NCBI GenBank assembly: GCA_050011875.1
Contig: JBEKIG010000011.1
Coordinates: 64,001-128,000, forward strand
Direction: 5' to 3'
Source of the DNA: Nitrososphaeria archaeon
GTDB taxonomy: Archaea; Thermoproteota; Nitrososphaeria; JACIWG01
Length of the DNA: 64,000 nucleotides
The position numbers were made by a program, and so were the translations under genes. The notes under the pieces were generated by a model. It saw only the letters and a program-made list of their open reading frames with translations, had not been told where the DNA came from and did no database searches. This document shows, piece after piece, positions 1 to 64,000 of the stretch; within the stretch, counting starts at the first letter, position 1, and each line of letters begins with the position of its first letter.

Positions 1-64
1 AGCTAGGATATTAGTTTAACTCAAAAATGATAACCAATTTCTTGAATCATTCAGATATGATAGT

Positions 65-1243
65 TTATTTTTTCAATTCTTTTACAGCTCTTTCAATTCT
101 CGTCAAAGCCTTTGTAAGGATTGATTTTGGGCACGCGATATTCATTCTCTGAAAACCTTCTCCTCCAGGGCCGAATATTTGCCCATCATCTAAACCAACC
201 TTCGCATTCTTAATCATAAAATCATTCAGTGCTCTCGTATTCATTTTCAAATTTTTGCAATCGAGCCACACAAGATAAGTTCCTTCCAGTTTGACTGGCC
301 TTATTTCTGGAACCCTTTCCTTAAGATATTCTGTTAGATAATCAACGTTACCTTGTATGTATTCTAGCAGTTGTTCAAGCCACTCTTCACCATACATATA
401 GGCTGCTTCAGATGCAACAACTCCGAACGCATTAGCAAATCCTAGGCCAACGTTCTCCACGGCCATTTTAAACTGTGAGAGAAATTTTGGATTCGATGCT
501 ATTACAGTCGAATTAGCCAGCCCCGCCAGATTAAAAGTTTTGCTTGGAGCCTCAAAGGTTAGAGTGATGTCAGCTACATCACTAGAAGTGCTCGCTGTTG
601 GAATATGTTTGTAGCCCTTTAAAATAAGATCGGAGTGTATCTCATCAGAAACAATTATAACGTTATTCTCGAGACAAAGTTTACCAAGTTTGGCAAGTTC
701 TTCTCGTGCCCACACTCTACCAACCGGGTTATGAGGACTGCATAAAATAAGCATCTTCACCCTCTCATCGAACCTATCTTTAAGATCGTCAAAGTCCATC
801 TCATATTTCCCATTTTCGTACTTAAGTTCATTTATGACAATTTGACGACCATTGTTCCTTATGGCCTTAAAGAATGGGTGGTACACCGGAGGTTGTATAA
901 TGATTTTATCACCTGGATGAGTAAATGCTTGGATTGCTAGGTTGACAGAAGGTACAACACCAGGTGAATACTCAATCCATTCAGGTTTAATTTTCCACTG
1001 ATGTCTTTTCTCCATCCAGTCTACGATGCCGTTATAGAATGAGGGAGATCTTATCGTATAGCCGTAGATTCCGTGCTCAGCACGCTTCTTTAACGCGTCG
1101 ACGACAGGCGCAGGCGAAAGAAAGTCCATGTCAGCGACCCACATCGGTATAATATCTTTTGTACCAAACCTCAACTCTAAGCAGTCCCATTTATAGGAAT
1201 CCGTCCCCTCTCTCTTAATGTAACGGCTAAAGTCGTATTTCAT
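65..1243 (-). CDS. patB: PatB/MalY-family PLP-dependent C-S lyase/aminotransferase
   Basis: Motifs R.GTDSYKWD, MWVADMDF, LCSPHNPVGRVW, SDEIHSD, APSKTFNLAGL, RMNIACP. Start moved to ATG 1243 (MKYDF), where family similarity begins. Confidence 0.9.
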   Translation of the reverse strand: MKYDFSRYIKREGTDSYKWDCLELRFGTKDIIPMWVADMDFLSPAPVVDALKKRAEHGIYGYTIRSPSFYNGIVDWMEKRHQWKIKPEWIEYSPGVVPSVNLAIQAFTHPGDKIIIQPPVYHPFFKAIRNNGRQIVINELKYENGKYEMDFDDLKDRFDERVKMLILCSPHNPVGRVWAREELAKLGKLCLENNVIIVSDEIHSDLILKGYKHIPTASTSSDVADITLTFEAPSKTFNLAGLANSTVIASNPKFLSQFKMAVENVGLGFANAFGVVASEAAYMYGEEWLEQLLEYIQGNVDYLTEYLKERVPEIRPVKLEGTYLVWLDCKNLKMNTRALNDFMIKNAKVGLDDGQIFGPGGEGFQRMNIACPKSILTKALTRIERAVKELKK

Positions 1244-1397
1244 ATAGGGAACTGCCTTTTGCTTCCAATAATTAAAGTTTTTATTCTCACAGCTGTTTTT
1301 CATAGCTTCGATTAAATAATTTAATATTATATCATTATCAACGATTTTAATCTGCAAAAGATTAAAAAAAACACATTTAAAGAAATCATTATAAATT

Positions 1398-1925
1398 ATG
1401 GAGTATTATCATAGTTTGGTTAATATGACAGCTCTAAAAGTTGAGAAAAAGAAGCGTCTTCCACGCAGTTTTCTGAAAGCGGGTGTTAAAGCACCAGACT
1501 TCAGTCTAAAGAGCACTTCCGACAAAAACGTTAGCCTGAAAGATTATCGTGGACGCATGTTGATTCTGCTTTTCTATCCAGCTGATTTTAGCCCAGTATG
1601 CAGTGATGAACTGCCACTGTATAGCGAGCTCATACCCGAATTTCGTCGATTTAATGCGGAAGTGGCGGCGATATCTGTTGATAATACATGGAGCCATCTC
1701 GCCTTTGCACGTGACAGAAACCTATCCTTCCCTCTGCTTTCCGACTTTGAGCCCAAAGGTAAAGTATCTGGAGAATACGGTGTATACCAGAAAGAAAGTG
1801 GCCACAGCGGACGAGCAATATTTGTGATCGACGGCGAGGGGATAATAAGATGGAGTTATGCAGTGCCAAATAACGTCAATCCGGGTGCTGACGGCGTGTT
1901 GAAGTTTCTAGAGGAAATAGAATAG
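1398..1925 (+). CDS. AhpC/TSA peroxiredoxin (AhpE-like)
   Basis: APDFSL, FYPADFSPVCSDEL, PLLSDF, GRAIFVID. True start may be ATG 1425. Confidence 0.85.
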   Translation: MEYYHSLVNMTALKVEKKKRLPRSFLKAGVKAPDFSLKSTSDKNVSLKDYRGRMLILLFYPADFSPVCSDELPLYSELIPEFRRFNAEVAAISVDNTWSHLAFARDRNLSFPLLSDFEPKGKVSGEYGVYQKESGHSGRAIFVIDGEGIIRWSYAVPNNVNPGADGVLKFLEEIE

Positions 1926-1947
1926 GTTAGAAGGTAGGTTCTGACTT

Positions 1948-2499
1948 ATGGATGTAAAAACCACCAAGCTTACAATACCTGTCGGAGAACGTGACCATGT
2001 AAATGGACCACCGAACGCTCCTATAACACTGGTGGAATATGGTGACTTCGAATGCCCGCACTGTGGGAGGACTTACCCCATAGTTAAGCGGTTGCAGGAG
2101 CATCTGGACGGGAAGCTGAGGTTCGTATTCCGTCACTTACCGATCTCAACTGTACATTCCCACGCTAAGAAAGCGGCTGAAGCAGCTGAAGCAGCCGGCT
2201 CTCAGGGAAAATTTTGGGAAATGCACGATCAGCTCTTTGAACACCAAGATACGCTTGATGATGAAAACCTGAGACGATATGCTATAGCTGTAGGCCTTGA
2301 TATCAAAAGATTCGATCAGGAGATGAAGTCCAATCTTTACGCGCCAAAAGTGCATGAAGATTTCATCAATGGCGTGAAGAGTGGTGTGAACGGCACTCCT
2401 ACATTCTTCATAAACGGGCTAAGGTATAACGGTCCTCCATCCTTTGAAGCTCTTCTGGAAGCAATAATGAAAGAAATTGGCACAGAAGAGAAAAAATAA
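1948..2499 (+). CDS. DsbA/thioredoxin-fold protein
   Basis: EYGDFECPHC, GKFWEMHD, GVNGTPTFFING. Confidence 0.9.
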   Translation: MDVKTTKLTIPVGERDHVNGPPNAPITLVEYGDFECPHCGRTYPIVKRLQEHLDGKLRFVFRHLPISTVHSHAKKAAEAAEAAGSQGKFWEMHDQLFEHQDTLDDENLRRYAIAVGLDIKRFDQEMKSNLYAPKVHEDFINGVKSGVNGTPTFFINGLRYNGPPSFEALLEAIMKEIGTEEKK

Positions 2500-2511
2500 T
2501 GCTTAGATGTT

Positions 2512-2754
2512 CTAATCGACTTTTTCGACCGTTATCGCTTGTACCGGACAGACGTCAGCTCCTTCCTTAGCGCACTGGTAGAGTTCGTCGGGTACGACCC
2601 CTGTCGATAGATCCTCGGTCATTTCCTTTGAGTACTGTTCTATAACCCTATTTTTACCATTATCGTCCGCTAGGTAGAAGAGTTGTGGACATGCTACTGT
2701 AGCTGCCCCACAGGCGATGCATAGATTTCTATCTATAGTTATCTTATATGGCAT
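2512..2754 (-). CDS. Monocluster ferredoxin (Pyrococcus-type)
   Basis: From ATG 2754: CIACGAATVACP ... ELYQCAKEGADVCPVQAI. The upstream 63 codons of the ORF track are not ferredoxin-like. Confidence 0.8.
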   Translation of the reverse strand: MPYKITIDRNLCIACGAATVACPQLFYLADDNGKNRVIEQYSKEMTEDLSTGVVPDELYQCAKEGADVCPVQAITVEKVD

Positions 2755-2962
2755 GAATAAAAAGAAAACATCCTCGTTAATATATTTTATCTTGTTTTTT
2801 TGATGACAATCATCTAGGACAATTATAGTTGTATATGAATCTGAATAAATGCCCTTCATCTTATATGCTGACCCATAAATCAGCTTTACCGTATTGACAA
2901 TAATCTTAGCATAACTGGCAGTGGTTGAGCAGGTTGGTCCCAAGCTTTGCAGGATAGCTCAA

Positions 2963-3781
2963 TCAAGCTTTCTGAGCCAACCTCCATACAGCCATTTGTT
3001 CCACCCTTCTGTATTGAATCTTCCTTTCCGTATCCAATGATGAGCGCACTTTTTCTATTATCTTTTAGAGTACTTCATCTGGAATGTCAAGGCTATATCT
3101 GAAAGCACGCTTCTCGAAAAAAGACAATCTTTCGTCAATGGTCGTCTCAATCAGCTCGTCCTGAATTGTGATAAGCTCAGTTGGCGGGACAGCTGCCAAA
3201 AACTCGCTCTCTTTTCTGCGCCATTCACCTGCACGCCTCGGTAAAGCGTACCCCATCTCCGCCGAGACATGTTCAAAGATCTGCCTCATCACACTGTTAC
3301 CGCTGCTGTCGTTTGCGAGTGCGTCATCGCGCTTGCTGACCAGAGCGACTACCTCCTTCTTTACAACACCAACAATCTTCCCGAAAACCTCTGCAGGGTT
3401 CTCAAATATTTGAAGCACATGAGCCAAAAAAGCCGTATCAAATGACTTCTCTTTTATTGGCAAATAATTCGCATCTGCCAGAATAAGTTCCATGACTCCC
3501 TTCTCCTTCGCCTTCAGAAGCATATCTTTTGAGACGTCCAGCCCTACAATCTCAAAGCCCCTATCCTGAAGTGGCTTGGCAACGCGGCCGGTGCCCACGC
3601 CTACCTCTATGAGGCTGCTACAACCGTCTCTCAGGAGGATATTTTTGATCGTGTTCAAAGCTACTTCCTTTAGCGGTTCTCTCGTCTCGTCATAGACCTG
3701 CGATATTTTATCAAACTGCGTAGCAGTGTTAACGGTTTGACTCATAAAATCGGTTTCTTTTTCAGATTTAGGGGTCTCCAT
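2963..3781 (-). pseudogene. Class I SAM-dependent methyltransferase with probable premature TAA
   Basis: EVGVGTG, GLDVS, ADANYLP motifs. After TAA 3065-3067 the frame stays open for 33 codons (KIIEKVRSSLD...MAVWRLAQKA) to TGA 2963. Confidence 0.7.
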
Positions 3782-3943
3782 ATATGTTCATAAGATATCT
3801 TAGTGGGACAGACTTAAAAAGATAGACGGAGACTACTTCGAGCCTCTGGAATTCCACTTTAGCAACGACTGGCGACGCGCTATTCAAAATTATTACAGGT
3901 ACTTTCAAAGAAGAAAGATTACAGTCCTCAGCAGCCGTCTTAT

Positions 3944-4108
3944 ATGATTGATGGTTTCATTCAACTACCTTCTGCAACTTGGAGGAGACCAACCGTAGAA
4001 GAGGTTATCGAAGCGGCACAAGCAGCTAGAAAACATTTAAAGAACGTCCAGTACATTCACAGTCAAACTAGGCCTAGAGGCGAAGTCTTTAAAATCTATC
4101 AAGTTTGA
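3944..4108 (+). pseudogene. C-terminal remnant of an archaeal radical SAM (PflA-like) protein
   Basis: Hand translation MIDGFIQLPSATWRRPTVEEVIEAAQAARKHLKNVQY resembles radical SAM C-termini. No CxxxCxxC region upstream. Confidence 0.35.
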
Positions 4109-4180
4109 ATCACCTTTGAAAGAGACATTTAAACTTGGCTCTTAGATATCCTAACATATAGGATTAAACTAAATATATCG

Positions 4181-5179
4181 GTGAGAAGTGTGGGAGATAA
4201 ACATTTCACTTACGTTACGGACAACCTTGAAGAAGTTTGTTCCAAACTTCGATTTTTGTTAGAGAATGCTGTAAAGAAGGATTTGGCAGAAGGAATTCTT
4301 CTGTCCGGAGGGTTAGACACGAGTATTCTTGCAGTCATAGCATCAAAGTTCATTCCTTTGAAAGCCGTTACCGTTGCCTTTCAAAATGCACCAGCACCAG
4401 ATGTTGAATACGCGACCTTAATAGCTAATAAATTAGGACTTAAACATAACATTCACATCTTTAACGTAGATGAATTATATGATGCCATTCCAATTGTTGT
4501 AAAGTCGTTAAGGTCCTTCGATCCGATGGAAATACGTAACAGCATAACAATCTACGTCGGCTTGAGGGTGGCGAAAGAAGAGGGAATATCTACGGTTATG
4601 ACAGGAGATGGATGTGATGAGCTCTTAGCTGGATACAGCTTTCTTTTCGGTCTGGAGAAAGAGAAACTTGATTTAGAATTAGAAAAATTGTGGAGTGTGA
4701 TGTCTTTCTCATCCGTCCCGCTTGCAAAAGTTCTTGGGATGGAGGCGAAGCTTCCCTATCTTGATCCCGACTTCAAAAATTTGGCCATAAAAATGGATTC
4801 ACGATATAAGATTGGAGCAAAGAGTGGGCAGGTTTATGGCAAGTGGATTTTGCGTAAAGCATTCGAAGGGTTCTTGCCAAAAAAAATCGTGTGGAGAATC
4901 AAAACTCCAATAGAGTACGGTTCTGGAACAACCATGCTCACAAACTTCTTCAATCAGAAAATTTCTGATTTAGAGTTTGAGAGTAAGAGAAAAAAGTATC
5001 TTACCGAGGATGGGGTAACGATTCGTGATAAGGAACAACTTTTCTACTATGAGGCCTATAAGTCAGTAGCAGGTATACCACACACAACCAGTGTAGAAGG
5101 AAAGATATGTCCCCAATGCCACTCTAATATTCCTGAAAAAGCCACCTACTGCCGGACATGCGGGGCATACCCCATATAG
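4181..5179 (+). CDS. Asparagine synthase-like ATP pyrophosphatase with C-terminal Zn ribbon
   Basis: LSGGLDTS PP-loop, TGDGCDELLAGY, LPYLD, KWILRKA, terminal CPQC...CRTC. No glutaminase domain. Confidence 0.85.
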   Translation: MRSVGDKHFTYVTDNLEEVCSKLRFLLENAVKKDLAEGILLSGGLDTSILAVIASKFIPLKAVTVAFQNAPAPDVEYATLIANKLGLKHNIHIFNVDELYDAIPIVVKSLRSFDPMEIRNSITIYVGLRVAKEEGISTVMTGDGCDELLAGYSFLFGLEKEKLDLELEKLWSVMSFSSVPLAKVLGMEAKLPYLDPDFKNLAIKMDSRYKIGAKSGQVYGKWILRKAFEGFLPKKIVWRIKTPIEYGSGTTMLTNFFNQKISDLEFESKRKKYLTEDGVTIRDKEQLFYYEAYKSVAGIPHTTSVEGKICPQCHSNIPEKATYCRTCGAYPI

Positions 5180-5857
5180 AGAAAGTTGTTCGACCTTCTC
5201 CTGCCCTATATAATCTTGCAGGTCTTTATGATTATATTAGTATTCATTTAATAAATGCTTTAAGTACGAGAATTCTTCCATTCTTATAGGGTCAATAACG
5301 CCTTTGGCATTAGGCCATCACTTTTCAGACGGACTATATGATACTATATCTAATCGTTTTGTTAACTATATCTTTTTATTATATACTTATTTATGCTCTA
5401 AAACACATGAAACGATTTTTAAAGCCTTCTAAAATACTCTATAGGATATTTACCTATCACAGTTAAAACAGTATTCTATCAAGGCACCTTATTCGATTAA
5501 AAAAGGGTGGTCTTCTAATTGGAATTTCTTTAATTCATATAGGAAAATAGCACACATGAAGGAAGTTATTAGCAGGGTTTCTATTAGACTAGGCTCCATT
5601 AAATTAATTTTATCGACTATTAAGCTATTTAGAAATAGACTATAATAAAGTCAAAGTAAAAATGAGTAGGTCTATATTTGATTTAAGGGAAAATCAACTA
5701 GCCACTTTACCCTACAGTAAATTAAAATAAAAAAAGAAAGGTCATAAAATATCAAATGAAGTATCTTTTAGCGATTTTGTTAAAGAAAATAGGCGTAGAC
5801 GTATAATTACGTAAACGCATAATTGCATTTATATTTATGTTTAAATTTACATTAAGT

Positions 5858-7141
5858 ATGGACGTAGAGAAACTTACGTGCTTTATTCCTGTTGGCGGTC
5901 AGGCTAAAAGATTAATGCCTCTGACACATGATGTATCAAAGCCCTGTGTCAGGTTCTTGAATAGGCCTTTAATTGAATTCTCGATAGCAACGTTAGCTGA
6001 GCAGGGTGTGAGGGGCTTTATTTTCGGGGAGTATGGCTATACCAACTATTCGAACCTTTTCGATCAGTATGGAGAAGGAGTAGGGTTCTCAGCAAAGTAT
6101 AAGATCGAGCCGAGGGTACACATCAGACACCAACCAAACCTAGACGACTTGGGAAACGCCGATTCTTTTAGGCTGAACATGGGATATTATAATATTCGTA
6201 ATCCAGTTATTGTCGTACAGGGGGATAATCTTTTCAACATCGATCTAAATGACTTGATTAAAAAACATGAAGAAAGGAAGGCATTGATGACCATTGCCCT
6301 AACGAAGGTGGGAAAGACTGAAGAATACGGTATAGCTGATGTAGACAAAGATCTGAAGATTAAGAATTTTATCGAAAAACCTCAAGCTGGAAGAGCACCA
6401 GGCAACTTTGCAAACGCAGGCATCTATCTGCTTTCATCAGAGATCAGAAAGATAGTTGAAGGTGAAGAAGTAAAAAAGATTAAGGATGAGAGAGGAAGGC
6501 TCGATTTCGGTTTTGACTTGATTCCTTACATGATTGATAAAGGTTTTCCAGTCTACGGATATGAACTGAAAGTATGGTATGATGTGGGAAGCCCAGAAAA
6601 GTATCTAGAAGCTATGCATGACATCCTTTATGGAAAGTTGAACATTAGAGTCTCAGAAGAAAAGCTACTGCCTAAAAGAAACGTCTGGGTACAGGGATAC
6701 AGCGAAGAATCCGTTGAAAGACGGAACCAAATAATTAGAAAATATAATGGAAACAAATTGTCAATAGAAGGGGCTGCCCTTATAGGCAGACATACTGAAA
6801 TAGGTGATTATTCTAGAATTTCTGATTCAAATATTGACAATTTCTGCACACTTGGTGAACATGTTGATGTAGAGAGAGCGGCGATCTTGGACGCTGTGAG
6901 GATTGGAGATTATGCACGTGTATCAGACAGCATTGTAGGCAGGAAAGTAATTATAGAATCAACCAGTGAAAACCCAACATATATTGAATCAAATTCAGTT
7001 ATAGGCAACACTGTCCGTATTAGGAAGGGCTGTAAACTTATAGGAACCAAAGTGAACCCTGGTTTAATAATTCCACCCCGCATGACATACGTCAATAATT
7101 TCCTGCAGGACTACCAAGACATCGCTAAATTAGCGTCTTAA
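5858..7141 (+). CDS. NDP-sugar pyrophosphorylase with hexapeptide C-terminal domain
   Basis: IPVGGQAKRLMPLT, QGDNLF, FIEKP, WYDVGSP, left-handed beta-helix repeats. Confidence 0.9.
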   Translation: MDVEKLTCFIPVGGQAKRLMPLTHDVSKPCVRFLNRPLIEFSIATLAEQGVRGFIFGEYGYTNYSNLFDQYGEGVGFSAKYKIEPRVHIRHQPNLDDLGNADSFRLNMGYYNIRNPVIVVQGDNLFNIDLNDLIKKHEERKALMTIALTKVGKTEEYGIADVDKDLKIKNFIEKPQAGRAPGNFANAGIYLLSSEIRKIVEGEEVKKIKDERGRLDFGFDLIPYMIDKGFPVYGYELKVWYDVGSPEKYLEAMHDILYGKLNIRVSEEKLLPKRNVWVQGYSEESVERRNQIIRKYNGNKLSIEGAALIGRHTEIGDYSRISDSNIDNFCTLGEHVDVERAAILDAVRIGDYARVSDSIVGRKVIIESTSENPTYIESNSVIGNTVRIRKGCKLIGTKVNPGLIIPPRMTYVNNFLQDYQDIAKLAS

Positions 7142-7413
7142 ACTGGAAGTCTACTGTGGATAATCCGAGGAATGCATGTCATTTATCGGACCTGAATGAC
7201 AGGTATTTGTTAGTCGGTATGTGACAGCCTCTATTCTATACGGTCGAACTGGAACCTTTTTGGTTAGGTATTATTGGAATTGTGTTCTATCTGCTAACCG
7301 TCATATCTAGTATAATTAGGAGGACTCCATCAAAACCCTTTTATGTAGTGAATTGAAGATTTCAAATCTAAAATAAGATATCATTAGACTTTTAAAAGTT
7401 CTGTGCAATAAGA

Positions 7414-8010
7414 CTACTTCAGTAGTTTTATTGACATAAAAGTCGTCCAAGCTGAAATTATTAACGCTTCAATTAGTTCAGGAACGGCAAAGCCAACCCT
7501 TGCAGATAGGACGAAAAAAACTATTGGCAGCACGAAGATTGCCATGATTGCCGCTATTCCAGCGACAATGCTTACTTTTCTAGTTAAACCTTGTCTTGTG
7601 CCATAACCTATCAAAATGAAACCTATAGGAGCTAAGATAAAGTAACCTATAGCAAAAGTCGCATGTAGAGCAAGATGGTTTTCTGTAAATATACCAACTA
7701 GAGCTAGACATATACTACTTAGCATTATTGAGACGACTCCTATTTTGATCCGTCTATCCTTATCTAGATATTGACTGATCCCTAGTGCAAACAGGAAATC
7801 TATTGTACCTCCAATCAAAACGGCGCTATTAAAGATGGTTGATTCTTTGCTAATCCCCAAATCACTCAAAGCATTCGTATCCCATCTAAACCAGCCTGAG
7901 ATGAAAGTGGCAGTTAAAATCATAATTAAAGGCAGAACAGAGCTTATAATTCCGAATAACCCTGCAAACTTCATACATATAGACATTTTTCCTTTCGGTT
8001 TTACGCACAC
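7414..8010 (-). CDS. DUF998-like membrane protein
   Basis: WFRWDTNALSDLG, LVGIFTE, AVPELIEA; multiple TM segments. Confidence 0.75.
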   Translation of the reverse strand: MCVKPKGKMSICMKFAGLFGIISSVLPLIMILTATFISGWFRWDTNALSDLGISKESTIFNSAVLIGGTIDFLFALGISQYLDKDRRIKIGVVSIMLSSICLALVGIFTENHLALHATFAIGYFILAPIGFILIGYGTRQGLTRKVSIVAGIAAIMAIFVLPIVFFVLSARVGFAVPELIEALIISAWTTFMSIKLLK

Positions 8011-8100
8011 TTTGGCTCCTAGATAAACTGTTTTCCTAATAGCAATATAATCTTTAGTTAATCTTACTACTGATCCTCTTATAGTAGGTGGAAAGTAACC

Positions 8101-8559
8101 CTACGTACCGATACGTAGACTTAATGTCCTAGCAAATTCTTCTGCTTTCTTCAAGTCACTTTCATTTGGTCTCCCTCTACTTATTCCGCCAATAAGTTTC
8201 AATATGCCGTATGTATCAAATCCTCTGCATGAGAATTCGCCTACAATGCGAAAACCCTTCTCCTGCAGACACTTTCTAAGAGCCTTATGCCCATTAGGCA
8301 AAATGAAACTTCCCCTTGTTGAGAAAATAAATACATCCTTCCCAAGATACGGCATCTTCTCAACGAGTTCAAATAGAGTTTTATCATGTCTACCGTAATA
8401 GTTCCCAGAACAAAAGCCTATGAGATCGTATTCTAAAAGAGTGTTTACATCTACTGCGTTTGGTTTTACTAGTTCTCCGTCCAGAATCCTTGTTATAACG
8501 TCAGCAACCTTCTTTGTGTTACCATGGTGGTAAGAACTGCAAATCACTAGAGTCTTCAA
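8101..8559 (-). CDS. Flavodoxin family protein
   Basis: SYHHGNTKKVA, GEFSCRGFDTYG, GRPNESDL. Confidence 0.9.
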   Translation of the reverse strand: MKTLVICSSYHHGNTKKVADVITRILDGELVKPNAVDVNTLLEYDLIGFCSGNYYGRHDKTLFELVEKMPYLGKDVFIFSTRGSFILPNGHKALRKCLQEKGFRIVGEFSCRGFDTYGILKLIGGISRGRPNESDLKKAEEFARTLSLRIGT

Positions 8560-8629
8560 AGTTACTTTCTACTTACGATAGTTTAATGTAGTCATAGTTA
8601 TATATACATTATAAAGTTGTAAGCGAAAA

Positions 8630-9190
8630 TCAATGTTGTTGTTGTTTGTTTATGACTAAGAGCTCACCCAAATTTTCACCTATCTTCTGGAATTTCTCCT
8701 CTTCTCCCTCTCTTAGATGGGCCGATGCCCTTCTGGCTTCCTTATCACTTTCTTCCCCTTTTGAGGAAGTATAGATAATTCCTGACGAATAAGGCATAAT
8801 TATGTTCAACCCCAATTTCCTCATTTCCTTTTCGATGTATTTCGCAGCGCTTCCAGCAAAGAAACTGTCTTTTCTAGCATCGAATGCAAAGCCATATTTG
8901 TACCTGAGGTTAAAGCTCTCCAAGGTCTTAAGGAATTCCTTCGTTGGCTCAGAAGAGGTTTGGTAATGTGTTGGCGCACCTAGAGCGATCAGATCATATG
9001 ATGCTAGCTCCTGATTCCAAACTTCTCTTATACTGTAGCACATAGTTGCTATTCCATGCTTCCTTATCCCTGCTGCTAACGACTCCGCAATCTTTCGAGT
9101 ATTGCCGTATAGTGACTCATAGATTACGATTACTTTAATTTCAGGAATCTTCTTTTCTTGAGTCAACTTTCGACTTTGTAAAGAATACAA
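8630..9190 (-). CDS. Flavodoxin domain protein
   Basis: YESLYGNTRKIAE, YDLIALGAPTH, AFDAR. Start uncertain. Confidence 0.8.
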   Translation of the reverse strand: MYSLQSRKLTQEKKIPEIKVIVIYESLYGNTRKIAESLAAGIRKHGIATMCYSIREVWNQELASYDLIALGAPTHYQTSSEPTKEFLKTLESFNLRYKYGFAFDARKDSFFAGSAAKYIEKEMRKLGLNIIMPYSSGIIYTSSKGEESDKEARRASAHLREGEEEKFQKIGENLGELLVINKQQQH

Positions 9191-9346
9191 TTTAGTATTT
9201 AATAATTTCCTTTGTGGTCTTTCTTTAATGTTAGAACGAGTTAACAGAACCCTTTGTGCAATGCTATTTTCTACTTAGTCGTGTTGTATATTTACTATAA
9301 TATACAATGTATGGTTTAATGTCTGCAGGTAACAATGTATATTAGT

Positions 9347-9622
9347 CTATTCCAATCTCTTTATTATGTGCCAGCCAAATTTGGTTTTGACAGGTTGCGA
9401 AATCTGTCCCTTATTTAGAGCGAATGCAGCTACCTCAAACTCTCTAACCATCTGTCCTCTACCAAAGGTTCCTAAATCGCCTCCTCTCTTCTTCGATGGG
9501 CACATTGACTTCTCCGTTGCAAGCTTTGAAAAGCTCGCACCCTTGCTCAACTGCTCAGATACTCCTTTCGCTTCCTGTTCTGTTCTTACCAAAATGTGTG
9601 CGCAGTGCATTCTATCGGCCAT
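9347..9622 (-). CDS. Parvulin-type peptidyl-prolyl isomerase
   Basis: CAHILV, SMCPSKKRGGDLG.FGRGQMV.EFE, KTKFGWHII. Confidence 0.95.
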   Translation of the reverse strand: MADRMHCAHILVRTEQEAKGVSEQLSKGASFSKLATEKSMCPSKKRGGDLGTFGRGQMVREFEVAAFALNKGQISQPVKTKFGWHIIKRLE

Positions 9623-9670
9623 GGTTTGATAGTTAGATATTTATCTTATAAATCTTAATTTTGGGCAGAT

Positions 9671-10049
9671 TTATTTTGATTCGACGGTAAATCCGATCTT
9701 CTCTAGTGCTTTGATCGCAGAAGGTAGATCTTTCTTCTTTGACGAGTATATGATCCGTAGAGTAGGCGGAAAGTGTAAAGATACTGATATTTTGGTCCGC
9801 TAGAGCTTTGGAAATTCTTGCCAGGATTCTGACCAATTCAAAAGGCAATGTCATGTCAAATGATATTATCACATAATTTCTTTTCATCTCTATTACATCC
9901 TCTATGTTAACCTTGGACTGTTCTATAATAACTGTGATTTCATTTCTATCTTTTATGATGGCAAAAGCCTCTCGGAGAATTCTCTTCGACTTTGATAGCA
10001 AACTTCTCCTTCCAAAAGTAGATTCTACCATTCTCAAGATAATTTTCTT
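9671..10049 (-). pseudogene. ACT-domain protein, doubly frameshifted
   Basis: Core FDMTLPFELV...ISIFTLSAYSTDHILVKE. Expected N-terminus (ENYLENGRIYFWKEKFAI) and C-terminus (KDLPSAIKALEKIGF*) lie in other frames. Confidence 0.75.
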
Positions 10050-10147
10050 CTACTACACTGTAAAGATTGTATTTTATGTTATAATATCTAAGTCCTATTT
10101 TTAGAACGTTGAACTAAACCTATATAAATGACGTAGCTGTAATTCAA

Positions 10148-10606
10148 ATGATTTTTATGTCTACACTAAAGGTAGGTTCCAAGTTGCCTGAATTGGAAGG
10201 TGTTGACCAGAACGGTAACAAGGTTAACTTTAAGGATCTATACGGGAAACCCACTGTAATCTACTTCTATCCTATGGATAACACGCCAGGATGCACAAAG
10301 GAGGCTTGCTCGTTCAGAGACAACAAGAGAATGTTTGAGGGAATAAACGTCATTGGCGTAAGCGTTCAGAGCGCTGAATCTCATCAAAGGTTTTTCATAA
10401 AATATTCTCTGAACTTCACTCTTGTAGCTGATAGTGATAAGAAGATATCTAAAGCTTTCGGTGTCCTCAAGCTTACCGGACTTGACAGCAGGGTTACATT
10501 CATCTTTGATAAAGACGGTGTACTAAAATATGTCTATGATAAGGTTGATCCTGAAGGTCATGCTGAGGAAGTTCTTGTAAAGATAAAGGAACTCGGCCTT
10601 ATCTAA
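10148..10606 (+). CDS. bcp: Peroxiredoxin BCP/PrxQ
   Basis: YFYPMDNTPGCTKEACSFRD. Confidence 0.92.
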   Translation: MIFMSTLKVGSKLPELEGVDQNGNKVNFKDLYGKPTVIYFYPMDNTPGCTKEACSFRDNKRMFEGINVIGVSVQSAESHQRFFIKYSLNFTLVADSDKKISKAFGVLKLTGLDSRVTFIFDKDGVLKYVYDKVDPEGHAEEVLVKIKELGLI

Positions 10607-10741
10607 TAACTTTTATGTGAAATAAAAAGTCTAGAACCTTCGAAATAATTAACTATGCTTCTAATGAATTTGTTGATATTCTATCGAAATGCGATATGTA
10701 TAAATTTATGTAACCATTTTATTTAGACATAAGTTTAATAG

Positions 10742-11158
10742 ATGGTGAAACGCCTTTCTGTCATTGATTCTAATAGATGTACGGGTTGTCAGAGCTGTAT
10801 GTTCGCATGTTCTAGAAGGTTTGGTTCTGGAGGACTAGCTAATGCTGCAATACATGTCAAATCAGTTGGTGGCATGGAAAATGGTTTTGTGGTTGTTGTC
10901 TGTAGGGCTTGTCCTAGTCCTCCATGTGCTAAGGTTTGTCCTGTTGACGCATTATCTGTGAGAACTGGTGGAGGTGTTAGGTTGGACAATTCAAAATGCA
11001 TAGGTTGTGGCCTTTGCGCAAAATCCTGTCCATATAGTGCAATATTATGGAATGAGGAAGAAAATAAGCCCATAATATGCGTGTATTGTGGATACTGTGC
11101 CAACTATTGCCCTCATGACGTTATAGCCCTTGAAGAGTTGGAGGCAAAGACGCTATGA
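10742..11158 (+). CDS. 4Fe-4S polyferredoxin subunit associated with AOR
   Basis: Four Cys clusters (CTGCQSCMFAC, CRACPSPPCAKVCP, CIGCGLCAKSCP, CVYCGYCANYCP); overlaps the aor start. Confidence 0.9.
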   Translation: MVKRLSVIDSNRCTGCQSCMFACSRRFGSGGLANAAIHVKSVGGMENGFVVVVCRACPSPPCAKVCPVDALSVRTGGGVRLDNSKCIGCGLCAKSCPYSAILWNEEENKPIICVYCGYCANYCPHDVIALEELEAKTL

Positions 11159-12915
11159 TCGAAAAAAATTCCCTTAACAATATCTTATATCTGGATCTTA
11201 CTAGGAAGCGCTTCTGGGTCGACGAGCGAAGGGATCTTTTCGAAGAATATCTGGGCGGTATAGGTGTGGCTTCAAAGCTTCTCATCGGAGAATGCGCCCA
11301 AGGGGTTGACCCGCTTTCTCCAGAAAATGTCATAGTGTTTGCTGTAGGTCCCCTTAATGGTTTGTTCCCTCTCGCATCGAAGACTGTCAGCTGCTTTAAG
11401 TCTCCTCTTACAAAAAATTATGGAGAAAGTCATGCTGGAGGAAGAAGCTCCATAGCCATCAGACTAGCGGGCTATGGTGCTATTGTGATAAAAGGTGCAA
11501 GCGACTATCCTGTCTACATATCTATTCATGGAAAGAATGTGAGCTTCAGGGACGCTTCAGCGTTATGGGGTGTTAGAAGTAGCATAACTGTTGGGAGAGT
11601 TCTAAGGAATGTGGAAGAGGGGGCGGGTATACGCACGATTATGCGAATAGGTGGAGCTGGAGAAAATCTTGTATCCTATGCTTCTGTTAATACCGAAACC
11701 TATCGCCATTTTGGGCGACTAGGTTTAGGAGCTGTTTTTGGTAGCAAGAAGTTGAAGGCGCTCGTGATTTCCGGGAAGACTACGGTTCCTGTGTCTGACA
11801 AGAGACTTTACAGGGAAGTCTATGATAAGATTTATGACGCTGCAACAAAGTCTCCTGTTATGAAAAAGTATCATGATTTAGGAACTGCCTCGAATATTAA
11901 TCCATTAAATGTTATGAAGGCTCTGCCAACAAAAAATCTTAAGGAATCTTACTTTGATTCTGCTGAAAAAATTTCTGGAGAATATTTGGCCGAAAAATAT
12001 CTTGGGCGTCGCACTGCTTGTGCACACTGTCCTGTTGCATGTATACACCTTGCTGCCTTAAGGGAGCCTTATACTAATGAACCGTACTTCTATAAGACAA
12101 CCATGACATCATATGATTACGAACTTCTTTATTCACTTGGTTCTATGTTAGGTGTTGACGATACAGAGGCTGTCCTCAAGCTCATTAATGAAGTTGAAAT
12201 ATGGGGGCTTGATGCAATGATGGTTGGGACTGTTCTTTCTTGGATAACCGAAGCCTTCGAAATAGGAATCATCAACGAAGATCAGACGATGGGACTTAAG
12301 GTAAAATGGGGTGTCTATGACGAATATGCTAAGGCAATAAGGTACATCGTCACACAGCCAAACGACTTCTACAAGATTGCTGCAAAGGGTCTACAGAGTC
12401 TAGTAGAACAATATGGTGGAGATAGTTTTGCTTTGACTTACGGTGGAAATGGAATGCCAGGATACCATACTGGGCCAGCTGCACACCTAACGTACATTAC
12501 TGGTGCCAGACATAGTCATCTTGACAGTGCAGGTTACAGTCTAGACCAAGAAGGCTTGAAGAAAGGCCTGCCTTCAGTCAAAGAACTGGCTACAAATCTG
12601 TATCTTGAAGAATCCTGGAGACAGATCTTATCAAGTCTTGTTGTTTGCTTTTTTTCACGAGGACTTTACACTCCTCAACTGGTTTCGGAAGCCCTAAAGG
12701 TTGCAGGATCAAGCCTTTCTGAAGAGGACCTAAACAAGCTCGGCAAGAAGATCCTCGGGAACAAGAACCGTTTCAAGGAACAAGAGGGCTTTAACATGTT
12801 AGCCTTAAAGTTTCCGAGAAGGATATTTGATCTACCAACACCAAACGGTATACTAGATGAAAAGCAACTCGAAGAAGCCGTAGCACTATATTACTCCCTC
12901 CTTTATAGTACGTGA
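11155..12915 (+). CDS. aor: Tungsten aldehyde:ferredoxin oxidoreductase family
   Basis: YLGGIG, KSPLT..YGESHAGG, GRLGLGAVFGSKKLKA, CAHCPVAC, GLDAM. Confidence 0.92.
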   Translation: MIEKNSLNNILYLDLTRKRFWVDERRDLFEEYLGGIGVASKLLIGECAQGVDPLSPENVIVFAVGPLNGLFPLASKTVSCFKSPLTKNYGESHAGGRSSIAIRLAGYGAIVIKGASDYPVYISIHGKNVSFRDASALWGVRSSITVGRVLRNVEEGAGIRTIMRIGGAGENLVSYASVNTETYRHFGRLGLGAVFGSKKLKALVISGKTTVPVSDKRLYREVYDKIYDAATKSPVMKKYHDLGTASNINPLNVMKALPTKNLKESYFDSAEKISGEYLAEKYLGRRTACAHCPVACIHLAALREPYTNEPYFYKTTMTSYDYELLYSLGSMLGVDDTEAVLKLINEVEIWGLDAMMVGTVLSWITEAFEIGIINEDQTMGLKVKWGVYDEYAKAIRYIVTQPNDFYKIAAKGLQSLVEQYGGDSFALTYGGNGMPGYHTGPAAHLTYITGARHSHLDSAGYSLDQEGLKKGLPSVKELATNLYLEESWRQILSSLVVCFFSRGLYTPQLVSEALKVAGSSLSEEDLNKLGKKILGNKNRFKEQEGFNMLALKFPRRIFDLPTPNGILDEKQLEEAVALYYSLLYST

Positions 12916-13080
12916 ACCTTTAGACTATTAAGCAGCATCAGACGGTATATTTAGCATCCTTTGATAGAATAGTCGTGTTGCTGAAAGCATTATGTGGATG
13001 TAATTACGTACTACGAAGGAAGAAATATGTAAATTAGGATCTTAAATATATGTTGTTATTAACTAATATTGGTTAAGTGA

Positions 13081-13552
13081 GTGTCAACCATTTCAAACAG
13101 GCCAACGACCGCCTTTATTCTCTCTCTCTCTCTCTCATAGGTGGTATTTTTGTTCTACTTTAGGTCTAGTCATGGCTGTAATCGGAGCTGCTGTGTCTTT
13201 CTTTATAGGAGGCATTGGAGGAGTTTTCGGCTTATGGGGTGTAGTTTGTGGAATCATAATGATTGTAGGTGGTACTATGATGAATGGCCATCCAGATCAG
13301 CATAATATGTGGGGTACAATTGTGTTGGTTTTCCCCATTCTCAGCCTTGCAGGAGGAGGACTCATAATAGGTTTTATCCTAGGTCTAATCGGAGGTGCTT
13401 TAAGTATAGCTTGGAGACCACAAATGGTTGAACCCCCGCAAAGGTTTACGCCCACCCAAACCACGAATCTTCGTATATGCACTAACTGCGGGAACGCTGT
13501 CGAAACGAATGCGCGTTTTTGCCCTTCCTGTTGTAAAGAATTGCATGCATAA
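13081..13552 (+). pseudogene. Gly-rich membrane protein with C-terminal Zn ribbon (DUF6114-like), 5' end frameshifted
   Basis: GTG 13081 gives MSTISNRPTTAFILSL; IGGIFVLL is in a second frame; ORF 13172-13552 (GFILGLIGGAL, CTNCG...FCPSC) is in a third. Confidence 0.65.
13119..13136 (+). repeat. (TC)9 microsatellite in the disrupted 5' part of a membrane-protein gene
   Basis: Nine TC units read directly. Confidence 0.9.
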
Positions 13553-13647
13553 TCCTCGATTAAAAGGTATCGCGATCTGTCAGTTTGTGGCATAAAGAAA
13601 CAAAATTCAAGTTAAACGTGCTTATATATCAAAAAGTTAAATAGCGA

Positions 13648-14430
13648 ATGCGTGATGATATGCTACAATTTGATGCATTCATTTCTTCTTTCGGACTTTA
13701 TAGTCTATTAAGGCTGATGGATGTCTGGTCAACCAAACTTTGCGTTGCTCGACTTGATCCTGAACTCCATGAAGTTAATCCGATTGCAGCACCATTGATC
13801 AAAAAAATCGGTTTTAATAAAACTATGATCTTAACCTGGATACCGTTTGCTTTAGTCATAGGATTTGTCGATGCATTTTTTCTTTACCCAGTGCTTGGAA
13901 TCATAGTATTATGGCTTCTCTTTGGTTTATTCCATCTGATAGCCGCTGCAAACAATCTGCAAATCTACTATCAGGTTAAAATCTTTGGTCAAGAAGCAAT
14001 AGAAGAAAGTATGAGACGAGTGATAGCTTTGTTGAAACCACTGTCAGCTTATCAGAAGTTAATCTTCGTAATAAAGACGAATTTTCTAAATCTTTTCCTT
14101 GCTATTTACGGAATTACAACTCTAGTTTTATTTTCGTTTTTAATTCCTTCACTGAGCATTCTTATCAGAACCCCTATTCCTGCATTGTTATTATTTGCTC
14201 CTCCCATAATGGTGCTGGATCTTATCATATTTTTTCCTACGTTAGTATTTGGTTCCCTAATTATTTCTATGCGAAGGGTTAGAAAAATCAAAGAACAGGT
14301 CACAACTAAAAAAGAAGATAATAGTATAACAATTCCATTAGAATTCGCAGAACAAAAAATTCAAGAAGCCAGAGAAAAAGGGGCTAATTATGTCCAGCTT
14401 CCTGTTCCTAGTGAGTTAAGGACAAGTTAA
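13648..14430 (+). CDS. Hypothetical multi-pass membrane protein
   Basis: 260-aa ORF with hydrophobic segments; D..ST...EVNP motif (DUF5658-like). Confidence 0.65.
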   Translation: MRDDMLQFDAFISSFGLYSLLRLMDVWSTKLCVARLDPELHEVNPIAAPLIKKIGFNKTMILTWIPFALVIGFVDAFFLYPVLGIIVLWLLFGLFHLIAAANNLQIYYQVKIFGQEAIEESMRRVIALLKPLSAYQKLIFVIKTNFLNLFLAIYGITTLVLFSFLIPSLSILIRTPIPALLLFAPPIMVLDLIIFFPTLVFGSLIISMRRVRKIKEQVTTKKEDNSITIPLEFAEQKIQEAREKGANYVQLPVPSELRTS

Positions 14431-14722
14431 GAAAAGAACATCTTATCATCAATCATAACATTGGAAACTACATCCCTTTTCCCAATTAGTCCTCTTTTTC
14501 TTCGACTACTCCTTCAGCTCTAATTTTCTTAGTTAGCGGACCATTGTCCTTACCCGTCCCAGAAGGAATAAGAGCTAAACCTCTCTTGGATAGTTATCCT
14601 TGTTCTGCTCACACGCCAATAATCCCAAATGCGCCTATTACATCAATTTAATCCCCCTTAAGGTTTATCAGAACCTAGAATAGAAAAGGATAATTAATGG
14701 ACATTTCAGCACTTTAACTATA

Positions 14723-14796
14723 GGGCCTGTAGCTCAGCCAGGTAGAGCATCGGACTTTTAATCCGAGGGTCGAGGGTCCGAATCCCCCCAGGCCCG
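14723..14796 (+). tRNA. tRNA-Lys (UUU)
   Basis: Acceptor GGGCCTG/CAGGCCC, D arm GCTC/GAGC, anticodon stem TCGGA/TCCGA with loop CTTTTAA, T loop TCCGAAT. No intron, no encoded CCA. Confidence 0.93.
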
Positions 14797-14989
14797 CCTT
14801 AATTATTAAGACTTTTATATCGGGATTTGGTATCAAACATGAGAACGAAATAATAGAATGGGTTAAGTCCATAGAAGTTGGACGTGATTGGACTTCATTG
14901 AGACAGGAACAGAATTTGATAGTAAAGAACCCAACAAAGAAGACTAAAGTTAAATTAAACTGTTTAAAAATTTGTAATTTAACACCAAT

Positions 14990-15175
14990 ATGTTCGGGAA
15001 ATTGTTTAATAAATTACCCATGCTCTTAGGTTTGGTGTCTAAATTGTCGAACAGAGAAAAGATAATTTTCGGAAGTGCGATCGCCATTGGTCTAGCGATC
15101 AGTGAAGTATTAGTATACAGAAGGTTAAAAGTAAACAAGAAAGAATGGACTGAAGAGACGATACCCCTCGACTAA
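14990..15175 (+). CDS. Small hypothetical protein with one TM segment
   Basis: 61 aa with hydrophobic IIFGSAIAIGLAISEVLVY. Confidence 0.35.
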   Translation: MFGKLFNKLPMLLGLVSKLSNREKIIFGSAIAIGLAISEVLVYRRLKVNKKEWTEETIPLD

Positions 15176-15336
15176 AGAGAAATTAACCTACAGCTAAAGA
15201 CCACCCTCCCCTTATTTTTATATTTGACTGATTCAGAGAAACAGTATTTGCATATCATATTTGGGCTATATTTTGGACATATGATAAACTTTAAAAAAGG
15301 CTCAAAGTATGGAATAATTGGAGTGACAAAGATATA

Positions 15337-15786
15337 ATGACACTCGAAGAAAAAAGAAAGAGATTAAGTTTTAGTACAGTTCGAGAGAATTGGAATGAAT
15401 ATAAACTAATTGATACAGGTTCCCTTTTAAATATTAAGGTCGTGTTAAAAGAAGTTGTTGATATTGGACAAAAAGATAAACAAGTTCTTGATTTTAAGAC
15501 AGAAGTAGAATCATTTAAAGAACCTCTCCCTGATGATAAAGGAGAACCATCAAAAGATGGTGAACCATCATTTATCCCAATGGCTAAAGATGAGCTAGAG
15601 TCCTTAAATTTTGAACGTATTAGTGAACCTTTGAACATATATGACATCCCAAATAAATTCTTGTTTTTACTTAAACCAGTATTGGATAAGGTTGAAAAAA
15701 GTAATAAATTTGATAAGGAAGGAAATAGAATCTACCTTTATGACGTCAAATGCGCTCCCATTATAGTAGAATATCCCAAAGATTAA
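15337..15786 (+). CDS. Hypothetical protein with internal domain duplication
   Basis: F.TVRENWNEYKL...IKVVLKEV parallels F.RISEPLNIYDI...LKPVLDKV. Confidence 0.7.
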   Translation: MTLEEKRKRLSFSTVRENWNEYKLIDTGSLLNIKVVLKEVVDIGQKDKQVLDFKTEVESFKEPLPDDKGEPSKDGEPSFIPMAKDELESLNFERISEPLNIYDIPNKFLFLLKPVLDKVEKSNKFDKEGNRIYLYDVKCAPIIVEYPKD

Positions 15787-16135
15787 AAATCTGTAATTTC
15801 CAAGCCATCGTGTAACAGAGTTAATAGAACTTGTCAATAGGGACTAATTTTGCATATTTGAGTCAGCATCTGATCATAGATTGTTTAGGTATTCCACAAT
15901 GAGTTTTATAATCTTTAGAGTCAGGCCCGCCTATAATTAAGTGGGAATATTTTATTTATCAGATATTTGGGTAAGTTGATAGCTAAAAATTGTGGATTAA
16001 AACTTTCTGAAGGCGTGCAAATGTCGGAAGTAATACATTTCATCATCTGGCATAAAAGGTTCAATGTTAGAGAAAAAGAAGTTACTGTTTGTTATATAAA
16101 CGCTTTATTGATTATACTTCCTTATTTTTACCATA

Positions 16136-17344
16136 TTATTCTCTGATATTAAGTGTCTTAAGGGCTATTGCTTTTAATTCTTCATCAGTGAGGGACCTTT
16201 TCTTCTCCTCTCCCGTTTCCTTGACGATGTTAAGTATCTGCATCAACTGTGTCTTATCCACTTCTATCTTCATCTCATTTAGCTTATCCCATATGGCATG
16301 TTTCCCTGAATGTTTCCCTACAACAATTCTCCTGCTTGCCCCAATCTCATTGGGGGGAAAGGATTCATAGGTATAGGAGAACTTTAGGACGCCGTCCACG
16401 TGGATTCCGGATTCATGAGTAAACATGTGGCCTCCCACGATGCTCCTGTTCACGGGCACAGGTATCCCTGATGCCTTCTCTACGAATTGTGAAATTTCAA
16501 TGATCCTGCTAGTCTTGAATGTGCTGGGTTGACGATATAGCTTGACTAGGCTCATGATGACCGATTCCAGAGATGAGTTTCCAGCCCTCTCACCGAGGCC
16601 GTTGACGGTTGTTGAGACGTACTCTGATCCAGCTTCACAGGAAGCCAGCGCGTTGGCTACAGCCAATCCATAGTCGTCATGAGCATGAATCTCCACAGGC
16701 ATATCCACTTCTTTCAGTAACCTCGATGTCAGATAGAATGATGCTGCTGGTATGAGCACACCTACTGTGTCACAGATCCTCAACCTGTCTGCCCCTGCCT
16801 CCTTTCCCTTTAGGGCGAACTCTTTTAGAAAGTTGAAGTCTGTCCTCGTTGCATCCTCTGCGTTGAGGGAGACATAGAGGCCGTGGGCTTTGGCATACTC
16901 CACCATACTGACAGCACGCTCAACCACCTGTTCCTGATCCATCTTCAACTTGTGTCTTAAGTGAATATCTGATGTGGCTATGGATATGGCTACCGCATCG
17001 GCATCGGTCTTGATCACCGATTCTACATCCTCCTTAACAGCCCTAGCCCAGCCCATCACGCTTGCCTTAAATCCCTGTTTGGCGATCAAATTGACAGCTT
17101 TGGTTTCATGCGGAGACATAGCTGGTGTACCGGCCTCAATCTGTTGCACACCAATATCGTCAAGAAGCTTGGCAATCTCCAGCTTTTCCTCGATGGTGAA
17201 GACAACCCCTGGCGTTTGCTCACCATCCCTCAAAGTTGTATCATTAATCTTTACACCCTTAAACCTAAACTGCTTTACCACATCATCCTCAAAATTATAA
17301 GGACTTACAAACATCCCATTATCCGAGTGAATCGGCGCTGCCAT
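16136..17344 (-). CDS. Homocitrate synthase (AksA/LeuA DRE-TIM family)
   Basis: SPYN N-terminus, DTTLRDGEQ, HAHDDYG, GLGERAGN, HESGIHVDG, GKHSG; no LeuA regulatory domain. Confidence 0.85.
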   Translation of the reverse strand: MAAPIHSDNGMFVSPYNFEDDVVKQFRFKGVKINDTTLRDGEQTPGVVFTIEEKLEIAKLLDDIGVQQIEAGTPAMSPHETKAVNLIAKQGFKASVMGWARAVKEDVESVIKTDADAVAISIATSDIHLRHKLKMDQEQVVERAVSMVEYAKAHGLYVSLNAEDATRTDFNFLKEFALKGKEAGADRLRICDTVGVLIPAASFYLTSRLLKEVDMPVEIHAHDDYGLAVANALASCEAGSEYVSTTVNGLGERAGNSSLESVIMSLVKLYRQPSTFKTSRIIEISQFVEKASGIPVPVNRSIVGGHMFTHESGIHVDGVLKFSYTYESFPPNEIGASRRIVVGKHSGKHAIWDKLNEMKIEVDKTQLMQILNIVKETGEEKKRSLTDEELKAIALKTLNIRE

Positions 17345-17473
17345 TTTACCACCATTGTCACATTCGAAAAGGACACTACTTTATAATCATTTAAGTGATC
17401 AATCTTCAAACATCAGCTGACGCCTCTGCAGCAAACTGCTAAGTTGACTAGTTGTTTTTATTGAATCGAGGAG

Positions 17474-17893
17474 CTATGGGCAGCACTTGCCTTTTGGAAT
17501 AAGGCTACCATGGGGGCAGTACCTCGGATGCTTGAGTAACGTGCATAAGGCGTTTGTGAAATCCTCATCCATGTGGTGTTCCATACCGCAAACGGTCTGC
17601 TCCTGGATTTCGGTCTTAAGCGTTTTCTTCATCAAGACTTCGATCAACCTATGAGCTCGAATAATCCTCCTCCCTATTTCCCTCCCCTTGTCGGTGAGTT
17701 CAATTCCATGTCGGACTTCGTATATCACTAAACCTTCCTTCTCTAGTTTCTTCAGCATCTCCACGGCGCTAGGAGCTGATATGCCCAAATGCCCCGCAAC
17801 CCACTTTATATGCGCTAGTCGTTCTCCAGTTTCCTCGGATACCCAGAGCGCCTCCATGTACTCCTCCATGCTCTCAGAAACAGAAACGCTCAT
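17474..17893 (-). CDS. DtxR/MntR metal-dependent regulator
   Basis: EEYMEAL, SAPSAVEMLKKL, HRLIE, CGMEHH, CPHG. Confidence 0.92.
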   Translation of the reverse strand: MSVSVSESMEEYMEALWVSEETGERLAHIKWVAGHLGISAPSAVEMLKKLEKEGLVIYEVRHGIELTDKGREIGRRIIRAHRLIEVLMKKTLKTEIQEQTVCGMEHHMDEDFTNALCTLLKHPRYCPHGSLIPKGKCCP

Positions 17894-17905
17894 AAACCCA
17901 TCATC

Positions 17906-18055
17906 TCAACGTGCAGAAGGGTAAGTCTCTGGCCTCGGCATTGATTGAGGCATTGGCTTCGATGGTGAAGGTATAACTCTAAGGTCTTGGCAACAATAAG
18001 GACAGAACCCTACGTCAGCCTGTATTTCTTTGCCACATTTTGGACAAAAAGGCAT
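17906..18055 (-). CDS. Small zinc-ribbon protein (49 aa, absent from ORF track)
   Basis: Hand translation MPFCPKCGKEIQADVGFCPYCCQDLRVIPSPSKPMPQSMPRPETYPSAR. Confidence 0.7.
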   Translation of the reverse strand: MPFCPKCGKEIQADVGFCPYCCQDLRVIPSPSKPMPQSMPRPETYPSAR

Positions 18056-18327
18056 AATATTAATGATTCTGATTGACTTTATTAACTTTTAGCACAATCT
18101 TTGAATTCAAAATCTCTAATGTGGTGGTACTTAAAAGATAAATAAAATAGTATTGATTTATAATGTTTTAAAGTGTCACTTCCAACATGTCTTCAATTAT
18201 TCTAACCCCTTTGATTTTATTATGAATAATGTAATAGATAACAGTTTCAATTTTCGCTAAAGATGACAAGCTACGTCAATGGGGGAAATGTGTTTTTTGA
18301 TGGGGTAAGTTGCAGAGTTGTCGGGAG

Positions 18328-18350
18328 CGTTATGTTTTTATAGCATAACG
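18328..18350. promoter_or_regulatory. ModE-like operator overlapping the TATA box
   Basis: CGTTATG-TTTTTATAG-CATAACG, a 23-bp dyad 30 bp upstream of the operon that contains wtpA. Confidence 0.75.
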
Positions 18351-18380
18351 TTATCGCAAAGAGGCTAAGGTGAATCCTAA

Positions 18381-19871
18381 ATGAGAAAGGTTTCGAAAAC
18401 AAAAGGCATGATCAAGCCAAAATTTATCACGATCGCGGTTATCGCTATAATCGTCGTAGCAGCTATCGTCATAGGAGCCGTTGCCGTTTGGCAACTGAGT
18501 TCAAGTCCATCCAACAAAAAAAATACAGCAACCACACTCCCATCAATGAATTTAACCCTCATAGGGGCAACTGGAAATCAAATAATCTTGCATTCAAGTG
18601 ACATTGCAAAGCTTACCACTTACTCCGGGTACGGAGGCTACAAGAGCAGCGGTGGAATGCTCGGCGGCTTCGGTAATTACACCGGTGTACCACTAGTGAC
18701 CCTCCTGAACCTGGTAGGCGGCATCACTACCAACCAAACGGTCACAATAACAGGCAGCGACGGATATTCGATGGTTTACACCTATCAGCAGGTGAACGGC
18801 CAAGGTTACATCGCCTATGATCCAGTGACTGGCAGTGAATCCTCAGTTACCCGACCATTGACCGTGATACTCGCATATTACTATAACAGCACGACCCTGA
18901 CTTCTGATGTAGGACCCCTCAGACTCGTTATTCTGGGACCCCAAAGCTTACTCACTGAAGGCCATTTCTGGACTAAATTAGTGGACAAAATAGAAGTAAC
19001 TCAGAGTGTGGAGAATTGGAATCTAGTTGTCAACGGCACAACTCCTCTGAACATGGATATGCAAGCGTATACGGCAGACATCAATCACTTCCCACAAAAC
19101 TATACTGATAATACCGGCAACGTTTGGACAGGTGTAGCTCTGGATCAATTCGTATCTTACAGTGCCATCAACGGCGGCATAAGCAACGCATCTCTGGCCA
19201 AAGGTTATGTTGTGAAAGTGATAGGTGGAGATGGCTATTTCGCCATTATGAATGATACCTTTGTCAACAATAACAATAACATAATTGTCGCAGCAAAGCT
19301 AAACGGTGCCATACTCCCCAGCCCGTACTGGCCTTTGACTCTAGTCGGTTCAGACTTAACCATGAAACAAATGGTCAAGGACATAGTCCAAATCCAGATA
19401 ATGCCGATACCACACATGAACCTAACAATAGTAGGCTCCAACGGAACCCAAATAGTACTACACTCACAAGACATTGCGTCTTTTAGCTCATACACGGCAG
19501 CAGGAGGATTCAAAGGAAAGGGTGGAATCCAAGGCGTCGGCAATTATACTGGTGTACCAATTCTGACCCTCCTGAACCTGGTAGGCGGCATCACTACCAA
19601 CCAAAACGTAACAATTACGGGCAGCGATGGATATTCGATGGTTTACACCTATCAACAGCTGAATGGACAGGGGCTGAACACGTACGACCCCACGACCGGA
19701 AACCCAACGTCAGCCACCCAATCTATGACAATGATCGTAGCCTATTACCGAAATGGAGCAGCGCTGCCTTCCGGAGGACCTTTGACAATCGCGATTGTAG
19801 GGCCTCAGGGCTTGCTCACGGATGGAAACAAATGGGCGAGTATGACAGAGAAGATTCAGGTAAACCCCTAG
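18381..19871 (+). CDS. Membrane-anchored exported protein with three molybdopterin-oxidoreductase-like domains, no Cys
   Basis: N-terminal TM; three repeats of Y/WTGV.L...G.DGY...IxAY...GPL.L; many NxS/T sequons. Confidence 0.75.
   Translation: MRKVSKTKGMIKPKFITIAVIAIIVVAAIVIGAVAVWQLSSSPSNKKNTATTLPSMNLTLIGATGNQIILHSSDIAKLTTYSGYGGYKSSGGMLGGFGNYTGVPLVTLLNLVGGITTNQTVTITGSDGYSMVYTYQQVNGQGYIAYDPVTGSESSVTRPLTVILAYYYNSTTLTSDVGPLRLVILGPQSLLTEGHFWTKLVDKIEVTQSVENWNLVVNGTTPLNMDMQAYTADINHFPQNYTDNTGNVWTGVALDQFVSYSAINGGISNASLAKGYVVKVIGGDGYFAIMNDTFVNNNNNIIVAAKLNGAILPSPYWPLTLVGSDLTMKQMVKDIVQIQIMPIPHMNLTIVGSNGTQIVLHSQDIASFSSYTAAGGFKGKGGIQGVGNYTGVPILTLLNLVGGITTNQNVTITGSDGYSMVYTYQQLNGQGLNTYDPTTGNPTSATQSMTMIVAYYRNGAALPSGGPLTIAIVGPQGLLTDGNKWASMTEKIQVNP
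18697..19654 (+). repeat. Intragenic direct repeat (domains 1 and 3)
   Basis: 42 nt identical at 18697-18738 and 19564-19605; 26 nt identical at 18762-18787 and 19629-19654. Confidence 0.9.
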
Positions 19872-19902
19872 ATCATGAAAATAAGAGAGGAAATGAGGCT
19901 AA

Positions 19903-20985
19903 TTGAGAAAAGCTCACATCACGATAGCCTTAATCATGGTGGTCCTCGCGGTGGCCTTAATTTCCTCCACGTTTTATTTTTCCAATTATCCATCAAAGCA
20001 GACACTTACGATCTACTGCGCCACAAGCCTATTGTACCCACTTCAAAAAGTTCAAGCTGACTTCGAGAAAGCCAACCCAAATATAGATGTACAACTTCAG
20101 GCACACGGCAGCATTCAGGTCATTAGGCAAGTGACGGAGCTAGGTCAGAGCGTCGACCTCCTTATGGTCGCCGACTACTCCCTGATTCCAACAATGATGT
20201 ACAACACAAAAGTCCCAGGTACAAACCAAAGCTTCGCAGATTACTATATCAGATTTTCCACTAACAGTATCGTCTTAGCCTACACCAACCGCAGTCAATA
20301 TGCAGGCGAAATCAACTCCAGTAACTGGTATTATGTACTGACTCAGCCCAGCGTCAAAATAGGATTAGTAAATCCTGAACTGGACGCGCTCGGCTACAGA
20401 ACGCTGATCACTGTTCAACTTGCCTCAGCCTACTATAATGATTCAGAGTTATTTCATGACCTAATCACGGACAACTTCAACCCTCCTATAAATTCCGTCA
20501 TGAATGGGACAGGATATACCATCATTATTCCTACCACACAACAACCTGTAGGAAACAAGATAATCCTAAGGGCGAGCGAAGTTGACCTCATTCCGCTTCT
20601 CCAAGAAGGATATCTCGATTACTGCTTTCTCTATCTCAGCAACGCGAAACAGTACGGCTTTTCCTACATTACTCTTCCAAACGAGGTGAACCTTGGCTCC
20701 ATCCAAGACAATCAGAACTATTCGCAGGTGTACGTGTCATACGAACATCAAAGATTTGACACGGTAAGCCTAGACAGAACGGGAGAAACAATATACTACG
20801 GCATGACGATACCCACAAATGCGCCAAATCCAGCTTTAGCAATGAAGTTTATTCAATTTGTTTTGAATGGACTAGGAAGAAACGATTTTGAGCAGTCATG
20901 GCAAACCATCTTCAATCCCTCCTTCACGGACAATCCTCAAGCGCTCCCCCAAAGTCTTCAACAAATGGTTTTGAAAGAACCCTAG
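19903..20985 (+). CDS. wtpA: Tungstate/molybdate ABC substrate-binding protein
   Basis: ATSL, HGSIQVIRQVTELG, ADYSLIP, NPELDALGYR, IYYGMTIPTNAPN. Confidence 0.9.
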   Translation: MRKAHITIALIMVVLAVALISSTFYFSNYPSKQTLTIYCATSLLYPLQKVQADFEKANPNIDVQLQAHGSIQVIRQVTELGQSVDLLMVADYSLIPTMMYNTKVPGTNQSFADYYIRFSTNSIVLAYTNRSQYAGEINSSNWYYVLTQPSVKIGLVNPELDALGYRTLITVQLASAYYNDSELFHDLITDNFNPPINSVMNGTGYTIIIPTTQQPVGNKIILRASEVDLIPLLQEGYLDYCFLYLSNAKQYGFSYITLPNEVNLGSIQDNQNYSQVYVSYEHQRFDTVSLDRTGETIYYGMTIPTNAPNPALAMKFIQFVLNGLGRNDFEQSWQTIFNPSFTDNPQALPQSLQQMVLKEP

Positions 20986-21041
20986 TTCGCACTCTTAGAA
21001 CAGGAATACTTCAAACATGGTATAGGAATTACCTAGTTGGT

Positions 21042-21302
21042 TTGGCTAGGAGAGAAATCACCTTTATCATTTTGTCAACAGTCCTAGAGCCCCGTCTGAT
21101 GTTATTCTTAGTACCCTTTATTCCGATCATCAGTTCGCTGATAGGTTCAGTTCAAGGCCTATCAACCGCTTTGACCAGTTCTGAAACACTTAAAGCTATA
21201 CTAACAAGCTTCTATTGTGCCGTCTTGGCTACCGTACTCATTCTGATTGGCAACCCCAAGAAGGCCCACGACATGAAGTCTATCAGAAGCTTCTGCGCTT
21301 AG
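21042..21302 (+). pseudogene. Truncated wtpB 5' fragment
   Basis: PIISSLIGSVQGLSTALTSSETLKAILTSFYCAVLAT matches the N-terminus of the intact permease at 23797-24591. Confidence 0.8.
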
Positions 21303-21399
21303 AGTAAATATAAGAACTCAAACTCGTTCAAGAAATCACCCTGTGGTTATGATTAAGGCCTATGACATTGTGCAATTTGAAAAACAGAACCACGTCTGA

Positions 21400-22323
21400 T
21401 CATGAGACTATTACCTGGCAGACAAATTTGGCCCATCTATATCCCCATTTATATTCATTAACAGGTAGAAACAATCTAAATGGTCCTCCTTGACTTAGTG
21501 GGAGATACGTGTAGTTCTCTTGAAAACCTATAAGCATTTGTGAATCTTTGATTTGTTGAATTGTGAAATTTTCTTCATAGCCATCGATTGCGACTACTGT
21601 TATCATTGTGGCTTTATTTGACATATTTGAGACTTGAAGCAGACCTAACATAGACAGACCGGTCCAGTTTGCGGTTACTTGTGGTGAATCACCAGGAGCA
21701 AATTCTGATTCAATGGTTCTTTCCTGAAAGTTTGTCATGTTTTCTCCTGTAAATGTGAGGGGGTTCGAAACAGCTCCGGAAATCGAGACGGTCCAAAGGC
21801 CAATGTTCAAATCAGCTACACTTTCTATTTGATATTGTTCCCCAAACCATGGAGTGATTAGCTCCACCGGGCCGCCTGTTTCATTTGTCATCCATTGCCC
21901 GTTCTTTACGAAGGCTAGAATTATCCTATTATTTATCTGATACCGAGGATAAGCGGTGCTGTTCCAGGCTTGAAAAACATTCAAGGTTACACTCTGTCCA
22001 TTTGCGCCGATGATGTCAATTGGTCCCGCGTCCCAGAGCATACCGCTTTGGTTGCAGAATTCTAAAAGACTTACCCCGATGTAGGTCGCGTTTTCGCCAT
22101 TAATTACAGTATTAACGCTTGTTAACGGCATCTTAGAGATTTCTTTTAATGTCCATGTTCTTTGTTGCATAACGTCGCCTGTGACAGTTATCTGCCAATC
22201 TGAAGGTTCTCCTGAGGGTAACTGATTCGTAGTTTGTAGAGTGTGATAATAGATTGCCAAAGTTGCCGTGATGAAAATGATTATTATGATGAAGGCGGAA
22301 AGGATCTTGGTTCTCTTTTCCAT
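21400..22323 (-). CDS. Membrane-anchored protein with two molybdopterin-oxidoreductase-like domains
   Basis: WQITVTGDV, YIGVSL, GGPVELI, WTGLSM, AIDGY, GGPFRL, WAKFV. Confidence 0.75.
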   Translation of the reverse strand: MEKRTKILSAFIIIIIFITATLAIYYHTLQTTNQLPSGEPSDWQITVTGDVMQQRTWTLKEISKMPLTSVNTVINGENATYIGVSLLEFCNQSGMLWDAGPIDIIGANGQSVTLNVFQAWNSTAYPRYQINNRIILAFVKNGQWMTNETGGPVELITPWFGEQYQIESVADLNIGLWTVSISGAVSNPLTFTGENMTNFQERTIESEFAPGDSPQVTANWTGLSMLGLLQVSNMSNKATMITVVAIDGYEENFTIQQIKDSQMLIGFQENYTYLPLSQGGPFRLFLPVNEYKWGYRWAKFVCQVIVS

Positions 22324-22456
22324 TATGTCTCATCTTGAGATTAACGTAAGGTCGATCATCTTAATATATTTTTTTCTGAGCATGACAAGGTCATTTAGGA
22401 TTATTAGGCATTTTTACCACGGTTTCTGAATGTAGCATGTGCGTCAGTGATTCTCT

Positions 22457-22680
22457 ACGGTAAACTTAGACAGAACGGGTGAAACCATATACTACGGATT
22501 AGCCATACCTTCAAACGCGCAGAACTTTGGTTCAGCAACAAAATTTATCAGATCCATTTTGATTGGACATGAAAAAGTGATCTCGAGCAGTCTTGGCACC
22601 CCATTTTCAATCAGTCCTTCACATACAATCTTCAAGCTCTCCCACCAATTCTACAGCTACTGGTTGTGGAAGAATATTGA
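22457..22680 (+). pseudogene. 3' fragment of a second wtpA copy
   Basis: ACGGTAAACTTAGACAGAACGGGTGAAACCATATACTACGG... aligns with 20761-20985 and contains a frameshift. Confidence 0.85.
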
Positions 22681-22727
22681 CGCCTCCCGTTAACTAGACG
22701 AGTAGAAAACTTGGTTCCTTCTTTTCT

Positions 22728-23780
22728 TTATTCCAAGATCTTGACGGAGTCGGCCGTGAAGGAAAGCCATACTTCCTGTTCTGGGTAGAGTTCGAGGTTT
22801 AGGTAAGTTCTTTTTGGGATTGCGGCTTTGATCATCGGTCCTGCATCGACTGTTACCATTACGGTGGGGCCAAGGTCGCTGTAGTCCTTAGTCATTCCTT
22901 TGAGGAGATTCTCCGCGTGATAAGGCTGCATTCTCGAGATGGTAATATCGCTGGGGTGAATTCCAATCAGGTTAGTGTTTTCCTTTATTTCGCCCTCAGT
23001 TATTAGTTGATGGCCAAATGGAGTTAAAGTCAACAATTTTCTCTGCTTATCAGCGACTCGTACTGGATGTATGTTTTCGTAGCCAAGGAATCTTGCGAGA
23101 AAACTGTTTTGCGGGTTTTCGAAGATTTCTCTTGTCTCTCCTATCCGTATCATTCTTCCGTCGCGAATTACTCCTATTCGTTTGGCTAGGTAGAAGGCTT
23201 CCAATTGATCATGCGTAACGTGCATTGTTGTAAATTTGAGTTCCTTGTTTATTCTTTTCAGTTCTTCCCTAAGGTTCTGTCTCGTTTCCGTATCCATTGA
23301 GCTCAACGGCTCGTCCAAAAGGACTAACTCGGGTTCTATGGCAAGGACTCGAGCTAGTGCCACCTTCTGCTTTTCTCCTCCGCTAAGTGTGGGCGGAAAT
23401 CTGTTTTCAAGTTTTTCCAAACCAAGTATCAGGGACATCTCATTCACTTTTCTTTGTCTCTCACTTTCTAGCTTCCCTTGCATCTTTAGGCCGAACTCGA
23501 TGTTCTGCCACACCGTCATATGAGGGAAAAGGGTGTCTTTCTGCGGCACGTAACCAATCTTCCTCCTTTCTGGGGGATACGACGTGACATCCTTGCCGTT
23601 AAGAAATATTTTGCCCTTGTCGGGTTTGTAGAAACCTTCTATGACTTCTAAGAGGAGGGATTTGCCTGCGCCTGTGGGGCCAAGCAGCGCAAAGTATTCG
23701 CCGTCACTTATCTCTAGATTTATGTCGGTGAGCGCGAAGCCCCGCCATGCTTTGCTGACTCCCTCGACTCTTAATCCCAA
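22728..23780 (-). CDS. wtpC: Tungstate/molybdate ABC ATPase with TOBE domain
   Basis: GPTGAGKS, LSGGEKQ, LLDEP, HVTHD, C-terminal TOBE. Confidence 0.9.
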   Translation of the reverse strand: MGLRVEGVSKAWRGFALTDINLEISDGEYFALLGPTGAGKSLLLEVIEGFYKPDKGKIFLNGKDVTSYPPERRKIGYVPQKDTLFPHMTVWQNIEFGLKMQGKLESERQRKVNEMSLILGLEKLENRFPPTLSGGEKQKVALARVLAIEPELVLLDEPLSSMDTETRQNLREELKRINKELKFTTMHVTHDQLEAFYLAKRIGVIRDGRMIRIGETREIFENPQNSFLARFLGYENIHPVRVADKQRKLLTLTPFGHQLITEGEIKENTNLIGIHPSDITISRMQPYHAENLLKGMTKDYSDLGPTVMVTVDAGPMIKAAIPKRTYLNLELYPEQEVWLSFTADSVKILE

Positions 23781-23796
23781 CTTGTTTCACCTTATT

Positions 23797-24591
23797 TCAG
23801 CGTAATGTATCGGTTGGCCTAATGAAAGCTTTCCTGAAAATTATTAGGAGGATTACGGAGAAGATGATCAGTATTCCTGTGATTGGCATGGCAGCGCTCA
23901 ATCCTTCGCTCACGAAGACATCGTATAGGTCCACAGCGGCGGTCTTTGGGTAGTAGGCGAGGATCACCACTGCGCCGAACTCGGCAATCGCCCTAGCCCA
24001 GGTCATGACACACCCGGCCATGATTCCCCTTGAAGCTAAGGGGAAGGTTATATTCGTAAAGACCTTCATGTTACTTGCACCCATGCTCCTCGCCGCCTTC
24101 TCCATTGAAGGATTCACGGACGAGAAAGCTTCTTGGGCGCTTCTGATAGTGAATGGAGCACTGACGAACGCCATAGCTACTACTATTCCCAGATAGGTAT
24201 CGACGACATTTATCCCCAAAGATTTGTTTAGTCCACCTATTATGGAGTATGGGCCAAGCGCGAAAAGGAGCGCTATTCCAGCAGCGTCGTGGGGAATTAG
24301 GATCGGAATATCTATGAGCGAGTTTATAACGGCTTTACCTTGGAAATCATACCTCGTCATCAAATATGCAAGGGGAACACCTGAGATGAAGGTGAAAATG
24401 GTGGCGAGGGTCGCACAGTAGAAGCTAGTTGCTATAGCGTTAATGGTTTGCACATCAGTTAAAGCTGACAGGAGGCCAGTGGAAGAGCCGGCCAAAGACG
24501 CCAGGATTGGAATTCCTAGGAACAGAACCATGACTAGGCCTAGGATTAGGGAAGTAATGATAAAGGGCGATTTATCTTTTAACCATTTCAT
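23797..24591 (-). CDS. wtpB: Tungstate/molybdate ABC permease
   Basis: DIPILIPH.AAGIAL, EKAARSMGA, WARAIAEFGAV. Confidence 0.9.
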   Translation of the reverse strand: MKWLKDKSPFIITSLILGLVMVLFLGIPILASLAGSSTGLLSALTDVQTINAIATSFYCATLATIFTFISGVPLAYLMTRYDFQGKAVINSLIDIPILIPHDAAGIALLFALGPYSIIGGLNKSLGINVVDTYLGIVVAMAFVSAPFTIRSAQEAFSSVNPSMEKAARSMGASNMKVFTNITFPLASRGIMAGCVMTWARAIAEFGAVVILAYYPKTAAVDLYDVFVSEGLSAAMPITGILIIFSVILLIIFRKAFIRPTDTLR

Positions 24592-24657
24592 GTTATCAAT
24601 ATTCCGATTTTACGTTATTAAATTTTCCGATTTCACGTTATTAAAAATTCCTGACTT
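24590..24657. repeat. Three tandem 22-23 bp repeats in the wtpB leader/promoter
   Basis: ATGTTATCAATATTCCGATTTT / ACGTTATTAAATTTTCCGATTTC / ACGTTATTAAAAATTCCTGACTT. Confidence 0.75.
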
Positions 24658-24839
24658 AAGAGGTGAAGAGTTGGGCAGTATCTTGGGTGAATAAAGGTTT
24701 AAGTTCCTTGGTATTGCCATCAAGTTATATGTATAGGATGAGATGAAGACTGGTTGATAAGCAGCTTGAAAGATAAGTTCCAAAAAGTGAATATTTCATG
24801 AAAAACCCCTAATAAAATGGAATAGTAAGGTGGAATAAA

Positions 24840-25508
24840 ATGGAAAATAAAAGTAAAAAAGCACTTTTACTTGGAGATTATTCAAACCCGAAATATCATC
24901 CTTTGACAGAGATAGACAAAGAAATTGAAAGCATTTTTAAGGATAATTTTTCTTTAACCTGTACTGAAGATTACAATATACTTTCATCAGAACATTTTAA
25001 AGACTATGATCTTTGTATTTTATACGTAGACTGCTGGGGAAAAATAGTTGGAAAAACCCTTACCCACAACCTTTTGGATTTTATAAAAAATGGAGGTGGA
25101 CTTCTCATTATACATAACGGTATTTCTCTTGATTCGAACAAAGAATATGCTGAAATGGTAGGAGCAAAATTTTTAGGTCATCCTGCATATACAAAGCTTA
25201 CAGTAAAATCTACGGGAAATAATGATTACATAATGAATGGAATAAGTGAATTTGAAATAGAAGATGAACCTTACCATTATGAGATGTTTGATTATGCTGA
25301 AAAAAGCATATTCATGATATACTATCATGAAGGGAATACCTATCCAGCTGGATGGACAAGACAAATCGGTAATGGTAAACTTGTTTATATTATGCCTGGA
25401 CATGATATAAAATCATTTAAAAATGATACTTACAGGAAAATAATACTTAGAAGTGCCCTCTGGACCTTTTTTCAGGGTCATGCAAGACCCCTTTTAGGAT
25501 TGAGTTAA
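24840..25508 (+). CDS. ThuA-like (class I glutamine amidotransferase-fold) protein
   Basis: GGGLLIIHNG, GAKFLGHP, DEPY, GKLVYIMPGH; markedly AT-rich. Confidence 0.85.
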   Translation: MENKSKKALLLGDYSNPKYHPLTEIDKEIESIFKDNFSLTCTEDYNILSSEHFKDYDLCILYVDCWGKIVGKTLTHNLLDFIKNGGGLLIIHNGISLDSNKEYAEMVGAKFLGHPAYTKLTVKSTGNNDYIMNGISEFEIEDEPYHYEMFDYAEKSIFMIYYHEGNTYPAGWTRQIGNGKLVYIMPGHDIKSFKNDTYRKIILRSALWTFFQGHARPLLGLS

Positions 25509-25568
25509 GCAATTTGTTGATGCCACATCCTCTTTTCCTAGCTTCTTCTCCTTCCAGTTTCTTGAACG

Positions 25569-27824
25569 TTATATAATCAAACTTGCCCATTCTTGTTGGA
25601 CCTTTTTTCTTATTTCCTCTCTTAGTTCTCCTAACCAAGACCTTGATCTATGGGATGCCATAGGCTTCTCTTGAAAAACTGAAGGTTGAAAGAACCGTCT
25701 CAGCCGCATCCAATAACATATCACGATACTTTTCTTTGTCTATGTTTACGTGGGAGCTTGCTAGCTCTAATGGTATGACGCGACAGAGAGGGTTGTGGTG
25801 GTCTGAATCCATGTAGATGAAGTTAATGTCTTCGCCAGACTTTACCTGTTTACCTTTGCTTGCGAGTTGGATGGCCGCAGCCACATGTGGAAGTACGCTT
25901 CTATATTTATTCACAGTTTTCCTAAGCGTCTTAGAGACCACCAATTCTTCAAATGGTATATCTCCACCCATAATTTTGTCTATGGTTCTTGTGATGAGAA
26001 GCATGGCGCGCTCATATCCAACGTTGCACACTTCTTCAACAGTCGTACAATCGAATAGGGTTTGAATGAGCTTGGCTTGGAACTCCTTTATGAAGGACGG
26101 CGTGTCATGTCGTCTTAACTCTATTCCTCTAACGATAAGCTCTCCATCATAAAGGACGCCAAAGTAGTGTTTCTGCGCCTCCATATTCAGAGAAGGGTCT
26201 GCCTCCAACGGTAGTAGAAGAAGGAACCTGTAGTGATGATCCAAGGAAATCGGGAGACCTATGAATTTGCTTAGTTGTGCGGCTAGCTGTTCGTAATCTT
26301 CTTTTGTCGCATCATCCTTTTTGACGAAGACAGAATCTGTGTCCGCATATATCAGTTCAAAGCCCTGGCTCTGAACGTAGTCTTTTGTCCTGATCATTAC
26401 CTGCCTAGATTTTCTGTTTATTTCCTCGAAGGCCAGTACGTTGCCGAACCTGTTCCAACAACACCCTGAAGTGCCATAAATGCACACCAAAACCATCTTT
26501 AAAGCACTTTGACGCTGCTCACACCACAGCCATTCCTTGCTTTGTTTGGGAAAGCTCTTACGGAGCCTCTTGAAATATAATCGTCGCTCCAGAACCTTCC
26601 CTGTCACTAATGGGAGTATCGCGTCATCCCTTTTATCCAGTCCTTTTGGACCTACAGTTTCGAAACTTATACATTCTTTGACGATCAGGTTTGGGTACTC
26701 CGATTCATAGTCCAATTCTGCTACGTTGGCGTGCACCTCACCTATTTTGGGAGGGATGATCATACCGCCCCTATCGCGTTCAAAGATCTCCTTCATAGGC
26801 CGAATGTACTCGTAGTAGCCGGTGTTCTTTGGAATCACATAATCCCTTTGAAGTAGTTCATAACAGACGCGGCTGTCGTTGACCCTGTTAGCGGACCACC
26901 TTGCTGCTAAACCAGGTGTAAGAAACCCGAATCGTGAACGTTCGACAAGGCCAGCTATTCCCCACTTATCGTGCAATATGCCATAGGATTCATAGCCGAT
27001 AGCCACTCTTCCTCGCATACAATATGGAAGAGACCTGTTAAAACTATCAGAATCCACATCTTCTCTTCTGAGTTGCATTTTGATGTTCAGCGATCTTGCC
27101 CGTGTCTGCAGGTATGGGAAGGTGAATTTATCACAGTTCTGTGTAACTATGAAATCAGGGTCCTTTTCCTTCACAATCGATTCGAATCCCTTTAGAACCT
27201 CCTCTTCACTTCCTTCGATAAGAGTTTCTTTATCTTCAAATCTTGTTTCTATCGAAGTTATTGGATCAGTTTGAGGGTTTGGAGTTAGAGACGTTGCTCC
27301 GATGTTTATGCCAAAGTGCAGTGTCGTAAAATGTGGAGGCTCTATCTCTTTACTGTCATTAACCTTTCTGATTTCTGACAAGCACCAATTTGTGTCGTAC
27401 AGGAATTCGACTTTGCTGGTCGGTTCAATTTGGAACCTTGTAAATAAATACTGTTGCAGATGTAGAAGATCTATGTTGAAAAGCTCCATCACTTGTTCCT
27501 GCCTTTTAAGGGCCCCTACTATCTGCCTGTAGGCTAAGGCGTCTTCGACGACAACATGGATGAGCCTTTTCTTTTTCTCTTCTCTTAGGTTTGTGTATTT
27601 TTCTACCCAAGTCGTTCTTCTTATGTCCATCTGATTCTGTAGGGCGGATAGAAGCTGTTCACCATCTTCATATGTCTTAGGAAGAATGTAAGGCTTGGAT
27701 GGTAATGGTCTTGGAGCCTGACAACCTTATTGTCTTCTGTTCGAATCCAGATAAAAGCTAAGTCGTCTTCTGTGTAGACGTCAAGGACCCAGCCAACCTC
27801 AGGTACCATTTGGAGCACTTCCAT
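25569..27824 (-). pseudogene. polB2: Family B DNA polymerase, PolB2/Dpo2 group, frameshifted
   Basis: GWVLDVY N-terminus, LDYESEYPNLI, KMVLVCIYG, YADTDS, RGIELRRHD; degenerate exonuclease. Frameshift near 27692 joins 27621-27824 to 25648-27630; probable second shift near 25652. Confidence 0.85.
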
Positions 27825-28161
27825 CTGCTGTGGTAGAGTAGTGCAGTTGAGCTTTAAGTTGGGAAAGTTCCTCTTTAATCTCTTTGATGACCTGCTCCTT
27901 CTCCTCCACCCTCTTTGCGAGAGCTTCGATGAGTTTTCTGTTATGCAGATTCGATGTCAAATTGAGCCGATCGATCACAACAGGAATATTAGAGTTAGCC
28001 ATTGCCGCTTGCTCGCTCTCCCATGCCAGTTTGAGTAGGAGGTCGAATGCCTGCCTGTGGCCTTGATCGACTAAACTGCCTCGATACTGTGATTTGAGCT
28101 CATTAACCGTTTCTTCATAAAGAGTGCGCGCGGAAGGCGTTATTCTACCCATGTTCGTCAT
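27799..28161 (-). CDS. Small helical PolB2-associated protein (arCOG07300-like)
   Basis: MGRITPSAR...HRQAFDLL; immediately upstream of polB2. Confidence 0.75.
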   Translation of the reverse strand: MTNMGRITPSARTLYEETVNELKSQYRGSLVDQGHRQAFDLLLKLAWESEQAAMANSNIPVVIDRLNLTSNLHNRKLIEALAKRVEEKEQVIKEIKEELSQLKAQLHYSTTADGSAPNGT

Positions 28162-29296
28162 CCCTCGTGGTTACATTGATCCTGTTCCTTATTGATTCAA
28201 TGTCTTGAGCGAGCCTTTTAGTTTCATCGTCTATGGTGAGGAAGCGGTTTTGGACGGACTCAATAAGTGCACGAGTGTCCACCGATGCTGTAAGGTTCAA
28301 CCCATCCAAAAGTGTAAATTCCTTTAGGTTGCTTAATGCCTTCTGTTCCATATTCCAAGCTCCCTTAAGCAGAACATCAAACGCAGACCTGTGCCCAAGA
28401 TCTAGGAAATCGTTCTGGAAGAACCTTTTGAGGCGGTCCATCTGCTCACCGTAAAGTTGCTGGAAGGATGAAACGTTCCTTCCTGTCATTAGGTCTAAAG
28501 AACCGGCTTGACTTACATATAGCACTATGGACTCTGGAGTCCTCTTATATGGATGCTTCACAAGCGTTACCTTATAGGATGATATTGGCCCATCGCAGAA
28601 CTTTCTAAAATGAACTAAGATTGAAGCTGCTTGCCTCATGTAGATCCCACCTAACGGCTTGGGAGCCAATACTTTACCTGTATCTATGGCATCAACGGTC
28701 ATAACGAAGGCTACATGGTTTTCAGATGCCGTCCTCCAAAGGTTGCCTACAACCTTCTTCAGAACCTCCTTGGACTCCTTAGGCTTCTTCGAGTTTACAA
28801 GGAAACGTGTGATGTTATGGACTGCGAGAAGCTTAATTTCCTTTTTTTCTCTTATCAAATCTGCAACCTCTTTTGACACAAACCATTGTCTTTCTTCATT
28901 AAATGCTGCCGCTACCTCTACATTTTTGAAGACAAGGGAAGGATCTATACCCACATGCTTCGCTAGCATGCCGAGCCTTGATGGATCAATTAGAGTCTTG
29001 CCGACGTAGTAGTCGGTGTTGTTAAAGTAGACTGCTTTCGCATCAAGGCCACCTTTTTCGGCTGGCATAACACAGTTTACAAGAAGACGATGTATGAGGA
29101 GATCAAGTATCTCTGGCTCACCGTAGAACAGGTAGAAGGACCCTCCTTCAATTCCACCTATCAGGCTATCTAGGTCACCGGAGCCTGTCGTCAGCTTCAG
29201 CCTTTTCCTCTGCTCATCAAAGTCCTCCAGAGTGGTCTGAATAATTGGCATAGGTCTGTCGCCCATCCTGTGGTCGCCTCCAAGGAGAAGGTTCAC
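28145..29296 (-). CDS. Inactivated RadA-like ATPase fused to a second arCOG07300-like domain
   Basis: LTTGSGDLDSLIGG, then degenerate Walker A (FYGEPEILD); PKPLGG; C-terminal GRNVSSFQQLY...GHRSAFDVLLKGAW. Confidence 0.75.
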   Translation of the reverse strand: MNLLLGGDHRMGDRPMPIIQTTLEDFDEQRKRLKLTTGSGDLDSLIGGIEGGSFYLFYGEPEILDLLIHRLLVNCVMPAEKGGLDAKAVYFNNTDYYVGKTLIDPSRLGMLAKHVGIDPSLVFKNVEVAAAFNEERQWFVSKEVADLIREKKEIKLLAVHNITRFLVNSKKPKESKEVLKKVVGNLWRTASENHVAFVMTVDAIDTGKVLAPKPLGGIYMRQAASILVHFRKFCDGPISSYKVTLVKHPYKRTPESIVLYVSQAGSLDLMTGRNVSSFQQLYGEQMDRLKRFFQNDFLDLGHRSAFDVLLKGAWNMEQKALSNLKEFTLLDGLNLTASVDTRALIESVQNRFLTIDDETKRLAQDIESIRNRINVTTRDDEHG

Positions 29297-29322
29297 TTCG
29301 ACCTCTCCCCCCCTTAAGGTAT

Positions 29323-30315
29323 CTAACCTTCTCTGCCCTTCTTTGGCTCCGGATCCTCCACTCCCTTCTCCGATATTACAAAGCGATTTTCTGAATAGGG
29401 ATGATAAGGACTGTCGATAATTGTTGCAATCCTCTCTTGCCCAGCCTTCTTCAAGTAGACCCTGTACGTGCAGGCATGCCCTAAAATGTGTCCTCCAGCA
29501 GGCTTTGTAGGGTCCCCGAAGAACGTGTCCGGCTGTGCTTGAACCTGATTAGTAACTGCTACCGCCACGTTATAGATTTCAGCCATCCTGAGAAGGCGGT
29601 GCACGAGACCGTTCAGCTTCTGCTGTCTCTCAGCCAGCGTCCCTCTTCCCACGAACTCAGCTCTGTGCAAGGATATTATACTATCAACAATGACGAGCTT
29701 GACGTTGTACTGTTCGATGTATTTTCCGAGCCTTTTGACCGCCAGCTCGAGGTGGCTGCTGTTGTAGACCTTGCAGATTATAACGTTCTTGAGAATTTGG
29801 ATTGGGTCTAACCCTCTTGCTTCAGCTATCTGGTAAACCCTCTCTGGGCGGAAGGTGCTTTCAGTATCTATGAAGATCACATTTCCCCCGAATCCACCCT
29901 TCTCTATTGGAAGTTGTGCTGTCACGCAGAGGGTGTGGCAGAGCTGGCTCTTGCCGGAGCCAAATTCACCCCAAAACTCTGTGATAGCCTGAGTCTCAAC
30001 ACCCCCTATGAGCAGGCTGTCAAGGTTCTTCGAACCTGTCGTACACCTAATCATGGACTTTCTCTTCTCATAATTTTCTATTGCTGGAACGAACTCCTTA
30101 TCGATTAAGCCGCTTTCCATCAACGCCTTTTGAGCGACGAATATCATGGCACTCGCATTCTCCTTCGCACCACCGATCTTATCAGCCACTTCATCTGGTA
30201 GGGCGACTGCGAGATCGAGAACAGATTCTATCCCAGCGTCCTTAAGCTTCTTTTCAGTTGACGGCCCAATACCCTCCAAGTCGCGGAGCTCCATATCAAA
30301 TACGGTTACAGACAT
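29323..30315 (-). CDS. radA: DNA repair and recombination protein RadA
   Basis: HhH LEGIGP, FVPA, GEFGSGKSQ, IDTESTFRPER, GRGTLAERQQ, GGHILGH. Confidence 0.97.
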   Translation of the reverse strand: MSVTVFDMELRDLEGIGPSTEKKLKDAGIESVLDLAVALPDEVADKIGGAKENASAMIFVAQKALMESGLIDKEFVPAIENYEKRKSMIRCTTGSKNLDSLLIGGVETQAITEFWGEFGSGKSQLCHTLCVTAQLPIEKGGFGGNVIFIDTESTFRPERVYQIAEARGLDPIQILKNVIICKVYNSSHLELAVKRLGKYIEQYNVKLVIVDSIISLHRAEFVGRGTLAERQQKLNGLVHRLLRMAEIYNVAVAVTNQVQAQPDTFFGDPTKPAGGHILGHACTYRVYLKKAGQERIATIIDSPYHPYSENRFVISEKGVEDPEPKKGREG

Positions 30316-30345
30316 CTTTCTAACCCCTACAAAAAATATTCCATG

Positions 30346-30381
30346 GGACGATATTTATTGGATGAAGGACCTTAGGGGAGA
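30346..30381 (-). promoter_or_regulatory. Duplicated promoter element, copy 1 (upstream of radA)
   Basis: GGACGATATTTATTGGATGAAGGACCTTAGGGGAGA; 35/36 identical to 31461-31496. Confidence 0.85.
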
Positions 30382-30482
30382 GGGGAGGGTGGGTTTAATA
30401 CAGCTTTTCTGGAATGTCATATAATACACGAATAATCCCTCTCTGTAGATATTCTATTATCAGCTAAAGTATATTTTTCGGA

Positions 30483-30665
30483 TTATTCCTTGAACCACTG
30501 AAAATATAGGAAGAAGCCAACGAATATAATAAGTGTCAAAAGAAAGTATCTTTGGGCTTCAGTAATGTCCTGCATTTCATATAAAATTGTGTAGAACCAA
30601 TAAGCTAACGCAACTACTATAGTAACTCCTACACCCCTTTTTGCCCAATTATCTTTTTCAGTCAA
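30483..30665 (-). CDS. Small 2-TM membrane protein
   Basis: 60 aa, two hydrophobic helices, GGAGG upstream. Confidence 0.55.
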   Translation of the reverse strand: MTEKDNWAKRGVGVTIVVALAYWFYTILYEMQDITEAQRYFLLTLIIFVGFFLYFQWFKE

Positions 30666-30684
30666 AATCCTGAACCTCCATCAT

Positions 30685-30870
30685 TTAGAACCTACCTTCC
30701 CCCAATACAAAAGAGATAATGGGAATAGCAAGAATGAAAACAAATAGAATTGTGAAAATATCTGGGAGATTAGGAAGTAGAGGAAAAATCAGTAAAAATG
30801 CAAACAGAATCGCAAGTAGACTTAGCATTTTCCTTTTATTTACCCGATTTTTGGAAATTGTTTGACTCAT
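30685..30870 (-). CDS. Small 2-TM membrane protein
   Basis: 61 aa, basic N-terminus plus two hydrophobic helices. Confidence 0.5.
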   Translation of the reverse strand: MSQTISKNRVNKRKMLSLLAILFAFLLIFPLLPNLPDIFTILFVFILAIPIISFVLGEGRF

Positions 30871-30941
30871 TCAAGTCGCAATATAATATTATATACATGC
30901 AACGTTGGAAAAACTTTTGTAGCATAGTACATGCAACATCG

Positions 30942-31373
30942 CTACTCCCTAACCACAAAAAGCGTTCTTCTAGTCATGGAGTATAGCAATGGACAGACTT
31001 TGCTATTCAATCTATAAAATCGTCCATCCTTTTCGACGAAACCGAATTCGAGCAGCCTCTTCAAAATCCTATAGGCTGTTGTCCTATCACACCTTAATGT
31101 TTCTACTACATCTTTTACCGTAAGATCCTTCGTCATAACCATCGTCCCAACTACGAGGATGGATTTCCACACCCTCTTTCTTCCATAAGAGGCAGCTTTT
31201 ATCAGTATTTGAATTTCATCCGTGAACTTTTTCATCTCGTATGATGGTGGGAGACGTGAATTGAGCTCCTCCCTCATAACTTTAGAAATGACTTTAGAAA
31301 TCCTGCTACTTACCCTATCGGATAAACTGTCTGCTAAACGGTCTACATCTATTTCCCCATTCACTTTCACCAT
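30942..31373 (-). CDS. Winged-HTH transcriptional regulator
   Basis: LTVKDVVETLRCDRTTAYRILKRLLEFGFVEKDGRFYRL. Confidence 0.8.
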   Translation of the reverse strand: MVKVNGEIDVDRLADSLSDRVSSRISKVISKVMREELNSRLPPSYEMKKFTDEIQILIKAASYGRKRVWKSILVVGTMVMTKDLTVKDVVETLRCDRTTAYRILKRLLEFGFVEKDGRFYRLNSKVCPLLYSMTRRTLFVVRE

Positions 31374-31460
31374 TTTCTAATTTCTAGAGGATGGGAGTGA
31401 TACCTGTATCATCATTCATGCTTATTGCCATCTTTCTGACCTCCACAAAAACATCCTAGA

Positions 31461-31496
31461 GGACGATATTAATTGGATGAAGGACCTTAGGGGAGA
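31461..31496 (-). promoter_or_regulatory. Duplicated promoter element, copy 2 (upstream of wHTH gene)
   Basis: GGACGATATTAATTGGATGAAGGACCTTAGGGGAGA. Confidence 0.85.
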
Positions 31497-31518
31497 AGGT
31501 GGGGTTAACACCGTCTTT

Positions 31519-31803
31519 CTAAATATACTCCGACTCCTTGAAGAAACCGTATAGAACCCGGACTACGGGGTTGTCTAGGTTGATCTGGTACCTGAGGTGT
31601 ATGGCCCTAAGCTCCTTTACCCAGTTGATGTTGGTAAGGTGCCTGAGGTTCTCGTTCAGATCGCTTCGCTTTAGCCCTGTACCCTTTATGAGGGAATATT
31701 TGGTGAGGGATTCGTTAGGTTTCTTGGCCAACTCTGCCATAACCTTTATCCTGCCTATTGTTCCAAGGCCCTCCTCAATTTCTCTTTTACGATTGACGTA
31801 CAT
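31519..31803 (-). CDS. Small archaeal wHTH protein overlapping the cdc6 3' end
   Basis: GRIKVMAEL...LTKYSLIKGTGLKRSDLNENLRHL...YQINLDNP. Confidence 0.75.
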   Translation of the reverse strand: MYVNRKREIEEGLGTIGRIKVMAELAKKPNESLTKYSLIKGTGLKRSDLNENLRHLTNINWVKELRAIHLRYQINLDNPVVRVLYGFFKESEYI

Positions 31804-32983
31804 TCAGCCCAGTCTCCAACCGGTTGAACAAACTATCCAAGAAGAGTCCAAGGTTTTCTGTTGGCACACCGCTTATGCCTATCTCTTTGAGAGAACGTAT
31901 TTCGATTATCCGCCTGTCGTGTAGGTCCTGAAGGTAGTCGTCAAGGTCCTCAGTTGGCTTAAGGTGCATGTCTTCACATATCATCCCACAATTGAGACGT
32001 ATATCCCTCATTGAGGTGTAGGTCTTCCTCGTGTTTCTGAGCGATTTGACCACAGCGAGAAGTGCTATAAGGTGCTCCTTTTTGGGGAGGTTCAGAATAT
32101 CTTCTTCTGTGATCGAAGGATGAGTTTCCCCGTGCACTCTGCGGACATGGTCTGGCAGAATCTGTTCAGCTCCCTGGTTCTCTGCTAGGTTACCTGAATA
32201 TAGAAGTAGGTCAAGGGCATATCTTAGGTCACCGTTCACAGGAGAGCTTACCGTTAAGTCTGCTACATATTCTAGAACTTCATCCGATACAACTCTCTGC
32301 TGAAAAGCCTCCTTGACTCTGTCAGCTAGGATGTCAACGATCTCAATGGAAGTATAGGAGGAGAACTCTATTGGAATCCTACCGAGTGTGCTAAGTTCGG
32401 CTCGATCAAGCCTTTCTTGGAAGTCCTTGCTTCTTGCAGTGAAGATAACACCTAACACGTTACATGGTTTTCCCAACTCAATTTCGTTGAGACGGGTTAG
32501 ATCATAAACCACGCCAGTATCCTTTGTACTCCTTATGAAGTAGTCAATTTCATCAAGTGAAATCAGCAGGTATCTTTTCCTCTCTCGAAGCTGTCGGAGC
32601 ATCACCCGCAACATTTCTTCTGCACTCAGACTGGAGGAGTATACCTCAGGAGCCCCAGCTTCCAAAAGGTACCTGTACAGCACTACTCTGCTTCCGCCTT
32701 GAAGCTTCAGGTTAACGTAGACATGTCTAATATCACGCTTCAGTTTCGCAGCGTCCTGCTCAAACCTCTGACCGAACCGGAGAACGCTGCTCGTCTTTCC
32801 GGAGCCAGCTGGTCCAACTATCTGAATAATCTTCAAGAGCGCTCTAGAAGGATCAGCCAAGGCTTCTCTGAAGGAATTGTAAAGGCTTTCAATCTGTTTC
32901 TCACGATGTGGCAAGATTAATGGTACATAGCGAGGAGACAGTTTCTCCCTATCCTTAAAGATCTTACTTTGAGCTCCTATCAA
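31787..32983 (-). CDS. cdc6: Orc1/Cdc6 family AAA+ ATPase
   Basis: IFKDREKLSPRYVP..LPHRE, GPAGSGKT, LDEID, GDLRYALDLL. Start set at TTG 32983 after GGTGGT. Confidence 0.92.
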   Translation of the reverse strand: MIGAQSKIFKDREKLSPRYVPLILPHREKQIESLYNSFREALADPSRALLKIIQIVGPAGSGKTSSVLRFGQRFEQDAAKLKRDIRHVYVNLKLQGGSRVVLYRYLLEAGAPEVYSSSLSAEEMLRVMLRQLRERKRYLLISLDEIDYFIRSTKDTGVVYDLTRLNEIELGKPCNVLGVIFTARSKDFQERLDRAELSTLGRIPIEFSSYTSIEIVDILADRVKEAFQQRVVSDEVLEYVADLTVSSPVNGDLRYALDLLLYSGNLAENQGAEQILPDHVRRVHGETHPSITEEDILNLPKKEHLIALLAVVKSLRNTRKTYTSMRDIRLNCGMICEDMHLKPTEDLDDYLQDLHDRRIIEIRSLKEIGISGVPTENLGLFLDSLFNRLETGLNVRQS

Positions 32984-33351
32984 ACCACCAACTAGTATAC
33001 TATTCAAAGATAATATCTTTTTAAACACGACTATGTTGTGTAAAGTTCTTGGCTTCAATACACTGTTTTTCCTGCTCAGAGGTAGATCCATCCCACTTTT
33101 CCTTCGATTCCTTGAATGTTCACCCTACGCGGTGTTTTCAGTCGAAATGAGCCGAGAAATACTGTCAGAAACAAACATAAACAAAAAGCAAGAATCAATA
33201 GGCCAAGAGGGCTCATGGGCAAACACGCCAACTAAAAAAACTAGCTAACATTGCTTAAACACATATTTCCTTAGTCTTTCTCCTTCTGTCTTCTCAATTT
33301 TTACTTCTAAAACCAGTAAATGAATTCTTTCAATGCCATTACAAATGAAAG

Positions 33352-33915
33352 TTATTTTCCTCTCCACGACCCCCTACTTGTTACGCTCACGCGAAGCTTA
33401 GAGAAGTCTTCTCTGATCCTAACATCAAAACCCATTGAGTTCAAGAGTGTCAGCAAGAACCTCTTGACGAACTCTTTCGAAGATTCCGACAGCAGAACGA
33501 GGGTGAACTCCCTATCCGATAGCTTAATTGTCTTAAAGAAATTGCAAGCCTCTAAACGTTCGAAGACGTTTTCTAAGGAGTTCCCTTTTGTAGCAAACTG
33601 TTCTGCGTGGGATTTCGCGATTTCTTCGTTATTTTGCCAGAAAACGTCCTTTTGAGAGGAAGTTTCGATCAGTTTAAGAAAGAGCAGCCAGTGGTCCATA
33701 TCAAGAATTACATGTTCCCCGCTGGAAAGCATATCTAGGTAAATGCCCAGTTTATTGAGCGTCTTATCCCCTGCCATTTCTCTGTACTCTTTTAAGAACC
33801 TGATCGCTTTTCTCACTAGTTCGCTTTGGGAGATTTTAAGTTCGTCTTTCATCTCTTCAAGTAGTCTAGCTGTGTCTTCATCAAGTGCACATGTTACTCT
33901 AATAGGAACAGCCAT
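33352..33915 (-). CDS. Ribbon-helix-helix (CopG-like) regulator with C-terminal ligand-binding domain
   Basis: RVTCALD...SQSELVRKAI; EHVILDMDHW. Confidence 0.8.
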   Translation of the reverse strand: MAVPIRVTCALDEDTARLLEEMKDELKISQSELVRKAIRFLKEYREMAGDKTLNKLGIYLDMLSSGEHVILDMDHWLLFLKLIETSSQKDVFWQNNEEIAKSHAEQFATKGNSLENVFERLEACNFFKTIKLSDREFTLVLLSESSKEFVKRFLLTLLNSMGFDVRIREDFSKLRVSVTSRGSWRGK

Positions 33916-34326
33916 ATAATACCAACTCCATAGTGCGGAAGGCTACTAGAAAGTGAAGTGCGGGTAGGATTCATGCTTATGTGATCACGCTGATAGTTGT
34001 ATTTCGTATTCCATCTTACTCCTTGCCATCCTGTTGCACAATTGAATCTGAGAAATGGGAGTTCACGAACTCCATGCATATATTCTCTGCTCTCTTGAAC
34101 GGAGTCGTTCTCCCTTCTTGCCATATTCAATGTCTCTTATTGAGCATTATTTAAGGTTATAGGAGATTTTCCGAGCAATATACATATGAAATGCTTAGAA
34201 CTATGTCATAACGATAGAAAAAGTGGAAGCACGACATGTGGGGAGAATCTTAAACTGGCACCTTGCTATCGACTAGCTTATTGTAGCATTCCTCAAAACT
34301 GTGCAACCATTAAGAAAATGCGCCAC

Positions 34327-34782
34327 TTATCCAGAGAAATTGTCGTAAAAGGAAGGATACGATTTGATGAGGACAAGATTAATGCGGAGCACATTCACGT
34401 AAGGGCTTCCGAAAATCCATAAAGTACCCTCTTCATTTTGGTTAACTAGGGCAATCAGCGAATTGGCTGAGATACCGGTTGCATTACTTATTCGCGGTAT
34501 CTGTGAGTAGGCATCTTGAATAGTGATATCCGGATCAACTCCTGAAGCAGAATCATTCCGTGCATGAAAGAAAATGGGCAAAGAAAAATTTTGAGAAATC
34601 AAGTTTGATCCAATCGCCCGTCCATTGACCTTCACAATCTCGCCGTTTGCTTGATACGGAAAAAATACTTGAGCTAGCGCGGTTATGAGAAGAGGGAAAA
34701 GCATACCACAAATTATCAGCGAAACAACTGCAAGAGTAACAATCGGTCTGAAACTCCATTTTTCCTTTTTTTCCAAACCCAT
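34327..34782 (-). CDS. kdpC: K+-transporting ATPase subunit C
   Basis: FPYQANG, GSNLISQ, SASGVDPDI, VNVLRINL. Confidence 0.92.
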   Translation of the reverse strand: MGLEKKEKWSFRPIVTLAVVSLIICGMLFPLLITALAQVFFPYQANGEIVKVNGRAIGSNLISQNFSLPIFFHARNDSASGVDPDITIQDAYSQIPRISNATGISANSLIALVNQNEEGTLWIFGSPYVNVLRINLVLIKSYPSFYDNFSG

Positions 34783-34794
34783 TTTCCATCATCC

Positions 34795-36975
34795 CTAAAC
34801 GTGGAAAACTCCTGTGAGAAGCAGGTCGATCAGCTTAATTCCTACGAAAGGCACGATGACGCCGCCAACACCATAAATCAACGCATTCTTCAGGAAAAGG
34901 GTCATGGTATCGGTAGGCTTGAACTCGATGCCTCGCATCGCAAGAGGGATCAGCAATGGTATGATGATCGCATTAAATATCAATGCAGACAAGACAGCGC
35001 TCTTTAGCCCAAGATGGAGTATGTTCAACGCCTGAAGTTGGGGAATGGCAGCACCAAACAGAACAGGCATTATAGCGAAATATTTTGCAACATCATTAGC
35101 AATGCTGAAAGTAGTAACAGCCCCACGGGTCATAAGCAATTGTTTCCCCAGCATGATGACGTCAATTACTTTTGCAGGATTAGATTCCAAATCAACCATG
35201 TTCGCAGCTTCTTTCGCTGCCTCAGTCCCAGAATTCATGGCCAGACCTACATCAGCAACCGAAAGGGCTGGAGCGTCATTAGTACCATCACCTATCATAG
35301 CTACAATAAGACCTTCAGCTTGCTCCTTTTTGGCGATGCTGAACTTGTTCTCAGGCTTCGCCTGGGCCACGTATTCATCGATTCCGACCTCATGCGCAAT
35401 GCTCTTTGCGGTCAAAGGCTGATCTCCGGTAATCATAACCGGACGTATCCCCATGGTTTTGAGAGCTTCTATTTTCTCCCTAATGCCTTCCTTGAGAACA
35501 TCCTTCAAGCGAATGACTCCGATGGCTTTGCCGTTCCGTGCGATGGCTATCGGTGTTTCCCCAGCCATTGAAATCTTCTCCACTAACGTGTCATAATTGG
35601 TAGGAACGGAAGGCAAAAGTTTCTTTATCGATTCCGGGGCACCCTTTATTATTTCGATTTCAGGTTCGGGAATAGAAGCAGCTGCTTTGGTTGCTGAGGA
35701 AGATTTTCTCCTGATTCGAAGCCTTTCGTCAATAGATTTGCCACCCTTCAGCAGCTTCATACCCAAGTGTTGAGTTATCTGCACTCCGCTGGTCCGCGTA
35801 CTAGCTGAGAATGGCTGAACTCTCGACGTTGACAGAGCATTTATTTCGTTGGGCACCCAGCCTCTTTCGTACGCGAGTCTAAGGATACTGCGCCCCTCAG
35901 GCGTATCGTCGTGCCAAGACGAGAGAAAAGCTGCTTCACCTACATCACGTTCGGTAAATCCTTCAAGCGGTATAAATTCGATTGCCAGCCGGTTCCCTAC
36001 AGTAATTGTGCCGGTTTTATCCAGACATACAACATCCGTATCTCCTGCAGTCTCAATAGCCTTGCCTGACTTTGCAATAATCTTATGCTTGTACAAACGG
36101 GACATTCCTGACAACCCAATTGCAGGCAATAATGCACCTATTGTTGTCGGCAGAAGGCAAACGTAAAGCGCTATGAGAACTGAAAGATCAGCATTAAGAC
36201 GAAGCGTAACAGACATTCCAAGCAACGCCACTATTATTATAGTGAAAATCGCAGTTAGACCAATTAGAACGATAGTAACTGCTACTTCGTTGGGCGTTTT
36301 TGGTCTCTTCGAAGACTCGACCATCTTTATCATCTGATCGATGAAAGTATCACCAGGGTTCGTAGTCACCTTCGCCGTCAAAGTATCACTAACCACTCGT
36401 GAACCACCAATCAACGCGTCCCCAGGCGCTTTCCTTACTGGCGCGGATTCGCCCGTGACGAGTGATTCATCTATCATAGCAATTCCCTCAAGAACATGAG
36501 CGTCCAAGGGAACTACGTCACCTTTCTCGAGAGCTATCAGATCGTCCTTTCTGAGCTCAGTTGATTTCACAGTGATAACTTTTCTAGCCCAATCCTCGGT
36601 CAAGATTTTCTTGCTAAGCACTTCTGTTTCTAGCTTGCGTAAGCTTCCAGCCGTTTGTTTTGCCTGTTGCTCCGCAAGGGCATCCGACAGGGTACTAAAC
36701 CAGACCGTAATAAGAAGGATGGCGGCTATTTCAACGTAGAAGATTTGCAGACTTGGACTCGCAACGGGCATAAAGGCCTTAGGAACAATAGCCATTGCCG
36801 CCACGATGAAGAATGTTATTTCGACGATCAGCATGACAGGATTCTTGACCAGCGACTTTGGACTTAGTCGGACTATTGAGTCAACCAGCACCTTTCTTGA
36901 AAAAGCCGATTTCAATCCTCCGGAAGCTGAATCTCTCTTCCGTGGTTCGATCTTAGAGGCATTACCCATAGCCAT
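34795..36975 (-). CDS. kdpB: K+-transporting P-type ATPase subunit B
   Basis: KNPVM, TGESAPV, LPTTIG, DKTGTIT, GDGTNDAPAL, TTFSIANDVAKYF. Confidence 0.97.
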   Translation of the reverse strand: MAMGNASKIEPRKRDSASGGLKSAFSRKVLVDSIVRLSPKSLVKNPVMLIVEITFFIVAAMAIVPKAFMPVASPSLQIFYVEIAAILLITVWFSTLSDALAEQQAKQTAGSLRKLETEVLSKKILTEDWARKVITVKSTELRKDDLIALEKGDVVPLDAHVLEGIAMIDESLVTGESAPVRKAPGDALIGGSRVVSDTLTAKVTTNPGDTFIDQMIKMVESSKRPKTPNEVAVTIVLIGLTAIFTIIIVALLGMSVTLRLNADLSVLIALYVCLLPTTIGALLPAIGLSGMSRLYKHKIIAKSGKAIETAGDTDVVCLDKTGTITVGNRLAIEFIPLEGFTERDVGEAAFLSSWHDDTPEGRSILRLAYERGWVPNEINALSTSRVQPFSASTRTSGVQITQHLGMKLLKGGKSIDERLRIRRKSSSATKAAASIPEPEIEIIKGAPESIKKLLPSVPTNYDTLVEKISMAGETPIAIARNGKAIGVIRLKDVLKEGIREKIEALKTMGIRPVMITGDQPLTAKSIAHEVGIDEYVAQAKPENKFSIAKKEQAEGLIVAMIGDGTNDAPALSVADVGLAMNSGTEAAKEAANMVDLESNPAKVIDVIMLGKQLLMTRGAVTTFSIANDVAKYFAIMPVLFGAAIPQLQALNILHLGLKSAVLSALIFNAIIIPLLIPLAMRGIEFKPTDTMTLFLKNALIYGVGGVIVPFVGIKLIDLLLTGVFHV

Positions 36976-38620
36976 TCACCAACCCTTTAAAGAATGACGA
37001 AATCGGCCCTAATGCCAAGAATGGGAAGAAAGTCAAAACAACCAGTATGATGATGCTTGCGACTAGGACTATAGTGAATATTGGGCTGTCAGTCCTTAGA
37101 CCTGATGTACCGCCACGTTTTCTCCCAATCATTGAGCCCGAGAGCGCAAGAAGGATCATGATGGGAACATAACGCCCAATGAAAATAACTATGGCAGTGC
37201 TCAGGTTGAAGAAGAGAGTGTTTCCTGATGCCCCCAAGAAATCGGAACCGTTGTTTGCAGCAGCTGTCGTAAATTCATACAAAATTTGAGTGTATCCAGT
37301 AGAGCTACCGCTCACGCCGATAGCCGAAGCCGCACCTGAAGCATATGCGACAACAGTAGGGATCAGGATAATAATTGGGTGGATTAGAAAAGTTATCATA
37401 ACAAGCAGCACATCTCGCCCAGTGATCTTAATTTCCAAGTATTCAGGCGTTCTACCGGACATGAGACCCACAATGAAGACAGTTATGATAATGAACATCA
37501 CCATGTACATCATGCCAACACCCTTTCCGCCAGGGATCGACTGAACGAACATGCCCATGAACGCCGAAACTATCACCAGCGGATGCATCGCCGACAACGA
37601 AGAGTTTACAGACCCAGTCGTAAAGGCAGTAGTTATGACAGTCCAAAAAGTGGACATGAAACCTCCAAACCTCGTTTCAATACCAGGCGCAACGAGTGGA
37701 ATGCTCGGAAAGGAGGCTATCGCTAAATTAACTCCGATAAGAATCAACGCACCCCACAAAAGAGGCCTAGATTCCCGTCTCTTACCAAGCAACTCTCCGA
37801 AAACAAAACACAAAGCAAAAGGAAGCAGCATCATCAATGCAATCTCAAATATGTCTGAGTAAGGGCTCGGATTCATGAATGGATAGGCAGCGTTCGCGCC
37901 ATAGTACCCGCCGCCGTTGGTCCCCAACTGCATAATTGACGTAAGGCTCGCCACAGGCCCGATAAGGATCGATTGTGTGGTTCCTTCAACGGTTTTCACA
38001 GCAGAGTAGGCATTAAGACTTTGGGGAACACCCATTGCGACAAGAATAACTGAAGCAATAATGCAAAGGGGCAAAAGGATTCTGGTGATGGTTCTAACAA
38101 AGTCAACAAAGAAGTTCCCCATATCTTTGGAACCTACGATGAAACCCCGTACCATGGCGATTCCCATGCATATGCCAGTCGCAGCAGAGATCCATTGAAG
38201 AAATTGAATGGCAGTCATCTGACTAAAAATAGAAAGCGTGGTTTCACCATTGTAATGTTGAAGATTCGTGTTTGTGGCAAACGAGACAACCGTGTTAAGG
38301 GCCAAATCCCAACTTAGGCCAGGAAAGCCTTGAGGATTAAGAGGCAAGTGGCCTTGAAAAACTAAGATTAAAAAGCCAATTACCATTTGTGTGACGTTAA
38401 GCAGAAGGCCAGAAAGGAAGTACTGCTTCCAGCCCATCACCTGGTCAGGGTTCACACCGCCCATTTTGTAAATAAAGTTCTCAACAGGACTAAGTATCTT
38501 ATCTAAACGGTTTGGAGATCGGGTGTAGACTCGCGTTATGTACGGCGCAATCAGCTTCGCAAGAGCCACAGTCACGCCGAGTATCAATACTACTGCCAGA
38601 ACTTGAACTGCATCTATCAA
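36962..38620 (-). CDS. kdpA: K+-transporting ATPase subunit A
   Basis: TNTNLQHY, LGTNGGG, GRTPEYL, AANNGS. Confidence 0.96.
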   Translation of the reverse strand: MIDAVQVLAVVLILGVTVALAKLIAPYITRVYTRSPNRLDKILSPVENFIYKMGGVNPDQVMGWKQYFLSGLLLNVTQMVIGFLILVFQGHLPLNPQGFPGLSWDLALNTVVSFATNTNLQHYNGETTLSIFSQMTAIQFLQWISAATGICMGIAMVRGFIVGSKDMGNFFVDFVRTITRILLPLCIIASVILVAMGVPQSLNAYSAVKTVEGTTQSILIGPVASLTSIMQLGTNGGGYYGANAAYPFMNPSPYSDIFEIALMMLLPFALCFVFGELLGKRRESRPLLWGALILIGVNLAIASFPSIPLVAPGIETRFGGFMSTFWTVITTAFTTGSVNSSLSAMHPLVIVSAFMGMFVQSIPGGKGVGMMYMVMFIIITVFIVGLMSGRTPEYLEIKITGRDVLLVMITFLIHPIIILIPTVVAYASGAASAIGVSGSSTGYTQILYEFTTAAANNGSDFLGASGNTLFFNLSTAIVIFIGRYVPIMILLALSGSMIGRKRGGTSGLRTDSPIFTIVLVASIIILVVLTFFPFLALGPISSFFKGLVNGYG

Positions 38621-38730
38621 TTATTCCCAAACTCCAAAGTCTAGCAAACCAGTTCACTATGGCTCCCTTCCTCCATTATAGCAGCGATATTGATCTTAAC
38701 ATTTTGATCTCCGCCTCATTAATCAAGAAA

Positions 38731-39018
38731 TCAAACTAACGTTAACCGTGACATTTCCTCTACACATTTTGGCCCTTTATGAGCCTTGAGAACAATCGAG
38801 CTAACCGTGCTTTTGACACCTTTAATCTTCATTATCTTATTCTTCAGGACGTCCCTGAACTCTTCTATGTCATCCGCGGAAACGAGAATAACAATGTCTT
38901 CTTCACCCGTTACCTCATAAAGCTCTTCGAGATTTTCAGGCAGCTTTAAAGATGATATGACATTATCCATTTCAGTAGATTCCACGAAGATATCAACGAA
39001 AGCTAAGAGTTTTGGCAT
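38731..39018 (-). CDS. Lrp/AsnC ligand-binding-domain protein (copy 1)
   Basis: LYEVTGEEDIV, KIKGVKSTVSSIVL; no HTH. Confidence 0.85.
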   Translation of the reverse strand: MPKLLAFVDIFVESTEMDNVISSLKLPENLEELYEVTGEEDIVILVSADDIEEFRDVLKNKIMKIKGVKSTVSSIVLKAHKGPKCVEEMSRLTLV

Positions 39019-39050
39019 TTTAGGTCATCATCATTGTTTTTATTAGTATA

Positions 39051-40082
39051 TATGCTTTCATTCTTTTCTCCTCATTGATTTACTTTCCATCCCTTTTCGT
39101 TTGTGAGTTTTGGCATTTTAGTTCACTATCATTGCCATAATGGGCATATTGTACCCATATTTATCCTTTAATGTTTGGCGTGGTAGATTTGCTTTGGACG
39201 CTTGTGATAATAGGTTCTGTAGCTGTAATAACAATAAAGCTGCGTACCGAAATCAAAAATGATATTTGACCATGATAACTCATCATCTATTTGAGTTGGC
39301 CTCTAGCCAACACCAGTTTTTTAAAAAAAACCGCTTGGTAGATTTTAAAGAACAAAACTATGAAGGTAAACACCCTTTTCGGTTTTTTTCCCACAGCATG
39401 TCTTTCCTCAAATGATGCATAGGGAATGCTTTTTGCATTCTTCTTTGAAAAAATCTTCTTCAATAATTTTTAATGATGATATGTTTCCATGACAGTACTG
39501 CAATGACCCTCAACTCATGCATTTCTGGGAAAATCTTAGCCACCAAGATTTCCTTATACTTTGGCTAGCAACCAACTATGAATGGTTCTGTTCTGAAAAA
39601 CGTAAGGCGCTAGAAGCCCACATATTTTAGAAAAATAGAAGTGGGATTGTCTGAGAATTTTCACAGAGACCCCAATTGTACTGGCTGAATCGGCTTGGGA
39701 CTCGTTTGAAAGCTACTCCCAGATAACTGCTTGAAGGTTAAACAGGTGTTAGTACAATAGATGTTTCCGTGCGAATGACGTCTGGGTCTTTTTCGACTAC
39801 CCTGTACACTATTTGGTTTATGTTCTCAAGGGCAGGGGCCTCAATAATCATGACTGCATCGTATTGGCCAAATATGGCATCTGCTGAGATCATTTCTTTG
39901 GTTTTCTCTTTTATTCTCTTGACTACTTCCAACGAGGTTCCAGGTTTTGTTCTTATTAGAATGTATGCTTTCATTCTTTTCTCCTCATTGATTTACTTTC
40001 CATCCCTTTTCGTTTGTGAGTTTTGGCATTTTAGTTCACTATCATTGCCATAATGGGCATATTGTACCCATATTTATCCTTT
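39051..40082. repeat. 119-bp exact direct repeat (39051-39169 and 39964-40082)
   Basis: Compared base by base. A variant of its right half lies at about 42649-42712. Confidence 0.92.
39738..39974 (-). CDS. Lrp/AsnC ligand-binding-domain protein
   Basis: MKAYILI...IFGQYDAV...VIRTETSIV. Confidence 0.85.
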   Translation of the reverse strand: MKAYILIRTKPGTSLEVVKRIKEKTKEMISADAIFGQYDAVMIIEAPALENINQIVYRVVEKDPDVIRTETSIVLTPV

Positions 40083-40221
40083 GAATTGGTGAGCATAATA
40101 ATGGAGGGAATTGTAATTTTCCTATTGGAAAAGATAGAGACAGATGAGGCGCTAGCTGCGAGATGCGCAGGAAGAATACCCTGCGTTTTCTTTCAAGAGG
40201 AAATTTTAGAGGCTAAAAAAG

Positions 40222-41784
40222 ATGGCAAGTGACACGACAAGTATTCAAAACCAGCAGCCCTCTAAGATGAAGAAGACCCTGAGCCTTGCAGGTTTAACGA
40301 TTAATGCCATGGCTTTAATAGCTCCAGGTGCGTTCTTGTGGATCACAATCCAGGTTCAGGCGGCTCAGAAAGACCCTGCCGGATTCTCAACAGCGTCCGA
40401 CATATGGTTCGGGCTCTTAGTAGCTTTAATCTTATCATTTTTAACCGCTGCCTCGTATGCTTGGCTGTCCAAACGTTATCCAGAATCCGGCGCCGGAAGT
40501 TCATATTATTTTGCTCAAAGAGCCTGGCTTGATCGAGGCAGCAGCAACCGTTCAGCGCGCAACGCCAAATTCGCTGTAGGCTGGCTTTCCCACCTCTATT
40601 ACTGGGTTTACCCAGGCGTGATGGTGGCATTCATGGCTGTCCTATTGTCATGGGTCTTACAGACACTAGGTTTCGCCGTTTCTCCATTCGCCCAGATAGC
40701 GATTGCATTTGCGTTTGCAACCGTAACCGGTTACATAGCCTACCGCGGAATACAGGGATCAACGAAGACAAACCTACTTCTCAACATTGTCCAGCTCACT
40801 ATGCTGGTGGGGGTTACAATAATGGCACTAGCCTATCGTTTCCTTAACCCCAATTTAAGCTTCGAGTTCTCCAACATCGGCAGCATAGTTATTCCCCACA
40901 ACGCTAGCCACGTATTGTTTCAAGCAACTATCGCCATACTTGTATTGGTAGGATTTGAAACAGCCACAGCTTTGACAGCAGAAGCAAAAAACCCTAAGGA
41001 TGTTCCAAGAGCAGTAGTCCTCTCACTCGCAATACAAGGAGCCTTTGCATACCTATTCGCATACTTCGGATTCCTAGCATGGATTTCTAAAGATGGGTTA
41101 GCGGCGGCTGCAGCATCAAGTGCTCCTTATGGAGACATGGTCCGCAATCTTGGAAACGTATTCTTTGGCGGAAACGGTTTCATTCTCATGATGATAGTCG
41201 CAGTAGTCGTTCTTGCGGCAATTCTCGGTACCACTCTCGCTTGCATGAACACAGGCGTGCGAGTTACCTATGCCATTAGCAGCGACACAGAAGTCCCTCG
41301 GCAGCTAAGCAAGATGAACCCACAGTACGCCACTCCAGGAGTAGGGATCTGGGTGATGACTCTGATTTCAGCGATTATCGGTGCCTTCGGTGCCCTTTCC
41401 GTTATAAATTTAACAGCGATTTGTTTACTTTCAAACGTTGGTACTTTCATACTCTACGGGCTGACGAATTTCGTGGCGATGCTTGCCTTTGCTAAAGAGC
41501 GCAGTTCAATCCTAAAACGCCGAATAGTTCCCCTTCTTGGCCTTAGCGCAAACGTCCTGATGCTTGGCGTCGTCGTTTGGCTCGGTTTGCTTGGTGGGGG
41601 AGACTCAGCTTGGGAAGCGTTATTTGCACTGGCTGGCACAGCAATTTGGTTACTTCTAGGCTTGGTATACTTCCGGGTAAACTCGAGAACACAGTCCTCC
41701 CCATTGTTCCCATTCCCAGGCTTGGAGCCAACAAACGACAAGAAAACGAGATACACAACAAGGAAAGATCAAGGGGGATTTTGA
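40222..41784 (+). CDS. APC superfamily permease
   Basis: About 12 TM segments; PESGAGSSYYF, LVGFETATALTAEAKNP, RVTYAIS, YATP. Confidence 0.9.
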   Translation: MASDTTSIQNQQPSKMKKTLSLAGLTINAMALIAPGAFLWITIQVQAAQKDPAGFSTASDIWFGLLVALILSFLTAASYAWLSKRYPESGAGSSYYFAQRAWLDRGSSNRSARNAKFAVGWLSHLYYWVYPGVMVAFMAVLLSWVLQTLGFAVSPFAQIAIAFAFATVTGYIAYRGIQGSTKTNLLLNIVQLTMLVGVTIMALAYRFLNPNLSFEFSNIGSIVIPHNASHVLFQATIAILVLVGFETATALTAEAKNPKDVPRAVVLSLAIQGAFAYLFAYFGFLAWISKDGLAAAAASSAPYGDMVRNLGNVFFGGNGFILMMIVAVVVLAAILGTTLACMNTGVRVTYAISSDTEVPRQLSKMNPQYATPGVGIWVMTLISAIIGAFGALSVINLTAICLLSNVGTFILYGLTNFVAMLAFAKERSSILKRRIVPLLGLSANVLMLGVVVWLGLLGGGDSAWEALFALAGTAIWLLLGLVYFRVNSRTQSSPLFPFPGLEPTNDKKTRYTTRKDQGGF

Positions 41785-41854
41785 TAGCCTTCGATAAACA
41801 TCCTTATTCTTCTTTTGTTCGTGAAAACCATTACAATACGTTTCTTTTTTGGTG

Positions 41855-41890
41855 TACATCTATTTCCCCATTCACTTTCACCATTTTCTA
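41855..41890. repeat. 36-bp exact copy of 31344-31379
   Basis: TACATCTATTTCCCCATTCACTTTCACCATTTTCTA at both positions, same orientation. Confidence 0.92.
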
Positions 41891-42390
41891 CGCGTATATA
41901 AGAGTGGTCAGGAATAGCGCGCGCCTTCACGGGACAAAAAACCGTCGACAAGAGCACTAGCGCCGGTCAAACTACCTGTTGGTCATGCATGCCACATTGT
42001 TGCCCAAGATCGGTTCATTAAGGATCTGGAACAGTTTATAATTGGAAAACCCTCTTAATACTTCACGATTGAAAAAGGAAAATAGTAAATTTAGGATTTC
42101 GCGCTCTTTTTCCCTAAACTGTCCCAAATCTTTTGAGCAAAAAGTGTTACAGATGTTAACCTACAACATTGTTAGGCCTAATGAGTATATCCTGCAAATC
42201 CAAGGCAGTCTGTGCCCTAAATTCGTAAAGCTTGGCGTGCTGAACAAACTTGGCAGAGACATCCCGCAGTCGAAGTAGAACTGGTTGACTATGTGGTCAA
42301 TAGCGCGCGCTGACTCAAATCTTAAATCATCAAAGAATGCGACAGCAAAGGAGAAAAGAAACTTCCAAGAAATCAAGCTAACGTTGACCG

Positions 42391-42660
42391 TTATATTTCC
42401 TCTACACATTTTGGCCCTTTATGAGCCTTGAGAACAATCGAGCTAACCGTGCTTTTAACGCCTTTGATCTTCATTATTTTATTCTTCAGAACCTCCCTGA
42501 ACTCTTCTATATCATCCGCGGAAACCAAAGTCACAATATCTTCTTCACCCGTTACCTCATAAAGCTCTTCGAGATTGTCAAGCAACTTCAAAGACGATAC
42601 AACATCATCCATTTCAGTAGATTCCACGAAGATATCAACGAAAGCTAAGAGTTTTGGCAT
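42391..42660 (-). CDS. Lrp/AsnC ligand-binding-domain protein (copy 2)
   Basis: Near-identical paralog of 38731-39018. Confidence 0.85.
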   Translation of the reverse strand: MPKLLAFVDIFVESTEMDDVVSSLKLLDNLEELYEVTGEEDIVTLVSADDIEEFREVLKNKIMKIKGVKSTVSSIVLKAHKGPKCVEEI

Positions 42661-42805
42661 TTTAGGTCATCATCATTGCAATAAAGGGCATATGGATCGA
42701 TATTTATCCTTTCTAGATACTCTAAGTCTAGGAATTAACAATCTTGCGGCCAATGACTTGGAGATGGATGTTCATTGATTTATAGTTCCGAACCTTTTGG
42801 TTATT

Positions 42806-42822
42806 AATCCCCCTAGGCCCGC
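42806..42822 (+). repeat. Copy of the tRNA-Lys 3' end (att-like)
   Basis: AATCCCCCTAGGCCCGC vs AATCCCCCCAGGCCCGC at 14781-14797; 16/17 identical. Confidence 0.7.
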
Positions 42823-43180
42823 TTCTGCAAACTTCAGAAGAATACAACAAAGGGCTTGTTATGATGGGAAGAAACAAGTTTCTTATCACCATGGAAAATA
42901 ACGGTGCAAGACAGAAGATCATTAACATATGCGATATAGAAAGCCATTTCTCAAGGACGGGGACTTGCAAAACTTCCAAACGGCAAAGTTATAATGGTAC
43001 CTCCAACTTAAGATGCACAACGCTGTTTTATGTCTTTCAAGGGCACACTTTTTGGAAGGCTCCTACCTAAATTTTATGACCTCTGATTGTTTTTAAATAC
43101 CTTTTATTTTTTGGAATTAGTGCAATTAATAGCCTTCTCTGAAACTAGTTTTAGGTAAAAAAAAGAGGGAAGCCTATAGA

Positions 43181-44005
43181 TCACTTTGCGTACGCTTCGA
43201 CAAGGTCACGTGCTGTGATGATACCTACTAGTGCATCGTCCTTCTTGATAGGTAATCTTCTTATGTGCTTTGATGTCATAACGTGAGCAGCTTCATGAAC
43301 GCTTATTCCTGAAGAACCTGTAATAAGTGAGGATGGCGTTACTGAACTTAGCGGCACATCCAAAGTCTTATCCTTTGCCAAGAACGTGGTAAGTAGATCA
43401 CGTTCTGTGAATATGCCAGTCGGTAGTCCTCTGGTAGTTACTATGACACTGCCAACGCGCCTCTGGCCCATCGCCTTAACCACACTAGCAACTGAAGTTC
43501 TCTCATCAAACTCTATAATTTCTTTAGTCATAAAGTCATCGACCTTAAGCTGGGTTTCAGGTGCCTCAGGTAAACTTCGGATAAGATCTGATGCGGTCAC
43601 CATTCCTACAAGTTTTCCGCATTCAAAAACAGCGAGTCTTCCTTTTTTCTCTATCATTATTTGAGCTGCCTCCTTTATCTGAATTGTTGGGCAGATAGAA
43701 ATTAGAGGAAAGGACATAACTTTCTCAACAGCGACTTCTTTCAAATCCATCCCAATCGATAAGACATTACTTAGTAAATCTCTTTCTGTAACTATAGCAA
43801 CAGGTGTAGCATATTTTATTACAATTAAGCTTCCTATATGTTTTTCACCCATAATCTTAGATGCTTCATGCATTGTGGATTCAGGAGTTGTTGTCATAAC
43901 ATCTCTGCTCATAATTTCATCTACCCTTTGATATCTCTTGGACTCCTTGTAAGCTCGATCTAGGACGCTAGGATACTCCTTCCTAAGATCCTTACTCGAT
44001 TCCAT
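43181..44005 (-). CDS. Tetra-CBS domain protein
   Basis: Four CBS repeats (IVTERDL, MVTASDL, IFTERDL, IITARDL). Confidence 0.92.
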   Translation of the reverse strand: MESSKDLRKEYPSVLDRAYKESKRYQRVDEIMSRDVMTTTPESTMHEASKIMGEKHIGSLIVIKYATPVAIVTERDLLSNVLSIGMDLKEVAVEKVMSFPLISICPTIQIKEAAQIMIEKKGRLAVFECGKLVGMVTASDLIRSLPEAPETQLKVDDFMTKEIIEFDERTSVASVVKAMGQRRVGSVIVTTRGLPTGIFTERDLLTTFLAKDKTLDVPLSSVTPSSLITGSSGISVHEAAHVMTSKHIRRLPIKKDDALVGIITARDLVEAYAK

Positions 44006-44317
44006 AACTTTTCTATATTATTATAATTAACAAACTTAAAAAGATTTAATACATTTTTCACCTGAAAGAAGAAACATTGGTTTTACAAAAAAGAACAAAG
44101 GCAAATAGTGGACGAAGTGCTTGACCTTACAGGATTAAAATCCTTAGAATATCGTTTATCTATATAATTAGCTCTTTTGTTATATTAGACCCAAGATAAC
44201 CCTAGGATAAGGAGATAAATTGACAGGGGACAGTCAATAATCCAATAACCCTTTTTCTTATTACAGGCATACAACACTCTTGGAAGATTATTAAGCAATT
44301 TATCTATACCGACATAC

Positions 44318-45064
44318 ATGGAAAGTTTAACAACAGATAAAAACTCTTACGCTGTGGGAGATACGATTTACTGGACGGCTTCAGGTTTAATAGTTGGAGA
44401 ACTTTATACAATTCGTATTGGTTTGCCGAGTGCAACTGCACCGCCTTACTCGATTGTTGCTGACTCTTGGACTGCGACAATAACTTCACAAACAGGCCTT
44501 ATTCCTGTTATAAGCACCATGCAGGGAGTAGCTTCACTCACGTTAGCCATAACCATCGATCAATCCCCAATTGAAACGCTTAAGCTTAATATTACTGTTA
44601 ATCCAGCACCTACGCCTACACCTCCTTCGCCGTTATCGGCTCAACTTCTGACTATAATTTCGCGCATAAGAGTTCTAGTAAAACCTGCTGGAGAGACTCC
44701 ATATATGGTGAATCTTTTGGTTGACCCTCAAACAATACTTTTCGAGACAGAATCAAGCACTACTTCAGATTGGTTTGGCTCATCTTGCATTATAGGTATG
44801 GAGGATAGAGGTTTACCCTACGATAATCTAGGACATGGAGAGTGCACATTCAGAATCTGGTGGGCTAAAAGCCCAAATACAGAAAACTACACGGGGTATA
44901 TGTGGTTCATAGAAATGTGGCCTGGCGGAGTAGATCCAAAAACATGTGAAATATTTGAGCCTTTAAAGAACACTTGGACAGATGTTCTCGATTATGCTCC
45001 TGGAGCGACAATATGGGCTGTCTACAAGGAAGTTCATCCTGACGGGCACATTATGAACCCCTAA
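44318..45064 (+). CDS. Hypothetical two-domain protein with Pro/Thr linker
   Basis: TDKNSYAVGDTI Ig-like start, PAPTPTPPSP linker, Trp-rich C-terminal domain. Confidence 0.6.
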   Translation: MESLTTDKNSYAVGDTIYWTASGLIVGELYTIRIGLPSATAPPYSIVADSWTATITSQTGLIPVISTMQGVASLTLAITIDQSPIETLKLNITVNPAPTPTPPSPLSAQLLTIISRIRVLVKPAGETPYMVNLLVDPQTILFETESSTTSDWFGSSCIIGMEDRGLPYDNLGHGECTFRIWWAKSPNTENYTGYMWFIEMWPGGVDPKTCEIFEPLKNTWTDVLDYAPGATIWAVYKEVHPDGHIMNP

Positions 45065-45282
45065 AATCTACTTATGCTTTTTAACATAATTCCGAATCAA
45101 GAGCATGCGAGACGACACTATCTTCACAAGGTAATCTAATCCAGTCATACAATATATAGAAGAATAAAACGGAACAAGAGACTCAAAGTCAAATAGACCA
45201 TATAAGATGGAGAACGTTATCTTGACAATCTCCATTCTGTAGACAGTAACAGTTTTATAGTTCGACGACAAAATTATAGAAT

Positions 45283-46047
45283 ATGATACGAAAAATAGTG
45301 CGATATGGTTGGATTCGAGATATTCCTGACCAACGGGACTATCTATATGCTGCGCCCCCCGAATTCCTTCTGAAGCTTCCATCTAGTGTTGATTTGCGAC
45401 CACAGTGTCCGCCTGTATATGACCAAGGACAACTTGGAAGCTGTACCGCCAACGCTATTGCGGCTGATTTGGAATTCGACCAGATGAAGGAGAAGCAAGC
45501 GCAGATCTTTGTGCCATCACGACTGTTCATCTATTATAACGAGCGTGTGATGGAAGGAACTGTAGCTTCAGATTCAGGCGCGCAAATCCGGGACGGAATT
45601 AAAAGTGTTGCAAAACAAGGGGCTTGTCCAGAAAATCTCTGGCCATACGATATCACGAAATTTGCCGTTAAGCCTCCCCAACAATGCTACCAGCAAGCTC
45701 TGAAGTATAAGGCGGTCCAATACCAGAGAATCACGCAGATATCTAACCAGCTAAAAGGATGCCTAGCTTCCGGGTACCCATTTGTCTTCGGCTTTACTGT
45801 CTACGAGAGCTTCGAAAGCCCGCAAGTCGCCCAGACAGGCCATGCTCCCATGCCTTCACCTACGGAAACGGTTGTGGGGGGACATGCTGTGATGGCTGTT
45901 GGCTACGATGACTCACAGAACTGGTTTATTATGAGGAACTCTTGGGGAGAAGGATGGGGTATGAAAGGTTACTTCACTCTGCCGTACGCATACTTGATCG
46001 ACCAAAATCTAGCTAGCGACTTCTGGACAATTCGTACGGTATTGTAA
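45283..46047 (+). CDS. C1 papain-family cysteine peptidase
   Basis: LPSSVDLR, DQGQLGSCTANA, GGHAV, RNSWG..WG.KGYF. Confidence 0.95.
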   Translation: MIRKIVRYGWIRDIPDQRDYLYAAPPEFLLKLPSSVDLRPQCPPVYDQGQLGSCTANAIAADLEFDQMKEKQAQIFVPSRLFIYYNERVMEGTVASDSGAQIRDGIKSVAKQGACPENLWPYDITKFAVKPPQQCYQQALKYKAVQYQRITQISNQLKGCLASGYPFVFGFTVYESFESPQVAQTGHAPMPSPTETVVGGHAVMAVGYDDSQNWFIMRNSWGEGWGMKGYFTLPYAYLIDQNLASDFWTIRTVL

Positions 46048-46116
46048 AATCGGGTCGATCTGGAAGAATATAACGCCTAGTTACAAAAATCCGGACAATA
46101 TAGCGTCGTGTGCAGA

Positions 46117-46410
46117 ATGACAGCAGCAACACAGGAGCTTGAGGTGAAGCTGGGAAACCAATTCTTAATCGAATTACCGTCCAACCGAACCACCGGGTAT
46201 AGGTGGGAGGCCCATTACGACGGAACACTTCTAGAACTTTCAGCCTCAAAATATAAATGCGATTCGCAGAAACCAGGGAGCGGCGGAACGGAGTCCTTCA
46301 GATTCAAAGCTAGCAGAAAGGGAAGAGCGCTCATTAAGATGCTCTACAAGAGACCTTGGGAGGAGATGGTGGCAAGAGAAATCCTGTACGAGGTCACAAT
46401 AAAAGATTAG
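46117..46410 (+). CDS. Chagasin-family (I42) cysteine peptidase inhibitor
   Basis: LPSNRTTGYRW, GSGGTE.F.FKA, YKRPWE. Confidence 0.92.
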   Translation: MTAATQELEVKLGNQFLIELPSNRTTGYRWEAHYDGTLLELSASKYKCDSQKPGSGGTESFRFKASRKGRALIKMLYKRPWEEMVAREILYEVTIKD

Positions 46411-46625
46411 AATAAGCCACTGTACTAAGCTAGGAATTCAGCCTGATTGAGGAAAAATTCATGAAGTCTTACTTGTGTATGTGATTTGGGGACTTGATGT
46501 TCTCTCATCTTTCTGGTGAACTTAATTCATTTTCTAATTCATTTTCAAACTTCCAGTCAATATTGACATCAACTGAAATAGCATGAAAAATTGGCTTCTA
46601 AAAAAATGAGAAGGCTTTAGGCTCC

Positions 46626-46964
46626 TTACTGTTCTTCAGTGAGGTCCATAAGCTGTTTTTTATTTAGGCCGACTCCTGGCTGAGCGTCCAATCTTTTGTG
46701 CACTTTGCCTTTTTTGAACAGGATCACAGTTGGATAATAGTCGATGGCGAATTCTTCGCAGACATCGGGTTTGTCATCGATGACGACGCTCAGGCACTCT
46801 TCGGGGTTGCTTTTTGAGTATTCTTCGAAGATCGGCAGAAACCGCTGCGAAAATGGGCACCAGGTTGCGTAGAAGAGAACACACGTTTTTTCTTTTCGTT
46901 CGATTTCGCTTTGGATTGGACTTTTTTGCTTGTTGCCTGATTTGCGTCTTTGGGCTTTACTCAT
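46626..46964 (-). CDS. Thioredoxin-like protein (CxxS)
   Basis: FYATWCPFS, YPTVILFKKG. Confidence 0.85.
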   Translation of the reverse strand: MSKAQRRKSGNKQKSPIQSEIERKEKTCVLFYATWCPFSQRFLPIFEEYSKSNPEECLSVVIDDKPDVCEEFAIDYYPTVILFKKGKVHKRLDAQPGVGLNKKQLMDLTEEQ

Positions 46965-47041
46965 GATTTTTCACCTTTGTTTAGATCTGCTTGAGCGAAA
47001 TAATTGGGTTTTTATTTGTGACTTGTTTTGGCCTGTCTTAT

Positions 47042-47515
47042 TTACAGTAGACCGATCTGCTTCATTAGGCCTACTAGGTCATAGAACAGCCGTTCTTCTA
47101 GGATTTCACCGTTTTTCCAGTGTGCAACTGTGCAGAATTCAACTTTGAATTTTTTGTTGGTTGGGGGAATAGTTTTGCTGTCTGCAGTTTTCATGGGGCC
47201 TTTCATTGTTCCTGTAAAGTCTGCTATGCTGCACGTCCAGTCATCTTGACCAAATGCGATTTTGTAGGGGTTGTTGATTAGGTGGTTGTCTGGAAAGGTC
47301 TTGAAGAATTCCACAGCTTCCAGGTCATGGCTATGCCGCCCTCTTGTAGGTTCGGGCTGACCAGGCCAGTAGACGGCGACGTTTTCGGTGTGACGTTTCC
47401 TGAAGGTCTCCCAAAGGGGACTTCCAGGGCCTGCATTCCATGCGTCGTCTAGCGTCTTCATCAACTGAAGGTTTTCTTTTACACTCATATCGTTTACCTT
47501 AATCTCTGTTTTCAC
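47042..47515 (-). CDS. SnoaL-like ester cyclase
   Basis: DDAWN, FFKTFPD, FTGTMKGP, PPTNKKF, EERLFYD. Confidence 0.88.
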   Translation of the reverse strand: MKTEIKVNDMSVKENLQLMKTLDDAWNAGPGSPLWETFRKRHTENVAVYWPGQPEPTRGRHSHDLEAVEFFKTFPDNHLINNPYKIAFGQDDWTCSIADFTGTMKGPMKTADSKTIPPTNKKFKVEFCTVAHWKNGEILEERLFYDLVGLMKQIGLL

Positions 47516-48015
47516 ATTTAATATTAATAAACTTATGACGAAAGCTTTCCTTCACTTCGACTCTATGAGGCTCGGGATAAGAAGCTTCGACTGGCCGCTT
47601 TTTAGTACTTATAACATAGATTATAGATCAGAAGAAAGTCCAAATGATAGAAAAATAGATAAAAATAACAAGGCCTTAATCAGTCAGAAAGCATATTTAA
47701 GTCCGATGCGTGACAGATCGAAAGTTATAAGCCTTTTAATCTACACTGCCGATCGTAGATAAAGATGCCTCTATCTATAAAAGAAGCCTATGACTCCCAA
47801 ATTATTTTAACAGAAATGGTTCGTATCACACGGAAAATATGCGCCTTTTTTCAGCAAATCCAGTCCCAACAGAAGTTGAATTTCTGTAAGACTATAAAGT
47901 TGATGCGGGGGTAGGTATAGAGGTTTTCTTCTTTTCTTTTGCGTTATGAGTAGCCTAGGTTATATAGTGGAAATCCTTTACCAAAAGACGTTAAAAGAGA
48001 AAAAGGTGTTTATGA

Positions 48016-48480
48016 ATGAGTAAGATAAAGGTCCTTTTCCTCTGTAATCATAATTCAGCACGCTCACAGATGGCTGAGGGCTTGCTGAGGCATCTCTACG
48101 GTGATAGGTACGAGGTCTTCAGTGCGGGTGCGACTCCGACGCGAGTTAACCCCTTAACCATCAAGGTTATGGCTGAAATAGGGGTGGACATTTCAAAGCA
48201 CCGCTCCAAGAGCGTCGAAGAGTTCCGAGATAAAGACATCGACCTAGTCGTATCAGTGTGTGAAAGCAGCGTGAAAGTGATCTGCCCCTTCTGTTCCTCA
48301 CCAATAGTTGGTGATAGACCTGAGATAGTCGGCGAAATATTGCCAAGAGCGAAACACTATCTTCACCGCCCTTTCAGTGACCCATCAGAGGCGGAGGGGA
48401 GCAATGAAGAGAAGCTTACGGCCTTCCGCCGTACTAGAGACGATATTAGGAAGTGGATACTCGACTACTTCACGATTTAA
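48016..48480 (+). CDS. arsC: Arsenate reductase (LMW-PTP fold)
   Basis: LFLCNHNSARSQMAEG, FSAG, DPS, FRRTRD. Confidence 0.88.
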   Translation: MSKIKVLFLCNHNSARSQMAEGLLRHLYGDRYEVFSAGATPTRVNPLTIKVMAEIGVDISKHRSKSVEEFRDKDIDLVVSVCESSVKVICPFCSSPIVGDRPEIVGEILPRAKHYLHRPFSDPSEAEGSNEEKLTAFRRTRDDIRKWILDYFTI

Positions 48481-48760
48481 AGGAACAAGAATGTATTGTA
48501 TAACGTCTGATGTATATATTCTCTCGCTCTCTTTAACCGTAATTATATTATGACAAGAACTTAAATTAAGATAAACTAAGGATTTATCTACGTTCCAAAA
48601 TTCCAAGCTTGAATGTTTAATTTCCATACAACACCTAATAATGTATGATATTGAAGAGCTAGATGAAGTCTAAAGTCTGTCGATATCAACATAGAAGAAT
48701 TCCTAGTTTAAAGGATTAAATATATCTGAGATAATATTATTCAGTTAAAGGGGCAGAAAA

Positions 48761-49369
48761 GTGGCAATCTCAAAAGATGGAAAATTGGACTTGCTATCTG
48801 ATAAGAACAGCGTTTTGGTCCTAGTAGACTATCAGCCTTCAATGTTTAAGAGTGTTAGCTCTGGAAACAAAACTGTAATCAAAAGTGCTGCAATCTGCGC
48901 AGCAAAAGCTGCAAGCATCTTAGGAGTTCCAGTTGTTTTGTCATCGATCAATCCTAAATCAATGGGAGATTTCATTCCAGAAATTGCCAAGCTGTTTCCA
49001 GGGCAGGAAGTGTTTGCGCGGAAGATTCCAAGTTTTGACGCTTTTGAAGACGAGAGGACTTGGAATGCTGTCAAGAAAGTTGGTAGAAGGAAAATAGTTG
49101 TTTCAGGATTGTGGACAAGCATGTGCTTCACATACACCGCCCTCCATGCTTTAAGAGAAGGATACGAAGTTTATGGTTTAATCGACGCTGCAGGTGATTC
49201 TACACCGGACGCACATAAATATGGTGTCGAGAGAATGCTGCAGGCTGGAGTTATCCCAATTACCGTTGAATCACTGGTATCAGAATGGATGCACGACTGG
49301 GGAAATCCAAAAGCAGGCGAGCTTGTTAAAGAAGTTTATTCAAAGTATGGTGCAATGATTGGGATTTGA
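48761..49369 (+). CDS. Isochorismatase-family hydrolase (YcaC-like)
   Basis: LVDYQP, GLWTSMC, DAAGD, ERMLQAG. Confidence 0.9.
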   Translation: MAISKDGKLDLLSDKNSVLVLVDYQPSMFKSVSSGNKTVIKSAAICAAKAASILGVPVVLSSINPKSMGDFIPEIAKLFPGQEVFARKIPSFDAFEDERTWNAVKKVGRRKIVVSGLWTSMCFTYTALHALREGYEVYGLIDAAGDSTPDAHKYGVERMLQAGVIPITVESLVSEWMHDWGNPKAGELVKEVYSKYGAMIGI

Positions 49370-49408
49370 CCTGCTTCTTAAGCTAAAATCTGTCCACGGG
49401 TGAAATGA

Positions 49409-49816
49409 ATGACCTTTGTGAAAGCTGCAAAAACTGTCGATGTTCCCACTGGTAAAATGAAGCATGTGGAAGTTGAAGGAAAAGAGATAATGATTGCTAA
49501 CGTTGAAGGCAAATTCTACGCAGCCAGCGACAGGTGCGGTCACATGAACGCGCGGCTTTCGATGGGCATACTGAACAAGACGATTGTTATATGCTCTTAC
49601 CACTTTTCGAGGTTTGACTTAACTACTGGAAGACTGGTTTCGGGACCGGTTCCAACGTCGACGTCTAGCATTTTGGGTAGCCTACCCGAAAATGTCAAGA
49701 AGATGGCAGAGCAGATGCAGAAGCGGACGGAGGAACTCCAGAGTGCCATTAAAACTTATGATCTGCAAACCTATCAAGTAAAAGTTGAGGGTGAAGACAT
49801 ACTCATAAATGCCTAA
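49409..49816 (+). CDS. Rieske [2Fe-2S] ferredoxin
   Basis: CGHMNARL...CSYHFSRFD..TG. Confidence 0.9.
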   Translation: MTFVKAAKTVDVPTGKMKHVEVEGKEIMIANVEGKFYAASDRCGHMNARLSMGILNKTIVICSYHFSRFDLTTGRLVSGPVPTSTSSILGSLPENVKKMAEQMQKRTEELQSAIKTYDLQTYQVKVEGEDILINA

Positions 49817-49889
49817 GGGTAGTGTCTCCTAGTTAATATCGAAAAACACTTAAACGGAAGCGTGCGCGATTTCATTTGATCATCAATAT

Positions 49890-50696
49890 TTACAAAGGCA
49901 AAGCTCCTATGAAGTGACCGATCAAGAATCCGGCAAGACCTGCGGTCAGCCCGATTACCGCCATCTGCAAGCCGATCCTCCATAGAGAGCCCACGGTGGT
50001 CTTCGCTTCGTAGACCCCGATGAAGAAGAGGGCGACGCCGCTTAAAATCACTGACGCTTCCGTTCCAGTGAGAATATTTCTTCCAACGAAAAGGTATGGT
50101 ATCAGAGGTATGAAAGACCCAAATACGGTGGATGATCCGACAACTAAGGCACTGCGCCTCGCTTCAAACTTGTCAACAGGCGCAAGATTGAGTTCGTACA
50201 CCATCATTAATTCGAGCATCGCCTTTGGGTTCTTAGCTATACTTTCCGTAAGATCTTCAAGTTCTTTCCCTTCATAGCCCCAACCTCTGAAGATCTGCCT
50301 CACCTCTTCCAGTTCGATTTCTGGGACATCTTTCATCTCTTGACCTTCTCTATCCGCTTCCTTTAGATAGACTCGTCGCCTCGCAGCGGTGGAGGTGTAG
50401 GCGACAGCTCCCATCGAAATGGACTCGGCCCCAAGAGCGGCCAGAGCAGCAACGAAGAAAATTCGGATGTCGACTGTTGCCGCAGTCAACCCTAGGAGAA
50501 TACCCAATACGTTTACTAGACCATCCTGACTTCCAAGGATAAAGTTGGAGAGGAGAGTGGGGCGCGAGTGTCTTTCACCCATGACTTTGGCACGTACAGT
50601 CTTCGTTGGATTTGTGTTTTCTAAATTCCTTTTAATGTTTTGCAGATATTCGCCGGCGGAATTCAATCGTGTTTCCTCCAATAGTTTCTTGGCCAA
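49890..50696 (-). CDS. VIT1/CCC1 Fe/Mn transporter
   Basis: ILGSQDGLV, SISMGAVAY, ELEEVRQIF, GSFIPLIPY. Start may be ATG 50582. Confidence 0.9.
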   Translation of the reverse strand: MAKKLLEETRLNSAGEYLQNIKRNLENTNPTKTVRAKVMGERHSRPTLLSNFILGSQDGLVNVLGILLGLTAATVDIRIFFVAALAALGAESISMGAVAYTSTAARRRVYLKEADREGQEMKDVPEIELEEVRQIFRGWGYEGKELEDLTESIAKNPKAMLELMMVYELNLAPVDKFEARRSALVVGSSTVFGSFIPLIPYLFVGRNILTGTEASVILSGVALFFIGVYEAKTTVGSLWRIGLQMAVIGLTAGLAGFLIGHFIGALPL

Positions 50697-51309
50697 GAAT
50701 TACTTAAGATTTGCTGAAATAGAGGTTACATCCACATCCATTTTCATCACCTGATAGAATATAATGATTAGTTCAGGTCTTAAGACTTTAGCGCGCTGCA
50801 TTTTAGGGGCAGTTTTTAGAATAATCCAGGATTGCATTAAGGCCCCCGTTGATCAGGGAAACCATTCAAACAATGGATGTTGGGATCATCCACTTTTTCA
50901 TTTTCGCACAGGCCATTGCTTCAGGCGTTTTGTACAGCCAAACGGCGCTCGCGCGCGCTTCGCTACTTTGGAATGTACTGCTGGAAAAATGTCAATAAGA
51001 AACTCTCGTTTGACCCAGCCACAAAGCCTCAGACGTATCCTTACAACGAGAAGAACTACTATGCAAATGCATCCAACAACCTGCACCAGTGGAAAAAACA
51101 CGGAGACTGTTTTGTTTCGACATATTCTTTCTATATATTATATGGATGTTAAAGTAGACTTAAGGTTTTAATCTTTTATTCAGATATACCTATTTTGGAT
51201 AAACAAGATAGAACATTGAATTTTCCTCAAATTCGAAACAAGATTAAATCAGCCACTAGCTTGGGATTGAAGTTATTAATTAGGAGTAATTATTTTGGTT
51301 GGTCCCATT

Positions 51310-51738
51310 TTATAGTTCACTTTTTTCAACAGCTTTTGTAATCTGGTCTCTTAATGCGTCTCGGACATTTCGAAATACCTTTAGAATTTCTTCTTCAGTG
51401 CCGACAACTTCTGATGGATCCTGAAAATTCCAATAAATAAATCTTTTAGCTCCTGGAAAGTGAGGGCACATCTCTTTTGATTCGTCACATACTGTAACCA
51501 CTACCTCGATGCCTTTTCCAATGAACTCAATGAAGGATTTAGCTTTGTTATCTAAGATGTCTATCCCGATTTCAGCCATGACTTTAATGGCGTATGGATT
51601 AACTTTTGTCGGAGTAAGACCCGCACTATAGGCCACAAATCTATCCCCAAACAGATGGTTTAGTAGACCTTCCGCCATCTGAGACCTAGCAGAATTATGA
51701 ACACAAAGGAAGAGAACCTTTCTTTTAACAGGTGGCAT
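51310..51738 (-). CDS. arsC: Arsenate reductase (LMW-PTP fold)
   Basis: LFLCVHNSARSQMAEG, VTVCD...CPHFPG, DPS, FRNVRD. Confidence 0.92.
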   Translation of the reverse strand: MPPVKRKVLFLCVHNSARSQMAEGLLNHLFGDRFVAYSAGLTPTKVNPYAIKVMAEIGIDILDNKAKSFIEFIGKGIEVVVTVCDESKEMCPHFPGAKRFIYWNFQDPSEVVGTEEEILKVFRNVRDALRDQITKAVEKSEL

Positions 51739-51752
51739 AAAGATTGACTCTT

Positions 51753-52076
51753 CTAAATTATCTGCTCAATAGCATGTCCCGAAAGACTTTCGGTCACTTC
51801 AGGTGACACAGTATCAATTATATTGAACACCCTCCTGTCTGTAATCGAATAAAATCTCCGAGTCCCATCCTTTCTATCCTTTAGCAGTCCAGAGTCTTTT
51901 AGAATCTTCAGGTGGCGTGAAACTATAGGCTGAGGCATTTTAATATATGGGATTATCTCGCATACACATTTCTCTCCATTTCTCAAATACTCAATAATTT
52001 TAAGCCTGATAGGATCAGAAAGGGCATAAAATATTTTAGCCCTAAATCTGTCCAAACCATCCTTCTGCATTGGCAT
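51753..52076 (-). CDS. arsR: ArsR/SmtB regulator
   Basis: ALSDPIRL, EKCVCEI, SRHLKIL. Confidence 0.92.
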   Translation of the reverse strand: MPMQKDGLDRFRAKIFYALSDPIRLKIIEYLRNGEKCVCEIIPYIKMPQPIVSRHLKILKDSGLLKDRKDGTRRFYSITDRRVFNIIDTVSPEVTESLSGHAIEQII

Positions 52077-52091
52077 ACATATAGTGAATTA

Positions 52092-52115
52092 ATCACAATA
52101 TTTAAATATTGTGAT
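52092..52115. promoter_or_regulatory. Perfect 24-bp palindrome, likely ArsR operator
   Basis: ATCACAATATTTAAATATTGTGAT between divergent arsR and acr3, centred on a TATA-like TTTAAA. Confidence 0.8.
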
Positions 52116-52278
52116 AGTTACGGTCTGAATACGGTGCATAATGAGAGAGGCATAACTGTTGCAGTATTTGGTCCTGAACCCCCTTGTGCACCACCTACAT
52201 GGTTATTGCTTGGGCAGGTCGCGTATTCTTTGGGTTACTGTACGGTCTTTTAGGTGGTTCTCCATAAGGTGAATTCTT

Positions 52279-53232
52279 TTGGAAAAAGATGAAAAAAAGA
52301 AGCTATCTTTTCTCAGTCGATTTCTCACGCTCTGGATATTCTTGGCCATGATACTAGGTGTTGGCCTAGGATATGTCTTCCCAAAGATCTCTGAAATAAT
52401 AGGTTCAGTAAGTGTTGGAACTACTTCAATTCCTATCGCAGTTGGGCTGATCTGGATGATGTTCCCTCCCCTAGCAAAGGTCAGATACGAGGAACTGGGG
52501 AAGGTTGTTACAGCCAAAGGCTCGAAGAAGATGCTTTCAACTTCGCTGATTTTAAATTGGCTAATTGGACCTCTTTTAATGTTCTCATTGGCATGGATAT
52601 TTTTGGCAAATTATCCAGCTTTCAGAAATGGAATAATTCTCGTAGGTTTGGCAAGGTGCATCGCCATGGTCATCGTCTGGAACGACTTGGCTGGAGGGGA
52701 CAGCGAGTGGGCTGCGATACTTGTTGCCTTGAACTCCATCTTCCAGGAGTCTGTAGCGATATACTTGGGGATACCGTTCTTCGGCGGCATGTTGGCAAGA
52801 TACTACTTTCTGAAGACGAAGGGTAGGGAATGGTACGACCATAAACTGATGCCGAAGCTGAGCCCGACTTCTTTGTTCGCACTTCTTTTCACGATAGTGG
52901 TCATGTTCTCACTTAAGGGAGAATATATCGTGACACTACCACTTGATGTTGTGAGGATAGCGATACCATTGATAGCCTATTTCATTACAATGTTTCTAAT
53001 ATCATTCATCTTAGGTTACTACTTGAAGCTAAACTACAAAAGGACTACTTCACTTGCCTTCACTGCAGCAAGTAATAATTTCGAATTAGCTATTGCTGTA
53101 GCAGTCGCAGTTTTTAGTTTATCCTCACAAGAAGCTTTTGCAACAGTGATAGGGCCCTTGATAGAAGTGCCTGTCATGATAGGCTTGGTGAATGTAGCTA
53201 TCTGGGCAAAAAGACGTGTATTTTCTGAATAA
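52279..53232 (+). CDS. acr3: Acr3 arsenite efflux pump with apparent internal in-frame deletion
   Basis: [46 protein letters not shown] joins directly to ESVAIYLG. Confidence 0.9.
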
Positions 53233-53485
53233 CAGACCCATTTTTTAAGGCCCCTAAGACAATACAATATACTTAAAAATGGAGGAGGAAATCAGTTGGA
53301 TAGAACATTTATGGAGACTCATAGAGACTCTAAGAAAGCTGAATGCAATACAATATGTAACGCTTAAGCATAAATAAAATTAGGTATCTGCACTTAATTA
53401 TGGTCGGAAACCACCGGGCCCGCACCCAATTCTTCTCTGTTCATTATCTACCAGTAAATTAATGCTGAAATCCCACCCATAGCAC

Positions 53486-53823
53486 TATAATTTAATTTCA
53501 TCAACATACTCTATGTTCAACTCTTTTCTGACTAAAACTCGATAATATCTTTCCATTCCATATCTGAACTTTTCTTTAAACTAAAGCACTATCGAATTCT
53601 CATCTTCTGCGAATTCAAAGCAATCTGCAAATATTCTATCAATCTGATCGATGATACCCTTTGATTTAGATGGAAATATCTCCTTTATCTTTATAGCATA
53701 TCCACCAGATCGCACATTAACCTTAATGTTAGAAGCTTTATCATAACTTTCCATCAGATCGTTTACCAATAATTTAAGTCGCATCTCACTGTCTTTTGAG
53801 AAATTTGTGATATCGATTCGTTC
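53486..53823 (-). pseudogene. C-terminal remnant of a type II(G)-like restriction-modification methyltransferase
   Basis: PSKSKGIIDQIDRIFADCFEF.EDE...*FKEKFRYG resembles the SKPIIDEID..LA.HYGF..EE...YD.KYRMG tail of Eco57I-like MTases; internal TAG. Confidence 0.6.
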
Positions 53824-54046
53824 AGTCCTCTCATAAATTAACTAAGAAAGACTTTCTATCTTTAACGGGACAAAAACGGTAGACCAGTTAATAGAATCGT
53901 AAAACGTATTTAGATCTGCTTGAACACTCCACGTAAAAATTCGAGAAACGGGAATGCTTTCTTCACATCTGAATTTGCCCGCATCTATCTATCATTCAAC
54001 AAACTTTACTGAATTGGTTAATGGCATAGCTGAACAAAATAATAGT

Positions 54047-54280
54047 TTGAGCCAGAAAATTCTAAGGTTATTAAATCTGGCTCAAGCAAAAAAAATCGGA
54101 AACGCTAACTCCAAACATTCCACTTGCTGGCTCAGACAGATCCCTCGGTACAATATTTAACATCAACACGCTCCCATGCAGAACGCATTTAAATTGAGCC
54201 AACGGGAAATAGTTAACGTTAGCGTTTTGTTTTAAAACGTGTTGAGCCAAACCAAATTTAGATAATTATTTTTTGGCTCA
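54047..54280. repeat. Cluster of six TGAGCCA heptamers, including two inverted pairs
   Basis: + strand at 54048, 54195, 54243; - strand at 54078, 54128, 54274; variant TGAGCCT at 54367. Confidence 0.85.
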
Positions 54281-55056
54281 CACTAAAATATCATTAAATA
54301 TCTTTGATATGGATCAGTAAACAGTCGCAGCGCTAATGAAACCCATAAAGCTGTTGCTGGCCAAGTTGAGCCTGAAACCTATTAAGTCCGTGCGGACACA
54401 CCTAATTTACATACTTAAAAACAAAAATTAACGTACTGATTATATTCATTGACATGGTTAACTTGTCGTTGAAGATCTTATTTGGTTACCTGATTAATCT
54501 AATAATAGGAAAGTGTTTCTTGAATACCAATTGCAATAAGATACCACTTATGATGAAGTAATGGCAGACTGTAGGAGATGCCATAAAGAGGAATATAGAA
54601 AAGTTAAGTAACTTTTAAAAAATTAAGTTACATTACGTCACACAAAAGAATGTTTTGTAATATAGTAAAATCAATGACAAACAATATCTTTTGACACCAT
54701 GCCTATTCTTATCAGAACTGTCAAGAAGCGCATATACTTTAGTTCTCTTCTGCCTTTTCCTCTCGGACAGCACCTCTGTTATTTAAAATCTATTGTATAT
54801 CACTATTTTTTAGATATAGAAATATATTTGTTAGTACCAAAAGGACACTTATGTCCTTTTTTGCAGGATATAACTTCAAATTATCCTGATCATTTGTCAA
54901 ATAAAAATAATGAGTGGGGGAACTTCATAGCGATAATGTTTAGTTCGAGGTTTAATGATACCTAAGGCAGGACACTTAACATTCGAGCAGGATTGGATTT
55001 TGGGCACAAAGTTAACATCAAGTTTTTGGGGGTTTGTGCTCATGCCCAGAAAACCA

Positions 55057-57531
55057 TCAAAACTCAAGGTCAACTTGTCTGAGTTCTTCGATTATCCTTT
55101 TCACGCCTTTGTTGTTTACTGCAGCTTCCTTTAACCGTTTCTCGTTTAGATCTTCCTTTTCTTCAACGTCCACGAATGATGACATAGTTTCCTGTTCTTC
55201 TATGATCCTCCCCCTTTCACTCGCCTGCGCCACTTCAACCTTTTTCCCTATCAGCGAGAAGATGCTTTCTATTTCGTCAGGTAACACAGCGGTAGGGACT
55301 TCTAGTGCGCGGTTATAATTCTTCACAGGGAACATACTGTTAAGTTTGTTCAGCAGGTGCTCGGCAAGCTTCTTTGCGCCCCCTTCCATTCGCAGCATGC
55401 TATCTATTTCGACACGTTTCTTCGCTAAGTATTCAAGACTAATTCCATGTGAGGAGAAATAAGCCTCCCACTTGGGATTCATGCGATTATATATGCTTTT
55501 TATAGTTCTACTGACATCTACCTGCGCCTTTTGTGAAAGTGCCTCCTCAACATCGCTAAGTGTGAAACCGAATTCTTTGATCATCTTTGGGTCAACTCCA
55601 ATCCGCTGGACAGCTTGTGTAATCTCCTTAGCCTTCATCGAAATCAGGATACCTGGCGCATCGTAATCGGTCAGTATGGCGATGCCTGCACCGCTTTCTG
55701 AAGCTCCTGAAGCCACCCTGTTGGAGTACTCCTGCAGGAATCCCCGTGAGTTGATGATGCCGATGCCGTATAGTTCCAAAAAGGGTGAGACAGCCTCGGC
55801 TACGCCCTCCTTTTCGATGATCAAGATGACGACACCCTTCTTTATCAGGCTATCGATCTGCTTGAAGGAGATGGGGTAATGGACCCCAAGAAAGAAGAAC
55901 TGTGACCTTTCAGAGGCGATGATCCCAAGCTCATCACGCGAAACACCCAGCCTTATACACTCGCTAGAAATCGCACTTGTGATATACTTTCTATCAGCTT
56001 CGACGCCGTTCTCCCGGAATATTGGCTGAAGGTCATACCAGACTGAACTCTGCGTTTTGCGATCAGTCTCCAGAAGAGTAGGATCCCGTTCGACCGCCTG
56101 CTTTCTTTCGCACAAGTAGTTTCGCAGGATACCGATTTGCGGGACGGATGAATTCGTCCCCTTAAGGCGCGCCATCTTACCCTTAAACCCCTTGAAATAT
56201 TTCGCCATGAAATCTTCCAGACCATCAACATACTCCTCGGCATCGAATCTGTTCTTTCCTATCCCCTGCCAAGCTGGGAAAGGTGTTATTACGTGAACCA
56301 CCAACACCCCTTGTTCAACATGGTACTCATCGAGTGGGCCGTAAATCCCGTGCCAACCCGCGTCGTCTTTGTTTGGGCGTACACGACTAAAATAGCAATC
56401 CGCAAACGGATTATCTAGCGTAGGGGTACCGTTGACTCCAGTAATTATTTCCGTGTCACCATCATGTTTAATGCCGAAAGCGAATTCAACCACATAAGGG
56501 ATTGTCCTCCCTTCGGTTGATATAGAATCCGTCTCAATCGCATATCTGAACGTGTTCGGGTAGATGTCGTAGAGGTCTATCAACCCCTTTTTTAATGCCT
56601 TCCTGCCGATCGCCCCAAGGGAGGACGGCGAAGTCGGTGGGCTTACAGAATGAAAAAGGTTATAGATTTCTTTGATTATGTTTTCATCGTTGACAGTAAG
56701 TTGGCCATCTATCGGAAACCCGAACAGCTCCCCAAACTCCCCCATTGACATCCCCTCACTTGCGGCAGTGACCACTAAATCACGGATGGCATTATAATCG
56801 TACCACGACGCGTTTGTATGGCCGCTGTACAACCGAGTGCAACCCCCCCTTGGCGCAATTTCTTCCTCCCCGTTGAACCAGAATTCCACATTTGGATTAA
56901 AAAGGGCGATTTTCCTAACAATTTCCAGAAGCTTGTCTTCTTCGTCCTCCGAAAGCGGCGGCAAGTTTGAGGTAACTGTCGTTCGGCGCTTAACGCCCTC
57001 CCCAACCTTTACAACCTCCGGTGTAATTGAATTTTGTGAAACGCCTCTCCAGTAAATTTCAAACTTGCCCTTTCCGGTTTCAATTGTAAGCGACTTAAAA
57101 TCCGTTGGCTCCAACTTCTCGAATGCAAGGGCATAAGGGATGCCTACGACATACTTCAGCCCACCGCCAAGCGCGCCGCGCTTTGTTAAAAGCACCCACT
57201 TTTTTGTACTTGACATCAGCTTCGGGTCTACGGCACGCTTTATTTCTTCAATGTTGAAACTGTGGCTATGAGGCGAAGTCGGGTTAGAGACTGAAATAAA
57301 CGTGCGACCACCTTCAACCTTAATTTCAATCAAAACTAAACCTTTTGCTTCGTCTAAAGCGTTATCCAGAAGTTCCTTCGCCACAATCGCTGGCAGATCA
57401 TCACGGGTTACACCCAGATGGTTAAGGATTGAATTTAGCCTCACAAATTCCAATGTGCGCGGCGCTGATAACATAGGCCCAGACTTGTCATCGCTTCCTG
57501 ACAAGCGTTTGACTTTGATTTTTTTCGACAA
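55057..57531 (-). CDS. Fused type IIB topoisomerase (Topo VI B+A single chain; Topo VIII-like)
   Basis: GHKL KELLDNALD and RGALGGGLK; transducer PYVVEFAFG...GVNGTP...NPF; candidate catalytic Tyr in SVWYDLQP; TOPRIM IIEKEG, SRGF, LTDYDAPG. Confidence 0.8.
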   Translation of the reverse strand: MSKKIKVKRLSGSDDKSGPMLSAPRTLEFVRLNSILNHLGVTRDDLPAIVAKELLDNALDEAKGLVLIEIKVEGGRTFISVSNPTSPHSHSFNIEEIKRAVDPKLMSSTKKWVLLTKRGALGGGLKYVVGIPYALAFEKLEPTDFKSLTIETGKGKFEIYWRGVSQNSITPEVVKVGEGVKRRTTVTSNLPPLSEDEEDKLLEIVRKIALFNPNVEFWFNGEEEIAPRGGCTRLYSGHTNASWYDYNAIRDLVVTAASEGMSMGEFGELFGFPIDGQLTVNDENIIKEIYNLFHSVSPPTSPSSLGAIGRKALKKGLIDLYDIYPNTFRYAIETDSISTEGRTIPYVVEFAFGIKHDGDTEIITGVNGTPTLDNPFADCYFSRVRPNKDDAGWHGIYGPLDEYHVEQGVLVVHVITPFPAWQGIGKNRFDAEEYVDGLEDFMAKYFKGFKGKMARLKGTNSSVPQIGILRNYLCERKQAVERDPTLLETDRKTQSSVWYDLQPIFRENGVEADRKYITSAISSECIRLGVSRDELGIIASERSQFFFLGVHYPISFKQIDSLIKKGVVILIIEKEGVAEAVSPFLELYGIGIINSRGFLQEYSNRVASGASESGAGIAILTDYDAPGILISMKAKEITQAVQRIGVDPKMIKEFGFTLSDVEEALSQKAQVDVSRTIKSIYNRMNPKWEAYFSSHGISLEYLAKKRVEIDSMLRMEGGAKKLAEHLLNKLNSMFPVKNYNRALEVPTAVLPDEIESIFSLIGKKVEVAQASERGRIIEEQETMSSFVDVEEKEDLNEKRLKEAAVNNKGVKRIIEELRQVDLEF

Positions 57532-57598
57532 ATTTATATCATCATATTATGTATATATTGTCCGGGAAATGAAATTTACAGGGTTAGGTGGACAGAAA

Positions 57599-58519
57599 AT
57601 GTCCTCAAAAAATTCCATCATGGGAAAGATAGTAGACTCTTTAAAGCAAGGTTGTCAGAGTCGGGAAGATGTGATGAAGATAATAAGTGGAAATATACCA
57701 AGTTTGTCCGCCGAAACTCTTAGGAAAAGATGTGGACGCTATATAACAACTCTAACGGCATTAGGCCTAATCGAGGAAAGAGGGGGCAAATACTGCTGGT
57801 TTACGTATGAAAATATTTTTGAATACCATGAGGATTACGAAGCAAAGGTAAAACATTCCCGTGACCTGATACCGGCTCTAGAAAGTATAGCTGGAATTGT
57901 CAGAGGCAAATATTCACTGGACGTGAATATAGAGCGTGCTTTTCATATGAATCAAGACATGCTTAAAACTTATGCCAAAGAACATTTACGACATTATCCA
58001 GAAATTTGGAAAATATTTGAGAATTACGAAGCAAAAAGAAAAGAGGCAGAAAAGAGGATCGAAGCGTTTAACGATGACCTTAAACGTAAATTAAACAGCA
58101 CTTTAAATCAAAAGTCAAAGTGGGCCAAGGGTGGAATAAGGTTAACCGACAACAAAGACATACCAAGCATACCCGATCTGATATACGGTTACATCATGAG
58201 CGAACAGGCCGCAGACTCTGTCAACATTAAATGTGAGACAGGGGAAATATCGTTCAGTGGGTACCTAGTTGCGAGGGGAAATAACCCTAAACATCTCAAA
58301 GAATTTCTTAAAAAAGAAATCTCAGACAGGTCAAATATTCAGAAAGTTGACGCAATCAAAAGATCTTCCAAGGAGTCCCTTAAAATCCAGGAAACAATAA
58401 GACCTAAGGTAGAAGAACTTGCTATGAAAATAGCGTGGGGAGAACCCTTACTGGGTGAGTGTACAGGATGCCCGAAAGGTTATTTTGTGAAAAAGCAGCA
58501 AGCTTCTGTAAAACCATAG
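57599..58519 (+). CDS. Hypothetical protein: N-terminal wHTH, coiled coil, C-terminal CxxC
   Basis: Start at ATG 57599 after AGGTGG; YITTLTALGLIEERGGKY; terminal GECTGCP. Confidence 0.7.
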   Translation: MSSKNSIMGKIVDSLKQGCQSREDVMKIISGNIPSLSAETLRKRCGRYITTLTALGLIEERGGKYCWFTYENIFEYHEDYEAKVKHSRDLIPALESIAGIVRGKYSLDVNIERAFHMNQDMLKTYAKEHLRHYPEIWKIFENYEAKRKEAEKRIEAFNDDLKRKLNSTLNQKSKWAKGGIRLTDNKDIPSIPDLIYGYIMSEQAADSVNIKCETGEISFSGYLVARGNNPKHLKEFLKKEISDRSNIQKVDAIKRSSKESLKIQETIRPKVEELAMKIAWGEPLLGECTGCPKGYFVKKQQASVKP

Positions 58520-58913
58520 TTTTCATTGAGGTTTCTAGCGCGAAATATAAATCCTTTGTCAAGTTGCCATCAATGATAAAATAGCTCTAGAAGCTTTGGA
58601 TAAAGTTATTCCAAACATAAAAAAATGATAGATTAGACAGAGATTTTAGTTTGGGATAAATTAAATATCGAGATCTAACATAAACCTATCTTGACAAACA
58701 ATATCCCTTCAAGGATAAGCGGATGCAACTTGTCAATTTATTAAAAAAGTCTCTGCAAACTAATTCTTTATCTATTGGAAAGCATAATTCAGCCAGTGTC
58801 AACAGTTGGGCAAAATGATTTCTTTAAGGCCCCTTTTTCTTATGCCGTAGGCTTCAAAGATACCTGACCATTATTCTACCCGTTCCGGTAATCTGTGATT
58901 TACACGGGTTTTT

Positions 58914-59303
58914 TTAAAACATCCAGTCCTGGATTTTCAGCAGGCCAGGCCTCGCAACATCAGCCTTTCCGTCTTCGTCAACTATTATAAGCCCTACAGG
59001 GAGCTTTATGGCACTTATTACCGGCTCGAGCTTGCTTAAGAAGGGGTAGTCGTGCGGAGCTGCAATATAAGTCGGAACTTTGTTCCAGACACAATTCTCA
59101 AGGCAGTGGCCTAGCTTCGTATAATATTCCTCCGAGTCTTCATCACATAAAACCTGAATATGACAGGATTGCTTATAGTTAGTACTATAGCTGTCTTCAA
59201 TATCGTAGACCCCTATTTCTCCTCGATCAGCCCTGACAACTTTGTTGGGGAATAAATTGTTGAACAGCTTTGAAACTGCCTGTGAAATCTCTTCTTCACG
59301 CAT
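58914..59303 (-). CDS. Hypothetical protein, possible degenerate PD-(D/E)xK fold
   Basis: YDIE...HIQV...KLGHCL...TYIAAP...VGLIIV pattern. Confidence 0.55.
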   Translation of the reverse strand: MREEEISQAVSKLFNNLFPNKVVRADRGEIGVYDIEDSYSTNYKQSCHIQVLCDEDSEEYYTKLGHCLENCVWNKVPTYIAAPHDYPFLSKLEPVISAIKLPVGLIIVDEDGKADVARPGLLKIQDWMF

Positions 59304-59465
59304 GTTAAGTCACCCTAACAACACCATAATACAGGAGGAAACAAGATAAAACCATTGCACATTAATAGCTTAGCAGGTATTTAATCTTTTATCAGCCTTT
59401 AGGGTGAAAAAAATTGGATTAACGCAAAAAAATGTAATAATAAGAAAAAAAGTGGTTGGAAATCG

Positions 59466-60920
59466 CTATCTCTGCAGCGTCTTAACAAGTTCCTTCTTGT
59501 GGCTGTATATCTTCATGCTCAGGGGCATCTGCCCGATTGCGAAGTGTGTCGCACACCCAAAGCAGGGGTCGTAAGCCCTAAAAGCCATCTCCACTTTATT
59601 TAAAATCCCCTGATCCGCCACGCCTCCGTGAATCAAGCCCTTAGCAGCATCCCTTATAGACATGCATATCGCTGGATAATTGTTCGTTGTGGCCACTATC
59701 ATGTTAACATCCTTGATCAGCGCATCCTTGTCTAGAACGTAGTGATGGAACAATGTTCCTCTTGCCGCTTCAACGACGCCCACGCCTTCGCCTGGTTCCC
59801 CCGGTTTGTTCCTTACGCTCTTGCTTGTAATCTCCGGGTCCCTGCTCAGCTCCAGCGCTCTCTCGGTTGCGTATAAAAGCTCGATCAATCTCGCCCAATG
59901 GAAGACTAATGTTCCGTGCACGGGCTTGCATCCAAAGGTCTTGTACATCTCCTCATACTCGGCCTGAGCTAAAGGCGTTGCCATACCATTTGACGCATTA
60001 AGTCGACCGAGAGGCCCAACGCGGTAGATCCCACTGCCTTCTCCGCAGGTCAAGCCCTTCCAGCCCACCTTCTTAAGGTACGGGAATTTCGCGTAGGTCC
60101 ATTGATCAACGTGTTCGCCGACATTCGTTAAGTAATCCTCAGGCTCAAACTTCAAGAATTCATTACCTTTCGGGTCGACAACCCTGATCCTTCCATCATA
60201 GAAGTTGACCTTATTGTTCTCGTCAACCGTCCCCATGTAGTATGTCCTCGTCGTGTAGGCGTCGCTCTTAATCATGTCTACATACTCGCTGTTCCCAAGG
60301 ACAACATCGTGGAACAGCTTCAGCGTGAACTTTGCAAACTCCAGGGATGAAGCAGCCATCTTTTCGATTTCAGCCCTCTTTTCTTCACTTAAGGGCTTGG
60401 ATATTCCTCCAGGTAGACCGCAGACAGGGTGGGTTGCCTTCCCGCCTAAAATCTCGGTTATCTTCTGCCCATATGCCCTGTGCTTAATAACCTCCTTTGC
60501 AACGTCCATGCCGACCTTCTCGATCACCCCCAGTATGTTTCTCTTGCCCGGTGGCGCGTCAGGGCCAACAATAAAGTCTGGGCCTCCGAGGTAGTAGAAA
60601 TGCAGGATATGATCGTAAATAATGTAACCGGAATACATGAGTTCTCTGAGCTTCTTGGCTGCAGGAGGGGGCTCAACGTTGAACGCAGCATCCAAAGCTT
60701 TCGTCGCTGCTATGTGATGGGCTGTTGGGCAGACTCCGCATATTCTAGAAGTCAGAATCGGCATGAGCTCAGCCCTTCTTCCGACACAGAACTGCTCAAA
60801 TCCCCTGAGCTCCGGAACCTTCAAGTAGGCGTCCTCCACTTCGCCTGCATCGTTGAGGAATATCGAAATGTTCCCGTGACCTTCAAGCCTTGTTATAGGG
60901 TCTATAACCACTTCCTTCAT
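59466..60920 (-). CDS. mvhA: [NiFe] hydrogenase large subunit, group 3c
   Basis: TRLEGHG, RICGVCPTAH, EAARG.L.H, RAYDPCFGCATH. Confidence 0.95.
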   Translation of the reverse strand: MKEVVIDPITRLEGHGNISIFLNDAGEVEDAYLKVPELRGFEQFCVGRRAELMPILTSRICGVCPTAHHIAATKALDAAFNVEPPPAAKKLRELMYSGYIIYDHILHFYYLGGPDFIVGPDAPPGKRNILGVIEKVGMDVAKEVIKHRAYGQKITEILGGKATHPVCGLPGGISKPLSEEKRAEIEKMAASSLEFAKFTLKLFHDVVLGNSEYVDMIKSDAYTTRTYYMGTVDENNKVNFYDGRIRVVDPKGNEFLKFEPEDYLTNVGEHVDQWTYAKFPYLKKVGWKGLTCGEGSGIYRVGPLGRLNASNGMATPLAQAEYEEMYKTFGCKPVHGTLVFHWARLIELLYATERALELSRDPEITSKSVRNKPGEPGEGVGVVEAARGTLFHHYVLDKDALIKDVNMIVATTNNYPAICMSIRDAAKGLIHGGVADQGILNKVEMAFRAYDPCFGCATHFAIGQMPLSMKIYSHKKELVKTLQR

Positions 60921-61903
60921 TCCTTAACCACCTTTCTCCTCAATATCGATGCCGGCAGAGAGTACATGTAAAATGTGCCAACAGGGTCCTTGATCTGGCT
61001 CATGAGCTTATCAACGTCTTCCTGAGTCAGGTGCTCTCTTTCATCCTCTAAGCCGAGAATGGACGCTACAGCACTGATCATGGCCGAACCCTGCTCCGGT
61101 GAATTTGGAGGTGGACCACCACATCCCGTACAAGGCATGTCAACGGATAGGCATTGAGCCCCACATCCGCTGCGGGTTCCAGGTCCCATGCAGATGATCC
61201 CCTGCTCGAGCAGACACTTCTCCGGTTCAGGAACTTTTTCGTAAACACGATAGATCCTTGAAATATTCTTGCTCTCCTTCTTCCTTGGGCACTCGTCGCA
61301 TACGGACTTAAGAGGTGCGAGGACCGAACCCTTAGGCGGCAACTGCCCTTTCGCTATGGCATCGAGAGCGTCTGATATTAGCTTGACTGGAGGTGGGCAA
61401 CCGGGCAAGTAATAGTCCACTTCAACGGTCTGGCCCAGAGTCCTGACAGTGTTATATAACTTTGGAAGGCTGAGCACTCCTTCATTCACAACAGTTCGAG
61501 TTTGTGGGACAACTCCGTCAAGATTTAGAGTAGATTTATTCTCCAAATAGACTTTATTTAAGATATCTTTGCGTTCATATAGATTCGCCAGTCCAGGTAC
61601 GCATCCTTCTTGGGCGCAGGAGCCGAAAGCCACGAGCGTCTTAGACTTCTTCCTCAAGAGCTCAGCCATGTGTTTTTGCTCTTCGGTTCTCACTGAACCG
61701 TTGAAGAAGCAGATGTCAACGTATTTGTCTGGCATCGCTTCAACATCACTGTACTTGACGTCTATTGCGACAGGCCAGAAGACTATATCTGCCATCGCCA
61801 CTACATCAAGTATCTTCTCGTTTAAGTCGAGCACCGCAATTTCGCATCCACCGCAGCTGGCAGCCCAGTAGAAGGCCACCTTCAGTTTCTCGTCGGCCAT
61901 CAC
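60917..61903 (-). CDS. mvhG: [NiFe] hydrogenase small subunit
   Basis: ASCGGC, FGSCA, LPGCPP, CDECPR, CTGCGG. Confidence 0.95.
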   Translation of the reverse strand: MMADEKLKVAFYWAASCGGCEIAVLDLNEKILDVVAMADIVFWPVAIDVKYSDVEAMPDKYVDICFFNGSVRTEEQKHMAELLRKKSKTLVAFGSCAQEGCVPGLANLYERKDILNKVYLENKSTLNLDGVVPQTRTVVNEGVLSLPKLYNTVRTLGQTVEVDYYLPGCPPPVKLISDALDAIAKGQLPPKGSVLAPLKSVCDECPRKKESKNISRIYRVYEKVPEPEKCLLEQGIICMGPGTRSGCGAQCLSVDMPCTGCGGPPPNSPEQGSAMISAVASILGLEDEREHLTQEDVDKLMSQIKDPVGTFYMYSLPASILRRKVVKE

Positions 61904-62790
61904 TTATCAGCTTGACCTATATCGCTGAGTATTTTAGACGCGTTAACCCTCAAATCGCTTAAAGCGAGCTCTTCAGGTGTCAAGCCCATCGCTAAACCAA
62001 GCAGCTGGGGATAGTGCAGCACCGGAATACCATAAACTTCGCTGAACATTTTCTCTATGCGCACTTCGTTCGTGTCGTACATTATGTGACAGAAGGGGCA
62101 GACGGTTATCAGGGCCTGAGCACCCACGGCCTTTACGTGGCTCAACTTGTCTCTTGCGAGTTGTAATGCGATTTTGTCGTTCACACCCACGCTCGGCGCG
62201 CCACAGCATTCTGTTTCATCCATGTAGTCCAAGCACGTTGCTCCCGTTGCTTCAATCAAAGACTTGAGCACCATCGGATTCTCCGGATCATCAAACCCGA
62301 CATACTCCTTGGGTCTAACGATGTGGCAGCCGTTATGCTCTGCAACCTTCAACATCGTAAGCGGCTTAACTACCGAATTCTTTATCTTCTCCAAGCCTAC
62401 GTCTTCGATCAAGACCTGCATAAGATGTTTCGCTTCTACCGTTCCATTAAATTCAAGCCCAGCCTCATTCAAGTGTCTATTAATTTCCTCTCGCAACCCT
62501 CCATCTTCCTTCAGCATCCTGCCAACTTTCTTGAGCGTTCCAGCGCAGCCTGGGCATAAAGTTATTATGTTCAGACCCTTCTGCTCAGCTAACGCCAGGT
62601 TTCTCGCAGCCAGTATAAGCATCATTTCGTGGCTAACGGGGTCCAGTGGTAGACCGCAGCAGTTGAACTCGGGCATTTCAACCAGTTCAACACCTAACTT
62701 TGTAAGGGTCTTCCTAGCTGAAATTTCGAAGGCTGCAACCCTATACGGAATCGCGCATCCTAGGAACATAAGGTACTTGTTCTCTGCCAT
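61900..62790 (-). CDS. hdrB: Heterodisulfide reductase subunit B
   Basis: FLGC, CCG twice, CPGC, HNGCH, CPFCH. Confidence 0.95.
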   Translation of the reverse strand: MAENKYLMFLGCAIPYRVAAFEISARKTLTKLGVELVEMPEFNCCGLPLDPVSHEMMLILAARNLALAEQKGLNIITLCPGCAGTLKKVGRMLKEDGGLREEINRHLNEAGLEFNGTVEAKHLMQVLIEDVGLEKIKNSVVKPLTMLKVAEHNGCHIVRPKEYVGFDDPENPMVLKSLIEATGATCLDYMDETECCGAPSVGVNDKIALQLARDKLSHVKAVGAQALITVCPFCHIMYDTNEVRIEKMFSEVYGIPVLHYPQLLGLAMGLTPEELALSDLRVNASKILSDIGQADK

Positions 62791-62793
62791 CTC

Positions 62794-63318
62794 CTAAACC
62801 ACTTTCTTCTCCATATGTTTGAGAAAACCTACACCGTTAAGCGACTTGCGAATGCTCTCAGGGTTGCCTTTTGGCAACGGGGGCAGCCCTAGAGACTCCC
62901 GCTTTTTCAACCGCAGTTCTGGGATCCTGTAAGCGTAACCTGACTCTAGCACGCTTGCACACTGTTCCTTGAACACTTGGGGTACAACCCCCTCCTCTAC
63001 AGCCAAGTTTCTCAGTACGCGTATAACGCTTGCGACTTCGACGTCCTGTGGGCAGCGGTCTGTGCACGTAAAGCATGAGGCGCACAACCATAGTGTATCG
63101 CTCTTTAACACCCTGTACTTCAATCCAAGTTGCGCCATACGTATTATCTGCCCAGGCCTGTAGATATCACTAAATCTTGCGACCGGACAGTCTGAAGTGC
63201 ATGTTCCACACTGGAAACAGCGCATCAGCTTTTCTCCTCCGTGCATCCTGGAGATTTCATACTTGAACTTGGGATCGATCTCAGATGCCTTAACAACCTT
63301 CTTTTCTGTTTCGTTCAT
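62794..63318 (-). CDS. hdrC: Heterodisulfide reductase subunit C
   Basis: CFQCGTCTSDCP, WLCASCFTCTDRCPQ. Confidence 0.95.
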   Translation of the reverse strand: MNETEKKVVKASEIDPKFKYEISRMHGGEKLMRCFQCGTCTSDCPVARFSDIYRPGQIIRMAQLGLKYRVLKSDTLWLCASCFTCTDRCPQDVEVASVIRVLRNLAVEEGVVPQVFKEQCASVLESGYAYRIPELRLKKRESLGLPPLPKGNPESIRKSLNGVGFLKHMEKKVV

Positions 63319-63743
63319 TATTCATTAACCTCTTTAACCATAATTGGGTTTGGCCCCATCTCTTTGATCTTTTCCACCATGTCTTTGACTACAACTGCAA
63401 ACTTATCCCCTTCACTGGCCGAAATCCATTCTAGCCTCAGCCTTTCAGGCTCAATTCCTAATTCTTTGAGAACCCTCTTTAGGAGCATGATTCTTCTCAA
63501 CGCCTTAAAGTTTCCACTGATGTAGTGGCAGTCAGATGGTAAATGGCAACCGGCAACAAGCACTCCGTCCGCACCATCCCTGAAGGCTTCGAGAATGAAT
63601 GACGGCTCTATCCTCCCACTGCACATAACACGCACGATCCTAATGTTAGGAGGATACTGAATCCTACTAACACCAGCAAGGTCAGCGCCAGCATAACTAC
63701 ACCAGTTACACAGGAAACCAATAATACCTCCAATAATGCCGCT
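63318..63743 (-). CDS. mvhD: Hydrogenase Fe-S subunit MvhD, canonical start missing
   Basis: Frame open from 63743: [18 protein letters not shown]...RVMCSGR...GCH..DCHY, with no ATG/GTG/TTG ahead of the conserved N-terminus. Confidence 0.88.
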
Positions 63744-64000
63744 CTAACCTGCGCCATAATCTCTTCGGTTGTAAAGTGCCCCATGGTGATGGCTTTAGTT
63801 GGACACGCTGCACCACATGCACCACAGCCCTTGCACAGGGCTTCAACCACATGCGCGACAGCCTTACCTTCTTTATCTTCCATTTCGATTGCCTTATACG
63901 GGCAAAGGCTTTCACAGATCCTGCATCCACCGCAGAGATCTTCATCCACGTTCGCCACGATTCCTTCCATCTCAAGCGACTCTTTCGAAAGTATGGTTGT
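63608..64000 (-). CDS. hdrA: Heterodisulfide reductase subunit A, C-terminal part (continues beyond the window)
   Basis: [32 protein letters not shown]; the tail runs out of frame over mvhD. Confidence 0.85.

Follow-up and report, generated by a model that had tools for sequence, protein, structure and literature searches.

The locus lies on the minus strand of a 64,000-nt stretch of DNA (the window) from an archaeon of the class Nitrososphaeria that is uncultured and associated with peat. It comprises, in order, genes for an Orc1/Cdc6 paralog, a small winged-helix protein (wH94), a TrmB-type HTH protein, two tiny membrane proteins, a full-length RadA paralog (RadA2), a fusion of an inactive RadA with PPB2 (iRadA-PPB2), a free PPB2 and the B-family polymerase PolB2. 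The genes named in the original prediction are all present on this strand, as confirmed by Pfam and NCBIfam matches and by reading of the ORFs, but the nine co-oriented genes counted there are ten ORFs, because polB2 is split and has a 67-aa N-terminal ORF in another frame. The linkage is not a product of chance, since the same genes are found together in the genomes of dozens of other species. The full co-oriented order cdc6-wHTH-RadA-iRadA-PPB2-PolB2 is present in 5 of the 51 loci covered by a gene-neighbourhood survey (genomes G000, G001, G057, G464 and G724, with four different family codes). A regulator-type Cdc6, a recombinase and a PolB2 module are thus linked here, as predicted, and in relatives as well.

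The iRadA-PPB2 gene (28145..29296, minus strand; 383 aa; Pfam Rad51, 4e-18) encodes a RadA core that lacks the N-domain and whose Walker A and B motifs are dead, followed by a PPB2 domain. Using BLASTP, it is 28% identical to RadA2, with the GSGKS stretch that holds the Walker A lysine missing and the Walker B D changed to H. Residues ~272-380 are a second copy of the free PPB2 (34% identity, E 2e-20), and the gene order is therefore read as an iRadA-PPB2 fusion and then free PPB2. The predicted Walker-A-dead RadA and small helical partner are accordingly both there, except that the dead RadA also carries a second copy of the helical protein. Free PPB2 (27799..28161, minus strand; 120 aa from the first ATG) matched no Pfam or NCBIfam family and aligns with PPB2 of 13 relatives. 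Its true start is likely the fourth codon, which gives an N-terminal MGRI... arm; an MGRT arm of PPB2 is described in section 3.3.1 of PMC11791011. The polB2 gene (25648..27824, minus strand) has intact polymerase Asp motifs and has lost exonuclease motif I, as judged from direct reading of the window sequence and from a comparison in which the 96%-identical G001 ortholog was aligned to PDB 5mdn.

Taken with the literature, the Pfam and NCBIfam matches, the iRadA and PPB2 comparisons and the PolB motif alignment identify this core as the archaeal PolB2 mutasome operon (PolB2/Dpo2-iRadA-PPB2/arCOG07300). The two agree in their three genes and in how these are ordered (iRadA-PPB2-PolB2), and both have a B-family polymerase whose exonuclease is dead, a RadA core lacking the N-domain and ATPase motifs, and a PPB2 with an N-terminal MGR(T/I) arm. 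That PolB2 genes travel with a RadA-like gene and a small helical partner, as the prediction held, is described in the main texts of Makarova 2014 (PMC4104785) and Timinskas 2025 (PMC11791011), as is the enrichment of orc1/cdc6 genes near this operon. The iRadA-PPB2 fusion, the PPB2 duplication and the intact DxD seen at the locus are likewise described variants, the DxD being reported for deep-branching TACK members.

The split of polB2 into a 660-aa ORF (25648-27630) and the N-terminal ORF (27621-27824) results from a 1-nt deletion near 27689/27690. This deletion is real in this genome: two runs gave contigs (at depths of 7.9 and 36) that match the window, a related strain from another study has one base more at this point, and the same-genus ortholog is a single 743-aa ORF. 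PolB2 in this strain would either be made without its first ~65 residues or not be made at all, and the system here may be decaying. It is somewhat unlikely that the whole module is a remnant in which the frameshift has inactivated PolB2 and the rest is heading to loss, such that the local arrangement should not be read as function. Besides the deletion, with its independent contig sets and intact relatives, this reading draws on the exonuclease motif I Asp, lost here and kept in G001, and on the fact that loss does happen (G008). However, all other genes of the string are intact, free of stops and 85-98% identical to those of G001, and the ATG of the 660-aa ORF overlaps the upstream stop codon, an arrangement that would permit re-initiation and a truncated product. 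No Y-family (IMS-family) polymerase gene was found in the whole genome (97% complete), which would leave PolB2 as its only specialised polymerase. Decay would in any case bear on this strain alone and not on the nature of the system.

Upstream of the fusion gene lies RadA2 (29323..30315, minus strand; 330 aa; Pfam Rad51, 8e-88), which scores 383 bits against TIGR02236 (cut-off 361) and matches NCBIfam RadA equivalogs above their cut-offs. Aligned with 20 linked and 7 housekeeping RadAs, its HhH N-domain, polymerisation motif, Walker A/B and L1/L2 are all intact. The same genome carries a second full RadA, 50% identical to RadA2, at C4:76541-77500. Across the phylum, a full-length, motif-intact RadA is located just upstream of iRadA and co-oriented with it in 27 of 48 informative loci, in a tight string with gaps of -35 to about 200 nt. 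Among 40 relatives compared (9 with this PolB2 and 31 without), RadA2 occurs only in module-carrying genomes. A second full-length RadA is present in six of the nine (G001, G002, G010, G012, G035 and G038), only a RadA2-type RadA was found in module-carrying G003 (68% complete), and the 31 genomes lacking this PolB2 have no second RadA save one 31%-identical, stop-containing match. Outside the class, five of five genomes checked have at least two RadA-type matches, one of them linked; the second match in G561 is a fragment at a contig end. In Nitrososphaeria, 25 housekeeping and 10 linked copies split at 99/98, so that by phylogeny RadA2 is a paralog group separate from housekeeping RadA. In the phylum-wide tree, 18 of 21 linked copies fall on one side of a branch and the other three group with the RadAs of their own lineages, which argues that the linkage arose more than once. 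A gene for an RPA-like OB-fold protein is also seen in or beside the string in four lineages: in G003 and G325 it separates RadA2 from iRadA, and in G399 and G741 it is the gene immediately upstream of iRadA.

RadA2 is dispensable for the core complex, because 21 of the 48 informative modules have no neighbouring RadA. These modules are also consistent with RadA2 being a historical neighbour only, iRadA having come from a tandem duplication of radA and the intact copy being a leftover spare recombinase that serves ordinary homologous recombination and is functionally unconnected with the polymerase complex. iRadA does align with RadA2 across the whole ATPase core, and PolB2 with active RadA modelled poorly in PMC11791011 (section 3.3.2). 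Nor is there a signal tying iRadA to RadA2, since iRadA is matched almost equally well by the HMMs for housekeeping RadA (71 bits) and RadA2 (66 bits). This explanation is nevertheless unlikely. All recombinase motifs are kept across many families, the same tightly spaced string is maintained, and the gene is confined to module-carrying genomes. The linkage was established two or more times, starting from distinct RadA lineages, and a passive relic would not behave in this way; the RPA-like gene in four lineages also speaks against a relic.

The Orc1/Cdc6 paralog (31787..33091, minus strand; Pfam Cdc6_lid, 7e-21) is 434 aa long from the first ATG, and relatives suggest a start ~36-40 codons further in. 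It scores 201 bits against TIGR02928 (cut-off 181.3), and its AAA+ motifs are conserved, with Walker A G-x-x-G-x-GKT invariant in an alignment of 18 orthologs. In the Cdc6 tree, 19 linked or cognate copies and one other form one group (SH-aLRT 100) apart from the canonical Orc1-1-type group; judged from this tree, the window Cdc6 is a member of its own clade of Cdc6 genes associated with PolB2 modules. The same genome has its canonical Orc1-1-type gene on a different contig; against PDB 2qby_A that gene reaches 350 bits and the window Cdc6 104, in agreement with the expectation that the latter is not an origin-type Orc1-1. Compared with the solved ORC2 chain 1w5s, the window Cdc6 gave no match at E <= 0.001, and orthology to Sulfolobales Orc1-2 is thus without support here.

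The gene for wH94 (31519..31803, minus strand; 94 aa) overlaps the cdc6 stop by 17 nt. The protein has no Pfam match. Its predicted structure (pLDDT 93.8, pTM 0.85) has SmtB, CzrA, PagR and ArsR as top Foldseek matches (TM 0.67-0.76), and the modelled fold is an ArsR/SmtB-type winged helix. Present directly after cdc6 in 18 of 20 cdc6-holding loci, and also behind cdc6 copies unlinked from PolB2 (G003, G035, G010 and G008), wH94 appears from gene order to be a constant partner of the Cdc6 paralog, nearly always next after it. The dedicated Cdc6 paralog and its ArsR-fold wHTH co-occur with the PolB2 module, adjacent or not. The pair is found in the window's own genome and in seven of nine module-carrying relatives, either linked to the module or as far as 176 kb or a contig from it. 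None of the 31 relatives lacking the module has the pair, save for one pseudogene.

Orc1/Cdc6 genes usually lie beside replication origins, and the paralog could accordingly mark a secondary origin or an integrated extrachromosomal element, with the repair genes as cargo. The patchy distribution of the module (four of nine genomes in the window's family), the variable flanks among relatives and the IS605-type genes that flank the module in G038 would fit this reading. At the window locus itself, as predicted, no ORB-like repeats flank cdc6, and cumulative GC skew does not turn there. GC content is like that of the surroundings, a scan of 70 window ORFs gave no match to any integrase or transposase family, and the window has a single tRNA, ~11 kb from the locus; the description of the module as portable finds no support in these data. 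In many cases, moreover, the paralog is inherited along with the module although the two are not linked, and part of the patchiness reflects decay in place, as in G008 with its pseudogenised cdc6 and leftover promoter box. An origin or element is very improbable.

Between wH94 and RadA2 lies a genus-specific insertion of 1.1 kb (30483..31373, minus strand), flanked by a duplicated promoter. It holds the gene for HTH143 (30942-31373; 143 aa), a TrmB/IclR-type (TrmB/Lrs14/Sta1-like) HTH protein (Pfam TrmB, 1e-7; 28 bits against the NCBIfam Sta1 family, below the cut-off of 80), and two hydrophobic membrane ORFs of ~60 aa (30685-30870 and 30483-30665), all on the minus strand. Homologs of HTH143 and the membrane ORFs occur, among all loci mapped, only in G000 and G001, of the same genus. 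A direct repeat (30295-30390 and 31411-31505; 73-85% identical, spacing 1115-1116 nt) duplicates the promoter and start region of RadA2. The second copy (31411..31505, minus strand) has a degenerate C-rich box (31490-31504), a TATA-like element (31467-31474) and a 15-codon remnant ORF, and now precedes the HTH143 gene. HTH143 and the two membrane ORFs look like a recent insertion that copied the promoter and stands outside the conserved system, and the second wHTH is not, as had been proposed, a component of the module. The intergenic gaps and the duplicated promoter suggest at least three transcription units rather than one operon.

The promoter of the RadA2-iRadA-PPB2-PolB2 unit (30352..30393, minus strand) consists of a degenerate C-rich box (30375-30393), a 15-nt spacer and the TATA-like AATAAATA (30352-30359), ~37 nt before the RadA2 ATG. 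Across loci, the operon promoter carries a conserved C-rich box, consensus C6-T-C6, at a fixed distance of 15-19 nt upstream of TATA. With a strict pattern, 21 of 47 loci were found to have this layout ahead of their first module gene, versus 0.9% expected per window of sequence; the remaining 26 lack the strict box, and the form at the window locus is degenerate. No other locus in the window's own genome combines the box with a TATA. The Cdc6 clade is present in 15 of 17 box-bearing genomes versus 11 of 24 without the strict box (status known; Fisher p = 0.008, the genomes not being independent).

The 13 bp of the box form a polypyrimidine mirror repeat whose template strand is rich in G, and homopurine/homopyrimidine mirror repeats can adopt non-B DNA. 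It might thus be a structural element or the site of another factor rather than an operator of the Cdc6-wHTH pair, with the Cdc6 paralog acting elsewhere, e.g. in clamp or helicase loading at stalled forks; Makarova et al. (PMC4104785) proposed a replication-related role for the neighbouring arORC2. Also in keeping with this, G012 (91% complete) has a strict box but yielded no Cdc6 belonging to this clade, and five loci with adjacent Cdc6 (G561, G531, G741, G050 and G325) show no recognisable box. Such a role is rather unlikely, given that the strict box occurs in only 2 of 15 Cdc6-clade-negative genomes and is located in the short spacer between regulator pair and operon in both co-oriented and divergent layouts. 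The constant distance to TATA suits a transcription factor site, and in S. islandicus experiments have shown that an Orc1/Cdc6 paralog activates dpo2 (PMC6061795).

The original prediction knew of no description of the full linkage. Most of it is described in the main texts of PMC4104785 and PMC11791011; missing from them are the active RadA, the wHTH partner and the promoter box. Sections 3.1-3.3, the Discussion and the 'RadA' passages of PMC11791011 make no mention of an intact RadA member, of fusion and free PPB2 together, of an ArsR-fold partner or of a C-rich box, although its supplementary tables may list RadA as a neighbour. Relative to the published operon, the window locus differs in adding a full-length, motif-intact RadA to the string, in having fusion and free PPB2 together, and in its conserved box and a Cdc6 with a fixed ArsR-fold partner. 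RadA2, the own-clade Cdc6 with its wHTH, the box and the 1.1-kb insertion go beyond those main texts.

Similarities to the Sulfolobales Orc1-2 damage response (Sun et al. 2018, PMC6061795) are a non-initiator Orc1/Cdc6 paralog associated with a polB2/dpo2 operon that is damage-inducible there, and a short promoter element near TATA, a known target there and a presumed one here. In S. islandicus, however, the element is ANTTTC and the regulon large, in contrast to a C6-T-C6 box at one locus in the window's own genome, and the window Cdc6 has a wHTH partner. The proposed analogy with bacterial ImuA-ImuB-DnaE2 is functional only, in that a damage-tolerance polymerase is encoded with an inactive RecA-like protein; the window has neither a Y-family-like ImuB nor a C-family DnaE2, and the parallel drawn in the main text of Timinskas et al. 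(PMC11791011) is the Pol V mutasome. The Pol V mutasome of E. coli (UmuD'2C-RecA-ATP), whose activation takes place on RecA* filaments, likewise joins a translesion polymerase, a RecA-family subunit and a small accessory protein, and through RadA2 the window locus also encodes a predicted active filament-former. Here, however, the polymerase belongs to the B family instead of the Y family, a dedicated, inactive paralog serves as the bound RecA-family subunit, and the locus has no LexA or UmuD-type self-cleaving protein. By this analogy, we infer that RadA2 could act as an activator.

Overall, the locus is probably of the described PolB2 mutasome type, with a translesion B-family polymerase in the deep-branching, Asp-keeping form, an inactive RadA and PPB2, to which RadA2, the Cdc6-wHTH pair and the C-rich box are added. 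The PPB2 trimer would consist of the fused copy and free copies. On the model of Sulfolobales, where Orc1-2 activates dpo2, the Cdc6-wHTH pair may act on the box and switch on the RadA2-iRadA-PPB2-PolB2 unit after DNA damage, activation fitting better than repression because the box is upstream of TATA. RadA2 would coat the single-stranded gap and may either offer template switching or, like RecA* for Pol V, be the filament for the iRadA-capped polymerase complex.

The gene run named in the original prediction is present and co-oriented on the minus strand; ORF listing together with Pfam and NCBIfam scans recovers it, and the observation is therefore confirmed. In order of transcription it comprises an Orc1/Cdc6 paralog (31787-33091; Pfam/NCBIfam), a 94-aa protein whose gene overlaps the cdc6 stop (31519-31803), a 143-aa TrmB-type helix-turn-helix (HTH) protein (30942-31373; Pfam/NCBIfam), two hydrophobic ORFs of ~60 aa (30685-30870 and 30483-30665), a full RadA, here called RadA2 (29323-30315; Pfam/NCBIfam), a RadA homolog whose ATPase motifs are dead (28145-29296), a 120-aa putative helical protein (27799-28161) and the B-family polymerase PolB2, divided between a 67-aa ORF equivalent to the usual PolB N-terminus (27621-27824) and a 660-aa ORF (25648-27630; Pfam). 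The locus is most likely an extended form of the published PolB2 damage-tolerance module. It lies in a 2.64-Mb, 97%-complete genome, of which the window is C11:64001-128000, and is present on contigs from peat and soil metagenomes; a search of RNA runs found none with the locus. Ordinary genes flank it, those for ThuA and a molybdate-type ABC transporter at one end and those for an RHH protein and KdpCBA at the other. Relative to the same-genus genome G001, the window holds ~10 kb of extra DNA between cdc6 and a CBS-domain gene (33100-43200), where, besides the RHH protein and KdpCBA, Lrp/AsnC-type regulators and an amino-acid permease are encoded. In G001 the genes for CBS, thioredoxin and SnoaL, which occupy 43181-47515 in the window, lie a few kb upstream of cdc6 with a methyltransferase as the sole gene in between. 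Elsewhere in the window, an aldehyde:ferredoxin oxidoreductase gene (11155-12915) and a NiFe-hydrogenase/heterodisulfide-reductase-like/FlpD cluster (59466-63970) suggest that this member of the Nitrososphaeria lives anaerobically and does not oxidise ammonia.

The polymerase matches Pfam DNA_pol_B (6e-33) and an exonuclease domain (2e-11). Its motifs, which we take to be exo I, A and C, were read from the G001 ortholog aligned to PDB 5mdn and from the window sequence. Exo motif I is FDIN in G001 and FGIN in the window; the Glu is lost in both, and in the window the Asp is lost too. The Rad51 match of the dead RadA (4e-18) is limited to residues 31-232, and in alignment with RadA2 the Walker A GSGKS is absent and Walker B has H in place of D, which bears out its original description as a Walker-A-dead RadA. 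Its C-terminal ~110 residues correspond to a second copy of the small partner protein PPB2 (34% identity, E 2e-20); judged by alignment, the gene is a fusion of PPB2 to an inactive RadA core (iRadA), followed by a free PPB2. The latter, for which there is no family in Pfam or NCBIfam, holds MGRITPSAR from codon 4 and aligns with the PPB2 of relatives. All three genes are co-oriented, iRadA overlapping PPB2 by 17 nt and PPB2 overlapping the PolB2 N-terminus by 26 nt.

Much of this arrangement is described in the available portions of two papers. Makarova et al. (2014; PMC4104785) reported an operon of PolB2, an inactivated RadA and arCOG07300 with arORC2 in the neighbourhood, and Timinskas et al. 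(2025; PMC11791011) introduced the names iRadA and PPB2 for the partners and presented a model of a PolB2-iRadA-PPB2(3) pentamer. The latter authors also catalogued fusions of iRadA to PPB2 and duplications of PPB2, located PolB2 with an intact DxD in TACK archaea close to the root and confirmed an enrichment of orc1/cdc6, SRAP and DUF72 near polB2. Because the core operon and a nearby orc1/cdc6 are published, the full linkage that had been thought undescribed is largely in print, as far as these portions go. The window resembles the PolB2 mutasome operon in the disrupted 3'-5' exonuclease site of its B-family polymerase, in an iRadA without the N-terminal domain and ATPase residues, and in a PPB2 with an MGRI arm, the conserved arm being MGRT. 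According to a 2026 review the PolB2 mutasome awaits experimental verification, and it is so far a structural prediction only. The suggested likeness to bacterial ImuA-ImuB-DnaE2 does not extend to the polymerases: that cassette has a Y-family-like ImuB and a C-family DnaE2, whereas the window polymerase is of the B family and no Y-family polymerase was found in the genome (no IMS-family match). One or two DUF72 genes adjoin the module at several loci (L076:5532-7661, L077:164-1969, L101:12840-14033 and L200:11857-15223), divergent from RadA2 or upstream of cdc6 and with a possible fusion to the cdc6 frame in G464, in agreement with the enrichment in the available part of Timinskas et al. A second, more divergent PolB2-like group (27-33% identity; loci L122-L136, e.g. 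G183:C1:2152718-2172717) is common in ammonia-oxidiser families (56/401 genomes of the class), with a short RadA-like gene ~0.5 kb upstream and often DUF72 nearby.

In the window, polB2 is split by a shift of the reading frame near 27690; in G001 (96% identical) it is a single 743-aa ORF. The frameshift is a real 1-nt deletion and no assembly slip, since contigs of two possible source runs (depth 7.9 and 36) match the window at this point and a ~96-97% identical strain from a different study has one additional base behind 27689. A rival reading is that the module is decaying in this strain. The start ATG of the 660-aa ORF overlaps the stop of the 67-aa ORF. The aspartates of motifs A and C are kept and align with PDB 5mdn.

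The PolB2 damage-tolerance module is extended by a conserved extra RadA, a predicted recombinase. RadA2 scores above the NCBIfam cut-offs (NF003301, 405 bits against 259; TIGR02236, 383 bits against 361), matches HHH_5 (5e-6), and is, by alignment, full length and motif-complete: it retains the HhH N-domain and the polymerisation motif as well as Walker A/B and L1/L2, in keeping with its designation as an intact RadA. It is one of two full radA genes in its genome and is 50% identical to the other (C4:76541-77500). A further RadA-like frame of 461 aa (C43:2246-3154) is matched in two separated stretches; likewise, the housekeeping RadA of G010 is a 596-aa open frame (C6:90094-91830) in which the match is broken after ~residue 123, an interruption that may be an intein. 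PolB2 of the window's clade occurs in 9 of the 40 nearest genomes, and a second full-length RadA was seen in six of these nine; in G003 (68% complete) the linked type alone was found. Among the 31 relatives without this PolB2 clade no second RadA was detected, save one 31%-identical match that contains a stop.

Species-representative genomes were mapped with HMMs built from the first loci, which gave 51 loci with same-clade PolB2, 48 of them with enough upstream DNA to judge. A full-length RadA lies co-oriented directly upstream of iRadA in 27 of these 48, and RadA2 is present as well in G002, which is outside the survey table as its PolB2 is cut by a contig end. The polymerisation motif, Walker A/B and the L1/L2 regions are preserved in every linked copy; the HhH N-domain is lost in one family (f7). 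A rival account takes RadA2 for a relic RadA duplicate. An IQ-TREE tree of 35 rows separates 25 housekeeping RadAs from 10 linked ones (99/98). Across the phylum (38 rows, after six long-branched f7 copies, G001 and G050 were dropped), 18 of 21 linked copies share the same side of a branch supported at 88/91, where a core of 15 rows has 98/91. Those of G724, G464 and G485 cluster with the RadAs of their own lineages; RadA was therefore linked to the module more than once. In each of the five genomes checked outside the class, two or three RadA-type matches were obtained, of which one is linked; in G561 the second is a fragment, truncated where the contig ends.

Four lineages also have an RPA-like OB-fold gene with the module, located between RadA2 and iRadA in G003 (L036:9188-10909) and G325 (L111:7100-8941) and directly upstream of iRadA in G399 (L110:6147-6953) and G741 (L213:3528-4607). 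The proteins, of 360-614 aa, belong to no Pfam family, are of RPA/SSB type in NCBIfam (NF005554, 3e-18 over residues 37-219) and may represent a module-specific single-strand-binding protein. No description of an active RadA or of a promoter box in PolB2 operons was found in the main-text portions of the literature searched; the available part of PMC13707971 mentions RadA in another context only.

The locus further includes a dedicated pair of a Cdc6 paralog and its winged-HTH (wHTH) partner. The window Cdc6 scores 201 bits against TIGR02928 (cut-off 181.3) and matches Cdc6_lid at 7e-21 and Cdc6_C at just 0.003; its Walker A is invariant across 18 orthologs. A count of copies in the genome found this paralog and the canonical initiator on contig C10, the third Cdc6_lid match being RFC. 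The C10 protein scores 350 bits to 2qby_A (Orc1-1-type) versus 104 for the window Cdc6. Orthologs (41-97% identity) occur in G001, G002, G003, G010, G023, G035 and G038, the remaining relatives yielding just ~30% matches apart from a cdc6 pseudogene in G008, a genome without the module. There, at L146 (C77:1-2703), a cdc6 paralog with three stops, a wHTH gene and a perfect C-rich box plus TATA, the TATA pointing off the contig end, look like a decaying remnant of the system. Across the 51 surveyed loci, cdc6 is found in 20, and the small wHTH gene in 18 of these. At those loci cdc6 is linked to polB2, as RadA is where it adjoins iRadA; the cdc6 paralog of G003 lies 176 kb from the module, and that of G010 and of G035 is on a different contig. 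In every unlinked case the 94-aa gene lies downstream of cdc6.

In a quick IQ-TREE analysis of 44 Cdc6 sequences, 19 linked or cognate copies and one other form one group (SH-aLRT 100); the canonical group (12 rows, 100) and the remaining second copies fall outside it, which places the window Cdc6 apart from the origin-associated Orc1-1-type group of its own genome. Its best solved relative is 1fnn (122 bits), which is also the best match of another clade of second copies, and no match to the ORC2 chain 1w5s was obtained at E <= 0.001. The tree holds no named Orc1-2 sequence; the Cdc6 proteins of G737 and G672, tried as reference, are not close to the solved Sulfolobus proteins. The 94-aa protein has no family match in Pfam or NCBIfam. 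Its predicted structure (pLDDT 93.8) has ArsR/SmtB-family repressors as its top 20+ Foldseek matches (TM 0.67-0.76, E down to 1.5e-4), pointing to an ArsR-like fold, and an ortholog gives weak HTH_20/HTH_5 matches (about 5e-5).

Upstream of RadA2, a C-rich stretch (30375-30393) is followed by 15 nt and then by AATAAATA. The element is sharper in the upstream alignment of relatives, where C5-6-T-C5-6 is followed after 15-19 nt by TTAAATA, ATAAATA or TATATAT. Under a strict definition (two runs of four or more C, separated by no more than 2 nt and located in the 260 nt before the first module gene) the box is present in 21 of 47 non-edge loci versus 0.9% per window expected from the same-loci background; the binomial p of about 2e-30 is overstated because the loci are related. 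Degenerate boxes outside these 21 are found in the window, G001, G003, G042, G068 and G088, and G183, a complete 2.8-Mb genome of the ammonia-oxidiser family with the divergent PolB2 type and outside the survey, has a C-rich box in the same layout with 16-nt spacing. Within the window's own genome the box-plus-TATA pattern has 3 loose matches and 1 strict match, with the box-spacer-TATA layout at the RadA2 promoter alone; the C-run pattern has 5 matches, one at the locus, and the 19-nt promoter word, with up to 4 mismatches, has good matches in two local copies only. No wider regulon was seen in this genome, the combination of box and TATA being limited to the locus and its local duplicate.

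Among box-bearing genomes of known status, 15 of 17 have a member of the PolB2-associated Cdc6 clade, versus 11 of 24 genomes without a strict box, six of those 11 having a degenerate one (Fisher p = 0.008, or 4e-5 with degenerate boxes counted as positive, the genomes not being independent). This association is what an operator of the Cdc6-wHTH pair would give; the rival reading, in which the box is not that operator, fits the exceptions, namely G012, which has a box and in which no clade member was found, and five Cdc6-linked loci without a box. A search for a palindromic operator between box and TATA showed no enrichment over shuffles, with arms of at least 4 in 4 of 20 spacers (p about 0.10). 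A sigma-70/terminator scan, which is not applicable to archaea, gave nothing above shuffles. In S. islandicus, Orc1-2 activates dpo2 via an ANTTTC element, according to the available part of Sun et al. (2018; PMC6061795). The window protein is likewise an Orc1/Cdc6 family AAA+ protein with a wH domain, whereas the conserved element here is the C-rich box and not ANTTTC.

A ~95-nt segment that covers the promoter and start of RadA2 (30295-30390) recurs at 31411-31505, right after the stop of the 94-aa gene. The two copies enclose the TrmB-type HTH gene and both membrane ORFs, whose homologs are confined to the window's genome and G001, and an uninterrupted cdc6-wHTH-box-RadA-iRadA-PPB2-PolB2 order is found in G057, G464 and G724; the three genes are therefore a recent insertion by which the promoter was duplicated. 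Of the two wHTH proteins originally counted in the cassette, the 94-aa protein is retained as a conserved partner and the genus-limited TrmB-type protein is not. The latter matches the Sta1 family weakly (28 bits, against a cut-off of 80), Sta1 being reported, in the available part of PMC2175319, as an activator of a damage-inducible radA paralogue in S. solfataricus; this likeness is a lead only. A 40-nt repeat, 97.5% identical, at 31340-31379 and 41851-41890 spans the ribosome site and first 11 codons in both the TrmB-type HTH gene and a minus-strand 62-aa ORF (41769-41957). This repeat, rather than a rearrangement, accounts for the branch points and loose ends of metagenome contigs at 31340-31379.

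A further rival reading, judged unlikely, takes the locus for an origin or a mobile element. No repeat family flanks 31.8-33.4 kb besides the promoter duplication, and the cumulative skew has no turn at cdc6, so the absence of an origin-type ORB array nearby stands as first stated. No integrase or transposase was matched among the 70 window ORFs scanned, the GC content of the locus is ordinary, and a single tRNA-Lys (14723) is ~11 kb away.

As an extended PolB2 damage-tolerance module, the locus could operate as follows. The Cdc6-wHTH pair would act on the C-rich box, the operon being induced after damage; RadA2 would work with the iRadA-bearing polymerase complex on single-stranded gaps; and the PPB2 trimer would mix fused and free copies. 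A more far-reaching proposal, which we consider unlikely to be right in all of its parts at once, is that the Thermoproteota-wide PolB2 mutasome is the output of a self-contained, LexA-free circuit. The Cdc6 paralog and its ArsR-fold partner would read the C6-T-C6 box 15-19 nt upstream of TATA and switch one operon on, the fuller operon would encode its own active recombinase, RadA2, and sometimes the RPA-like protein, and the RadA2 filament would load or activate the iRadA-capped polymerase complex. The whole would then correspond, in archaea, to the RecA*-dependent activation of Pol V, and would have been put together independently at least twice.

The system is real and well conserved, with a core that was known before. 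Its RadA paralog, predicted to be active, the pairing of Cdc6 with an ArsR-fold protein and the C-rich box were not found described in the portions of the literature searched. These three additions make the regulation of archaeal translesion synthesis outside the Sulfolobales directly testable, and bear on how archaea beyond that order sense DNA damage and control mutagenic synthesis. They provide a short and well-delimited promoter box open to mutation or to use as bait, a candidate regulator of two proteins that accompanies the operon, and a dedicated RadA2, predicted to be active, that could explain the dead RadA subunit of the complex. If the link between regulator and box is false, the locus is one more member of a published operon family; if it is true, it would be a second, differently wired case of an Orc1/Cdc6 protein turned transcription factor, and would serve as a marker by which damage-inducible genes could be recognised in uncultured archaea of soil and peat.

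Follow-up and report, generated by a model that had tools for sequence, protein, structure and literature searches.

A single-chain relative of topoisomerases VI and VIII with a degenerate G1 box in an accessory archaeal cassette

The archaeal gene at 55057..57531 (reverse strand) of the 64,000-nucleotide stretch of DNA analysed here, referred to as the window, encodes a one-piece relative of topoisomerase VI/VIII and is an accessory cassette gene rather than a housekeeping gene. Its product is probably an ATP-uncoupled, cleavage-prone type IIB enzyme derived from a mobile genetic element (MGE). The full reading that we favour, with somewhat better than even confidence, is that of an accessory, MGE-derived, single-chain type IIB topoisomerase-like enzyme belonging to a divergent Topo VIII superfamily clade, in which nucleotide control is weakened or lost, cleavage is favoured and a CxxC protein acts as partner.

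The uninterrupted 824-residue frame claimed in the original prediction is present as the longest open reading frame, which opens with TTG and ends at a stop codon at 55057-55059. Homology with the closest relatives begins at M20 (ATG at 57472-57474), and therefore the probable true start, judged from these alignments, is M20, giving an 805-residue product. The predicted 67-bp spacing to the divergent gene thus holds for the longest frame but becomes 124 bp from the likely start.

The protein is composed of a GHKL/Bergerat ATPase-like domain (residues ~20-235; 56827..57474), H2TH-like helices plus transducer (residues ~236-462; 56146..56826), a 5Y-CAP/winged-helix domain (residues ~463-545; 55897..56145), a Toprim domain (residues ~546-735; 55327..55896) and a C-terminal extension of three long helices (residues ~736-824; 55060..55326), all on the reverse strand. 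The aligned Top6A chains have no counterpart to the extension, and none of the Pfam Topo VI models was matched by the enzyme. The full-length structural model was of moderate quality (pLDDT 75.4, pTM 0.52). When this whole model was compared using VIA-align, residues 22-462 matched Topo VI-B best (2zbk_B, Z 23.1, rmsd 5.3, 377 residues aligned to Top6B residues 14-457), with a second Topo VI-B structure close behind (2q2e_B, Z 22.7), and the first-ranked Foldseek match was also Topo VI-B (1mx0_A, E 7.5e-18). The top VIA-align match of the C-terminal half was Top6A 1d3y_B (Z 13.1, 254 residues aligned over 461-734; Z 14.9 with a separate C-terminal model of pLDDT 90.9), and Foldseek ranks 1-12 for this half were Top6A, Spo11, MksG or JetD throughout. 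The predicted single-chain fusion of Topo VI B and A parts is therefore borne out by fold in both type IIB halves (Z 23.1 to Topo VI-B and Z 13-15 to Top6A/Spo11).

The GHKL, transducer, Tyr and Toprim motifs expected in one protein are likewise present. They are an N box, KELLDNALD (E53, N57 and D60; 57352-57375), a G2 box, RGALGGGL (G119, G122 and G124; 57160-57177), a switch-lysine candidate, K426 (56254-56256), the catalytic Tyr499 (56035-56037) and the Toprim motifs IEKEG (E573; 55813-55815) and LTDYDAPG (D622, D624 and G627; 55651-55668), all on the reverse strand, as is a T2BI-like box, R706-V-E708-I-D710-S-M, inside the Toprim domain (55402-55416). Alignment of the family with 15 Top6A sequences by hhalign (probability 92.2%, E 5.9e-7) paired Y499 with the Top6A catalytic Tyr, E573 with the Toprim Glu and D622 and D624 with the DxD motif, and the same equivalences emerged when two published Topo VIII sequences were aligned. 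Conservation was counted over the 160 closest database proteins, using only the aligned rows that cover each site. In the A-type half, Y499 (144/144), E573 and K574 (146/146 each), E708 (129/129), D622 (140/140) and G627 (139/139) are conserved in every such row and D624 in all but one (138/139); in the B-type half, K426 (120/120), N57 (83/83) and G119 and G122 (84/84 each) are conserved throughout. These motif and fold matches are not chance. The enzyme thus shares with Topo VI (Top6A2B2) the folds of both halves, the catalytic Tyr, the Toprim acidic residues, the T2BI Glu and an equivalent of the transducer Lys, and differs in being a fusion rather than two subunits and in lacking the G1 box and the Arg of the R-E clasp.

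The G1 box had been predicted to be degenerate, and it reads VSNPTSPHS, with Asn83 (57283-57285, reverse strand) replacing the Asp of the relatives' DNGxG. In GHKL ATPases the G1 Asp contacts adenine, and its change to Asn abolishes binding in gyrase B and Hsp90. Across 84 rows the position holds Asn in 44, Asp in 32 and other residues in 8. In the wider Asn-type group the G2 box carries an Asp in 33 of 43 rows, which hints, at the level of sequence, at a pocket rebuilt rather than dead; the subclade of the window protein is without this Asp. Ser495 (56047-56049, reverse strand), at position -4 to the Tyr, stands where Topo VI and Topo VIII have Arg, and the 137 family rows covering this position have S in 67, Q in 23, R in 18, D in 15, N in 11 and other residues in 3. 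According to PMC13040014, Y106 of Methanosarcina mazei Topo VI is restrained by an R102-E342 clasp, and the E342Q enzyme is break-prone. At position +3, 115 of 144 family rows have Arg, which Takahashi et al. give as present in all Topo VIII, and the window protein (Gln502) and the two relatives nearest to it have Gln, which may alter their DNA chemistry in an unpredictable direction. The degenerate G1 box and the missing -4 Arg together predict an ATP-uncoupled, cleavage-prone enzyme. Some nucleotide use may remain, since the N box, the G2 box and the switch lysine are all preserved and constraint is strongest in the GHKL part (dN/dS 0.12 versus the same-genus copy).

The proposed likeness to Topo VIII (Gadelle et al. 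2014; Takahashi et al. 2019/2020) is upheld by the fold, the motif alignment and plasmid matches and fails at the G1 box, the Arg at -4, the Arg at +3 and in phylogeny, where the enzyme falls outside a 100%-supported clade containing both Topo VIII references. The two share a single chain with the order GHKL-H2TH-transducer-5Y-CAP-Toprim, the N and G2 boxes, the switch Lys, the catalytic Tyr, E...DxDxxG, a T2BI box (RVEIDSM, resembling RVELNAM) and the association of relatives with plasmid-like or integrated elements and primases. Unlike Topo VIII, the window protein has a degenerate G1 box, Ser for Arg/His at -4 and Gln for Arg at +3, and its host is of Nitrososphaeria type, whereas the list of Takahashi et al. 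places archaeal Topo VIII in Euryarchaeota only (four sequences). A tblastn search of 72,556 plasmids gave only three records (identity 21-24%), each a plasmid named by Takahashi et al. as a carrier of Topo VIII. Published Topo VIII proteins scored 105-165 bits against the family profile, versus at least 263 bits for the 150 relatives listed. The enzyme's own clade is a separate branch of a large, mostly metagenomic radiation that includes both fused and two-gene forms (the latter at L035/L036).

These data bear on the alternative of a conventional ATP-dependent Topo VIII-type enzyme that relaxes or decatenates mobile-element DNA, the odd G1 box and missing Args being mechanistically neutral. 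The intact N box, G2 box (GxxGxG) and switch lysine and the strong constraint on the GHKL part fit this alternative, as do the primase-helicases beside relatives and the ATP-dependent Paenibacillus polymyxa Topo VIII described in PMC4117785. However, it is unlikely given that Asn occupies the place of the G1 Asp, the GxG loop has given way to other residues and the window subclade does not have the G2 Asp of other Asn-type members.

Distribution of the family is patchy: at E<=1e-30, four genomes out of 301 in the class had it, the enzyme's own included, and one public MAG accounts for 8 of the 13 loci found in genomes. The enzyme's own genome has a second fused paralogue on contig C4 that bears the signature of Mini-A. 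These viral or proviral Top6A-like proteins resemble the window protein in having CAP and Toprim domains, the catalytic Tyr and a T2BI-type box with E-x-D, and differ in being ~300 residues long, having no B part and having the box xWELDAL. A PHROG search with the window protein gave no match.

The enzyme gene and its divergent partner (57599..58519, forward strand, 306 residues, of no known family) together make up a cassette of ~4 kb within a variable hot spot. The AT-rich intergenic region between them (57475..57598) has TATA-like runs, and homology with the sister copies ends there exactly at the enzyme's ATG. Of the predicted wHTH/CxxC neighbour, the divergent gene exists and its C-terminal G-x-C288-x-x-C291-P motif is invariant, whereas the winged helix, possible in the N-terminal part, is weakly supported, the basis being a sub-threshold Pfam match to nSTAND_NTPase4 (E 0.039) and Atlas feature matches at only 0.78. 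A partner homologue adjoins the enzyme in all three close loci (window; L024/L005; L028). Conservation of the partner is limited to this closest subclade, other subclades having different neighbours, and the partner evolves fast (~26% identity versus 86% for the enzyme). Of the three neighbours named in the original prediction, only this one co-occurs with the enzyme. The 129-residue nuclease-like frame (58914..59303, reverse strand) stands as a PD-(D/E)xK lead, its ESM Atlas model resembling Mrr_cat restriction-endonuclease-fold clusters (TM 0.72, 118 aligned), but it is part of the conserved backbone, and in the sister genome it is not linked to the enzyme. The supposed methyltransferase remnant was not found: none of 23 stop-to-stop frames in 53233-55134 matched a methyltransferase family at E<=1, the six frames of 53200-59400 contained no [DNS]PP[YFWH] or FxGxG-type motif, and tblastn with the RM enzyme flanking the sister copy gave no match there.

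The original prediction had also raised an undescribed defence module. In such a module, by analogy with JetD and MksG, the CxxC protein would sense or target foreign DNA and the enzyme would break both strands. Consistent with this, the Toprim part finds one of its best matches in MksG (8b7f_B, Z 14.0), JetD (7til_B) is Foldseek rank 11 and both have the same Top6A-like Toprim fold; the gene lies in a variable hot spot beside a fast-evolving partner; RM parts, SIR2-like or HerA-like genes adjoin L005/L024, L012, L031, L033, L037, L044 and L051; and a clasp-less design with a degenerate ATP box would suit a killer nuclease. However, PADLOC models, JetD included, matched neither enzyme nor partner, and no SMC-like JetABC/MksBEF genes lie nearby. 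The JetD/MksG match spans only the Toprim part, whereas the window protein also possesses a complete B-type half, and its Tyr is invariant; a plain Toprim nuclease would need neither. JetD-type nucleases are not known to require the catalytic Tyr. Moreover, several relatives lie within elements that own a primase-helicase and an integrase, the mobile side of the conflict, and such elements often carry RM and SIR2 genes as well. A defence role, though possible, has no direct support, and we consider this module quite unlikely.

MGE derivation, as we favour, agrees with the surroundings of the relatives and only in part with those of the window gene. PrimPol/D5-type primase-helicases occur near L014, L015, L034 and L043, tyrosine integrases near L016, L039 and L052 (weakly in L012), the H. 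jeotgali Topo VIII adjoins a P4-family primase, and the same-genus genome has its enzyme copy at a different location, on another contig. In contrast, neither an integrase nor a primase, nor any other MGE hallmark or replication gene, is present in the window's own cassette.

A further alternative is that the two-gene cassette mobilises itself, CxxC-directed break-and-rejoin chemistry moving it between genomic sites. The different loci in same-genus genomes, without a nearby integrase, and the concentration of loci in one MAG agree with this, as does an isolated 83-bp remnant of the gene's 3' end on contig C2 of the enzyme's own genome (96% identical to 54998-55080). An exact 14-nt direct repeat, TGACAAACAATATC, at 54675..54688 and 58692..58705 (forward strand) brackets 4,017 bp (chance expectation 0.04 matches; two or more in 1 of 100 shuffles) and is possibly an att site or target duplication; the right copy lies 19 nt inside the block common to both genomes, and at the matching site the sister genome has a single copy. 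Against this alternative, homology with the same-genus copy is confined to 54964-57477, the enzyme gene and its 3' flank (54964..55056, 87% shared with the sister genome's copy) rather than a whole element; no terminal inverted repeats were found around the cassette and no contig joining across it in four metagenome runs; and because sequence left of the left repeat is unmatched in the sister genome, no true empty site was recovered. No type IIB enzyme is known to act as a recombinase, and the alternative is very unlikely. That the gene is a decaying, functionless relic of an integrated element, as the loss of MGE genes and signature residues, ~1.8 kb of adjoining non-coding, repeat-rich DNA and the many fragmented copies in one MAG could suggest, is highly improbable, for the frame is intact in the window, the same-genus genome and L028, every catalytic residue is kept and selection is purifying (dN 0.075, dS 0.431, dN/dS 0.17 versus the same-genus copy).

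The MGE-derived, cleavage-prone enzyme that we favour would have its source in mobile elements of Nitrososphaeria-type archaea and would work as a homodimer, in which Tyr499 of one chain and the Mg2+-binding E573, D622 and D624 (plus E708) of the other cut both strands through resealable 5'-phosphotyrosyl links. The Topo VI-B-like half would be retained as a dimerising gate under reduced or absent nucleotide control, Asn83 having replaced the adenine-contacting Asp of G1 and the GxG loop being gone, and the missing -4 Arg would be that which in Topo VI clasps a conserved Glu and keeps the Tyr off DNA. Spo11 with TOPOVIBL likewise joins a Top6A-type cutter to a B-type partner (fold match of the core complex 8uru_A, Z 10.5), and the ATP-binding boxes of TOPOVIBL are degenerate as described in PMC7671362. 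Spo11 belongs to eukaryotes, works in a multi-subunit complex, is no more than a distant relative and, according to PMC13040014, retains the clasp ion pair; it may offer a functional analogy for ATP-uncoupled breaks, with no homology beyond the superfamily. Bacterial Topo VIII gives a precedent in that, according to PMC4117785, one enzyme needs no ATP to relax DNA and a second converts plasmids to the linear form. The CxxC protein would most likely be a regulator or DNA-targeting partner. As canonical Top6B and Top6A are encoded in tandem on contig C7 of its own genome, the fused enzyme is an extra, and it would be expected to relax DNA independently of ATP or to make double-strand breaks, not to carry out strand passage under tight gating.

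The window enzyme, a fused Topo VI B+A (Topo VIII-like) protein, is encoded by a single open frame on the minus strand (55057-57531) that gives 824 aa from a TTG codon. Its product is probably 805 aa long, because homology with its two closest relatives (86% and 82% identity), in DNA and protein alike, begins at Met20 (ATG, 57472-57474); residues are numbered here on the 824-aa frame. A database search with the enzyme returned 19 proteins, 11 of which (P0002-P0012) were aligned with it, mostly full-length proteins of 840-880 aa. A few of the 19 carry the precomputed Pfam labels GHKL or Topo-VIb-transducer, and one goes under the source name 'topoisomerase VI subunit B / ribonuclease M5'. The enzyme had no match in Pfam, PHROGs or PADLOC. 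NCBIfam and PDB sequence searches gave MutL N-box matches alone, all sub-threshold, and a profile of the C-terminal family found no relevant chain among the PDB sequences.

The domain structure was assigned by fold searches on two AlphaFold2 models, which bore out the original prediction of a single-chain fusion: a predicted B-type half (GHKL, H2TH and transducer) is followed by a predicted A-type half (5Y-CAP and Toprim). For the whole-protein model (12-row alignment, pLDDT 75.4, pTM 0.52), Topo VI-B chains ranked first in Foldseek (1mx0_A, E 7.5e-18). VIA-align against 48,161 representative solved structures aligned 377 residues, within model residues 26-455, to Top6B (2zbk_B; Z 23.1, rmsd 5.3), followed by 2q2e_B at Z 22.7 and, behind it, MutL at Z 19.6. 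Residues 461-734 aligned with Top6A (1d3y_B; Z 13.1, 254 residues) and Spo11 (Z 10.5). The separate model of residues 464-824 (25-row alignment, pLDDT 90.9) matched Top6A of three species (Z 14.9, 14.3 and 14.1), MksG (14.0) and Spo11 (10.5), the next row being at 8.4; its Foldseek ranks 1-12 were all Top6A, Spo11, MksG or JetD, after which E jumped from 7e-3 to 0.11. The last ~90 residues are modeled as three long helices that have no Top6A counterpart. The fusion was also seen by tblastn of the enzyme against 72,556 plasmids, which hit three records at 21-24% identity over 83-86% of the query, all three being named Topo VIII carriers in passages of PMC7671362. Both folds are present in one chain as far as computed models can show.

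Residues were compared in an alignment of the window enzyme, 19 relatives, two published Topo VIII references found among the enzyme's plasmid hits (H. jeotgali plasmid 5 and Pseudomonas sp. Leaf58 pBASL58) and the own-genome paralogue, a second fused protein on contig C4. Family conservation was counted over the 160 closest database proteins aligned to the family profile (P0001-P0012 with P0020-P0167; P0013-P0019, seven short hits, were omitted), each count referring to the rows that cover the site. The N box KELLDNALD aligned, with N57 in 83/83, E53 in 77/83 and D60 in 80/83 rows. The G2 box RGALGGGL reads G119-A-L-G122-G-G124 (GxxGxG), and both G119 and G122 are found in 84/84 rows. Transducer residue K426, present in 120/120 rows and aligned to Lys in both references, is a candidate for the switch lysine. 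In the A-type half, Y499 (144/144 rows) corresponds to the tyrosine in RQL[YF]Y..RP of Topo VIII, where the window has TQSSVWY499DLQP, and hhalign of the C-terminal family with 15 Top6A sequences from 21 loci (probability 92.2%, E 5.9e-7) puts it on the second Tyr of Top6A 'RDLYY'. The Toprim motifs are IEKEG (E573) and LTDYDAPG (D622, D624 and G627); E573 and K574 are each conserved in 146/146 rows, D622 in 140/140, D624 in 138/139 and G627 in 139/139. The T2BI box, RVEIDSM, has four identical and three similar positions relative to the Topo VIII box (RVEINAF and RVELNAM in the references). Over 128-129 family rows this box has R (112) or K (17), E708 (129/129), D (107) or N (18) and S (70) or A (48). 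The equivalence and invariance of the predicted cleavage residues are thus computational results of these alignments.

The ATP site and the surroundings of the tyrosine depart from the standard forms. The G1 box is degenerate, as had been predicted: where the references read DDGPG or DNGPG, the window sequence is S-N83-P-T-S-P-H, with Asn83-Pro-Thr in place of D-[DN]-G-P-G. Position 83 is Asn in 44, Asp in 32 and another residue in 8 of the 84 family rows. Asp and Asn also seem to be swapped between G1 and G2 (window residues 83 and 123; 57283-57285 and 57163-57165), since 33 of the 43 rows with Asn at G1 have Asp as the fifth G2 residue and 28 of the 32 with Asp at G1 have Asn there; the window subclade has Gly at the fifth position. 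The swap may reflect a rebuilt nucleotide pocket or simply clade history and, as related rows share residues by descent, it is a pattern rather than a test. At position -4 from the tyrosine the window has Ser495, and 137 family rows have S (67), Q (23), R (18), D (15), N (11) or another residue (3). At +3 the window enzyme and its two closest relatives have Gln502-Pro503, and Arg is kept in 115 of 144 family rows. According to passages of a 2026 cryo-EM study, R102 and E342 of M. mazei Top6A form an 'electrostatic clasp' that keeps Y106 off the acidic residues of the Toprim domain, and the E342Q variant is far more prone to breaking DNA (PMC13040014). Of the clasp pair, the present family keeps the Glu (E708) and mostly lacks the Arg.

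The closest known enzymes are the Topo VIII proteins of Takahashi et al. As given in passages of that survey (PMC7671362), there are 82 published sequences, four of them archaeal and all four euryarchaeal. The N, G1 (DxGxG) and G2 (GxxGxG or GxxGxA) boxes are conserved in 93%, 82/82 carry Arg or His at -4 relative to the Tyr (RxxY/FY, RxxMY or HxxY/FY), and the +3 Arg is 'conserved in every' member. Like Topo VIII, the window enzyme is one chain with the B half before the A half and has an N box, a G2 box, a catalytic Tyr and the Toprim Glu plus DxDxxG. Unlike Topo VIII, it lacks DxGxG, Arg or His at -4 and Arg at +3. The enzyme clearly belongs to the Topo VIII superfamily but fails these three sequence signatures and, in a provisional tree, falls outside the reference clade.

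This placement was examined with a profile of the 12-row alignment, searched against 1.84 billion cluster representatives. The search found 3,970 proteins at E<=1e-3, 2,355 at 1e-10 and 872 at 1e-30, a radiation much larger than published Topo VIII. Each of the best 150 clusters listed scored at least 263 bits, more than the published members: this profile gave the two Topo VIII references 165 and 105 bits, and the C4 paralogue 182. A 60-row FastTree was built from rows spanning the N box, Tyr and T2BI box, with P0001 (the window's own cluster) dropped and the single, long-branched row of the C4 paralogue as root. In it, support is 100 for a 10-row clade that contains both references and 99 for the 30-row clade around it; the window enzyme falls in a separate 4-row clade (100) outside these 30 rows, and a 21-row Asn-type clade diverges earlier. 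The topology is provisional, because long branches are present and the supports are those of FastTree alone; in this tree, published Topo VIII look like one sub-branch of the radiation. The family is mostly fused, and genuine two-gene forms exist (loci L035 and L036), as they do besides the fused forms in passages on Topo VIII (PMC7671362). A search of open-access full texts found neither Topo VIII-like genes described for Nitrososphaeria/Thaumarchaeota nor a G1-degenerate, Arg-less clade. Passages of the later reviews PMC8185306 and PMC11894792 (the 2024 one included) cite archaeal Topo VIII from the 2020 survey alone.

Other known systems fit less well. JetD and MksG share the Toprim domain and work with SMC-like JetABC or MksBEF partners. 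In the comparison of the models with Topo VI and JetD that had been proposed, Top6B came top for the N-terminal half and Top6A for the C-terminal half, and likeness to JetD was confined to the Toprim part; PADLOC gave no match, and the neighbouring genes, for arsenic resistance, hydrogenase and heterodisulfide reductase, include no such SMC-like partners. Mini-A proteins (~300 aa, CAP plus Toprim, box xWELDAL), for which Takahashi et al. found no B-type partner in the passages concerned (PMC7671362), differ from the window enzyme with its 805-824 aa, B-type half and RVEIDSM box; the enzyme had no PHROG hit, whereas the C4 paralogue matched phrog_6247 at 2.5e-60. Topo VI consists of two tandem-encoded housekeeping subunits, unlike this single chain without a Pfam Topo VI model match, and the housekeeping role is ruled out by the canonical Top6B and Top6A genes in tandem on contig C7 of the same genome. 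A MutL- or MORC-type GHKL protein is ruled out, since Top6B beats MutL in the fold search (Z 23.1 versus 19.6) and the C-terminal half is Top6A-like.

The C4 paralogue (C4:58401-60581, equal to 10402-12582 of locus L026, plus strand) is itself a fused type IIB-like protein of 726 aa. Its N-terminal half matches the B-type profile of the window-enzyme family (E 3.8e-44), and its C-terminal half is of Mini-A type, with the phrog_6247 match, a WEVDAL T2BI box and an RQVFY Tyr motif. It is 35% identical to plasmid genes annotated as Topo Mini-A and has a tRNA-Arg(TCT) gene 2.7 kb upstream of it. Of 301 class genomes (a tally that includes G282, flagged as unpublished), 21 match it at E<=1e-15; the matches are full-length in its own genome and in the same-genus sister genome G001 alone, the other 19 covering the Mini-A part alone.

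The window enzyme gene is accessory and has been relocated, as genome comparison shows computationally. Of the 301 class genomes sampled, 4 (its own included) contain its protein family at E<=1e-30, as does one of nine other genomes of its taxonomic family. The sister genome is syntenic with window 58673-63000 at 95-96% identity and has the block 53411-54021 at 1.8 kb from it; in the window the same two blocks stand 4.65 kb apart. The sister's enzyme gene is on a different contig, with 87% DNA identity and homology confined to window 54964-57477. Over 807 codons the two copies differ by a dN of 0.075 and a dS of 0.431; the ratio of 0.17 (0.12-0.35 in individual domains) points computationally to purifying selection. 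The window locus is a variable island, surrounded by arsenic-resistance, hydrogenase and heterodisulfide-reductase genes. The arsR/arsC-like/ACR3 cluster (51304-53424) has a second copy, 71-85% identical, 100 kb upstream on the same contig (C11:14567-15974), and in the sister genome copies of the arsenic-resistance cluster are on two other contigs; this cluster is therefore also part of the variable region.

The cassette of enzyme plus partner lies between two exact copies of a 14-nt direct repeat (54675-54688 and 58692-58705), of which the sister site has one; 0.04 matches would be expected in the window by chance, and two or more occurred in one of 100 shuffles. The repeat is no more than a candidate att site, because its left flank has no match in the sister genome. 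No terminal inverted repeats were found around the cassette, no extended similarity around the 14-nt repeat or against the sister site, and no MGE hallmark gene in the cassette. The stretch is present in four metagenome runs labelled peat, in which no contig spans the cassette and the listed joints have sides of 21-24 nt and come from other sequences. No RNA run is among the sequencing runs listed for the stretch, and a pattern scan of viral contigs gave 27 pattern matches and 0 relatives.

Several traces of dispersed sequence were noted in the same genome. An isolated 83-bp copy of window 54998-55080 (C2:3082-3164, 96% identity) consists of the last 24 bp of the enzyme gene and 59 bp of its 3' flank and may be what is left of a further copy that has been lost, or else a short mobile end sequence. 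In window 53355-54286, where no coding potential was detected, short dispersed repeats (43-299 bp, 75-94% identity) form a patchwork, with 27 further blastn matches to the stretch over 16 own-genome contigs, three of them (C4:55645-55710, 55757-55807 and 56523-56596) near the tRNA-Arg gene and the C4 paralogue.

All 13 genome loci of the family are titled Nitrososphaeria or Nitrososphaerales archaeon, and one public Nitrososphaerales MAG accounts for eight (L006, L008, L011, L012, L013, L015, L016 and L017). None of these eight is a single uninterrupted frame, each being split into two to five frames. The eight copies may belong to a multi-copy element family or stem from assembly errors, and the broken frames may reflect decay or sequencing errors. 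Several of the MAG loci adjoin D5-type primase-helicases, integrases or a DUF72-Y-family polymerase fusion.

The partner gene (57599-58519, 306 aa) is divergent from the enzyme gene. Its close homologues (73-76% identity) are only on short contigs, and one more is at 36%. In the sister genome and in metagenome locus L028, the genes divergent from the enzyme gene encode distant homologues (370 and 367 aa, respectively), related in BLASTP over the N-terminal 141 residues (26% identity, E 2e-7) and by a shared C-terminal G-x-C-x-x-C-P motif; the partner-family HMM finds them at 1e-105 and 4e-81, respectively, the sister protein being itself in the seed. Conservation of the neighbours, also proposed originally, therefore held for the partner, which stands divergent beside the enzyme in all three close loci, and failed for a 129-aa ORF, which is unlinked to the sister's enzyme, and for a methyltransferase remnant, which was not found. 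Computationally, then, the predicted partner is conserved in the closest subclade. Its divergence far exceeds that of the enzyme (86% identity), and the homology break falls exactly at the enzyme start codon. An ESM Atlas features search was uninformative (best score 0.81), and the partner-family profile found no relevant chain among PDB sequences. In the sister genome, 94 bp (G001:C19:607338-607431; L024 13339-13432) are 95% identical to window 58463-58556, which comprises the 3' terminus of the window-type partner gene and a further 37 bp, and lie 6.3 kb from an enzyme gene that is paired with the other partner type. This remnant of the window-type gene near an enzyme of the other pairing suggests that partner alleles have been exchanged.

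Two further neighbours had been predicted. The ORF at 58914-59303 (minus strand, 129 aa), proposed to be a PD-(D/E)xK nuclease, does have an ESM Atlas model resembling Mrr_cat nucleases (TM 0.72) but lies outside the enzyme module: its orthologue occupies the same place in the sister's syntenic block, unlinked to the sister's enzyme. The ORF sits upstream of hydrogenase genes, and its database homologues are 98% and 72% identical. A search for the supposed methyltransferase remnant near the enzyme found none.

More distant relatives have other recurrent neighbours. A scan of 21 selected neighbour proteins from the 13 genome loci and 94 from metagenome loci showed PrimPol/D5_N/DUF5906 primase-helicases (L014, L015, L034 and L043; immediately upstream on the same strand in L034 and L043), tyrosine integrases (L016, L039 and L052; weak in L012), restriction-modification parts (L031, L037, L044 and L051, with an Eco57I-like enzyme beside the sister-genome copy), SIR2-like genes (L012 and L033) and Y-family polymerase-DUF72 fusions (L011 and L015). 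In H. jeotgali a P4-family primase gene comes next after that for Topo VIII. A primase-helicase adjoins a Topo VIII-like gene in unrelated contexts (L034 302-2866, L043 254-2863 and L003 9105-10895), as a PrimPol-D5_N-DUF5906 gene in soil metagenome loci and as the P4-family primase on the H. jeotgali plasmid, which hints at a replication module.

On the most likely reading, a putative homodimer would cut both strands through Tyr499 phosphotyrosyl links and then reseal them, with Mg2+ held by E573/D622/D624 and E708. Nucleotide control would be weakened, as Asn83 and the lost GxG suggest, and the set-point would be cleavage-prone given the missing clasp Arg. The main evidence to the contrary is that the GHKL half is strongly constrained and has an intact N box, G2 box and switch lysine, so that nucleotide may still be used. 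The CxxC partner would regulate or target the enzyme. Precedents are a bacterial Topo VIII that can relax DNA when no ATP is present and a second one that linearises plasmids (PMC4117785). A bolder reading, which we consider improbable, is that the clade represents a natural type IIB enzyme that is 'unclasped' and uncoupled from ATP, the prokaryotic equivalent of the Spo11/TOPOVIBL break-maker: it would make programmed double-strand breaks at sites picked by the fast-evolving CxxC partner, perhaps to move its own two-gene cassette or to destroy competing elements. Were that reading true, the enzyme would be a new kind of tyrosine-linked homing or defence nuclease, not a topoisomerase.

About half of the closest members (84 rows) have replaced the ATP-contacting G1 Asp, and most of the family is without the Arg of the R-E clasp that restrains Topo VI cleavage. 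If active, these enzymes would be natural experiments on the coupling of ATP, gate closure and cleavage in type IIB enzymes, and the clade would inform how Spo11-like break-makers can arise from topoisomerases. A third and a fourth type IIB gene in one archaeal genome also prompt one to ask what benefit such enzymes bring to mobile elements.
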